A DNA stretch of 41,074 bases. Source: Candidatus Eiseniibacteriota bacterium. GTDB taxonomy: Bacteria > Eisenbacteria > RBG-16-71-46 > JAFGJU01. Positions 1 through 41,074 of the stretch are shown here, one piece after another. Each line of letters starts with the position of its first letter. Within the stretch, counting starts at the first letter, position 1. A model generated the notes under the pieces. It worked only from the letters and a program-made list of their open reading frames with translations, searched no databases and had not been told where the DNA came from. The position numbers were made by a program, and so were the translations under genes. The stretch is from the NCBI GenBank assembly GCA_020349905.1, contig CP070702.1, positions 2,297,221 to 2,338,294 on the forward strand, read 5' to 3'.

Positions 1-87
1 CCGAGAAACACGGTCTTGGCCGCCATCCTGCTCGAAACCGCAGAGCGCCAGCAGTACGAACCGTTCTTCGTTCTGACCCCTGTCTGA
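1..87 (+). CDS. 3' end of an upstream gene (partial, product unknown)
   Basis: Frame 1 is open from the window edge to TGA at 85-87 (..TVLAAILLETAERQQYEPFFVLTPV*). No recognisable motif. Confidence 0.3.
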   Translation, partial: PRNTVLAAILLETAERQQYEPFFVLTPV

Positions 88-418
88 AGTGCGGGCGCTC
101 GAAGCTCACCCAAGTCCACGTCTCTTATGTTGGGACCGGAAAGGGCTGTTTTGAGATTCTCTGCAAACCTAGCGTAGAGTTCGGGATCGTACGAACCTGA
201 CAAATTCATCCTCCAGGATTTCGCGGAAGAACCCGCATGGCACTCGAAGACACGCACACCCCGGCAATGATAGCGTCTCCGGAGTGAAGTAACAATAGAT
301 TTGCTGCAGACACAGCAGCCGAACCATCTCTCACGCGGGCACTGGCGGATGGCATTTCCGCGTTGCCGCTACACCCTGACATAAATGACCTTGCACCACA
401 TCGGCTCTCTCTCGGCGC

Positions 419-447
419 TTGAAAAGGCAAGAAAAGTGTGATATTAT
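419..447 (+). promoter_or_regulatory. sigma-70-type promoter: -35 TTGAAA (419-424), 17-nt spacer, extended -10 TGaTATTAT (439-447)
   Basis: Read directly. Near-consensus hexamers with optimal spacing in an otherwise ORF-free 400-nt region. Predicted TSS near 455, giving a leader of about 50-130 nt before the 504/585 CDS. Confidence 0.45.
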
Positions 448-503
448 GAGGAAAAGAGCGCCTTCGGGCAAACACAACGCGCGCCTCACATCCCGGGTCG
501 TTT

Positions 504-1106
504 TTGCGATTTCTTCATACACGATCCGTCTTCAAGACAACCGAATGCCCTTCGTGGTTTTCTCCTGAGGGAGGTGTATGCATCGTGTCAAACAGGCCTT
601 CTTGCTTGCTTGGGAACGCCGCCCTAATCCTCCTTGCCGCGTGTGCCCTTCTTCTGGCCGTCACGCAATCGCACGCAATCATGACAAGAGCCACCCTGCC
701 CGAACTCGCGGCCGGGGCGACCGGCATCGTCCGCGGCCAGGTTCTGGATGTTACGTCCAGATGGGACTCGGAAGGAAAGACCATCTTCACTTACGTTACC
801 ATCTCGGTGGATGAGTGGCTCAAGGGGGCTGGTCCTGAAACGGTCACGGTTCGGGTCGTGGGCGGAAAGGTGGGAGGCGTCGGACTCTGGGTGGAGGACA
901 CTCCCGTCTTCGCAGGGGGCGAGTCCGTCGTGACTTTCCTGGAGCCCTCCGAGGAGGAGTTGGCTCATGACGTAAGGGGTCTCTTCCAGGGAAAGTTCTC
1001 CGTGGAGGACGGAAGGGTCATCGAGGCGGGGCTCCCGTTGGGAGACTTTGTCAGTATGGTTCGTTCCATCGTGAAAATGCAGGAAAAAGACCTTCTGGAG
1101 GAGTAG
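504..1106 (+). CDS. secreted hypothetical protein (signal peptide; possibly lipoprotein)
   Basis: 200-aa ORF. GGAGG at 568-572 lies upstream of an in-frame GTG at 585, which would give MSNRPSCLLGNAALILLAACALLLAVTQSHA. That is a classic n/h/c signal peptide with an SHA cleavage site or an LAAC lipobox. Start 504 versus 585 is unresolved. No recognisable catalytic motif. It sits directly upstream of the large protease gene. Confidence 0.6.
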   Translation: MRFLHTRSVFKTTECPSWFSPEGGVCIVSNRPSCLLGNAALILLAACALLLAVTQSHAIMTRATLPELAAGATGIVRGQVLDVTSRWDSEGKTIFTYVTISVDEWLKGAGPETVTVRVVGGKVGGVGLWVEDTPVFAGGESVVTFLEPSEEELAHDVRGLFQGKFSVEDGRVIEAGLPLGDFVSMVRSIVKMQEKDLLEE

Positions 1107-1222
1107 GGATGTCTCGAAAAGCCCTTGTTTCGGTATCGTCAGATCCCTTCCCTTTGCCCGCGTGGTCACCGGCGGCCGAGCTTGTTCGCTCTTGAGATCC
1201 TGGACCGCCAGGGCCCGCAGAG

Positions 1223-4060
1223 GTGATACCAATGAGTTCTTGTAGACGAACACCAACAGGACAGCGGTTATCCGGCCTTTTCCTCGTGGTCCTGCTTCTG
1301 GTTGTGTGGCCTGGCGTTTGCGATGCGCAGTGCCCGGAGGGCACTTGTCTCACCGCATGTACTTACGACTACTGGCGGGCTCTTGACAACAGGTGGGTTG
1401 AAGCAGACCTGCCGGTGGTCTACTACATCAATAAAGACGGTGCGTCAGACTGTACGGGCAATGAGTTCCTGACCGTACAGAGGGCGCTTTCGAACTGGGA
1501 GTACCTTAACCAGGCGTTCTGGGCCGCCTGCTACGCGGGAACCACTAGCGCGCGCTCCACGGCTCACAACGTATCCCCTGTGAAGGACGGTTTCAACGTC
1601 GTCTCATGGGAGGATATGGGTAGCGGTACCCCCTTGAAACTCGGCAGGGCGCACTGCTGGTACGACGCGAGCGATCACAACTACGAATGTGACATATCGC
1701 TTAACGACAACGCTGCTGTTTCGTGGTCCGCTCTGAAACAGGATTCCTGTGTTTCCGGGGAATACGACCTGGAGAGCATCTCAACGCACGAATTCGGCCA
1801 TTGGATGTCGTTCGACCATTCGTGCGACTCCCTCGCCACGATGCACTGCTGGACCAAGGCCGGGGACACGTTCAGGCGCAGCCCGAACGAGTGCGACATA
1901 CGCGCAATGAAGTGGTACTACACGCAGATCGCGGGAACCCCAAAGTCTCAACCGGGATGCTGGCCACAGTACATCTCCGGCGGCGTGAACTCGAACCCCG
2001 TGCTCGGCGACATAAATAGAGACGGAATTGAGGATATCGTGGTGGCCGGCGACGACGGGCAGGTTCACGTGTTCAGTGGAAGGGGCAAGGAGCTTACTGG
2101 TTGGCCGCAGTCAACGGGCGGCATGATAGACGGTTCCCCGGCCCTCGGAGACGTGGATGGTGACGGGTGGCTCGAGGTCGTCGTGGGTTCTTATACCGAC
2201 AGTGTCTACGTGTTCAACCCCAACGGCTCCCGGGCTGCGAACTGGCCGCAGGGGACCAACTGGTCTGTCCGCAGCACGCCGGCGATTGCGGATCTGGATC
2301 AAGATGGCGTCACCGACGTAATCTGCGCCTCTACGGATTCTTGCGTCTACGCCTGGAGTGGCACAAGCGGAACGGCGCTGGCGGGATGGCCCGTGAAACT
2401 GGGCGGCAATATGCAGCTCGCGGGACCGGCGCTGGCCGACCTCGACGGGGACGACAGCCTGGAGGTGGTGATTTCAGGGTACGACAACAAGGTCTACGCC
2501 CTGAAACCTCACGGAGCGAACCTCTCTGGGTGGCCGGTCTGGTCGGGGCGCAAAGTCTACGATCGTGTGGCAATCGGAGACGTTGATGGAGACAACGAGT
2601 TTGAGGTTGTCGCAACTGCAATGTATGACAGCGCTTACGCATGGAATGCGAACGGGAGCAGGTGTTCTGGATGGCCGGTCTACATTGCTGCCTCGACTGG
2701 ATACTCGGCTCCCAGCCTGGGTGATATCGACGGCGACAATTCTCCTGAGATCGTGTTTGGCTCCGACAACGACACTCTCTACGCCTTCAACGGCGACGCC
2801 TCGCTCGTCACAGGGTGGCCCAAGTACGTGGACGGGCAGGTACGAGGTTCCGCTCTCATCGTCGATATTGACGGTGATAACGCGTACGAAGTGATAGCGG
2901 CGACGGACAACGGCAAAGTCTATGCGTTCAACGGCAACGGAACCACCGTGAGCGGCTGGCCCATAACGTATGAGCAGTGGTATTACAGAAGCCCGGCCAT
3001 AGGCGAGACCAACGGCGACAACGAGCTCGATCTCGTGGTGGGCAGCACGGGGAACGACAGTCTCTATGCCTACAGCCTCGGCACAATTCTGAATGACTCG
3101 CGCTACGAATGGCGGATGTACGGAAACGACTTCAACCGCACGTCGCGCTACGGATTCGCGCCGGATCCGCCCGAGCCCATACGTTTCTCTGATCCCGTGG
3201 CTGACTTTTCGCACTGGGAGCTGTTCGGAAGCGGGGCGTCGGTGAGCCTCTCCACGATGTCATACAGCCCGCCCACGAGCATGGGAGTTACGGGCAGTCC
3301 CTCCCCCGGCGATTTCGCCAGCGCCTATTCCGAGTTCATAACGGTGGACTTCTCGAGGCCCTACACCATCAAGTTTGCCTTTGCGTACGACAACTTCTTC
3401 TGGTCCACGTGGCTGGTGTTCGGGCACGCGCGCTTCAGGCTCGACAATCCCACTGCTCCTGTCTTGATGGACGTCGCAGGAGATTGGTCCAGTCTGGTCC
3501 CGGTGGGGCCGCCGTTTAACAACTACACACCGCCCATGGCCTACGCGGAGTACGAAATACAGGTGGAGCCGACCACGAGGAACGTTCAGCTTCTGGTGAA
3601 CGGGGTACCGGCCGGGGGGGCCACGTACAGCCCGTCGGTCGTACCCAGCAACCGCATGTGGCTCTCGGACGACGCCGGGCCTTCCGAGTTCCTCACGGGC
3701 TGGTACGACGACTTCGAGGTGCGCGGATATCTGCCGGTTGTGAGCGTGAGGCCCGAGAAATCTCCGGAGCCGCCGCTCCTGAACGCGTTGCACCAGAGCT
3801 ATCCGAACCCCATGAACCCGTCGGCCACCATCAGATACTCAGTCCGGGAGACCGGGAGAGTCTCGATTCGAATCTACGACGTTGCGGGGCGATTGATAAG
3901 GGTGCTGGTTGACGAGGAGAAGGCGGCGTCTCACACGCCGTACTCGGTCGTCTGGAACGGGAAGGACGACTCCGGACGGCGCGTCGCCAGCGGGGTGTAC
4001 TTCTGCCGGATGGAGACGAAGAACTTTGCCTCGGCCAACAAGATCGTCCTCCTGCGCTGA
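1223..4060 (+). CDS. secreted metzincin-like zinc metalloprotease with 8 FG-GAP (beta-propeller) repeats and a T9SS-type C-terminal sorting domain
   Basis: N-terminal signal peptide (LFLVVLLLVVWPGVCDAQ). HEFGHWMSFDH matches HExxHxxxxxH, followed by a Met-turn-like ATMHCW. There are eight repeats of the form GD[IV]DGD..E.V.G..D..VYAFNG, the FG-GAP/integrin-alpha type. The last ~90 aa (SYPNPMNPSATIRYSV...IRIYDVAGRLIRVL...WNGKDDSGRRVASGVYFCRM...KIVLLR) match the type A Por/T9SS CTD pattern (NYPNPFNP..TI.Y..IYD..GR.V..L....G.H...WDG.D..G..V.SGVYFYRL). Confidence 0.85.
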   Translation: MIPMSSCRRTPTGQRLSGLFLVVLLLVVWPGVCDAQCPEGTCLTACTYDYWRALDNRWVEADLPVVYYINKDGASDCTGNEFLTVQRALSNWEYLNQAFWAACYAGTTSARSTAHNVSPVKDGFNVVSWEDMGSGTPLKLGRAHCWYDASDHNYECDISLNDNAAVSWSALKQDSCVSGEYDLESISTHEFGHWMSFDHSCDSLATMHCWTKAGDTFRRSPNECDIRAMKWYYTQIAGTPKSQPGCWPQYISGGVNSNPVLGDINRDGIEDIVVAGDDGQVHVFSGRGKELTGWPQSTGGMIDGSPALGDVDGDGWLEVVVGSYTDSVYVFNPNGSRAANWPQGTNWSVRSTPAIADLDQDGVTDVICASTDSCVYAWSGTSGTALAGWPVKLGGNMQLAGPALADLDGDDSLEVVISGYDNKVYALKPHGANLSGWPVWSGRKVYDRVAIGDVDGDNEFEVVATAMYDSAYAWNANGSRCSGWPVYIAASTGYSAPSLGDIDGDNSPEIVFGSDNDTLYAFNGDASLVTGWPKYVDGQVRGSALIVDIDGDNAYEVIAATDNGKVYAFNGNGTTVSGWPITYEQWYYRSPAIGETNGDNELDLVVGSTGNDSLYAYSLGTILNDSRYEWRMYGNDFNRTSRYGFAPDPPEPIRFSDPVADFSHWELFGSGASVSLSTMSYSPPTSMGVTGSPSPGDFASAYSEFITVDFSRPYTIKFAFAYDNFFWSTWLVFGHARFRLDNPTAPVLMDVAGDWSSLVPVGPPFNNYTPPMAYAEYEIQVEPTTRNVQLLVNGVPAGGATYSPSVVPSNRMWLSDDAGPSEFLTGWYDDFEVRGYLPVVSVRPEKSPEPPLLNALHQSYPNPMNPSATIRYSVRETGRVSIRIYDVAGRLIRVLVDEEKAASHTPYSVVWNGKDDSGRRVASGVYFCRMETKNFASANKIVLLR

Positions 4061-4195
4061 TTTGCGTCTCAGATAGGGTCCAAGTAACCAGAAGCCCGGT
4101 TGCCGAGTCGTTAAGATTCGGCGGCCGGGCTTCTCAGTGAGGGGCTGGGCGGCCCCCCGTGAGGCCTCTGGCATCTAACAGAGGCGGCGGGCACC

Positions 4196-4224
4196 GGCTT
4201 GGTCCTTCCAAGGCCGCGGTTTTT
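4196..4224 (+). terminator. putative intrinsic terminator after the protease gene
   Basis: Stem GGCTTGG / CCAAGGCC with loop TCCTT, followed by GCGG then TTTTT (4220-4224). A longer imperfect hairpin, GAAGCCCGG..CCGGGCTTC at 4091-4134, precedes it. Confidence 0.4.
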
Positions 4225-4349
4225 CCTTTCAACGCACTTGCGCGCCCACATCTTTTGGGCTATCCTGCTGCGCAGTGCTCCCTTTTGCAGGTAAATCCAT
4301 CCCCAGTTCAGTTCCAGGATTGCCCGAGCGGCAAAACCAGGAGGTTTCC

Positions 4350-5585
4350 ATGGCGCGAGCCCTGTTAGCCGTAGTTCTTCTTGCCCTGGTGTTCGGTCCG
4401 GTTGCCCTGGCGGACGAATGCGAGAACTGCCACAAGAAGATAACTCCGGGAATCGTGTCTGACTGGCAACTGAGCAAGCATGGCCAAGGCGGAATCACTT
4501 GCGCGGTCTGTCACGGCCGAGAGCACATGTCCGCTCAGGACGTGGCCAACGTGAGAATCCCCACGCCGGAGACCTGCGCGGGTTGCCACGAAACCCAGGT
4601 AGAGCAGTTTAAGGGCGGAAAACACGCCTTCGCCTGGGCCGCGATGAACGCCATGCCCACGGCTCACTGGCAGCCAATGGCGCTCATGGGCGGCATGAAG
4701 GGTTGCGGGGGCTGCCACAAGATAGGCCTGAAGTCTGAAGAGGAAATTAAGAAGCTCAAGAGCGACATGGGGGGATTCGGCCTAGCCTCGTGCGACGCGT
4801 GTCACACCCGCCATCTCTTCTCTGTGAAAGAGGCGAAACAACCTCAGGCTTGCCAGACTTGCCACATGGGTTTCGACCATCCTCAGTGGGAGATGTACTC
4901 CTCATCCAAGCACGGGGTCAGGTACCTCTTGAAGCAGAGCGGAGTGCTCCCCGGGGACGCGGCTGCGCCGACGTGCCAGACCTGCCACATGCAGGAAGGC
5001 AATCATGCCGTGAGGACCGGTTGGGGTTTTCTGGCCGTACGGCTTCCGATGCCCGAGGATAAGCAGTGGGCCGCCGACAGGGCCACCATCCTCCAGGCCC
5101 TCGGCGTCCTGGACCCGGAGGGCAATCCCACCGGGCGCCTCGACGTTGTGAAGGCCGCGGACGTTGCACGGCTCACTCAGGAAGACTGGCAAATGGAGCG
5201 CGTCAAGATGCTGAAGACCTGTGCAGGATGTCATTCCAAGCACTTCGCGGAGGGCGAGCTGAAGAAGGGCGACGACATGATACTAGAAACGGATCGCCTC
5301 ATGGCGGAGGCCATTCACACCGTGGCTGCCCTCTACAAGGACGGCACGCTTAAGAAGCCTGCCGAATACGCGCACGCGTTCCCTGACCTTCTCACGTTCC
5401 ACGACGCCCCGACTCCGGTCGAACAGAAGCTCTTTGTGATGTTCCTCAAACACAGGATGAGGGCGTTCCAGGGGACGTTCCACGCGAATCCGGACTACGC
5501 CTTGTGGTACGGCTGGAGTGAGATGAGGCAAGACCTGGCAGAGATAAAGTTCGCTGCAGAGGAAATGCGCAGGACTCATAAGTAG
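4350..5585 (+). CDS. octaheme c-type cytochrome (8 CxxCH; candidate hydroxylamine-oxidoreductase/octaheme nitrite reductase-like family), periplasmic
   Basis: AGGAGG at 4338-4343 sits 6 nt before ATG 4350. That start gives the signal peptide MARALLAVVLLALVFGPVALA. The track ORF opens at 4275, but that start has no RBS. There are eight CxxCH motifs: CENCH, CAVCH, CAGCH, CGGCH, CDACH, CQTCH, CQTCH, CAGCH. Seven are clustered in the first ~230 aa and the eighth lies ~100 aa further, as in HAO-family proteins. No CxxCK motif. Confidence 0.85.
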   Translation: MARALLAVVLLALVFGPVALADECENCHKKITPGIVSDWQLSKHGQGGITCAVCHGREHMSAQDVANVRIPTPETCAGCHETQVEQFKGGKHAFAWAAMNAMPTAHWQPMALMGGMKGCGGCHKIGLKSEEEIKKLKSDMGGFGLASCDACHTRHLFSVKEAKQPQACQTCHMGFDHPQWEMYSSSKHGVRYLLKQSGVLPGDAAAPTCQTCHMQEGNHAVRTGWGFLAVRLPMPEDKQWAADRATILQALGVLDPEGNPTGRLDVVKAADVARLTQEDWQMERVKMLKTCAGCHSKHFAEGELKKGDDMILETDRLMAEAIHTVAALYKDGTLKKPAEYAHAFPDLLTFHDAPTPVEQKLFVMFLKHRMRAFQGTFHANPDYALWYGWSEMRQDLAEIKFAAEEMRRTHK

Positions 5586-5619
5586 AAACAGAGCGGAGAC
5601 TCGCGATTTCTACCGACTC

Positions 5620-5814
5620 ATGTTCAACGCACGGCTTTGCGCGGGGCAGCAGGCGGGTCTGCCACGCAAAGCCGCCGGCCTTTACGCTTCTGAGGTCGTC
5701 TTCCGCCTGGCCGTGCAGGCGATCGTACTGAGAGATTTTGACGAGCTAAGAGAAACGCTGGATTCCAATTCGGCGGGCACGGTGAACGTGCTCGAGGCCG
5801 TGCGCCTGACTTGA
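5620..5814 (+). pseudogene. remnant of an NAD-dependent epimerase/dehydratase (SDR) gene
   Basis: The 64-aa ORF contains VFRLAVQAIVLRDFDELRETLDSNSAGTVNVLEAVR. This resembles the conserved VFHLAA..V.S......N..GT.NLLEA.R block of dTDP-glucose dehydratase/UDP-sugar epimerases. It lacks the Rossmann N-terminus and the catalytic YxxxK. Confidence 0.35.
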
Positions 5815-5830
5815 GAAGATCTTTCCCTCC

Positions 5831-7192
5831 ATGAACGTCTCGACCTTTTCCGCATCTGCGGCAGATATCAGATTCCGGCTTCTAGCCGGCGGCTTGGCGC
5901 GGCTGTCTGCCTGGCGACTCACTTCCCTGGCTCTCCTGCTTCCCTGCTCGCTTCTTCTGGCCCTCACTCTCCACGGGTGTGACAGGCAGGGACCGGCCGA
6001 CGAAGAGCGGGTGACACTCGTCTTCAAGCACGGGAAGATTGCCGGTGACGCGGCGGCCTTCACGGAAGTGCTCAAGCAGTTCGAGAGAGAGAATCCAGAC
6101 ATTCGAATCAGAGACGAGACGCTTCCTGCCACGACGGACCAGCAGCATCAGTTCTACGTGATTAACCTGGAGGGCAAGTCGTCGGATTTCGATGTCTTCT
6201 CGATGGACGTGATCTGGGTTCCTGAGCTGGCCAGGGCAGGTTGGCTCATGGACCTCACGCACATGCTGCCCCCCGAGGAAAGGAGCAATTTCTTCCCGGG
6301 GCCCATGGAAGCCGTGACTTACGAAGGCAGGGTCTATGCCGTCCCCTGGTACATCGACGCCGGGGTCCTCTACTACAGAAGCGACCTGCTGGAAGAATAC
6401 GGGTTCCAACCCCCCACGACCTGGCAGGAACTGGTGCGGCAGGCCTCGGCCATCGTGCGGGACCGGCCCGACCTCTACGGTTTTATATGGCAGGGAAAGC
6501 AATACGAGGGGCTCATCTGTAACGCCCTGGAGTACATGTGGAGCAACGGTGGGGACGTGGTGAGGAACGGGACGGTTCTAATAAACAGCCCGGAGAATCG
6601 CGAGGCGTTGAGCTTCATGAGCCGGCTCATCTCCGAAGAGGAAATCACTCCCGCTTTCGTGACCACCGCCATCGAAGAGACGACCCGGCACATCTTCGGA
6701 AACGGAAAGGCCGTATTCATGCGCAACTGGCCCTATGCGTGGAACATCTTCGAGAGACCGGGTTCTCAGGTCAGGGGGAAGGTGGGCGTGGCCCTGCTTC
6801 CCTCTTTCTCCGGACACGAGCCCGCCTCAACGCTGGGGGGGTGGCAGCTCGGCATCAACAAGTATTCCCGTCATCCGAAGGAGGCGGAGAGGTTCATCGA
6901 ATTCCTCACTTCGTACGAGACGCAGAAGAGAGTGGCCCTAACCATAGGATACAAACCCACGCGCAAAAGTCTCTACCGGGACGCAGAGCTCATGAGCGCT
7001 CAACCGTTCATCGTAAGCCTGTATGACGTCTTCGAACATGCCAGGCCGAGACCGGTGACGCCTTACTATATGATGATATCCCAGATCCTGCAGCCCGAGT
7101 TCAGTGCGATACTGTCCAGAATCAAGAAACCGGAGGCCGCCCTGAGGTCGGCAGAGAAGCAAATCCAGCACGTGTTGAGGGCAGAGGAATGA
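5831..7192 (+). CDS. ABC transporter substrate-binding protein, carbohydrate (CUT1/family 1) type, lipoprotein
   Basis: 453 aa. Signal/lipobox ..LLLALTLHGC. Typical family-1 SBP length and composition. Stop overlaps the next gene's start (ATGA at 7189-7192). The true start may be the internal TTG at 5894 (MARLSAWRLTSLALLLPCSLLLALTLHGC), because ATG 5831 has no RBS. Confidence 0.8.
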   Translation: MNVSTFSASAADIRFRLLAGGLARLSAWRLTSLALLLPCSLLLALTLHGCDRQGPADEERVTLVFKHGKIAGDAAAFTEVLKQFERENPDIRIRDETLPATTDQQHQFYVINLEGKSSDFDVFSMDVIWVPELARAGWLMDLTHMLPPEERSNFFPGPMEAVTYEGRVYAVPWYIDAGVLYYRSDLLEEYGFQPPTTWQELVRQASAIVRDRPDLYGFIWQGKQYEGLICNALEYMWSNGGDVVRNGTVLINSPENREALSFMSRLISEEEITPAFVTTAIEETTRHIFGNGKAVFMRNWPYAWNIFERPGSQVRGKVGVALLPSFSGHEPASTLGGWQLGINKYSRHPKEAERFIEFLTSYETQKRVALTIGYKPTRKSLYRDAELMSAQPFIVSLYDVFEHARPRPVTPYYMMISQILQPEFSAILSRIKKPEAALRSAEKQIQHVLRAEE

Positions 7193-8118
7193 CGAGCCCG
7201 ACGGTGCCCCGAAACAGTATCACCGGAGAGACGCGCTACGCTGGCACGGGAACACTGGGTCCCGGACGCGGGGGACGCTTCGGAGAGAAGTCTCTCTTTC
7301 TCGTCCCGGCCCTGTTCGTTCTCTCTGCCGTCACCATCTACCCCATTCTCTACGTGCTCTGGCTCAGCCTGCACAGGCGCCTTCTCATCTTCGACATTTC
7401 CAAATTCGTCTCCTTCCAGAACTACGGCTTCCTGCTGGCAGACGAAAGATACTGGAACGCTCTCAGGAACACCGTGTATTTCACTGGAGTCTCCGTCGCG
7501 CTTGAACTCGTGCTGGGGATGTCAATCGCACTCCTACTCAACGGGGCTTTCAGGGGCAAGGGCCTGATGCGCTCCATCATTCTCGTGCCCTGGGCGATTC
7601 CCACCGTGGTTTCCGCCAAGATGTGGGAGTGGTTGTACAATCCCGACTTCGGGCTTCTCAACTACCTGCTCGGGGTCAAGATAAACTGGCTCGGCAGTCC
7701 TTTCTGGGCGCTGAACGCCGCTGTCTTTATGGACGTTTGGAAGACGACGCCGTTCGTGGCCATACTTCTGACCGCGGGTCTGCAGAACATCCCCCAGGAG
7801 CTTTATCACGCGGCCAGGGTGGACGGGGCTTCCGGATGGCAGGCGTTCCACCGAGTGACACTGCCCCTGCTCAAGCCCGTGATACTCGTGGTGCTCATCT
7901 TCAGAACTCTGGACGCGTTCAGGGTCTTCGACGCCATCTACGTGCTTACGGGCGGAGGTCCCGCCAATTCCACCGAGACGCTCTCGATATACGCTTACAA
8001 GGTGCTGTTTCAGACCCTGCAGTTCGGCTACGGCTCAACTATCGCGCTGACCGTGTTCCTGTTCGTGGGAGTCATCACCGTTTTCTACGTGAGGTTGCTT
8101 AGAAGGGGAATGGAATGA
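7189..8118 (+). CDS. carbohydrate ABC transporter permease (MalF/UgpA-like)
   Basis: 309 aa, 6 predicted TM segments, permease EAA-type loop region. ATGA overlaps with both neighbours. Confidence 0.9.
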   Translation: MTSPTVPRNSITGETRYAGTGTLGPGRGGRFGEKSLFLVPALFVLSAVTIYPILYVLWLSLHRRLLIFDISKFVSFQNYGFLLADERYWNALRNTVYFTGVSVALELVLGMSIALLLNGAFRGKGLMRSIILVPWAIPTVVSAKMWEWLYNPDFGLLNYLLGVKINWLGSPFWALNAAVFMDVWKTTPFVAILLTAGLQNIPQELYHAARVDGASGWQAFHRVTLPLLKPVILVVLIFRTLDAFRVFDAIYVLTGGGPANSTETLSIYAYKVLFQTLQFGYGSTIALTVFLFVGVITVFYVRLLRRGME

Positions 8119-8960
8119 GACGGAGCGCCCCAACGAGACGGAGTGCCCCGAAGAAACTGGGCTTCTATCTGCTTCTCATACTCGCTGCGGCCTACTGCCT
8201 GGGGCCGTTCCTGTGGCAGGCGGTGACGTCGGTTAAGCCCTCGACAGAGCTCACGTCTCTCCCCCCGATTCTCCCGACGAACGCCACGGGGACACATTAC
8301 GTCTCCGTCTTTGAGGGTCACCCCTTTTTAAGAATCATCGCCAACAGTTTCGTCGTCGCCTCGTGCACGACCGTATTGTCTCTGCTCGTGGGCTCCCTCG
8401 CCGCCTTCGCGCTGGCCAAGCTGGGAATAAGAAGGAAGGGGCTCATTCTGGCTTTCATCCTCTCGGCGTCCATGTTTCCCCCGATAGCAACTGTGAGTCC
8501 TCTCTACATCATAATCAGGGCCCTGGGCCTGCGCGACACGCTTGCAGCGCTCGTCATGACCTACACGACGTTCTCGCTGCCGCTTACGATATGGGTTCTG
8601 ACCAACTTTTTCAGAAACATCCCGGACGAACTTTATCTGGCCTCGAGCGTTGACGGCTGTACGCCGTTCCAATCGTTCTACAAGGTCATCCTGCCTCTCT
8701 CTGCGCCCGGGCTTTTCGCCACCGCTATTCTGGTCTTCATTTTCTCGTGGAACGAGTTCCTCTTCGCGTTGACGTTCACGTCGACCGTTGCCTCCCGCAC
8801 CATCCCCGTCGGCATAGCCCTGTTCCCGGGCCTCCACGAAATCCCGTGGGGAGAGATAGCGGCCGCCTCGGTAGTGGTGACGATTCCGCTCGTGGCGCTC
8901 GTGTTCGTGTTCCAGAAGAGGATAGTGGAGGGGCTAACCGCCGGCGCCGTAAAAGGCTAG
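8115..8960 (+). CDS. carbohydrate ABC transporter permease (MalG/UgpE-like)
   Basis: 281 aa, N-terminal TM anchor, polytopic membrane protein. ATGA overlap with the upstream permease. No ATPase gene follows, as is common for CUT1 systems that use a shared MsmK-type ATPase. Confidence 0.9.
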   Translation: MRRSAPTRRSAPKKLGFYLLLILAAAYCLGPFLWQAVTSVKPSTELTSLPPILPTNATGTHYVSVFEGHPFLRIIANSFVVASCTTVLSLLVGSLAAFALAKLGIRRKGLILAFILSASMFPPIATVSPLYIIIRALGLRDTLAALVMTYTTFSLPLTIWVLTNFFRNIPDELYLASSVDGCTPFQSFYKVILPLSAPGLFATAILVFIFSWNEFLFALTFTSTVASRTIPVGIALFPGLHEIPWGEIAAASVVVTIPLVALVFVFQKRIVEGLTAGAVKG

Positions 8961-8992
8961 AGCGGGTTAGCCCGTGCCGTCGCCCCGGCCGC

Positions 8993-9014
8993 GGGGCCAT
9001 CGCCCCTTTGTGTG
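8993..9014 (+). terminator. intrinsic terminator after the ABC operon
   Basis: GGGGC-CATC-GCCCC hairpin followed by TTTGTGTG. It is embedded in a very GC-rich 290-nt spacer. Confidence 0.45.
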
Positions 9015-9164
9015 CCGCGTCCTGCGCCCGCCGCACGCCGGCGCCATCGCCCCGACCGCGCGGGTTCTGGCCGGTTCTGCGCCGCATGCCGCACCCGCCA
9101 CCGTGCCATCCGCCCACCGCGGGCCGCGCACCCCGTCCCGCCAGGCCGGCTCCCCTTTTCCAGA

Positions 9165-9191
9165 TTGCCGCAGGACGCCCCTTGTGATAAT
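9165..9191 (+). promoter_or_regulatory. candidate promoter for the flotillin gene: TTGCCG, 15 nt, TGTGATAAT (extended -10)
   Basis: Read directly. The extended -10 is strong. The spacer is short (15 nt). The RBS GAAGGGGGA lies before ATG 9250. Confidence 0.3.
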
Positions 9192-9249
9192 CTCTTTCCG
9201 TTTGCTTCACTATTAACAACAAGAATGATTCTAGAAGGGGGATCCCGAA

Positions 9250-10689
9250 ATGCTTATTCTCTGGATAATCGTTGGCGCTCTTGCAGTCGGTATTGTCCTT
9301 CTCTGGGCCCTGAACTACAGGAAAGTCGGCCCCAACGAAGCCCTCATCATCTCCGGCGGAGCAAGGCGTACGGTCGTGCAGCCCGACGGTACGAAGAGGA
9401 CCGTAGGCTACAGGGTACAGATCGGCGGGGGCACCTTCGTGATGCCCCTGGTCGAGAAAGCTCAGGTCTTGCCCCTGGACATCTTTTCTCTCTCGCTCAA
9501 GACGGAGGGAGTCCTCACCGCCCACGGCGTGGTGGTGACTGCAGAGGCGCAGGGCCAGGTCAGGGTCGCCGACGACGAGCACTCCACGCGGCTTGCCGCC
9601 CAGCAGTTCCTGGCGACCGGAGCAGAGGGGATAAAGTCGGTCGCGAAGGAGGTCCTGGAGGGGCACTTCAGAGCCATGCTGGGCACGATGTCTGTGGAGG
9701 AGACATACCAACAGAGAGAGCGCCTCGCGAGCGAGGTGAAACGCGCCGCGTCAGAGGATTTCGCCCGCATGGGTCTTGCGCTCCTCTCTTGTGCCCTGAA
9801 GGACATCACTGACAAGCAGGGTTACATAGAGGCGCTCGGCGCTCCAAAGATCGCACAGGTGAAGAGAGACGCTGCCGTCGCTCAGGCCGAAACCGAGAAA
9901 GACGCCGCCATCAAGTCGGCCGTGGCGAGGAAGGACGGTGACATCGCGAGGCTCGCGGCCGAAACGGAAGTGGCCCAGGCGTCCAGAGACTTCGAGGCGA
10001 GCCGCGCCGAATTCCAAGCCGCGGTAAACCAGAAGCGAGCGGCGGCCGACATAGCTTACGAGCTGGAGAGAATGAAGGTAACGCAGCAGCTTAGGAAGGA
10101 AGAGGCCGCTGTCAAGATGATAGAGAAGGAGAAGGCCATCGAGCTGGAAGCCAGGGAGATAGAGAGAAGAGAGAAGGAGCTCGAGGCGACGGTCAAGAAG
10201 CCCGCCGAAGCCATGGCGTTTCAGGCCAAGATAGAGGCTGAAGCCGAGGCCTACAGGAACGAGCTGGAGGCCAAGGGTAAGGCCGCCGGCACGAGGCTGC
10301 ACGGGGCCGCAGAGGCAGAGGCGCTGGCTGCAAGAGGAGAGGCAGAGGCCCGGGCCATGCTCAAGAAGGCGGAGTCCTGGTCAAGGTACAATCACGCCGC
10401 GGTCTACGAGACCATCATGCAGACCATGCCGGAGTTGGCGCGCGCGGTTTCGGAACCTCTGTCCAAGGTGGAGAAGATAGTCCTGGTCGGTGAGGGTGCC
10501 GGCGCCTCGAAGATAACCGGACAGGTCGCCAGCGTCGTGGCACAGCTCCCTGCAATCATCGAGTCTATTACAGGAACGGACATAAAGACGTTTCTGGAAG
10601 GCCTTCCTCGCTCCAAGGCGGGAGAGGTACGGGAGAAGGGGTCCCGGAAGACGCCGGAGAGCAGGGACAAGGAACCCCTCCTGGATTGA
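9250..10689 (+). CDS. flotillin-like SPFH/band-7 membrane scaffold protein
   Basis: N-terminal TM helix (LILWIIVGALAVGIVLLWAL). SPFH-type core. A long Ala/Glu-rich coiled coil with EA repeats (KIEAEAEAYRNELEAKGKAAG..AEAEALAARGEAEARA). 479 aa is typical of FloT/YuaG. No NfeD partner gene adjacent. Confidence 0.85.
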   Translation: MLILWIIVGALAVGIVLLWALNYRKVGPNEALIISGGARRTVVQPDGTKRTVGYRVQIGGGTFVMPLVEKAQVLPLDIFSLSLKTEGVLTAHGVVVTAEAQGQVRVADDEHSTRLAAQQFLATGAEGIKSVAKEVLEGHFRAMLGTMSVEETYQQRERLASEVKRAASEDFARMGLALLSCALKDITDKQGYIEALGAPKIAQVKRDAAVAQAETEKDAAIKSAVARKDGDIARLAAETEVAQASRDFEASRAEFQAAVNQKRAAADIAYELERMKVTQQLRKEEAAVKMIEKEKAIELEAREIERREKELEATVKKPAEAMAFQAKIEAEAEAYRNELEAKGKAAGTRLHGAAEAEALAARGEAEARAMLKKAESWSRYNHAAVYETIMQTMPELARAVSEPLSKVEKIVLVGEGAGASKITGQVASVVAQLPAIIESITGTDIKTFLEGLPRSKAGEVREKGSRKTPESRDKEPLLD

Positions 10690-10713
10690 GCGCGGACTGA
10701 ACGCGAGAAGTAA

Positions 10714-10745
10714 ACAAGCCTGCCGTGAGACTTACGTCAGCTCTC
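10714..10745 (+). terminator. hairpin after the flotillin gene (no U-tract)
   Basis: GCCTG..CTCTCAGGC inverted repeat at 10714-10745, directly after stop 10689. Lacks a T-run, so it may be Rho-dependent or only a structural element. Confidence 0.25.
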
Positions 10746-10748
10746 AGG

Positions 10749-10836
10749 CATACGCAGGCGTGGAACATACGTCCATCCTCTGATACGCGTGGACGCGGAG
10801 CATACGTTGATCCTCGAACATAAGTGAACGTGGAGC
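10749..10836 (+). promoter_or_regulatory. cluster of short direct repeats (CATACG x3 plus one GATACG variant; CGTGGA x3) immediately upstream of the aminotransferase-fusion gene
   Basis: CATACG at 10749, 10766 and 10801, plus the variant GATACG at 10782. CGTGGA at 10759, 10788 and 10829. Two imperfect ~36-bp units (10766-10800 and 10801-10838) share CATACGTnnATCCTC....CGTGGA. Candidate operator or activator-site array. Confidence 0.3.
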
Positions 10837-10847
10837 GCCCGTAGCAA

Positions 10848-13196
10848 ATGCTGTCCGAAAGAGTGAACCGCATAGGTCTCTCACCGACTCTCCGCATAAA
10901 TGCGACCGCAAAGGCGATGAGCGCCCAGGGAATAGACGTCATAGACCTGAGCGTCGGCGAGCCTGATTTCCCCTCGCCCATAAACGTCAAGGAAGCGGGC
11001 AAACGGGCCATAGAAGACGACTTCACGAAGTACACCCCCAACGACGGTATCCCCGAGCTCAAAAAGGCCATCATAGAGAAACTCAGGCTGGATAACTCTG
11101 TCCAGTACAGGCCCGAGGAGATACTCGTCTCGCCCGGCGCCAAGTGCAGCCTGTACCACGTCTCCGTGGCACTCTTCGACGAAGGAGAGGACATCATAAT
11201 CCCGGTTCCCTACTGGGTTTCCTATCCGGACCAGGTGAGATTGGCGAAGGCAAATCCCGTCTTCGTGCGCACGAGAGAGGAAAATGGGTTTCGGCTTACC
11301 GCCGAGGACCTGAGGTCGGCCCTCACGTTCAACACCAAGGCGCTGATACTCAACCATCCCTGCAATCCCACCGGTGCCACTTACAGCCGGGAAGATCTCG
11401 AGGAAATCGCGGACGTAGTGGTACGCGAAGGCATCATCGTGATAGCGGACGAGGTCTACGAGAAGCTGGTCTACGACGGGTTCAGGTTCGTGAGCATGGC
11501 CTCCCTGAACGAGAAGATAAAGAAGCAGTGCCTTCTCATAAACGGCGTCTCAAAGGCCTACTCGATGACCGGGTGGCGCATCGGCTACGCGGCGGGGCCT
11601 AAGGAGATAATCGCCGCGATGTCGAAGGTGCAAAGCCACAACACCTCCAACGCCACCTCGATATCGCAGGTGGCAAGCCTGGAGGCGTTGAGGGGTTCTC
11701 AACTGGAGATACCCAGAATGGTCTCAGAGTTTGCGCGCCGCAGGAACTACATGGTCCACAGATTGAGGGCCATTCCGGGCATCTCCTGTTTTGAACCCAA
11801 GGGCGCCTTCTACCTGTTCCCGAACGTTTCGTATTATTTCGACAGGCAATTCAGGGGTGCGCGGGTTCGCAATTCGTACGGGCTCTCCTACTACCTCCTC
11901 AAGGAGGCAAGGGTGGCAGTGGTTCCCGGTGAAGCCTTCGGAGCCGAGGGGTTCATCCGTCTCTCGTACGCCACATCGATGAAGAATCTCGAAGAAGCCG
12001 TGAAACGGATAATCAACGCGCTTTCGATGCTGGAGGCTCCCAGAAAGGCCAGGCCTCTCGCCCTCAACAACGTCGGTACCAAGGTGCGTAACTACGTGGA
12101 AACCGAAGTGGCCGGGGGGCTGGAGCTTAGAAACGCGCTTGTGGCCGAATCCGAGGCTCATCTCAAGTACCACCATTACTTCGAATGGAACGCCAGCATC
12201 TCGGGTGTCGTCATCCAGCTCAGAACCAACAGCCCCCACCTGTCAGACTTCTGGGCCGAGAACTGGTACCCGGCACAGCTGGAGGCCGACATCGAGCCGC
12301 ACGCCATAATATATGCCGTGAAGGACGTGACCGGCAGGGAGTCCAGGGCGTTTTACAACTCCGAGTCGCACACGGGATTCGTGTTCAACACGGCTTTTTA
12401 CGGTCAACTGAGGAGTCTGGCCATCGGCATGCTGGCCGACGTCTCCGAGAAGACCTCCGGTATCCACTCGGTGCACGCCGCGGCCCTGGATGTGGAAGGC
12501 TCGGGTATGCTTCTCATGGCCCCCCCACGAACGGGTAAGTTCACTCACGTGGCAGGCCTCATGAAGTCCGCTGGAGCGCGACTCGTGGCCACGGACTTCG
12601 TCTCTCTCAGATACCTGGACAAGGAGATCCTGGCTGACGCGCCGGAGAGGAAGTTCTACATCAGAACAGACACCGTGGAGGAGCTTCCCCAGCTGGCCGC
12701 ACTGTTCGACAAGAGCAAGCTGGAAAACGTGGTCACCAGGAGGGACGAGTGCAGCCACGAGTTCTGTCCAGACGTTGAGTCGTGTAAGATTGACAGGGGC
12801 GAGGGTTACTGCTACGCGGCCTCTCGCGATTCACGCGCAATGCTCGACCCGTACTGGATGGGGGGCACTTCGGCGCACGTGAAGAGAACTTCTGTGAAAT
12901 GCCTGGTCATTCTGTGCCGCGACTCCGTCTCGCCCGCGGCCAGGAGGCTGGAACCGGAAGAGGCCCTGAGGCGCCTCGAAGCCGCTGACTTTTCAGCCGG
13001 CACGGGGCCACTCAGGGCCAATCCTTTCCTTCATCCTCATCTTCTGATGAGAAGCAGCGACAGACTTCAGTTGCAGCGATTCTTCTTCAGCAGACTTCTT
13101 CAGACCGTCCCCTGCTTCGTCGTCAACACTGGAGCGGGTTCGGTCGAGAATGTCAGCGACAAGATTCAAGAGCTGCTTCACGAAACAGTTGTCTGA
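10848..13196 (+). CDS. fusion protein: class Ib aspartate aminotransferase (PLP) N-terminal domain + HPr-kinase/PEPCK-like P-loop C-terminal domain with a CX4CX5CX8C motif
   Basis: Residues 1-390 carry the AspAT hallmarks LSVGEPDFPSP, NHPCNPTGATYS and SKAYSMTGWRIGY (Schiff-base Lys). The domain ends like AspAT (GFIRLSYATSMKNLEEAVKRIINAL). Residues ~520-640 align with the HprK C-domain: IHSVHAAALDVEGSGMLLMAPPRTGKFTHVAGLMKSAGARLVATDFVSLRY against lHGVlvdvyGvGvLltGeSGiGKSEtaleLvkrGhrLVADDrVev. The Walker A is degenerate (APPRTGKFT). A Cys cluster ECSHEFCPDVESCKIDRGEGYC follows. One uninterrupted 782-codon frame. Confidence 0.8.
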   Translation: MLSERVNRIGLSPTLRINATAKAMSAQGIDVIDLSVGEPDFPSPINVKEAGKRAIEDDFTKYTPNDGIPELKKAIIEKLRLDNSVQYRPEEILVSPGAKCSLYHVSVALFDEGEDIIIPVPYWVSYPDQVRLAKANPVFVRTREENGFRLTAEDLRSALTFNTKALILNHPCNPTGATYSREDLEEIADVVVREGIIVIADEVYEKLVYDGFRFVSMASLNEKIKKQCLLINGVSKAYSMTGWRIGYAAGPKEIIAAMSKVQSHNTSNATSISQVASLEALRGSQLEIPRMVSEFARRRNYMVHRLRAIPGISCFEPKGAFYLFPNVSYYFDRQFRGARVRNSYGLSYYLLKEARVAVVPGEAFGAEGFIRLSYATSMKNLEEAVKRIINALSMLEAPRKARPLALNNVGTKVRNYVETEVAGGLELRNALVAESEAHLKYHHYFEWNASISGVVIQLRTNSPHLSDFWAENWYPAQLEADIEPHAIIYAVKDVTGRESRAFYNSESHTGFVFNTAFYGQLRSLAIGMLADVSEKTSGIHSVHAAALDVEGSGMLLMAPPRTGKFTHVAGLMKSAGARLVATDFVSLRYLDKEILADAPERKFYIRTDTVEELPQLAALFDKSKLENVVTRRDECSHEFCPDVESCKIDRGEGYCYAASRDSRAMLDPYWMGGTSAHVKRTSVKCLVILCRDSVSPAARRLEPEEALRRLEAADFSAGTGPLRANPFLHPHLLMRSSDRLQLQRFFFSRLLQTVPCFVVNTGAGSVENVSDKIQELLHETVV

Positions 13197-13258
13197 ACGG
13201 GCCTCTGCCCCTCATCGGAAGATGGTCTCCCTGCCGAAATCTTCTTGCACAGAGACAC

Positions 13259-13945
13259 TCAATGATGTTCGTGCATTCCCTTCTCGGCTTGCTCCTTCAC
13301 GGCGACGTACTTGCCGTCCATGACGTGACCGGTCATCTTCCCGCACTTCAGCATCTCGGAGCCGTAGTAGGGATTCCCGACTTTGTCTGTCTCCTGGAGC
13401 CAGCTGTCCTTCGCCATTGGGCAGTAGTAACTGTACGCGACCCTGTCGAATCCGTAGGTCTCCACGTACGCCAGGACGTGGCGTGAAATGGCTCTGAATC
13501 CTTCACGGGCGACCTTGAGTCTCTCTGCCTCGGCCTGGGACGCCTTCCCAACTTTCAGTGTGGACGCGGAGTTTTCGATCTCCTTCAGGGCTTTGAGCTG
13601 CTCCGAAGACGCCTTCTTCTCGGTCATGGCCTGGCGAAACTTCTTGGTGTCCTTCACGAGGTTCTTTGAAAGCTCGTCCAGACCCTCGACTTCGTCCCCG
13701 GCCAGGACGCTTCTCATCTCGAAATAGGACGTCAGGAAACCCCACGAGGCCTCTTCGTGAGAAGCCCCCTTGGCTTTCTCGCCTGAGCACTGGTGCGCTT
13801 TCTTGCCGCTGGTCTTGCTGGCGCCTGCCCCACAAGTAGAGCTACATGAGCCGCAAGAGGCGGTCGCCGCAAGCGGTCCGGCCAGGGTCAGTAGAACGGC
13901 CAGAACCGCTACGATTGCTGCTAGAGTTAGATTGGACTTACGCAT
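13259..13945 (-). CDS. DUF3347-like periplasmic Cys/His-rich protein, putative metal-binding
   Basis: Strong RBS AAGGAGGAAGAAG before the ATG. Signal peptide (LAAIVAVLAVLLTLAGPLAATA). N-terminal SCGSCSSTCGAG and HQCSGEKAKGASHEE stretch. The C-terminal YYCPMAKDSWLQETDKVGNPYYGSEMLKCG matches the CPM..W......NPYFG..ML.CG signature of DUF3347 proteins found next to Cu/Ag/Zn efflux genes. HEHH tail. Confidence 0.6.
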   Translation of the reverse strand: MRKSNLTLAAIVAVLAVLLTLAGPLAATASCGSCSSTCGAGASKTSGKKAHQCSGEKAKGASHEEASWGFLTSYFEMRSVLAGDEVEGLDELSKNLVKDTKKFRQAMTEKKASSEQLKALKEIENSASTLKVGKASQAEAERLKVAREGFRAISRHVLAYVETYGFDRVAYSYYCPMAKDSWLQETDKVGNPYYGSEMLKCGKMTGHVMDGKYVAVKEQAEKGMHEHH

Positions 13946-14335
13946 CTTCTTCCTCCTTAACGCTGTGGGCTTTCTTTCACGTGAACGTATACTTGGTCTT
14001 CCTTCACTCTGTTGGCCCTCCCGCCGCTGCCAATACGAGGCGGTCGGGAGCCCAGAACCCTAAGCCGGCGCCGGAGATGCTGCAGCGGGTTGCGTCTCCA
14101 ACACCTCCCCGGGCATGCTCCCCGCAATTCTCGATCCCCTTCTTCTCGAACCATGCCCGAGGTTCCGGCAGCCGGCTTTCTGTCGCGTCACCTACCCTGT
14201 TACACCACCTCCTCCGTCACCATAAATGCTCCAACTAATCTCCCAGAAGTCTGAGCCTGCTGAGCTTCGTCTCAAGAAGCCCTTGGCTTCGGACTCTGAA
14301 CACGTTCCTCCTGGCTCTTTTCAGCCGATACAGAA

Positions 14336-14351
14336 ATCAATTTTCGTGCCA
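14336..14351 (-). promoter_or_regulatory. candidate sigma-54 promoter (minus strand): TGGCACG-AAAA-TTGAT
   Basis: The forward sequence ATCAATTTTCGTGCCA reads on the minus strand as TGGCACGaaaaTTGAT. This is a perfect -24 element at canonical spacing, with a -12 of TTGa instead of TTGC. It points toward the DUF3347 gene, leaving a ~375-nt leader. It sits in the divergent region next to a sigma-54 activator gene. Confidence 0.3.
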
Positions 14352-14797
14352 CGACGCACGAGGACGTAACATGCTGTCAATAGCTAAATTACGAGGGCGG
14401 GGTGCGGCTGGAGACCGGGGCCGGCGAAAAACGCTAGATACTATTCTGCGGCGCTGCGCAATATTGTCCGATTTTGCGGCTCGGCAGCGACTTGCTGGTG
14501 TCCTAGCAGCAGGGAGTCGTCGCACACAGACGCGACTGTCGTCTTGGAAATGCGGGCAATAGTAAGTGGGCCAACTAGTTGGAGTGAATTGTCGCGCATC
14601 TGTCGTTTACGCGGCGCATGCGCTGTGCCCGCCGCGACGGGGCCGGCATCGGAATGGCGCGATTCTTCCATATCTTCTCCCTTGGCTCTCCTGTCTACCC
14701 CGGAGGGCTTGCATTTAGCTTGAGCAGCGACCAGTGGAAGTGTAGAATAATGTACAGCGAACTGAGTGTTTCACGCTATCCCACAGGTATAACCTCC

Positions 14798-15856
14798 ATG
14801 AAACCAAACTGGTTGTGGAAAGTGATAGTGCTGGCCGCCATCATCTCGGTGACGCTTGCGACTCACTACGGTTGGCTGGGACACAACATCTGGGGGCACA
14901 CGCCCCTCATGGAGGCCATCCACGCCCGGCTCTGCTACATACCTATCGTCATCGCCGCAGTCTGGTTCGGTCTTCGTGGCGGCCTTCTGGCCGCGCTGGC
15001 CATATCCCTGCTCTTGATTCCCTACGTGGCCTACCGGGCCATTCCCGCCGGCCGCCTGTCCGCGGAGATGACGGAACTGGTTTTCTACTTCGCCATCGGT
15101 TTTCTGGCCGGAGCCCTGGTTGAGCGAGAGAGGTCTCAGCGTGCAAAGATGGAGAAGGCAAACGCTAGGCTGGAGCAGGCCCACAGGCTCTCGATGATGG
15201 GCGAGATGGCCGCAGGCGTGGCGCACGAGATCAAGAACCCTATCGCGTCCATCAAGGGAGCCACGGAGATACTCGCGCAGGACCTGGAGCAGGGCTCGCC
15301 CAAGCGGGAGTTCGCGGACATAGTCCGCAAGGAAATCAGCAGGCTGGACGGTACTGTTCGCAGCTTCCTGGACTTCGCGCGGCCTCAGCCGTTCCGGTTC
15401 TCTCTGGAGGCCCCCGGAGAAATCCTCGAGTCCACGCTGAAACAGATGAGGCCCCAGATAGAACGGGCTTCTCTCAAGCTGGAAGCCACGATTCCCGAAT
15501 TCACGGAGCAAGTACGGACCGACCCCCAGAAGCTGCGTCAGGTCTTCATCAACCTGCTTCTGAACGCGGTCGCCGCCACTCCGCCGGGCGGCAAGATCTC
15601 GGTGGAGCTGGGTCAGCGTCGAACGAACCGGGGCAGACGCTGGACAATAGGTTTCTCGGACACGGGCAGCGGCATCGCGCCCGAGAACTTTCGGAGAGTC
15701 TTCGAGCCCTTTTTCACAGAGAAATCCAGCGGAAGCGGGCTGGGCCTTGCCATCGTTCGCTCGATAGTGGAAGAACACGGCGGACGGATGGAGGTGACGA
15801 GCGAGCCGGGGCAGGGCTCCGCGTTCACCGTAATGCTGCCCGTGGAGGAGAAGTAG
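14798..15856 (+). CDS. sensor histidine kinase (polytopic N-terminal membrane domain with His-rich segment, HisKA + HATPase_c)
   Basis: H-box GVAHEIKNPIASIKG. The N, G1 (DTGSGI) and G2 (GSGLGLAIV) boxes are present. The membrane domain has 4 His + 1 Cys in THYGWLGHNIWGHTPLMEAIHARLC. The track ORF opens at 14618, but the likely starts are ATG 14798 (MKPNWLW..) or 14750. Confidence 0.85.
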   Translation: MKPNWLWKVIVLAAIISVTLATHYGWLGHNIWGHTPLMEAIHARLCYIPIVIAAVWFGLRGGLLAALAISLLLIPYVAYRAIPAGRLSAEMTELVFYFAIGFLAGALVERERSQRAKMEKANARLEQAHRLSMMGEMAAGVAHEIKNPIASIKGATEILAQDLEQGSPKREFADIVRKEISRLDGTVRSFLDFARPQPFRFSLEAPGEILESTLKQMRPQIERASLKLEATIPEFTEQVRTDPQKLRQVFINLLLNAVAATPPGGKISVELGQRRTNRGRRWTIGFSDTGSGIAPENFRRVFEPFFTEKSSGSGLGLAIVRSIVEEHGGRMEVTSEPGQGSAFTVMLPVEEK

Positions 15857-17197
15857 GTGCCTTTCAAGATACTTCTTGCCGACGACGACGAGAGCCTGCG
15901 ACGCGTCATCGAATTCCGGTTGCGACAGGACGGATACGAGGTCCAGGCTGTTCCCGACGGCGCCCGGGCCTGGGAGATGCTGAGCCGGCGGCGTTACGAC
16001 TTGCTTCTTTCCGACATGAGGATGCCAGGGCTCGACGGCCTCGAACTCTTGACTCGCGCGCTGCAGCTCGACCCTGAGATCAAGGTGATTCTCATCACGG
16101 CCTACGCCACAGTGCAACAGGCGGTGGAAGCAGTCAAATCAGGGGCCTTCGACTACATCACGAAACCGTTCGAACAAGAGGAGCTGAGCGTAATAATTCA
16201 GAAGGCGCTGGCGTTCAAGCGGCTGGAGGCCGAAAACCAGGAGCTGAAGAGCCGCCTCGACGGAGTCGACTACTTCAGGAGCATCATAGGCACCTCTGCG
16301 GCGATCAAAGACGTCTTGAACCTCATCGACAAGGTGGCTCCCACCGACGCCACGGTTCTTCTCACAGGAGAATCCGGTACGGGGAAGGAACTCGTGGCAC
16401 GCGCCATCCACAAGAAGAGTCTCCGGAATGCCAGGGAGTTCGTGCCGGTCAACTGCGCCGCCGTTCCTAAGGAACTCGTGGAGTCGGAACTCTTCGGCCA
16501 CGTCAAGGGGGCTTTCACCGGGGCGGTCAGGGACAAGAAGGGGAAATTTCAGATTGCCGACGGCGGGACTCTGTTCCTGGACGAGATAAGTGAGCTGGGA
16601 CTGGAGCTCCAGGCCAAGATACTCCGGGCTTTGCAGGAGAGAGTCGTGGAGCCGGTCGGTTCCGAGAAGTCAGTTTCGGTGGACGTTCGGATAGTGGCGG
16701 CCACGAACAGCGACCTTCGCCAGAAAGTGAGCGGGGGCTCTTTCAGGGACGATCTCTTCTACCGTCTCAACGTCATACCGGTACTCATACCGCCATTGCG
16801 GGAACGCAAGGAAGACATACCGCTCTTTCTTAAGTTCTTTTCGGAGAAGTTCGCGCCGGGACAGAACATAGAGTTCTCGCAGGAGCTTCTTCAGAAGCTG
16901 ACCGCGCACGACTGGCCGGGCAATGTGCGGGAGCTCGAGAACCTGGTGGAGCGGATGGCCGTCTTGCGTCGCTCGTCCAAGTTGGGCGTCAGTGACCTGA
17001 GCCCGGATTTCGGTCGGATCAGGGGCGCAAGCCTTCCCGAAGAGGCACAGATGTCGCTCCGCCAGAGCGAGAAGGAGTTGATATTGAAAGCGCTCGAGAA
17101 GAGCCGGGGGAACAAGTCGAAAGCAGCAAGAATCCTGGGCGTACCAAGGCACGTGTTACTCTACAGGATGAAGACCCACAAGATACAAACCCGCTGA
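15857..17197 (+). CDS. sigma-54-dependent response regulator (NtrC/ZraR family: REC + AAA+ sigma-54 activator + Fis-type HTH)
   Basis: GTG start abuts the kinase stop. REC domain with LLSDMRMPGLDG. Walker A GESGTGKE. GAFTGA motif. C-terminal HTH ARILGVPRHVLLYRMKTH. Confidence 0.9.
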   Translation: MPFKILLADDDESLRRVIEFRLRQDGYEVQAVPDGARAWEMLSRRRYDLLLSDMRMPGLDGLELLTRALQLDPEIKVILITAYATVQQAVEAVKSGAFDYITKPFEQEELSVIIQKALAFKRLEAENQELKSRLDGVDYFRSIIGTSAAIKDVLNLIDKVAPTDATVLLTGESGTGKELVARAIHKKSLRNAREFVPVNCAAVPKELVESELFGHVKGAFTGAVRDKKGKFQIADGGTLFLDEISELGLELQAKILRALQERVVEPVGSEKSVSVDVRIVAATNSDLRQKVSGGSFRDDLFYRLNVIPVLIPPLRERKEDIPLFLKFFSEKFAPGQNIEFSQELLQKLTAHDWPGNVRELENLVERMAVLRRSSKLGVSDLSPDFGRIRGASLPEEAQMSLRQSEKELILKALEKSRGNKSKAARILGVPRHVLLYRMKTHKIQTR

Positions 17198-17242
17198 GGT
17201 AGGGGCTCGTTGAGGTAGGGGCCTGCTGAGATAGAGGCCGGC
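17195..17242. repeat. 3 x 16-bp tandem repeat (TGAGGTAGGGGCyyGy) in the convergent gap
   Basis: TGAGGTAGGGGCTCGT / TGAGGTAGGGGCCTGC / TGAGATAGAGGCCGGC. The first TGA is the regulator stop codon. The 16-bp period places TGA in all three frames. Confidence 0.5.
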
Positions 17243-17294
17243 CTAAGGGACAACACTGATCGGGGTACAGCTTGCCGAGCCGCGCCCGCCTGCG

Positions 17295-19127
17295 TCAGAG
17301 TTCGGGCACCTTGAGTTCGTTTCCGGCCATCCAGTCTGCCAGCGCCACCCCCAGCGACCAATGACCCCCCGGTCTGGTATGCTGGTCGGAGAAAACGTGC
17401 ATGTCTGCCAGGACGAACACGTTGCCCTTAAGAAGGGCAGCCACAGGCCGCTTCTTGTAGTCGTGCGGCCCAGGCCTCATGCTCTGCAGACCCATCCTCG
17501 TGCCCGGCACGCCTTCCATTCCCCACGCCGAAGCGGATGCACGAAGGACGGGCCGACCTCCCTCTGCGTCCACCACACCACACCTGAAGGCCTCGCAATC
17601 CCGAACGCCGTAGCTCAATACGGGATAGGTGGGGTGCTGACCAAGGATGCGGGACGAGTCCGCTTCGAAGATGACGTAAGGCAGGAAATCAATGCCGAAC
17701 TGCTTGCACAAGGTTACCACGGGTATCTCTCGGTCTCTGAAGCCCTTCTCTCTGAACCACTCTCCTAGCTGGTTGTGGACCCCGATGAAGGAGAACGGTT
17801 CGCCCAGTATGATCCAGTGTAGACCGGGGTCGTTCACGTCCCCCAGGTAGAGGCGCCCGTCGGTTCTGAGCGGATTGACAACGACCACACCGTGAAGTCC
17901 ACGCAAGTTGACCAATCCCTCTTCCACGCCATAGACCCAGTACCCTTTGTCCCTGAGAATGGCGGCGAATTCGCTCATCCCGTTGACCGGGTCACCCATC
18001 TCCGGCCCGTAACCTCTGGTGTCAAAGATGAGCCTCGCTCCGATGCCGCCGCCGGGAGCCGTGAGCAGCAGGACCACCTTCCTTGAACCGTCGCTTCCGG
18101 AGAATTCCGCGTAGCCGTCTCTATTGAGCTCCATCTGAAAGACAACCTCGCCCGTTGCGTTCTCAACGAGCTGGGGCTCTATCCTCCCTCCCTGGATGCT
18201 CGCGCGCAGGTCGGTCTGCCCCTCCACTCTCACTTTCAACGTCATGCTGAACCCTGTCATGGTCGTGAACTCGGGAACGATGCGCGTCCGGACTCGACGC
18301 TCTCTACGTGAGAGCCAGTCGAATATCTTCAGCGCAAACTCCCTGTTCTGCTCGCAGTCGATTCCGATCTGCTTCTTGCCCCCGTTTATCAGAAACTGGC
18401 TTTCCGCGATGCAGACCACGCGTCCTTCACCGTACTCTACGGCCCCGCCCGGAAAAGCGTTTGGGGGGAAGCGCGGGCTAAAGTTTTTGGCGGCAACAAT
18501 GGTGAAGGCGGGCTCTGCCAGCATCAGGTGCCCGCTCACGGGAAGACCTATCCGTTCGACGCCGAAGAAATCAGAACGGCCGAATATCCACTGGTTGGCC
18601 GTACCGGCCACGCTGTCGGTCGTGTCCACGACCGTCTGGTTAAGCACGAGCAAGCCGAACTTGGACGCCAGGGGATTCTGGAAATTATCCCCCGCACCGG
18701 GATCCGGCTCCGCAAGGATGAGCAACCCACCCCCCCCCTCAACGTACTTGACGATCGCCTCAATCTCTTTCTCACTGTACCACTGGTCTGCTGCCGTCCC
18801 CATGACGAGGATGCTCCCCCGGGGTCTGAGGGGCGTAAGCGAAACGGTAACAGGAACGTTGGACTCAGTGACGAGGTAACCTGCCTCGCGGAGTGCGATG
18901 CTCAGCTCAGAATAGCCGAAAAATCCCGCGTCGAACGGTGACCAGAATTGCTGCCTGCTGTTGTCGAATATGACGACTCCCTCCGCGGGAACGGTCTCCG
19001 CATATTCCTGAGCCGCGGTTGAGGAAGGCAGCAACTGGAGCGCGGTGACTACCGCTACAAGAAGAACGCATCCACACACGACGCCGCGTAACGAGCAAAC
19101 TTGCCTTAGAAACACATTGTCCTCCAT
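17295..19127 (-). CDS. secreted hypothetical protein with two internally similar ThuA/GATase1-like (DUF4350-type) domains
   Basis: 610 aa. Signal peptide (VVCGCVLLVAVVTALQLLPSSTAAQ). N-domain VVIFDNS...ILVMGTAADQWYSEKEIEAIVKYVEGGGGLLILAEP. The second domain has similar architecture (VVLLLTAPGGG...GVVVVNPLRTDGRLYLGD). No catalytic motif recognised. Confidence 0.65.
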   Translation of the reverse strand: MEDNVFLRQVCSLRGVVCGCVLLVAVVTALQLLPSSTAAQEYAETVPAEGVVIFDNSRQQFWSPFDAGFFGYSELSIALREAGYLVTESNVPVTVSLTPLRPRGSILVMGTAADQWYSEKEIEAIVKYVEGGGGLLILAEPDPGAGDNFQNPLASKFGLLVLNQTVVDTTDSVAGTANQWIFGRSDFFGVERIGLPVSGHLMLAEPAFTIVAAKNFSPRFPPNAFPGGAVEYGEGRVVCIAESQFLINGGKKQIGIDCEQNREFALKIFDWLSRRERRVRTRIVPEFTTMTGFSMTLKVRVEGQTDLRASIQGGRIEPQLVENATGEVVFQMELNRDGYAEFSGSDGSRKVVLLLTAPGGGIGARLIFDTRGYGPEMGDPVNGMSEFAAILRDKGYWVYGVEEGLVNLRGLHGVVVVNPLRTDGRLYLGDVNDPGLHWIILGEPFSFIGVHNQLGEWFREKGFRDREIPVVTLCKQFGIDFLPYVIFEADSSRILGQHPTYPVLSYGVRDCEAFRCGVVDAEGGRPVLRASASAWGMEGVPGTRMGLQSMRPGPHDYKKRPVAALLKGNVFVLADMHVFSDQHTRPGGHWSLGVALADWMAGNELKVPEL

Positions 19128-19339
19128 GCTTGCAGGTAAAGGTAAGGCAACGCATTCTCCTCCTCGCGACTGACGCAGGCCGTGGCGTTGCCTACGTCAA
19201 TGTTATGCCTGACGGGCGGACGTGTCAACCGTCCAGCTGGTCGGGCTATCGTGCGGGAACTACCGCCGCGGCACGGACGCGCGGGTGTACCCCGACGGTC
19301 TCGCTCGGCTGTGGCCGCGCGGCGAAAGGGAGGATTGAC

Positions 19340-19567
19340 ATGAGAAAGATACTCGTGGCAGACGACGAAATCAGAACCCGCCTCCTGTATGAGGAAATCC
19401 TGGCTGACGCCGGCTACAAGGTCATAGCAGCGAAGGACGGCAGAGAGGCGTGCGAGAGGTTCATCTCCGAAAGACCCGACCTCGTCATCCTGGACATAAA
19501 GATGGCGGACACCCGACGAACCCGGTGCGCCGGGCACAAAACCAGCCCTTACGTGCAGAACTTTTGA
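19340..19567 (+). pseudogene. truncated CheY-like receiver domain (remnant)
   Basis: RBS AAGGGAGG lies 6 nt before ATG 19340. MRKILVADDEIRTRLLYEEILADAGYKVIAAKDGREACERFISERPDLVILDIKMAD is then followed by non-REC sequence and a stop after only 75 aa. The 3' end is overlapped by the convergent M20 peptidase gene. The conserved T/S and K of the REC fold are missing. Confidence 0.5.
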
Positions 19568-20859
19568 ACCACTTTGAACAGCATCATGGTGCCGTTCACC
19601 ATGTTTCCCACGGAAATCTTCTCGTCTATGCCGTGTACCGTGTCCCAGTCCTCCCACGAGACCAGCGTGGGATCGAAGCCGTAGCAGACCACGCCCTTTT
19701 CCCTCAAGAATCCTGAATCTGTTCCGCCCGTGGAGAGGTAAGGCAGGAAGGCAGCTTTGGGTTCCACTTCTTTCAGGCAATCCTCGAGAACGCCCCACAG
19801 CTCGGTGTCCATGCTGGATTCGCTGCCTGGTTTTCTCTGCAGGATTTCGTACTCCACGTCAGGCAACCCGACCAGGCCCTTAACAACCTCCAGCATCTCT
19901 TCGGGTTCCGTCCCCGGAAGAATCCTGCAATCCACGGAGACCTGCACCTCCATGGGAATCACGTTGACCTTCGTTCCCCCACTCACAAGCGTGGGAGTAG
20001 CAGTGTGCCTGAGCCACGCATTTATTCTCTTGCCTATTCTGGACCCGTTCGAGCGATACCCCTTGCCAGAGCCAAAGATGTCTGCCGCCTTCGTTCCTTC
20101 GGGGAGCAACCCCAGCTTCTCGGCTCCGGTGAGTAGTTTCTCAGTAATGGGGATCTTCGCGACCGGGAAGGTGTGCTCGGCAATCCGCGAAATCACCTGT
20201 CCGGCCAGGATGACGGGGTTGCCGGGCGAGGGAAGAGAGCCGTGCCCCCCCTCTCCCTTGATGGTCATCTTGATCCAGCAGATTCCCTTCTCCGCGCACT
20301 GGCAGAAGATAGCCTTGCGCCCGCTCTCAACAATTCCCAGGCCTCCCTCGTTGATGGCGTATTCTGCTTTGATTTCTTCGAAATGGTTATCTATGAGCCA
20401 TCTTATTCCGTATGTGCCTCCCGCCTCCTCGTCTGCGGTGGCGGCCAGGATGATGTCTCGCTTGAGCTTGAGCCCCTTCCTCTTCGCGAGGATTAAGGCA
20501 AGTATCTCCATGGCGCCCATGTTCTTGATGTCCAGCGTTCCCCTACCCCACACGTAACCGTCCTTCAAGACCGCCGAAAACGGGTCCACGCTCCAGCGCT
20601 CAACTTCCACCGGCACCACGTCCAGGTGGGAAAGCAGCAACAGCGGCGCCCTGGAGCCATCTCCCTTCAACCTGGCCACCACACTCCCGCGTCCCGGTGT
20701 TGACTCGAAGACCCTCGCGGGAATGCCTTCTCGCTCCAGGATTCCCTTCACGTACCGGGCCGCGGCCACCTCGTTTCCTGGCGGGTTGGATGTATCGATT
20801 CGTATGAGTCCCCTGAAAACCTCCAGCAGTTCCGCTTCAAAATCTTCTCTCCGGATCAT
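19549..20859 (-). CDS. M20 family metallopeptidase (ArgE/DapE/CPG2-like)
   Basis: The M20 signature region LLLLSHLDVVPVE is present. WGRGTLDIKNMGA carries the metal-bridging Asp. The dimerisation-domain pattern and a 436-aa length fit the family. Confidence 0.85.
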   Translation of the reverse strand: MIRREDFEAELLEVFRGLIRIDTSNPPGNEVAAARYVKGILEREGIPARVFESTPGRGSVVARLKGDGSRAPLLLLSHLDVVPVEVERWSVDPFSAVLKDGYVWGRGTLDIKNMGAMEILALILAKRKGLKLKRDIILAATADEEAGGTYGIRWLIDNHFEEIKAEYAINEGGLGIVESGRKAIFCQCAEKGICWIKMTIKGEGGHGSLPSPGNPVILAGQVISRIAEHTFPVAKIPITEKLLTGAEKLGLLPEGTKAADIFGSGKGYRSNGSRIGKRINAWLRHTATPTLVSGGTKVNVIPMEVQVSVDCRILPGTEPEEMLEVVKGLVGLPDVEYEILQRKPGSESSMDTELWGVLEDCLKEVEPKAAFLPYLSTGGTDSGFLREKGVVCYGFDPTLVSWEDWDTVHGIDEKISVGNMVNGTMMLFKVVQKFCT

Positions 20860-20899
20860 TCACTCCTCCTACGACCTGACAGCCATTTGCCCCTGGCGG

Positions 20900-21466
20900 C
20901 TACCCGCCGCCCATCCTCAGACCTCTCTCTTCACATTCCTTCTCCAGTTCGGCCTTGAAAACATTGAAGGCCCTGGAGCCGTACAGTGCAAACATGACCT
21001 TCTTAAGATAGCTGGTGCCTTCCTGTAGGTAATCCAGGACCACGTTGAGCATGATCTTGGCGCAGTCCTCCAGCGTCATCCCTCCGACTCCCGTGCCGAT
21101 TGCGGGAAAGGCCACGGTCTTGGCCTTCTTGTCTTCCGCGCAGAGAAGAGTGTTGCGGGTCACGGTCTGGAGAACTCCCTTGTTGGTCCTGCGGTCCGGC
21201 CCCATGCCTGCAGCGTGAATGACGTACTTCGCCCTCAGCTCTCCGGCACTCGTTGCCGCGGCCTGGCCCAGGCCGATGGGCGCAAGCTTGTTGCACTCTG
21301 CCTGAATCACCGGACCGCCCTTGGCCGCTATCGCGCCTGCCACCCCCGCCCCGAGCTCAAGGTCCGTGTTGGCTGCGTTGACTATGGCGTCCACTTCCAA
21401 CTCGGTAATGTCGCCTTCAATGAGTTCTACGCTGCTCTCCCCCACCTTCACCTGGACGACTTCCAT
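20900..21466 (-). CDS. macro domain protein (O-acetyl-ADP-ribose deacetylase / YmdB-like)
   Basis: ELIEGDITELEVDAIVNAANTDLELGAGVAGAI..GG is the canonical macro-domain ADP-ribose-binding motif. ATG 21466 has a GGGGGTGAG RBS. The alternative GTG 21475 overlaps the MFS stop as GTGA. Confidence 0.85.
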   Translation of the reverse strand: MEVVQVKVGESSVELIEGDITELEVDAIVNAANTDLELGAGVAGAIAAKGGPVIQAECNKLAPIGLGQAAATSAGELRAKYVIHAAGMGPDRRTNKGVLQTVTRNTLLCAEDKKAKTVAFPAIGTGVGGMTLEDCAKIMLNVVLDYLQEGTSYLKKVMFALYGSRAFNVFKAELEKECEERGLRMGGG

Positions 21467-21471
21467 GAGTC

Positions 21472-22785
21472 TCACCCCCTGCTAGTGGGAACAATGAGGC
21501 CGTGCGAGTCCCGTCTTCCTGTTTCAAGAGAGAGAACTCGGAGCATCCTAACCGATACAACGATCGCCCCGAGGCTCGCAAGCTGAAAACCGAGGGTCCA
21601 CCGCGGGAGCACGCCGAGCCCCGAGTGGTCAGCGACTGCTCCCCCTGCAAGGGTCCCGGCCGCCAGCGAAAAGGCGAAGACGCCCGCCAGGACACCCAGC
21701 CCGCCCGCTCTCCTCTTCTCCCCTGCGAGTTCCGAGACGAGCGTGGTGACGCCCACGTGAAAAGCCGGGTACACCGGCAAGCAGAAATAGACGGATATCA
21801 GAATCGGGCTCTTCGTGGCCGAGACCAGGGCATAGACTGCAACGTACAGAACCACCGCCAACAGAAACACCCTCACGGGGCCCACCCGGTCGGTGAGCTT
21901 GCCGTAGAGCGTGAAGGTAAACATGCCCAGAAGAGTGGACAGGGCCATCGCCCATCCCAGCAGCGTCGTGGATGCGCGGGCGTATTCGGTCAAGAATATC
22001 GAGAAGTTACCGAAGAAGAGCCACGTGCCGCTCGCGGAGAGAGCCGTCGCCACGCAAATGGCAACCACGGCCCTGGACCGATAGAGCCAGCCAAGGTCTG
22101 CCGTGAGGCCCGCCAGCCAGGAGTGACCTTCCCGCCCTGCTTGCCACTGGGCGGGCATGGGCTTAATCGTGAGCGCCACCATTGCGAGCACGACCGCCCC
22201 TAACAGGGAACCCCAGATAAGAATTGTCCTGACCGGAAGACCGGTCTCCGGTTCAAACAGGTATCCGCAGATGGCGCCGCCGATGAACCATCCGAGGCTT
22301 TGAAAAGCCATCAGGTTGCCCACGGCGCGTCCTTTCTCGGTCTCACGCAGGAGCGTCACGTAGGACTGGGAAATCGGGCGGACCGCCGCAAAGAACAAGG
22401 AGAAGACGGCGGAGGTGAGAATCACCGACGTCGTGCTATCCGACTTGCTGAGAGCTAGCAGGCACCCCGAGTAGCCCGCAAGGCCCACCAGCAGAAAGGG
22501 TCTCAGTTTCTTAGTGTAGTCGGCGAGGGCTCCCCAGAAATTACTGGCAACAAACATGGCGATGCCTGGGATGGCGACTATCGAGGCGATCGTGAGGAGG
22601 CTGGTGCCGGCGAAGGTACGTCTCACGTACAGTGGAACAAAGAACATCACGACGGTGAGGCAGATTCCCTCACCCACGTTGGCCAGGTAGAGCGGCGCGA
22701 AGTATCTGTAGCGAAGGGTCTTTCTGTCTATTTCCACAACATCTGCTCTATCAAACTGCCCCGTGAGGCAAGACGGAAACTCCAA
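21472..22785 (-). CDS. MFS transporter
   Basis: 12 predicted TM helices with MFS-like loop motifs. Its stop overlaps the macro gene start. The annotated start is TTG and the true start is uncertain. Confidence 0.8.
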   Translation of the reverse strand: MEFPSCLTGQFDRADVVEIDRKTLRYRYFAPLYLANVGEGICLTVVMFFVPLYVRRTFAGTSLLTIASIVAIPGIAMFVASNFWGALADYTKKLRPFLLVGLAGYSGCLLALSKSDSTTSVILTSAVFSLFFAAVRPISQSYVTLLRETEKGRAVGNLMAFQSLGWFIGGAICGYLFEPETGLPVRTILIWGSLLGAVVLAMVALTIKPMPAQWQAGREGHSWLAGLTADLGWLYRSRAVVAICVATALSASGTWLFFGNFSIFLTEYARASTTLLGWAMALSTLLGMFTFTLYGKLTDRVGPVRVFLLAVVLYVAVYALVSATKSPILISVYFCLPVYPAFHVGVTTLVSELAGEKRRAGGLGVLAGVFAFSLAAGTLAGGAVADHSGLGVLPRWTLGFQLASLGAIVVSVRMLRVLSLETGRRDSHGLIVPTSRG

Positions 22786-23010
22786 AGGCCCACGGAGACG
22801 GAGAGCGGCCCTCGCCTTTGGGTCTCAAGTATGTCATCGGCCCGCATCGTGCCGCGACTGGCTCAAGAGAATAATTCTATTGTCTCGGCCCGCCTTTGTC
22901 AACGAGGCCCGCGAGCTTGCGCCATATCACTTTAAACCACACCCGGTATGAGTTATCATCCTTGCGTGAGCCGCCATCGCACACAGATTCCATAGCTTCG
23001 AGGACGAGAG

Positions 23011-23952
23011 GTGCCTGCAAGGAAACCACTGCAAATCAGAAGAGCCCGGCCGTCGGACAAGGAGGCCGTCCTGGAGTTCTGCCGCTTCACGTGGCAGGAA
23101 CACGGAGACTACATCCAGAAGGTATGGGACGAATGGGTGAAGGATAGGAAGGGCTTCTTTGCCGTCGCCACTCTCGAGGGCGAGCCGATGGCAACGGCAA
23201 AGCTCACGGTGCTCGGCCCCGGAGAAATGTGGCTGGAGGGTCTCAGGGTGAATGCCTCCTACAGGGGTATGGGAACGTCGCGAGTGATGACTCGCTTTCT
23301 CCTGGGCAAAGCCAGAAAACTGAGAGCGAAGACGGTGCGTTTCGCCACCGGAGAGGAGAATCGTGTCTCGAAGCACGTGGGGAGGGAGCTTGGATTCAAG
23401 CTACTCGGGCACTATTCAATCATGTCGGCATCGGCCGACGGTAGGTGTCGCAGCGTGTTCAGCCCCGTGTTCTCCCCGCGCGGAGTCCGTCGCGAAGCAA
23501 ACACAGATGACATGGTCAGCATTGTGAGTGCCTCCTACTTTGCGCGGGCCATGAGACTGCTGGCTTCGGAGGGGTGGACGTTCGTTCAGGTCGATGGCGA
23601 TTTCATACTCGATTCTCTCCGGCGCCGCGAACTTTTTGTCGCAAGACGCCCGGGGCCTTCAGCCCCTGCCCGCCTCGGCTTCCTGGTTGCTTCTCGGGGC
23701 AGGGCCGGAACACGACTCAATGCTAAGCTATTTGCCGATATCGACAAGGGCGCGCTCTATTCCATGATTCTGGGCACCAGAAGGCTCGCGTACGAACTCG
23801 AGTTGCCACGAGTCAGACTCGTTGTCCCCAAGACCAGGAAGCTTCTCGCCACAGCGGAACAGGCCGGCTTTCAGGAAGACGATCCCGGATTTTACCACGG
23901 TGTCATGGAGAAGCGCTTGTCAAGTGGGCGCCAAGTCTTGGTGAAGGATTAG
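23011..23952 (+). CDS. GNAT-family N-acetyltransferase, apparently tandem GNAT fold (canonical N-terminal domain, degenerate C-terminal domain)
   Basis: N-terminal IRRARPSDKEAVLEF...RGMGTSRVMTRFLL..ELGFK carries the acetyl-CoA-binding motif. The C-terminal RLVVPKTRKLLATAEQAGFQ resembles a second GNAT beta-alpha unit. 313 aa. Confidence 0.7.
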   Translation: MPARKPLQIRRARPSDKEAVLEFCRFTWQEHGDYIQKVWDEWVKDRKGFFAVATLEGEPMATAKLTVLGPGEMWLEGLRVNASYRGMGTSRVMTRFLLGKARKLRAKTVRFATGEENRVSKHVGRELGFKLLGHYSIMSASADGRCRSVFSPVFSPRGVRREANTDDMVSIVSASYFARAMRLLASEGWTFVQVDGDFILDSLRRRELFVARRPGPSAPARLGFLVASRGRAGTRLNAKLFADIDKGALYSMILGTRRLAYELELPRVRLVVPKTRKLLATAEQAGFQEDDPGFYHGVMEKRLSSGRQVLVKD

Positions 23953-25143
23953 ATGAACGAAGAGAGGCTCCGCATATGCTACGTTGCCGATCTGGGGAGC
24001 TTTCTCGCGCGCAGGTGGATCAGCTATTTCGCCCGTAGGGGACACTCCGTGACCGTCTTCAGCCCGCCTATTCGGTCTGGGCAGGCGCCCACATTCGGAC
24101 CGGGGACGAAGCCCGGCCGACCCTCTCATCCCTCTGTAGCTGAAGCTGAGCTGCCTGACGTGCGAATCCACACCCTCTTTCGCAGACCCGGAATGCCCAA
24201 ACTCATACAGCTCGCAAATGTCTTTTCGCTTCATAGAATTCTGCGTGCGTCACGTCCGCATGTGCTCCACGCCCACTACGTTCGCATCTACGGATGGATC
24301 GCGGCACTCACTTTCTTCAGGCCGCTTGTCTTGACAGTCTGGGGAGGCGACATACTTGAAGACCAAGGGGCTTTCGCCGATCTTCTAGGCAGAAAGCTGA
24401 CCCCCTTCTCCCTAAAGAGGGCAGCCCTTGTTACTGGGCACTCCACCTTCTTGAAGCAAAGAGTGATTCAGATAGGAAAGCCAGAAAGTCAGGTACACCT
24501 CGTGGGTTGCCCCGGCGTAGATCGTAAGCTGTTCAGGCCTGGTGTCAGGACTGACGCTATACGCCGTGAACTGGGGTTGCAGGGAACCCGGATCGTTCTT
24601 TGCACTCGCATCATGGACACAGTCTACAACACGGAGACTATACTCAGAGCAATTCCGTTTGTGCTGAAGGAAGTGCCGGAGGCGAGATTCGTCTTTTCGC
24701 AATATCTGGCCCGCCCACCCTACGTGGAACAGATGAAGGATTTGGCCCGAGAGCTATCCATCAAAGACTCTCTGCTGTTCTTGGAAGAGATTCCTTTTGA
24801 CCGCATGCCACTCTTCCTAAACCTGGCAGAGATCCTTGTGTCAATTCCGGATTCTGACAGCGGAATGCCCCAGACTGTTCTGGAGGCCATGTGTTGTGGA
24901 ACCGTACCTGTGGTCTCAGACCTACCCCAGTATCAGGATCTGATTATTCCCGAAACGAACGCCCTTGTGGTGTGCCCAAAGGATCCAATGGCCGTCGCAG
25001 ACGCCATCCTCAAGCTTCTGCGTGACCCCGTGCTGAGAGAGAGACTATCAGAGGCGTGTGTGAACACAACGATGTATTGTGTGGACTACGAGACTGAGAT
25101 GCAAAAGATGGAGAAGTTCTATTACGAGCTCAGCGGAATCTGA
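23953..25143 (+). CDS. GT4-family glycosyltransferase
   Basis: GT4 N-domain (ICYVADLGSFLARRWISYFARRGHSV). C-domain with E..E-type motif (PDSDSGMPQTVLEAMCCGTVPVVSD). TAG-ATG abutment with the upstream GNAT gene. Confidence 0.85.
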   Translation: MNEERLRICYVADLGSFLARRWISYFARRGHSVTVFSPPIRSGQAPTFGPGTKPGRPSHPSVAEAELPDVRIHTLFRRPGMPKLIQLANVFSLHRILRASRPHVLHAHYVRIYGWIAALTFFRPLVLTVWGGDILEDQGAFADLLGRKLTPFSLKRAALVTGHSTFLKQRVIQIGKPESQVHLVGCPGVDRKLFRPGVRTDAIRRELGLQGTRIVLCTRIMDTVYNTETILRAIPFVLKEVPEARFVFSQYLARPPYVEQMKDLARELSIKDSLLFLEEIPFDRMPLFLNLAEILVSIPDSDSGMPQTVLEAMCCGTVPVVSDLPQYQDLIIPETNALVVCPKDPMAVADAILKLLRDPVLRERLSEACVNTTMYCVDYETEMQKMEKFYYELSGI

Positions 25144-25159
25144 ATCGGCGGAGGAAACA

Positions 25160-25969
25160 ATGAGGATTGCCTTCTACCAGACCAGTCCTGTTTATGGCGA
25201 GATAGAATATAACGTGCGCGAAGCACTCGAGACGCTCGCCGCTGCGCGTGCGGACCTTTATGTTCTACCCGAGCTCTTCTCGACGGGTTACCTCTTCGGC
25301 TCCAGAAAGGAGCTCGGCAGGCTTGTGGAGCGCGTCCCCGAGGGCCCGACGGTCGGTGTGCTACATAAGTTTTGTCGCTCCCGAGGCTGCGCTATCGTAG
25401 CCAGCATCGCGGAAGTCGACCGAGGAAATTACTACAACAGCGCCGTACTGATAAGCCCTCGCGGCCTTCTGGGAAAGTACCGAAAGATACATCTGTTTGA
25501 CCGGGAGAGGCTCTGGTTCCAGCCCGGGAATCTGGATTTCGGTGTCTGGACTTTCAAGCGCGCCAGAATAGGCTTGATGATCTGCTTCGACTGGGTCTTC
25601 CCAGAAGCCGCCAGGGTGCTCGCGCTTAAGGGCGCCGACATAATCTGTCATCCCTCGAACCTCATCCTCCACTACTGCCAGGACGCCATGGTAACCCGCT
25701 CAATCGAAAACGGTGTCTTCACCGTGACTGCAAACAGAGTCGGTTCCGAGAGGGCGGAGGCCGTTCAGCTCACGTTCTCAGGAAGGAGTCAGATAACCGA
25801 CCCCAAAGGGCGCGTTCTGGCCCGGGCCCCCAAGGTCGGGCGCAAGTTTCAGGTGGTGGACATCGACCTGTCTTTGACAAAGAAGAAGAAGCTCACGCCG
25901 AGGAATCACTTGTTCCACGACAGGCGGGCCAAATACTACAAGGAAATAACGAGACCAACGAGACGCTAG
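25160..25969 (+). CDS. carbon-nitrogen hydrolase (nitrilase superfamily amidase)
   Basis: GGAGGA RBS 5 nt before ATG 25160. Catalytic triad context is present: E in YVLPELF, K in YRKIHLF, C in GLMICFDWVFPE. It lies 17 nt after the GT4 gene. Confidence 0.85.
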   Translation: MRIAFYQTSPVYGEIEYNVREALETLAAARADLYVLPELFSTGYLFGSRKELGRLVERVPEGPTVGVLHKFCRSRGCAIVASIAEVDRGNYYNSAVLISPRGLLGKYRKIHLFDRERLWFQPGNLDFGVWTFKRARIGLMICFDWVFPEAARVLALKGADIICHPSNLILHYCQDAMVTRSIENGVFTVTANRVGSERAEAVQLTFSGRSQITDPKGRVLARAPKVGRKFQVVDIDLSLTKKKKLTPRNHLFHDRRAKYYKEITRPTRR

Positions 25970-26040
25970 TCGCTGCCTGTAATGGGCGCCGCATCCGGAG
26001 CACGCTGGATGAAGCGCCGACCGGCCTTAGCACGAAGCGC

Positions 26041-26093
26041 TCGAGAAAACGACCCCTCCGCACCGGAACGCAATCTAGGCGCGAGGGGTCGTT
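26041..26093 (-). terminator. intrinsic terminator for the minus-strand gyrB-gyrA-lipoprotein unit (bidirectional hairpin between convergent genes)
   Basis: Perfect 11-bp inverted repeat AACGACCCCTC...GAGGGGTCGTT (26048-26058 / 26083-26093). On the minus strand it is followed by UUUUCUC. Confidence 0.5.
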
Positions 26094-26120
26094 CATGAAT
26101 CGCAACTTGTCTTTCTGTGC

Positions 26121-26486
26121 CTATCTCTTCCTCAGTAGATTCCTCATCTGCGCCGCTCTGGCCTCGTCCTGAACCGCAGTCAGCATGAAGCGGTCGCTGG
26201 TCACCGGATTCGCCAGCAGACTCTCAATCATGCTGTTGGAAAGCACCGGGTCTTTCACGATCTTGCTCAGCAGCTTTTCTGCCGACGCTTCGTCCGCACA
26301 GATTGAATCGATGAGACGGTCGACAACGTCGGGGTGCTTCATCATACTGACTATCAGTTGGTCGACTGCCTCGGCATCCATCATGAGTCGATCCATCATC
26401 TGCGCACGGTCGCAGCTGACACCGCCGAGCAATAGCACGAGCGCGCAAAGCGCAACGGCAACGTAGGAAATCTTCAACTGACTCAC
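26121..26486 (-). CDS. small secreted/lipoprotein, hypothetical
   Basis: 121 aa. Signal peptide VAVALCALVLLLGGVSC. Met/Asp-rich helical repeats (MMDRLMMDAEAVDQLIVSMMKHPDVVDRLIDS). It lies immediately downstream of gyrA on the same strand. Confidence 0.55.
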   Translation of the reverse strand: MSQLKISYVAVALCALVLLLGGVSCDRAQMMDRLMMDAEAVDQLIVSMMKHPDVVDRLIDSICADEASAEKLLSKIVKDPVLSNSMIESLLANPVTSDRFMLTAVQDEARAAQMRNLLRKR

Positions 26487-26540
26487 CTCCTCGGTCGTTG
26501 TAGATTACGCCACGACATTCCGTCTTTCTCAAGGGTGGGC

Positions 26541-28976
26541 CTATTCCTCCTCGCCCACAACCACCCTCGCAACGTCTACCACCTTGTCGCCCTTGTCTGG
26601 CTGAATCAATCTCACTCCCTGCGTGTTACGCCCCATTACCGACACGCCCTGGATGGGCAAGCGGATTATGACGCCCTTCGCCGTAATTATCATCAGCTCG
26701 TCGTCGTCTCCCACCTGCTTCACGCTAACCACGGACCCGTTCCTGGGAGTGTTCTTGATAGTAATGATTCCTTTTCCGCCCCTACCGGTGAGACGGTATT
26801 CCGAGATGGGGCTTCTCTTGCCGAATCCGTTCTCGGTGACCACGAGAAGGGTGCCCTCCCCCTTGACCGATATCATCGTTACGACTTCGTCGCCCTTCTC
26901 CAGCGAGACGCCTCTGACTCCTCTGGCCGTGCGCCCCATCGGGCGCACGTTCTTCTCGTGGAACCTGATGGCCTTGCCCAGTTTCTTGGCGAGGATTATG
27001 TCCTGGGTGCCGTCCGTCACCCACGCATCGATGACGCAGTCGCCCGCGTCAAGCCCTATGGCCACGATGCCCGCCTTCCTGGGGTTTGCGTAGGCGGAGA
27101 GAATCGTCTTCTTTATCATACCCTTCCTGGTAGCAATGACCAGGTGATGCTCGTCGTCGAATTCCTTCGTGCGCACGAAAGCCGAAATGCGTTCGTCTCT
27201 CGACATCTGAATCATGTTAACTACTGCTTTCCCGCGAGAGATTCGCCCCGCCTGCGGAATCTCGTGGACCTTGAGCCAGTAGCAGCGTCCCTTGTCGGTG
27301 AGAAAGAGAATGTAGCTGTGCGTGGAAGCGATGAAGAGGTGCTCGATGAAATCTTCCTCCTTCGTGGACACGCCGGTGATGCCCCTGCCCCCGCGCCTCT
27401 GGCGCCTGTACGTGCTGACGGGAAGCCGCTTGATGTAACCGGAGTGAGAAATGGTGATAACCATGTCCTCCTCCGCGATCAGGTCTTCCACGTCGAGCTC
27501 GCCGGCCGCCGCAACTATCTCGGTGCGCCTCTCGTCCGCGTGCTTCTTGCTGAGCTCCAGCACCTCGGTCTTTATTATTCCCATTATCTTGCGAGGGCTG
27601 GCCAGGATGCTTCGGAGCGTCTCTATCAGCTTGATTACGGCGACGTATTCCTCTTCTACCTTCTTCCTTTCCAGGCCCGTGAGGCGCTGCAACCTCATGT
27701 CCAGAATGGCCTGGGCCTGGACCTGAGAGAGCTTAAACTTCTTCATCAGGCCCTCGCGGGCCGCGTCCACGTCCGGGGCCTTTTTGATGAGCGCTATCAC
27801 TGCGTCGATGTTGTCCAGGGCTATCTTGAGCCCCTCCAGAATGTGAGCCCTCTTCTCCGCCTCCGCCAGGTCAAACTCGGTCCTCCTGCGTACGACCTCC
27901 TGGCGGTGCTCGATGAAGAGGTCTATCATCTCACGCAGAGTGAGCACTTTCGGCCGGTTCTTGACCAGCGCCAGCATGTTGGCACCGAAGGTGGTCTGAA
28001 GATACGTGTGCTTGAAGAGCTGGTTCAGAGCAACCCGGGCCGGAGCGTCCTTCTTGAGTTCTATGACGATTCTCATGCCGTCGCGGTCGGACTCGTCCCT
28101 TATGTCCGATATACCGGTTATCCTTCCCTCGCGCACGAGAGCAGCCGTTTTCTCCAGGATTCCCGCCTTGCTGACCTGGTACGGTATCTCCGTCACGACG
28201 ATGGACTCGCGTCCGGTCTTTTCGTTGGTCTCGATGCACGCCCTGGCCCTCATCACGATGAGGCCTCGACCCTTCAGGTAACAGTCCGCGATGCCCTGGC
28301 GGCCCAAGATAATCCCGCCGGTCGGGAAGTCGGGACCGTGCACAACCTTCAGCAGCTTTTCGGGTTCCGTCTCGGGCTCATCTATGACCAGCGCGATGGC
28401 CTCACATATCTCGCCCAGGTTGTGCGGGGGAATATTGGTGGCCATCCCGACCGCGATCCCGGCAGCGCCGTTGACCAGCAGGTTCGGAACCAGGGCCGGT
28501 AACACGTTGGGCTCCTGGCGGGTCTCGTCGTAGTTGGGTCTGAAGTTCACGGTGTTCTTCTCTATATCGCGCAGCATCTCTTCCGCCACCACCGTGAGAC
28601 GAGCCTCAGTGTATCGTTCCGCCGCAGGAGCGTCGCCGTCCACGGAACCGAAATTGCCCTGTCCGTCCACGAGCGCATACCGCATGGAGAAATCCTGGGC
28701 CATCCTCACCATGGTGTCGTAGACGGCCACCGTGCCGTGCGGGTGATAGTTACCCGTGACATCACCGGTTATCTTGGCCGACTTCCGGTAAGGCCTGTCG
28801 TGCATGAGACCTAAGTCTCTCATCGCTACCAGCACCCGCCTGTGCACGGGCTTGAGCCCGTCGCGAACGTCGGGCAGCGCCCTGGACACGATGACGCTCA
28901 TGGAGTAGTCGATGTAGGAGCTCTTCATCGCGTCTTCGATGTATACTGACTTGACTCTCTCCGTACGAGTGCTCAT
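26541..28976 (-). CDS. gyrA: DNA gyrase subunit A
   Basis: [26 protein letters not shown] and the QRDR block [20 protein letters not shown], with the active-site RYTE. 811 aa with a C-terminal beta-pinwheel. Confidence 0.97.
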
Positions 28977-29009
28977 CTCTTTCTCCGCTTTGTCCCTGCC
29001 TTCTTTCTC

Positions 29010-30962
<1,953 letters not shown>

Positions 30963-31247
30963 TCACCGGGCGAGCGAAAAAACGATGTCTCGGATCACCC
31001 TTGCTCCCAATCTCTTATTCATCCTGGTGAGAATCTCCTCTCTCATGTAAGAAAGCTCGTGCAACCACGCAGTGGTCACCACTTGAACGAATAGTTTCGA
31101 GTCCCTGTACGCCACCGGTTTAGCGTTCGACGCTATGCGCGGGCCCACAACTTCTTCCCACAGCCCGAGCGCGCTCCAGCCCAGTATCCTCTTGTCAAGT
31201 TCCAGCTTCTTCAGAAGGCCTTGCAGGGAACGAGAAATGTGCTCCAT
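30963..31247 (-). CDS. DUF721 / DciA-like small protein (candidate ancestral helicase-loader family)
   Basis: 94 aa. Located between dnaN and gyrB, where DUF721 genes typically sit (the yaaB position in Bacillus). Pattern ..WEEVVGPRIASNAKPVAYRDSKLFVQVVTTAWLHELSYMREEIL.. Confidence 0.6.
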   Translation of the reverse strand: MEHISRSLQGLLKKLELDKRILGWSALGLWEEVVGPRIASNAKPVAYRDSKLFVQVVTTAWLHELSYMREEILTRMNKRLGARVIRDIVFSLAR

Positions 31248-31253
31248 GCAGTT

Positions 31254-32363
31254 CTACTCCGTGAGCCGCAGAGGCATTATCAGGCAGAGCAGGTCCTCGC
31301 CCTTCTCCTTCTCCATGGGTTCCACGAGACCTGCCAGGAGCGGGGTGTTGAGGGAAAACGTCACCTCGTCGGAGTCCACGCTCTTCAGGATTTCGAGGAC
31401 GTAATTGGCGTTGTAGCCGATGTCCATCTCTTCGCCGTCATAGGACGCGGGCACGCTTTCCTTTCCTTCTCCCACATCCGCCGTGCTCACGCTCAAATTG
31501 ACTTTATCGCTTCGCAAGGAAAACCTGACCTGGTGTGTGACGTTATCTGCAAAGATGGAAACCCTCGTTATCGCGTCTATCAATTCTTCGGTGTTGATGA
31601 CCAGCTTCTTGCTGGTCTCCTTCGGGATGACCTGTTCGTAGTTAGGAAACGGACCTTCCAGGACTCTCGAGCATATGATGGAGTCGTCCACCTCGAACAT
31701 GATGTAGTTCTTACTCACGCCCACTTCTATGTTGCACTCTCCCTCGGGAATAAGTCTCACGACCTGTCTCAAGGCCTTAGGAGGAACAATCACTTCCACC
31801 TTTTCCTTGACGTAGCTCCCGGAGAAGGAGACTTTGGCGAGCCTGTGACCGTCCGTGGCGACCATCCTGAGCTCGGTGGGAAAAAGCTGAAGGAATATGC
31901 CGTTGAGGACCGGCCTGCTCTCGTCCACAGACGCGGCGTAGAGACAACGCCTTTCACCCTTGCGAAGGACCGTCGAGGGCAGAGTAAACCTGAACTCGGA
32001 CTTAAACTCCGGCATCCGAGGGAAATCCACGGCTTCCATGCCGCTCAGCTCGTACTTACCACGCCCACACTCCACCTTCACCCTGAAATCTTCGACCGCG
32101 ATCCTGACCTCGTCAGTGGGAAGTTTCTTGGCTATCTCGGCAAAACGCCTGGCCGGAATGCAGACCGAACCCTCTTCGGAAACGTTGCACGCGACGCTCG
32201 CGGATATGGACATATCGAGGTCGGTCGACGTCGCCCTGAGGAGGTTCTCTTTGGCCTCTATCAGCACTGTCGACAATACCGGCAGGGTGCTCTTGGGAGG
32301 AACCACAGTTATAACCCTGTTCATAAGGATTTCCAGGTCCGGCCTCATGATCGTGAATCTCAT
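31254..32363 (-). CDS. dnaN: DNA polymerase III beta sliding clamp
   Basis: MRFTIMRPDLEILMNRV...STDLDMSISA and a three-domain clamp length of 369 aa. GGAGG RBS 6 nt before the ATG. Confidence 0.95.
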   Translation of the reverse strand: MRFTIMRPDLEILMNRVITVVPPKSTLPVLSTVLIEAKENLLRATSTDLDMSISASVACNVSEEGSVCIPARRFAEIAKKLPTDEVRIAVEDFRVKVECGRGKYELSGMEAVDFPRMPEFKSEFRFTLPSTVLRKGERRCLYAASVDESRPVLNGIFLQLFPTELRMVATDGHRLAKVSFSGSYVKEKVEVIVPPKALRQVVRLIPEGECNIEVGVSKNYIMFEVDDSIICSRVLEGPFPNYEQVIPKETSKKLVINTEELIDAITRVSIFADNVTHQVRFSLRSDKVNLSVSTADVGEGKESVPASYDGEEMDIGYNANYVLEILKSVDSDEVTFSLNTPLLAGLVEPMEKEKGEDLLCLIMPLRLTE

Positions 32364-32828
32364 GTCATCCCTCCATAAGAACGAGCCTTCAGTGGAAGAT
32401 ACTCAGTACATCTGCAGGCTGGATGTTCACTGAAAAGTTACGAGTAGAGCTGTAAGGGTGGTCTGGCACACTACAAAGCGCCGGTCTTCTAATTTCCAGT
32501 ATATGTAAGGCACGCCTAGCTTTCAAGCCAAAAAACCACTCCTCTCAGAGTCCAGATAGGAGCCAAATCGTGTCTCTCATACCTCCTTATAGTTACTTAC
32601 TACAAAAAAGTATATATAAAAATAGTAGAAGTTGTAAGGGTAGTGGAATCTGTGGGTAAGAAACCGGACCCAACATAAACCGCTATATTACATATAGTTA
32701 CAGGTGAGGCCAGTGTTGATAAGTTGAGGAGAACGATGTTAGGATGCCGGGTGTCTTGCACGCTCGAAGAGAGAGGTGAGAACTCTCCACGCGAAATCCA
32801 CGGGTAGTGAAGAGAGTTATTCAGACAG
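32364..32828. other. oriC-like dnaA-dnaN intergenic region with an AT-rich DNA-unwinding element and degenerate DnaA boxes
   Basis: 465-nt noncoding gap. It contains the only strongly AT-rich stretch in the window, CTTATAGTTACTTACTACAAAAAAGTATATATAAAAATAGTAGAAG at 32586-32632. DnaA-box-like 9-mers TGTGGGTAA (32651-32659) and TGTTGATAA (32714-32722) are present. Direct repeats GTAAGGGTrGT at 32452 and 32634 flank the AT-rich core. Confidence 0.6.
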
Positions 32829-34205
32829 TCAAGAAACGGTGACGGCAGGGGAAGAGATGAGAGAGGAGATCCTCTGGACGGAGTCTCTCACGTTCTTGTC
32901 CGTCTCGGCCAATTTCTCTATCTTGTCGCAGGCGTAGAGGACGGTGGTGTGATCCCTGTGTCCGAATCTAGCTCCGATCTCTGAAAGCGAGAAGTCCGTC
33001 ATCCGCCGGCACACGTACATGGCGATCTGCCGCGGCAGCACAATCGAGCTGGTACGCCTCTTTCCCCTGATGGCTTCGACCGGGACCCGGAAAAAGTCCG
33101 CAGTGACTTTCTGGACGTCTTCGATACGCAGGCTCCTCTCCGGTGTCTTTATGAGGTCCTTGAGGACGTCTCTGGCAAAGTCACACGTGATTTCAGAGGG
33201 GGGCACGGAGACAAGAGACGCAAACGCAAGAAGTCTCACCAGGCAGCCCTCGAGGTCGCGGATGTTGGACTTCACGTGGGTGGCTATCAGCAGGGCCACG
33301 TCGTCCGGCAGGCGGACCCGCTCGTCTTCCCCTTTCTTCTGCAGAATAGCGATCCTGGTCTCCAGGTCGGGCGTCTGGATGTCGGTCACAAGGCCTCCGT
33401 TGAAGCGGGAAATGAGCCGTTCTTCGAGCATCGGGATCTCCTTTGGGGGCCTGTCGCTCGTCACGACGACTTGCTTCTGTGCGTCGTAGAGGGAATTGAA
33501 CGTGTGGAAGAACTCTTCCTGGGTGCTCTCCTTTCCGGCCAGAAACTGGACGTCGTCTATGAGGAGAACGTCGGCGCCGCGGTACTTCTTTTTGAACTCC
33601 CAGGTGCGCGTGCGTTGGATGGAGTAGATCATCTCGTTCATGAACTTCTCCGAAGAGACGTAGAAGACCTTGCTGGTTGGCTTCTCGTGTTTGATGAAGT
33701 GGCCGATGGCCTGCATTATGTGGGTCTTCCCGAGGCCCACCCCACCGTATATGAAAAGAGGATTGTAAACAGCCGCAGGACGCTCCGCAGCGGCCATACA
33801 CGCAGCGTGGGTGAGCTCGTTGCCCTTTCCCACGATGAAAGACGAGAAGGTGAAGCGAGGATTGAGCTGGCTCTCGTCCAGAGACGCAGAGAGGCGCCTG
33901 TGCACGAAGGCCCCGGTGCGTTCCGCCTTTCTGGGAGGCTGGTTCTCCTGTTCGGGAGCTATGCAGAAGGAGACGAGAAGTGGGGAGCCGGCCACGTCAG
34001 CCGCGGCGTCCTCTATGAGCCTGAGATAGTGCTGCTCGATCCAGTCCGCGAAGAAGGCGTTAGGCACCTCGAGCAGAAGGCGGCCATCCTCGCAGGGCTT
34101 CGGCCGCAAGGGGTTGAGCCACGTCTGGAAACTCTGTTCGTTTATCTTCTTGCGGAGCAGATTGCACATTCCGCTCCACACCTGGTCAAGGCGGGGGGCT
34201 TCCAC
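32829..34205 (-). CDS. dnaA: chromosomal replication initiator DnaA
   Basis: AAA+ motifs (GGVGLGKTHIMQAIGH, DVLLIDDVQFL). C-terminal DnaA-box-binding helix-turn-helix (QIAMYVCRRMTDFSLSEIGARFGHRDHTTVLYACDKI). GTG start. Confidence 0.95.
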   Translation of the reverse strand: MEAPRLDQVWSGMCNLLRKKINEQSFQTWLNPLRPKPCEDGRLLLEVPNAFFADWIEQHYLRLIEDAAADVAGSPLLVSFCIAPEQENQPPRKAERTGAFVHRRLSASLDESQLNPRFTFSSFIVGKGNELTHAACMAAAERPAAVYNPLFIYGGVGLGKTHIMQAIGHFIKHEKPTSKVFYVSSEKFMNEMIYSIQRTRTWEFKKKYRGADVLLIDDVQFLAGKESTQEEFFHTFNSLYDAQKQVVVTSDRPPKEIPMLEERLISRFNGGLVTDIQTPDLETRIAILQKKGEDERVRLPDDVALLIATHVKSNIRDLEGCLVRLLAFASLVSVPPSEITCDFARDVLKDLIKTPERSLRIEDVQKVTADFFRVPVEAIRGKRRTSSIVLPRQIAMYVCRRMTDFSLSEIGARFGHRDHTTVLYACDKIEKLAETDKNVRDSVQRISSLISSPAVTVS

Positions 34206-34221
34206 CGGGAGTTTTCCTCAA

Positions 34222-34317
34222 TCAATCCACAGTGCCTTCCACAGCCCTAAGCTGTCGTAACTATTCAGCTGCTAACAAATGCGGAGACGAGGCCGGAGTT
34301 TTCCACAACCATCCACA
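34222..34317. promoter_or_regulatory. DnaA-box cluster in the dnaA upstream region (autoregulation / second oriC half)
   Basis: There are four xxxTCCACA 9-mers: CAATCCACA (34223), CCTTCCACA (34235), TTTTCCACA (34300, 8/9 to TTATCCACA) and CCATCCACA (34309). A fifth, TTATACACA (8/9), lies at 34725-34733. A 12-bp direct repeat AAAAAACTCTCG occurs at ~34358 and ~34550. Confidence 0.5.
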
Positions 34318-34736
34318 GGTGAAGACCTCCGCATCTGGGCACACTGATAGCTCGCTCCGTACAAAAAGGCCAAAAAACTCTCGACTTGCCAGGTGGGAAC
34401 CTGAACTCACGCGAAGAAGCAAAATCTGTGCGAGAAACCCGGCATTGTAGAGGAAAGCCGAGAGAAAGAAGAACATCAGGACGCAGAATCAACGTCTCAG
34501 CACCTGACGCGCGAGCCATGTTACCACAAGGAAAAGAGCGGTGCAAGAAAAAACTCTCGGCGTCAGAAAAAATTCTGAAGCGCGGCTGAGGCTTGCTCTC
34601 CACTCGCGGTCGCGCTTGTGAAGCGGGTGGCGAACAGTTCCAGGGGCGTTTGACAAACGGGCCTGCAGAACGTATGCTTTGAGCGCAGAACGGACGCGAA
34701 GTCGATTCTTCTTACACACACAAGTTATACACACAA

Positions 34737-36398
34737 ATGGAGCACGACGGGATGAAGTCGGAACGAGTGCCGAGTTGGAGCAAACGGTTGAGATGCGGGA
34801 GTCTCGCGCTCGCCTTCCTGCTGGCCGCGGTTCTCTGTGTGGCAATAGGGCGAGGGTTGCCCCCGCTTTCTGATGCGGCGGAAACAGGAGCATCCTCGCC
34901 CAAACGAGCGGTCACCGTTCTTCACGTCACAGATTTCCACGGGTCACTGCTCTCGGAGGACGTGGATCGCGCCAGCGGGAAACCCGTCGGTGGCGCGGCA
35001 GTCCTTGCGGCTTTCGTAGAGGCTGAACGAGAGAGCGCGGGAGGAGAGGCGATCCTCCTCGACGGAGGGGACATGATGCAGGGCTCTGCACTCTCCAATC
35101 TCACGAGCGGCGCCGCGGTGATAGAGTTCATGAACTCGCTCGGGGTGGACGCTGCAGCCGTGGGCAACCACGAATTCGACTGGGGCGTGAAGGTTCTCAA
35201 GGAGCGGATGGCGCAGGCGCGATTTCCGTTCCTGTGCGCGAACGTTTTTCTGGGAGAGGGAAAGCAAAGGCCGGACTGGGCGGCCCCGTTTGTCGTGGTG
35301 CAGATAGCAGGGCTGCAAGTAGGAATCATAGGAGTCATTACGGAGGACACCCCGTTTCTGGTGAACCCCAAACTCATCAGGGGTCTCAGATTTGACGAGC
35401 CCTCCGCGATTGTAAACGAAATCGCCGCGACGCTCAGAAAGGAGGGTGCGCGGCTGATAATCGTGCTGGCCCACGTGGGCGGAGCACAGGAAGAGGACGG
35501 CAGGGTCGTGGGCCCCATCGAGGCCCTTGCATCCGGCCTTCGGGGGGTCGACCTGGTCCTTGGTGGCCACAGCCACACCATCGTCGCCGGAAAGGTGGGC
35601 TCTATTCCGGTAATGCTATCCGGTTCCAACGGCCGAAGAATCGGCGTGGTGCGTCTCGAGATGGACGCCGCTTCTGGGCAGAGCGGCGTCGTTGAGCAAC
35701 GGGTGAGAACGACTTTTGCCGAAGAGGTGAGGCCGCTCGAGAGAATCGAGGCCATCGTGGAGACGTTTAAGAAGGAGTTCTCTGGAGAGATGGAGCGAGT
35801 CGTGGTGGTTGCCTCGGAGAGAATCACGCGCAGCCGCCAGGAAAGCGCCCTGGGCAACCTGGTGTGCGATGTCATGCGAGACGCAGTGGGTGCGGACGTG
35901 GGTTTTCAAAACTCCGGCGGCATCCGGGCCGACCTGGAAGCGGGACCCGTTACCGTACAGGAAATGTTCAAGATACTTCCCTTCGACAACACCATCGTCA
36001 CAATGTATCTCACCGGCGAGCAGGTAAAACAGGTGCTTGAACACGGGACGTCAGAGAGCGGTGTGGTGCAGAGCTCCGGGCTCCGCTACTCTTACAGGCC
36101 CGAAGCTCCGCCCGGCGAGCGGATAAAGGAGCTGGCGCTTGAGGACGGCAGCGCTCTGGTACCGGGCCAGCTCTATCTCGTGGCCACGAACGACTTCATG
36201 GCGAGCGGCGGGGACAGATACAGTATCTTCGCGGAGGGGAAAGACATCGTGAACACGCAAATACTCCTGCGCGAAGCGGTCGTGTCGTGGATGGAGACCC
36301 TGCGGGATGGGGGCGGAGAGCTTGCGGCTCCAGAGCTGGGGAGAGCCCGGCGTCTCTCGCAGGCCGAGAGGGCCGTGGAAGAGACCGTGGATTACTAG
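34737..36398 (+). CDS. bifunctional metallophosphatase/5'-nucleotidase (UshA-like), secreted
   Basis: Signal peptide. Calcineurin-like motifs VLHVTDFHG, GGDMMQGS and GNHEFDWG. C-terminal 5'-nucleotidase domain. ATG 34737 or 34752 (GGAG lies 8 nt upstream of the latter). Confidence 0.85.
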   Translation: MEHDGMKSERVPSWSKRLRCGSLALAFLLAAVLCVAIGRGLPPLSDAAETGASSPKRAVTVLHVTDFHGSLLSEDVDRASGKPVGGAAVLAAFVEAERESAGGEAILLDGGDMMQGSALSNLTSGAAVIEFMNSLGVDAAAVGNHEFDWGVKVLKERMAQARFPFLCANVFLGEGKQRPDWAAPFVVVQIAGLQVGIIGVITEDTPFLVNPKLIRGLRFDEPSAIVNEIAATLRKEGARLIIVLAHVGGAQEEDGRVVGPIEALASGLRGVDLVLGGHSHTIVAGKVGSIPVMLSGSNGRRIGVVRLEMDAASGQSGVVEQRVRTTFAEEVRPLERIEAIVETFKKEFSGEMERVVVVASERITRSRQESALGNLVCDVMRDAVGADVGFQNSGGIRADLEAGPVTVQEMFKILPFDNTIVTMYLTGEQVKQVLEHGTSESGVVQSSGLRYSYRPEAPPGERIKELALEDGSALVPGQLYLVATNDFMASGGDRYSIFAEGKDIVNTQILLREAVVSWMETLRDGGGELAAPELGRARRLSQAERAVEETVDY

Positions 36399-36417
36399 AA
36401 GTACCCGTGGAGGGACG

Positions 36418-36654
36418 ATGAACGAGAAGGCCAAGACCGGAGAGAGAATCAAGATACACGTCAACGGTAAAGCGCTCTGGGTCTCACGGGCTTTTTCAGT
36501 GAGGCACGCCCTTCTTGCTTACGACGAGGACAGCCTGGCCGAGGTTGTCTCTGGCGAGGCATACGTCACCGACGCAAAGGGAGACGAGGTGGGGTTAGAC
36601 GGCGCCCTGTTCGACGGAATGAGTCTCTTCGTTCGAGACGTGGAGATAGAATGA
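36418..36654 (+). CDS. small hypothetical protein (78 aa), possibly beta-grasp fold
   Basis: GGAGGG RBS 3-4 nt before ATG 36418. MNEKAKTGERIKIHVNGKALWV... has a ThiS/MoaD-like opening but no C-terminal GG and no Cys. Confidence 0.45.
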   Translation: MNEKAKTGERIKIHVNGKALWVSRAFSVRHALLAYDEDSLAEVVSGEAYVTDAKGDEVGLDGALFDGMSLFVRDVEIE

Positions 36655-36679
36655 AGAGGGAAGCCGCACCGCCACCGTG

Positions 36680-36741
36680 CTCATTAAGGGCCTGACTGCC
36701 TCATTAAGGGCTTGACTGCGCCCCGGTTTGTTCCATAGAAT
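36680..36741 (+). promoter_or_regulatory. rpmH promoter region: tandem 20-bp direct repeat (CTCATTAAGGGCyTGACTGC x2), the second unit carrying -35 TTGACT, then -10 TAGAAT 19 nt downstream
   Basis: Units at 36680-36699 and 36700-36719 differ at one base (CTGACT versus TTGACT). TAGAAT at 36736-36741. It lies upstream of the rpmH TTG at 36830. Confidence 0.45.
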
Positions 36742-36829
36742 GGCCGTAGAGACGGTTCTCGCACGGCGTTTGTGGCCGGCGCGCCAGCCGCTCTAAAGCG
36801 CTCAGGATCGGCAAATCGGGGGTTTTCTT

Positions 36830-36964
36830 TTGAAACGCACGTATCAACCACATAACCGACCAAGAAAGAAGACGCACGGCTTCCGCGCGAGGATGAAGAC
36901 ACGACAGGGAAAGAAGGTCCTCAGTAGAAGACGGGCCAAGGGGAGAAAACGGCTCGCCGTCTGA
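36830..36964 (+). CDS. rpmH: 50S ribosomal protein L34
   Basis: TTG start. The translation [44 protein letters not shown] (44 aa) is canonical L34. It is not in the ORF track because it is under 60 aa. Confidence 0.85.
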
Positions 36965-36975
36965 CGTTGCGGCCC

Positions 36976-37335
36976 ATGAAGAGAATCGATGAGAGGTTTC
37001 CACGAAAGGAACGACTTCAGGGCAAGCGGAACTTCGACAGGGTGTACAAAGACGGCGCCGTTTATCGAACGCAGCACATAGTGCTTTTCTGCCTGAGGGA
37101 CAACGTTGAAGGCAGAAAGGCCGCATTCGTGACCAGCAAGAGACTGGGAAAGGCCGTCCGCAGAAATCGCATACGCAGAAGACTTCGCGAAGCATACAGA
37201 AGGTTCAGGGCAGGGCTACCCGAGAGAGTTCACCTTGTTTTCGTGGCCCGAAGTGGCGTAGCAGAGCTGGAGTGGGAGGGTCTGCTGGGGGAGATGGGTA
37301 CAGTGCTTCTGAGGGCGGGTCTTAAGAAGTCCTAG
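36976..37335 (+). CDS. rnpA: ribonuclease P protein component
   Basis: MKRIDERFPRKERLQGKRNFDRVYK...RLGKAVRRNRIRRRLREAYR, with the RNR motif. Alternative TTG start at 36967. Confidence 0.85.
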   Translation: MKRIDERFPRKERLQGKRNFDRVYKDGAVYRTQHIVLFCLRDNVEGRKAAFVTSKRLGKAVRRNRIRRRLREAYRRFRAGLPERVHLVFVARSGVAELEWEGLLGEMGTVLLRAGLKKS

Positions 37336-37377
37336 CTGCTCCACGTCGCGCAAGCGAATGGAAGAAGACGAAGGGCC

Positions 37378-37587
37378 ATGAAACGGTTTGCACTTCTGCT
37401 TCTCAGAGGGTATCAAGTCTGCATCTCGCCGCTGTTTCCTCCCAGTTGCAGGTTCTACCCAAGCTGTTCCGAGTACACCCGTCAAGCCGTGAGCAAGTAC
37501 GGCATCAGTAGGGGCGTGTGGTTCGGGATGAAGAGGCTTCTGCGGTGTAACCCCTTCAGTCCCGGCGGCGTCGACGAACTGAGCTGA
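37378..37587 (+). CDS. yidD: membrane protein insertion efficiency factor YidD
   Basis: LLRGYQVCISPLFPPSCRFYPSCSEYTRQAV..GVWFGMKRLLRCNPF is the canonical YidD sequence. Confidence 0.9.
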   Translation: MKRFALLLLRGYQVCISPLFPPSCRFYPSCSEYTRQAVSKYGISRGVWFGMKRLLRCNPFSPGGVDELS

Positions 37588-37619
37588 ACGCGTAGCCGCG
37601 CGGAAACGAGGTCTGACGA

Positions 37620-39419
37620 ATGGACAAAAGAACGCTCCTCGCCCTGGCACTGGCTGCCGCTGCGGTGATGCTCTTTCAGATATTCTACTTCGCTCCGGCA
37701 GAAAGGGCGGCCCGCCTGAAGGCGCAGGAAGAAGAGAGGGCGCGTCTTGCGGCCGCCATCGAAGATTCGCTCGCCGCACTAGCCGCCTCCTCTCCGGAGA
37801 GAGCCCCTCAAACGGCTGCCCCGTCCGTCCCACCGGCCCCGACAGAGAGCTCGGCCCAACAAGTCCCGGTAGAAAGCGCGGCTCTGGGTATGCCGGCACT
37901 CGGCGCCCTCGTAGCTCTGGAGGGTGCCCCGGTCGTGGAAACGGTGGTGGAAACTGACCTCTACGAGGCCACTTTCAGCTCGCGCGGCGGCGTTCTCACC
38001 AGCATGAAACTAAAGAAATTCCAGAGCCTCCACGACGAGCCCGTGAACCTGGTGCGCCAGCCGGTGAGGGACGCGGGACGGGGTGAGATGGGCCTGGTGG
38101 TACGCTCGCAGCGGGGAGAAATAGACCTCTCCTCGGTCGCGTTCACTGTCAGCGACAGCGTGGACGCTGAAACGGGAATGATCCGCAAGCTGAGCTTCCG
38201 TGCAGCTGACCCGGCGTACGGGACAGCGATCGTCAAGACCTTTAGCTTCGCGGAAGACAGCTACGCCATCGGGCTCGACGTGGAGATTCGCGGGATCTCC
38301 TCTCAGGCGGAGAAGCTTGACTATCTTCTGGGTTGGACCGGAGGGGTTTCTCTCACGGAGACGAACCAGAAGGAGGAGATTCGCAACGTAGCTTCCGTCT
38401 CCCTTCTCGGGACAGAAATGATCCAGGACAATCTCAACTCCTTCAAGAAGGAACCGTTCAAGCAGCACACCGGTAACGTCGTGTGGAGCGCCGTCAGAAG
38501 CAGGTACTTCATCGCTGCGTTCGTTCCTCCGGAGGGCGTGGTCTCCGAAGTCGTGAACGCCGGCAGTCCCGAAGAGAGTTTCTCGAGCACGCAGCTTGCG
38601 ATTCCCGTGTCGGTCAACGGACTCACGAGGACGAGCTTCACGCTCTACGTGGGGCCCATAGACCTGTGGAACCTGAAAAAGCTGGAAGTCGGCCTTGAAC
38701 GTACGGTCAACCTGGGCTGGAGTTGGATAAGACCGGTGAGCCAGCTTGTTCTTCAGTTCCTGGTGGCGTGCCACAAAGTGTTTCCGAACTACGGGTCGGT
38801 CATCATTCTGCTCTCGCTGCTCACGAAGATACTCTTCTATCCCCTTACCAGGAGCAGCATGAAGTCGATGCGCGAGATGCAGAAGCTGCAGCCCGAGATT
38901 CAGAAGCTCAAGGAAAAGCTCAAGAAGGAACCCCAGAGGTTGAACAAGGAGGTGATGGGACTTTACAAGAAGCACAAAGTCAACCCGCTTGGGGGATGCC
39001 TTCCGTTGTTGCTCCAGATGCCTGTGTTTATAGCCCTCTACAGCGTACTGATGCATTCCATCGAGATGAGAAGAGCGCACTTCGTGTGGTGGATAAACGA
39101 CCTCTCTTCGCCCGACACGGTAGCGGTGGTGGCCGGATTTGCGATTCACCTTCTGCCGCTTCTCATGGCGGCAAGCATGTTCTGGCAGCAGAAAATGACG
39201 CCCACGGACCCGAGACAGGCCGCCATGATGTACTTCATGCCCATTATCATGCTGGTCTTCTTCTACGGTCTGCCTTCCGGGCTCGTTCTTTACTGGACAG
39301 CCAATAATCTCATGACCATCGCGCAGCAGTATATTCAGAAGAGGGGCGAGAAACCGGAGCCCGCTGCGGAGCCCGTCGCCCCGGAAAAACGCAAGGCATC
39401 GAAGAGTTCTAGAAAATGA
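37620..39419 (+). CDS. yidC: membrane protein insertase YidC
   Basis: N-terminal TM helix, large periplasmic domain, and the conserved C-terminal 5-TM core (PLGGCLPLLLQMPVFIALY...YWTANNLMTIAQQ). 599 aa. Confidence 0.95.
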   Translation: MDKRTLLALALAAAAVMLFQIFYFAPAERAARLKAQEEERARLAAAIEDSLAALAASSPERAPQTAAPSVPPAPTESSAQQVPVESAALGMPALGALVALEGAPVVETVVETDLYEATFSSRGGVLTSMKLKKFQSLHDEPVNLVRQPVRDAGRGEMGLVVRSQRGEIDLSSVAFTVSDSVDAETGMIRKLSFRAADPAYGTAIVKTFSFAEDSYAIGLDVEIRGISSQAEKLDYLLGWTGGVSLTETNQKEEIRNVASVSLLGTEMIQDNLNSFKKEPFKQHTGNVVWSAVRSRYFIAAFVPPEGVVSEVVNAGSPEESFSSTQLAIPVSVNGLTRTSFTLYVGPIDLWNLKKLEVGLERTVNLGWSWIRPVSQLVLQFLVACHKVFPNYGSVIILLSLLTKILFYPLTRSSMKSMREMQKLQPEIQKLKEKLKKEPQRLNKEVMGLYKKHKVNPLGGCLPLLLQMPVFIALYSVLMHSIEMRRAHFVWWINDLSSPDTVAVVAGFAIHLLPLLMAASMFWQQKMTPTDPRQAAMMYFMPIIMLVFFYGLPSGLVLYWTANNLMTIAQQYIQKRGEKPEPAAEPVAPEKRKASKSSRK

Positions 39420-39520
39420 GCCCGCACGGGCCAGTAACATCCACATTTGAATCAGACGTATGTCGGCTACGCCTGACAGAAGAATCTAGAGTTGCCGTCA
39501 AGGAAAGGAAGTGTGACGTC

Positions 39521-40177
39521 ATGGACGAGCATCGCAGGAACTGCATCGAGACAGAAGGTAAGACAGTCGGAGACGCAGTCGGAAACGCGCTCAAGAGATT
39601 GGGTGTGGAAGAGGACGACGTGGAGATAGAGGTGCTCGACGAAGGGAGCCGGGGAGTCTTCAGCATACTCGGTTCCAGGCAGGCCCGCGTTCGCGTGCGG
39701 CTAAAGATAGGCCTCGGACCGTCTTCCGAACCCGCGGAACTGGTCCGGGAGCTCCTCTCAGCGATGGGCTTCTCCGCCGAAGTCGAGAGCAAGGACGTCC
39801 AGGACGCGACGGAGATAACGATCGGTTCCACCGGCGCGGACGGACTTCTCATCGGTAAGAGAGGCGAGACGCTGGAGTGCTTTCAGCACGTGGTGAGCAA
39901 AATGCTGAACCGCAACGCCTCCAGCTGGCGACACGTTATCGTGGACGTGGGCGGTTACAGAAAGCGTAGAGAGGGGCAGCTCATGAAGCTGGCCAGCTCT
40001 CTGGCGGAGCGCGCCAGCTCTACCGGGCAGGAAGTCAGCACCGACCCCCTGAAGGCTTCCGAGAGACGAATCATCCACCTTGCGCTCAAAGACCATCCCG
40101 GAGTCCGTTCGTTTGCGGTCGGCGAGGGACTCGTGAAGCGCGTGGTCATCGGACCGAAGGACACGGGTCGAAGTTAG
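39521..40177 (+). CDS. khpB: Jag/KhpB RNA-binding protein (Jag_N + KH + R3H)
   Basis: Jag_N (VGDAVGNALKRLGVEEDDVEIEVLDEGSRGVFSILGSRQARVRV), KH (GADGLLIGKRGETLECFQHVVSKM) and R3H (ERRIIHLALKDHPGVRSFAVGEG). The track ORF opens at 39416, overlapping the yidC stop. ATG 39521 is preferred. Confidence 0.8.
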   Translation: MDEHRRNCIETEGKTVGDAVGNALKRLGVEEDDVEIEVLDEGSRGVFSILGSRQARVRVRLKIGLGPSSEPAELVRELLSAMGFSAEVESKDVQDATEITIGSTGADGLLIGKRGETLECFQHVVSKMLNRNASSWRHVIVDVGGYRKRREGQLMKLASSLAERASSTGQEVSTDPLKASERRIIHLALKDHPGVRSFAVGEGLVKRVVIGPKDTGRS

Positions 40178-40280
40178 ACGCCCTCCCCTTGCCTCGTGAC
40201 CTCAGTCGCAAGAGCCTCCGGGCGGAAGAATCCTGGAACGTATGAAGCTTCGGGCGGTGAACAGGCCTCCTGCCACGCGG

Positions 40281-40308
40281 CTGACTTCTGTCCCGGGTCG
40301 TGTAGAAT
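40281..40308 (+). promoter_or_regulatory. candidate mnmE promoter: CTGACT, 16 nt, TAGAAT
   Basis: It uses the same hexamer pair as the rpmH promoter region (cTGACT ... TAGAAT). It lies 22 nt upstream of the GGGAGG RBS. Confidence 0.35.
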
Positions 40309-40329
40309 CTTCCCAGGGAGGAAAGTATC

Positions 40330-41074
40330 TTGATTGCGGACACCGTTGCCGCAATCTCGACCGCTCCGGGCCGAGGAGCCATCGCAGTCGTGCGGGTGAG
40401 CGGTCCGGAGTCCATCGAGATTGCTGACAGGCTGTTCAAGGGAAAGGAGCCGCTTTCTCTTTCCAGGACGCACTCAGTCAGACACGGCAAGCTGACGGAC
40501 CCGTCAGGTCGCGTGCTGGACGAGGTGCTCGTGTGCGTCATGCGCGCCCCCGAGACTTTCACGGGTGAGGACATAGTGGAGGTGAGCTGCCACGGCGGCC
40601 CCGTCACGAGCCAGCTGGTGTTGGAGGCGTTCTTGTCGTGCGGCTGCAGGATGGCGGACCCCGGGGAGTTCACGAAGAGGGCCTTTCTCAACAACAGGAT
40701 GGACCTTGCGCAGGCCGAAGCCGTGGCGGAGCTGGTTGCGGCAAAGACCAGAGAGGCAGCCGGGAGAGCTCTGAGGCAGCTCGAGGGAGAACTCTCCGAG
40801 GAGATATCTAAGGTCAGAGCCTCGGTTGTAAGTGTCCTGAGTGAGGTTGAAGCAGTCATAGACTTCCCGGAGGACGTACCCGACCCCCCTGAAAGCGCCA
40901 CGCTAGTGCGGACTCTGGAAGAGTGCAGGGACACCCTGGCTGTTCTTGTGTCCGAGAGAAGAGTTGCGGCCGTACTGAAGGCGGGCGCCATGACCCCCAT
41001 CATAGGCAGGCCTAACGTAGGCAAGTCGAGCCTTCTCAATGCAATAGTCGGTCGCTCAAGGGCCATCGTGGCAG
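40330..41074 (+). CDS. mnmE: tRNA modification GTPase MnmE (TrmE), 3'-truncated by the window end
   Basis: TTG start 8 nt after GGGAGG. The N-domain (IAAISTAPGRGAIAVVRVSGPES...CHGGPVTSQ) and the start of the G-domain (GRPNVGKSSLLNAIVGRSRAIV) are present. Confidence 0.9.
   Translation, partial: MIADTVAAISTAPGRGAIAVVRVSGPESIEIADRLFKGKEPLSLSRTHSVRHGKLTDPSGRVLDEVLVCVMRAPETFTGEDIVEVSCHGGPVTSQLVLEAFLSCGCRMADPGEFTKRAFLNNRMDLAQAEAVAELVAAKTREAAGRALRQLEGELSEEISKVRASVVSVLSEVEAVIDFPEDVPDPPESATLVRTLEECRDTLAVLVSERRVAAVLKAGAMTPIIGRPNVGKSSLLNAIVGRSRAIVA

Follow-up and report, generated by a model that had tools for sequence, protein, structure and literature searches.

An aminotransferase that runs on into a second domain

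A gene in the 41,074-nucleotide window, the whole stretch of Candidatus Eiseniibacteriota DNA analysed here, raises the question of what a second domain does on an aspartate aminotransferase (AspAT). The first-pass annotation, made from the letters alone, had described an in-frame fusion of an AspAT with an HprK/PEPCK-like P-loop domain, and this was borne out by a single 782-residue ORF (Table 1). It had placed the start at 10749, in an upstream repeat region; the gene starts at 10848. All the strings it quoted were found, namely IHSVHAA (residues 540-546), GSGMLLMAPPRTGKFT spanning the Walker A motif at 558-566, and then ARLVATDFVSLRY. AspAT residues 1-395 are followed, nearly without a linker, by a module of 387 residues; the stop codon is missing after the final AspAT helix and the chain runs on into the module.

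Table 1. Features of the fusion gene and its surroundings in the window.
Feature	Position	Strand	Basis or remark
N-terminus of full-size NF006821-type PEPCK, off the left edge of the window	1..209	-	hmmsearch
Flotillin (Band_7/SPFH plus Flot)	9250..10689	+	Pfam
Spacer repeats: CATACG x3, GAACATACGT-like 10-mer x3, CGTGGA x3	10749..10834	+	
AspAT-PEPCK-like fusion gene	10848..13196	+	One ORF from ATG, 782 aa plus stop codon
Class Ib AspAT domain, residues 1-395	10848..12032	+	PF00155, PDB 6f35 match
Schiff-base Lys236 in SKAYSMTGWR	11553-11555	+	Aligned with SKAYAMTGWR of 6f35
Miniaturised PEPCK-fold module (model), residues 396-782, approximately E. coli PckA 64-459	12033..13193	+	
QLRTNSPHLSDFWAENWYP, residues 457-475, N-lobe, most conserved stretch of the module	12216..12272	+	Mean column conservation 0.88
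His543, equivalent of PckA Mn ligand His232	12474..12476	+	Profile alignments
Degenerate Walker A APPRTGKFT, residues 558-566	12519..12545	+	Aligned with E. coli GLSGTGKTT 248-256
Kinase-2 Thr582-Asp583, equivalent of PckA D268-D269	12591..12596	+	Profile alignments
Glu600-Arg601-Lys602 (ERK), at PckA E-G-G position before Y286/K288	12645..12653	+	Profile alignments
Cys4 loop C635-x4-C640-x5-C646-K-I-D-R-G-x3-C655	12750..12812	+	Insertion, conserved Cys
Arg663, equivalent of PckA substrate-binding Arg333	12834..12836	+	Local hhalign pairs DSRAMLDP with NTRVSYP
Asn760-Thr-Gly, equivalent of PckA LVNTGW motif	13125..13133	+	Alignment; Asn in 80/82

Two genes joined through a sequencing or assembly frameshift would give the same picture, and many database homologues are indeed fragmentary, with one locus (L005) looking split. 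The split in L005 is an N-run scaffold gap. ORF reading found the frame uninterrupted, with no stop or frame change near 12000-12050, where the first-pass annotation had advised a check, and GC content is homogeneous across the junction (0.57-0.62). AspAT and module lie in one frame in all 80 loci examined, with a linker of 0-4 residues, and 74 complete homologues from many phyla share the architecture at a near-constant length (762-809 residues, mostly 776-787), full-length representatives such as P0078 and P0079 among them. An artefact is thus refuted by cross-genome conservation, and we give it practically no weight. Recurrent frameshifting or recoding, considered in view of 'split' or 'partial' homologues on long contigs, was rejected with the L005 gap explained and the genome loci intact.

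The module is encoded in 347 species-level genomes, and the fusion is shared by Aminicenantes, Zixibacteria, Eisenbacteria, Gemmatimonadota, Calditrichota, Ignavibacteria and other phyla. Pairwise identity averages 0.68 in the AspAT half and 0.58 in the module, which, judged from these alignments, is under strong purifying selection. The family is therefore widespread, yet it has no name, and databases annotate the fusion solely as an aminotransferase. Searches of the literature on the fusion, on PEPCK-like pseudo-enzymes and on PEPCK and aspartate in Aminicenantes returned nothing relevant and no characterised example, in agreement with the first-pass remark that none was known.

The N-terminal half is a class Ib aspartate aminotransferase

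Concerning the first 395 residues, PF00155 covers residues 30-388 at model positions 2-361 of 361 (E 4e-80). At the top of the PDB matches stand class Ib AspATs together with prephenate aminotransferases, namely 6f35 (E 9e-108), 1j32, 5wmh, 6f77 and 1bjw, with E-values from 1e-88 to 1e-107. The alignments pair the PLP-lysine motif, NPCNPTG, DEVYEKLVY, IRLSYA and the GAK lysine. The last belongs to the G-[AG]-K motif, 'PGAKCS' being aligned with 'TGAKQI' and 'NGGKQS'; we take this lysine to correspond to Lys109 of Thermus AspAT, by which the distal carboxylate is recognised. With an end-to-end fold-type I domain, the Schiff-base lysine motif and class Ib AspATs as closest relatives, this half is a full-length member of the group that includes T. 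thermophilus AspAT (1bjw), rhizobial AatB (6f35) and Arabidopsis PAT (5wmh), as had been proposed from its hallmark motifs. Unlike the class Ib AspATs and aspartate-prephenate aminotransferases, it continues without a stop into the PEPCK-like module. Since NCBIfam aspartate transaminase models score 410-418 bits, under their equivalog cutoffs (418 against 617), we leave its substrate specificity unassigned.

The module has the fold of ATP-type PEP carboxykinase

Neither PF01293 (gathering score 26.5) nor the PEPCK models of NCBIfam matched the window module, and an hmmsearch of the family profile against PDB sequences returned AspAT tails and weak HprK matches without reaching PEPCK chains. 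Because the sequence profile did not reach PEPCK in the PDB, recognising the relationship required structure comparison. An AF2 model of the module (pLDDT 88.4, pTM 0.87) displays the two-lobed PEPCK fold, an N-terminal domain plus a P-loop nucleotide-binding domain, and the top 35 Foldseek matches are ATP-PEPCK throughout (E about 3e-18, TM on query 0.74). Structural conclusions are confined to the module; the full-length model has a pTM of 0.51, and we draw none from it on domain packing, interdomain geometry or a shared active-site tunnel.

As modelled, the module is a miniaturised paralogue of ATP-type PEP carboxykinase that has kept the PEPCK fold. Compared with PckA (EC 4.1.1.49; PF01293; E. 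coli 1aq2, T. cruzi 1ii2), it is smaller by about 150 residues, of which roughly 63 belong to the N-terminus and 80 to the C-terminus of PckA, falls below every PEPCK HMM threshold, and carries an inserted Cys4 loop and the AspAT fusion. The Euglena gracilis complex I accessory subunit NDUEG2 (PDB 8j9h) differs in being eukaryotic and mitochondrial, in an unrelated context, and has neither the AspAT fusion nor the Cys4 loop.

The first-pass annotation had aligned the extension with HPr kinase/phosphorylase and suggested that transamination goes together with phosphoryl transfer, the substrates being of phospho-amino-acid type; a protein substrate would fall under the same reading. The superfamily, HprK/PEPCK, was right, and HprK and PEPCK have the P-loop lobe in common; weak P-loop matches to HprK_C and HprK-related kinase A (18-22 bits) and a match to PDB 1ko7 (E 0.04) can be listed in favour of HprK itself. 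However, every HprK score is far under its curated cutoff (PF07475, 18.4 bits against 33.3; TIGR00679, 22 against 240), and the Walker A motif is degenerate. In the structure search HprK chains ranked below three kinds of PEPCK and covered only about 136 residues. HprK/P (PF07475) and the HprK-related kinases A and B (TIGR04352, TIGR04355) lack the PEPCK N-lobe present here, and HPr or PTS genes were found neither in the window nor among the conserved neighbours of 80 loci. The context points instead to oxaloacetate and PEP, because a true PEPCK is a conserved neighbour. We consider an HprK-type kinase very improbable and find nothing in support of phospho-amino-acid-type substrates. The annotation's other suggestion, a pseudokinase or regulatory module, comes close to the reading that the comparative data favour.

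Substrate-side residues appear partly kept and the metal and nucleotide half altered

Residue equivalences to E. coli PckA were taken from profile alignments (hhalign), not from structural superposition, and conservation was counted in 82 fusions. The P-loop was examined first against the kinase-1a pattern G-x-x-G-x-G-K-[ST]-[T], whose Thr255 is a Mg ligand. The window module departs from it: Lys564 is kept, while G251 is replaced by Arg and T255 by Phe, so that the first-pass description of the Walker A as degenerate was accurate. The family consensus is G-P-K/P-G-T-K/G-K-T-E; the Walker lysine is Lys in 72, Arg in nine and Gly in one of the fusions, and the residue that follows it in the window's clade is S, A, I or F. 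Mean conservation of the P-loop is 0.75, against 0.96 in the neighbour PEPCKs and 0.88 for QLRTNSPHLSDFWAENWYP, most residues of which are at least 95% conserved in the 82 fusions.

At the positions of the Mn2+ ligands Lys213, His232 and Asp269 the window has Ser, His and Asp. Ser occupies the first in 74/82 fusions, and the second is Arg in 68 and His in 10, with Gln in the close relative L010; the kinase-2 Asp is Asp in 77 and Glu in five. The K288 position is Pro in 49/82 and Arg606 in the window; the ERK just before it is conserved in 82/82. On the oxaloacetate/PEP side, profile alignments equate Tyr518, which is invariant, with Tyr207 and Arg522 with K212, and at the Arg333 position, Arg663 in the window, Arg and His each occur in 25 of the 82, Tyr in 16 and Phe in seven; for the N-lobe, Arg65 included, these alignments gave no firm equivalences. 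Arg64 of the module, within QLRTN, was rejected as its equivalent on finding that global hhalign puts QLRTN at E. coli positions of about 135-140 and lays E. coli 64-75 on a K/R-rich linker (module residues 1-12). A local hhalign register that pairs Y108/K113/T114 of the module with Y207/K212/K213 was likewise set aside; Y123/R127/S128 appear preferable because their distance from the equivalent of His232 stays at 25 residues and they match the predicted strand-helix order. The module ends about 20 residues past Asn760-Thr-Gly, and the last approximately 80 residues of PckA, which presumably hold its adenine-binding residues (1aq2 structure), are missing.

From these alignments, the module would keep part of the substrate-side residues, with the metal and nucleotide half decayed or remodelled. 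Its invariant elements include ERK, ENV, QLRTN and the Cys4 loop. The protein of the window is more PckA-like than most relatives in keeping His543, Lys564, Asp583, Arg606 and Arg663.

Does the module still catalyse? A bifunctional enzyme, in which an active mini-PEPCK or oxaloacetate decarboxylase turns the AspAT's oxaloacetate directly into PEP or pyruvate, perhaps using an atypical phosphoryl donor or arrangement of metals, would be in keeping with the whole PEPCK fold, the purifying selection and the equivalents present in the window, Tyr518 (Y207), Arg522 (K212), His543 (H232), Lys564 (K254), Asp583 (D269), Arg606 (K288) and Arg663 (R333). It has to contend with Ser at the Mn ligand K213, with Arg at G251, with Phe at the Mg ligand T255 (S, A or I in its nearest relatives), with a Walker lysine that varies to R or G, and with the loss of the C-terminal residues. 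We regard it as rather unlikely.

A cysteine loop specific to the AspAT-fused clade

The Cys4 loop is an insertion that separates the ENV strand from the strand with the R333 equivalent. The CX4CX5CX8C cluster that had been noticed at first reading proved to be conserved, with Cys635, Cys640, Cys646 and Cys655 present in 80, 79, 79 and 81 of the 82 fusions, and the L/I-D-R-G within it is near-invariant. The loop is absent from standalone relatives P0061 and P0064 and from PEPCK-fused forms, and is thus specific to the AspAT-fused clade. It is a probable metal site, Zn or Fe-S; we know of no Fe-S or Zn signature of the form C-x4-C-x5-C-x8-C. AF2 pLDDT drops to 63-77 in this loop.

Such a loop would suit a module that regulates the attached AspAT by itself, as an allosteric or redox sensor making no contact with PEPCK. 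The near-invariance of the Cys4 loop and its confinement to this clade are consistent with this, as are the basic residues gained in the cleft, namely Arg at the H232 position in most relatives, the invariant Arg-Lys pair of ERK, and P-loops such as GPKGTKKT that are rich in Lys. The spacing of the cysteines falls outside the Fe-S and Zn signatures generally recognised, which counts against it. We regard a role of this kind, too, as rather unlikely; the signal would be a metabolite bound in a metal-free cationic cleft, be it PEP, oxaloacetate, a nucleotide or some other anion, or else a redox change at the Cys4 site.

Relatives of the module fused to PEPCK or standing alone

In P0093, P0224 and P0225, the same module is fused N-terminally to a complete PEPCK; P0093 was assembled identically in three samples. 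In a neighbour-joining tree, 179 of 200 bootstraps unite the AspAT-fused and PEPCK-fused modules in a clade of their own; long-branch attraction among these divergent sequences is possible. The PEPCK-fused forms, a sister clade, share the H232-to-Arg change and the P-loop decay with AspAT-fused modules. In P0093 and P0224-P0227 the Walker lysine is K, K, R, V or absent, which speaks further against catalysis. The sensor explanation leaves this sister clade without an account.

PEPCK-fused and standalone relatives are 32-41% identical to the window module and have neither Cys4 loop nor AspAT. Standalone archaeal mini-PEPCK-like proteins (for example, P0061 and P0252) have 370-390 residues and precomputed Pfam matches to PF07475 plus PF27840, and P0061 matches the NCBIfam PEPCK model NF006821 over nearly its full length (E 3e-13). 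They retain the fully canonical motif set, a point in favour of the bifunctional enzyme, and may be active enzymes in their own right.

Flotillin and a true PEPCK are the conserved neighbours

In 66/69 loci the next gene upstream, in the same orientation, encodes flotillin. In relatives the fusion gene trails it by a median of 28 nt, an arrangement that looks operonic. The first-pass annotation had seen dedicated regulation in an array of repeats in the spacer. The CATACG cluster (three copies within 58 nt; 13 in the window) and the GAACATACGT-like 10-mer are real, but CGTGGA is common window-wide (71 copies against 27 expected). An Rfam search of the spacer gave no match and a promoter scan no promoter-like site; nor is the spacer conserved in the three nearest relatives (L008-L010), with which it gives no alignment. 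Regulation by the repeats finds no support in this spacer, nor in the short distance to flotillin in relatives.

A full-size PEPCK was found in the flanks of 39 of the 53 loci with enough flank, and not within the flanks of the other 14. Among 83 fusion loci, 41 have it immediately downstream, eight have it upstream in divergent orientation and one has it upstream on the same strand. In the window, the translation of the fragment at the left edge parallels the N-terminus of the L005 PEPCK, and in the close relative L052 the PEPCK is divergent from the flotillin-fusion pair; this gene is likely the functional partner of the fusion. The neighbour PEPCKs belong to the divergent, long NF006821 subfamily (PRK09344.1-3), the closest PEPCK type to the module by sequence. 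They have about 615 residues and are about 17% identical to the module, from which they differ in keeping all of Y207, K212, K213, H232, K254, S/T255, D269, K288 and R333 (50/50).

A complete PEPCK encoded alongside would make a second one redundant, which argues against the bifunctional enzyme; an NDK gene adjoining the fusion in several loci hints at nucleotide use and speaks for it, although it also forms part of the context that ties the fusion to PEPCK. For a sensor acting alone, the loci without PEPCK nearby are favourable, whereas the recurrent PEPCK adjacency is left unexplained. A SIS-domain protein, a PlsC-like acyltransferase, RNase PH, LpxK and an epimerase were dismissed as conserved partners, their presence being Aminicenantes-specific synteny.

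A proposed role at the aspartate-oxaloacetate-PEP node

Fold, fusion and pattern of conservation are shown here, as are the gene neighbourhood and the sister clade fused to PEPCK. From these, comparative genomics leads us to favour, with confidence evenly divided, an active AspAT joined to a PEPCK-derived non-catalytic partner or regulatory domain that works with a true PEPCK at the aspartate-oxaloacetate-PEP node. The AspAT half would produce or consume oxaloacetate. The PEPCK-like half would not perform canonical Mg/Mn-NTP phosphoryl transfer; as a partner domain, by docking, ligand sensing or both, it would tie the AspAT to the full-size PEPCK encoded nearby. This would couple or co-regulate the interconversion of aspartate, oxaloacetate and PEP, with flotillin as a possible scaffold. 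We infer the non-catalytic status, the physical association with PEPCK, and the channelling or regulation from sequence comparisons, as we do the role of adaptor or regulator.

The strong conservation of the module (ERK, ENV, QLRTN and Cys4 loop) would also fit a new enzymatic activity, and the PckA-like residues retained in the window protein are compatible with residual catalysis. The tight flotillin linkage is a feature that an adaptor does not explain, and the 14 loci with no PEPCK in their flanks likewise count against it.

More tentatively, and with the balance of our judgement against it, the module might be a pseudo-enzyme adaptor that tethers AspAT to a real PEPCK, possibly on a flotillin membrane scaffold, forming an oxaloacetate-channelling metabolon across phyla, with a parallel Asgard-like archaeal version in which the adaptor is fused to PEPCK. 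If so, no PEPCK pseudo-enzyme would have been described in prokaryotes before it, and bacterial flotillin would have an unexpected metabolic client.

Oxaloacetate is unstable and stands at the branch point of amino-acid catabolism, gluconeogenesis and anaplerosis. Hundreds of genomes label the protein 'PLP-dependent aminotransferase', missing half of the fusion. The standalone archaeal proteins, with all catalytic motifs in place, could represent a miniature PEPCK or else a new kinase. If our reading is true, the module would clearly exemplify, in prokaryotes, the reuse of an enzyme's paralogue as a partner or regulatory domain. Flotillin, near-universal upstream of the fusion, suggests an unrecognised role of bacterial membrane microdomains in central metabolism, and a conserved physical link between AspAT and PEPCK, if true, would bear on carbon routing in widespread uncultured protein-degrading sediment bacteria.

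A single-frame fusion of an aspartate aminotransferase

The fusion gene is a single unbroken ORF of 782 codons with an ATG start, and the start together with the opening residues M-L-S-E-R-V-N is kept in its closest relatives. No stop or frame change was found in the sequence around 12000-12050, where a frameshift had been considered, and GC content across the junction between the aspartate aminotransferase (AspAT) half and the C-terminal module is even (0.57-0.62). The module takes up residues 396-782 and the AspAT half residues 1-395, of which 30-388 match PF00155 of Pfam end to end (E 4e-80). The nearest solved structures to this half, 6f35 (E 9e-108), 1j32, 5wmh and 1bjw, belong to class Ib aspartate aminotransferases or to bifunctional Asp/prephenate aminotransferases, and the motifs SKAYSMTGWR (Lys236), NPCNPTG, DEVYEKLVY and IRLSYA align with these relatives. 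On these comparisons the fold and class are secure. The exact substrate range is not, because the NCBIfam models for aspartate transaminase give 410-418 bits, under their equivalog cutoffs.

When one genome was scanned for each species, 347 genomes proved to encode the module. Most are Aminicenantes, and the others belong to Zixibacteria, Eisenbacteria, Gemmatimonadota, Latescibacterota, Calditrichota, Ignavibacteria, TA06, KSB1 and Fischerbacteria; the nearest relatives of the window protein come from Candidatus Eisenbacteria MAGs (74-77% identity). An exhaustive profile search gave 578 clusters at E <= 1e-3, among them the full-length proteins P0078 and P0079. As the first-pass annotation had proposed for the window, AspAT and module lie within one ORF, in all 80 fetched loci. 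The 74 complete copies have linkers of 0-4 residues and lengths of 762-809 aa (mostly 776-787), with a mean pairwise identity of 0.68 in the AspAT half and 0.58 in the module. One apparently split copy, at locus L005, is interrupted by a run of N (L005 7990-8001). The conserved single-ORF fusions, the near-constant length and this explanation of the split copy rule out an assembly artefact joining two genes, to which we assign a negligible probability; the fusion is genuine, ancient and widely distributed. Those sources that give the protein a name have 'PLP-dependent aminotransferase' or 'hypothetical protein'. Many database copies are fragments on short contigs, and since the copies are fragmentary, as the N-run in L005 also illustrates, surveys based on length would undercount the fusion.

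The C-terminal module is a miniaturised PEPCK

The module had been read as an HprK-like P-loop domain. All strings quoted for it were found in the protein: Walker A is APPRTGKFT (residues 558-566), degenerate relative to E. coli PckA (G251 to Arg, T255 to Phe), and the four cysteines are spaced C635-x4-C640-x5-C646-x8-C655. By sequence alone, the window module yields only sub-threshold HprK signals (PF07475, 18.4 bits, cutoff 33.3; TIGR00679, 22 bits; PDB 1ko7, E 0.04), and no model in the Pfam copy used covers it. P0061, a standalone relative of 387 aa, matches the NCBIfam PEPCK subfamily NF006821 across nearly its full length (E 3e-13), and profile-profile alignment equates the module with PckA ~64-459 (probability 91.7%; the reference sequence is 100% identical to 1aq2_A). 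Because of these two results and the structural matches tabulated below, we conclude that the module is a miniaturised whole PEPCK, more than the P-loop lobe common to HprK. The earlier reading thus holds for that lobe, which HprK and PEPCK share, but not for the module as a whole, and an HprK-type kinase is very improbable.

Structural matches of the module
Match	Score	Module residues matched
ATP-PEPCK (1ii2)	30.6	342/387
GTP-PEPCK (9e32)	23.1	348
Euglena complex I NDUEG2	19.3	268
PPi-PEPCK (8e1u)	17.0	358
HprK chains	13-14	about 136-150

The active site has diverged

Comparison of 82 fused modules revealed that, unlike the PEPCKs encoded nearby, they do not carry the full set of catalytic residues. 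All 50 neighbour PEPCKs keep Y207, K212, K213, H232, K254, S/T255, D269, K288 and R333. The module ends ~20 residues past the NTG motif, and the last ~80 residues of PckA are therefore absent. An active mini-PEPCK or decarboxylase, which would fit with the His543, Lys564, Asp583, Arg606 and Arg663 retained in the window protein, has to be set beside this incomplete set, and we consider it unlikely.

Active-site positions; equivalences were assigned by aligning profiles and by predicted secondary structure, not by superposition
PckA residue	Window	82 fused modules
Y207	Tyr518	Tyr invariant
K212	Arg522	Arg 81
K213 (Mn ligand)	Ser	Ser 74
H232 (Mn ligand)	His543	Arg 68, His 10; Gln in close relative L010
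G251	Arg	Gly 78
K254 (Walker Lys)	Lys564	Lys 72, Arg 9, Gly 1
T255 (Mg ligand)	Phe	Thr 56, Ser 10; Ser, Ala, Ile in the window's three closest relatives
D269	Asp583	Asp 77, Glu 5
K288	Arg606	Pro 49, Arg 14, Lys 7
R333	Arg663	Arg 25, His 25, Tyr 16, Phe 7

Conservation is highest in the N-lobe (0.87), which has an invariant surface at residues ~444-500 and where QLRTN..H..DFW.ENWYP does not vary across phyla, and reaches 0.75 in the P-loop, against 0.96 in the neighbour PEPCKs. Also invariant across phyla are an E-R-K triad at the position of E-G-G in PckA, the ENV and LDPxW motifs, and the four cysteines, which enclose an L-D-R-G motif. The cysteine loop is inserted after the ENV strand and before the one that corresponds to the R333 strand, and was found only in the AspAT-fused clade. 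A self-contained allosteric or redox sensor is, in our estimate, as unlikely as the active enzyme.

A sister clade is fused to PEPCK

The same module lies N-terminal to a complete NF006821-type PEPCK (PF01293, E 2e-48) in P0093, a protein of 899 aa found identically in assemblies of three samples (loci L088-L090) in an archaeal-looking context. This module has neither the Cys loop nor the ENV motif, and carries Arg at the H232 position. P0224 and P0225 (49-52% identical) cross the same module-PEPCK junction, and P0227 derives from a Jordarchaeaceae (Asgard) MAG. At the position of the Walker lysine, the modules of this clade read K, K, R or V, and P0093 (GSSENDIAT) has lost the residue. The PEPCK-fused modules occur on Asgard-like archaeal contigs, with Walker A decayed or destroyed. 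In a neighbour-joining tree, subject to the caveat of long-branch attraction, AspAT-fused modules are monophyletic in 199/200 bootstraps and PEPCK-fused modules in 196/200, the two form an exclusive clade in 179/200, and this clade nests within standalone archaeal proteins (~370-390 aa) that fully keep the canonical motifs.

The standalone proteins (P0061, P0252, P0275 and about 60 similar, 370-390 aa; loci L001-L004) are abundant in archaea (Bathyarchaeia, Methanosarcinales). Their canonical motif set is complete (IHSIHG, APTGTGKST, HSDDW, ENV, SRA-LDP, NTG). They may represent either a miniature PEPCK or a kinase of a new type. The P0061 gene adjoins BioY and BirA in convergent orientation. 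A 'long' standalone protein, P0144 (754 aa), carries an intein (PF14890) directly after Walker GTGKS; P0114 has 556 aa.

Gene neighbourhood and upstream spacer

In 66 of the 69 loci whose flanks are long enough, the gene immediately before the fusion, in the same orientation and separated from it by a median of 28 nt, encodes flotillin (Band_7 plus Flot). This linkage spans many phyla (L008-L087) and is tighter than that of PEPCK; we know of no functional connection that accounts for it. An NF006821-type long PEPCK (~615 aa) is present within the flanks of 39/53 loci with adequate flank. Of all 83 fusion loci, 41 have this PEPCK directly downstream, 8 have it ahead of flotillin in divergent orientation, and a single one has it upstream in the same orientation. 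The Aminicenantes chromosome CP070825.1 (L071) is one example of fusion and PEPCK encoded together. NDK adjoins in several loci, and the remaining recurrent neighbours reflect synteny specific to Aminicenantes. In the Eisenbacteria relative L052, PEPCK is divergent from the flotillin-fusion pair. The window PEPCK is of full-size NF006821 type; only its N-terminus falls inside the window, whose left edge cuts the gene, ~10.6 kb upstream of the fusion and on the other strand. It fits such a layout with ~9 kb of other genes in between, and is probably a remnant of an ancestral divergent arrangement. In the neighbour PEPCKs of 50 loci, Gln always stands in place of E. coli D268 and Ala in place of G251, and the proteins exceed PckA in length by ~75 residues; they constitute a distinct PEPCK subfamily that is apparently uncharacterised.

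Features of the window
Feature	Position	Strand
PEPCK, N-terminus	1-209	-
FG-GAP repeat protein, then multi-haem cytochrome	1223-5585	+
Flotillin	9250-10689	+
AspAT-module fusion	10848-13196	+
Origin-region genes	26541-40177	
gyrA	26541-28976	-
gyrB	29010-30947	-
dnaA	32829-34205	-
yidC	37620-39419	+
jag/KhpB	39416-40177	+

In the 158-nt spacer upstream of the fusion, a dense array of CATACG and CGTGGA repeats had been described. CATACG is indeed locally enriched, with 3 of the window's 13 copies inside 58 nt, and one 10-mer is present three times. CGTGGA, however, recurs across the entire window, with 71 copies where dinucleotide-preserving shuffles predict 27, possibly through codon usage or composition. 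The dedicated regulation suggested on this basis found no backing: the spacer had no Rfam match and no sigma-70-like site, and was not conserved in the three closest relatives (L008-L010). In most relatives the gap between flotillin and fusion is a few tens of nt. The repeats could conceivably serve as a regulatory site peculiar to this lineage.

The window adjoins the chromosomal origin region. The FG-GAP repeat protein (945 aa) includes a matrixin-like region, and it ends in a T9SS sorting domain that is consistent with FCB-group ancestry.

A possible role for the fused module

An intact AspAT is thus joined to a PEPCK-fold paralogue whose metal and nucleotide residues are lost or varied, yet which is strongly constrained. 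The module is co-encoded with a complete PEPCK and flotillin, and in its sister clade the link to PEPCK is a physical fusion. By Rosetta-stone logic, we infer with even odds that the module is a PEPCK-derived partner domain. Its role may be to anchor AspAT to the true PEPCK and/or to act as a sensor of oxaloacetate, PEP or nucleotide, so that conversion among aspartate, oxaloacetate and PEP would be coupled or co-regulated. Euglena NDUEG2 offers a structural precedent for such a domain: it is a truncated PEPCK that has been judged non-functional (PMC10884005). Domain packing is not fixed by the full-length predicted model (pTM 0.51).

No paper on this architecture was found in the literature searched, in agreement with the first-pass annotation, which knew of no characterised fusion of the kind. 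The component folds are known and their combination is uncharacterised: a fusion conserved across phyla, mechanistically suggestive and tied to a partnership with flotillin.
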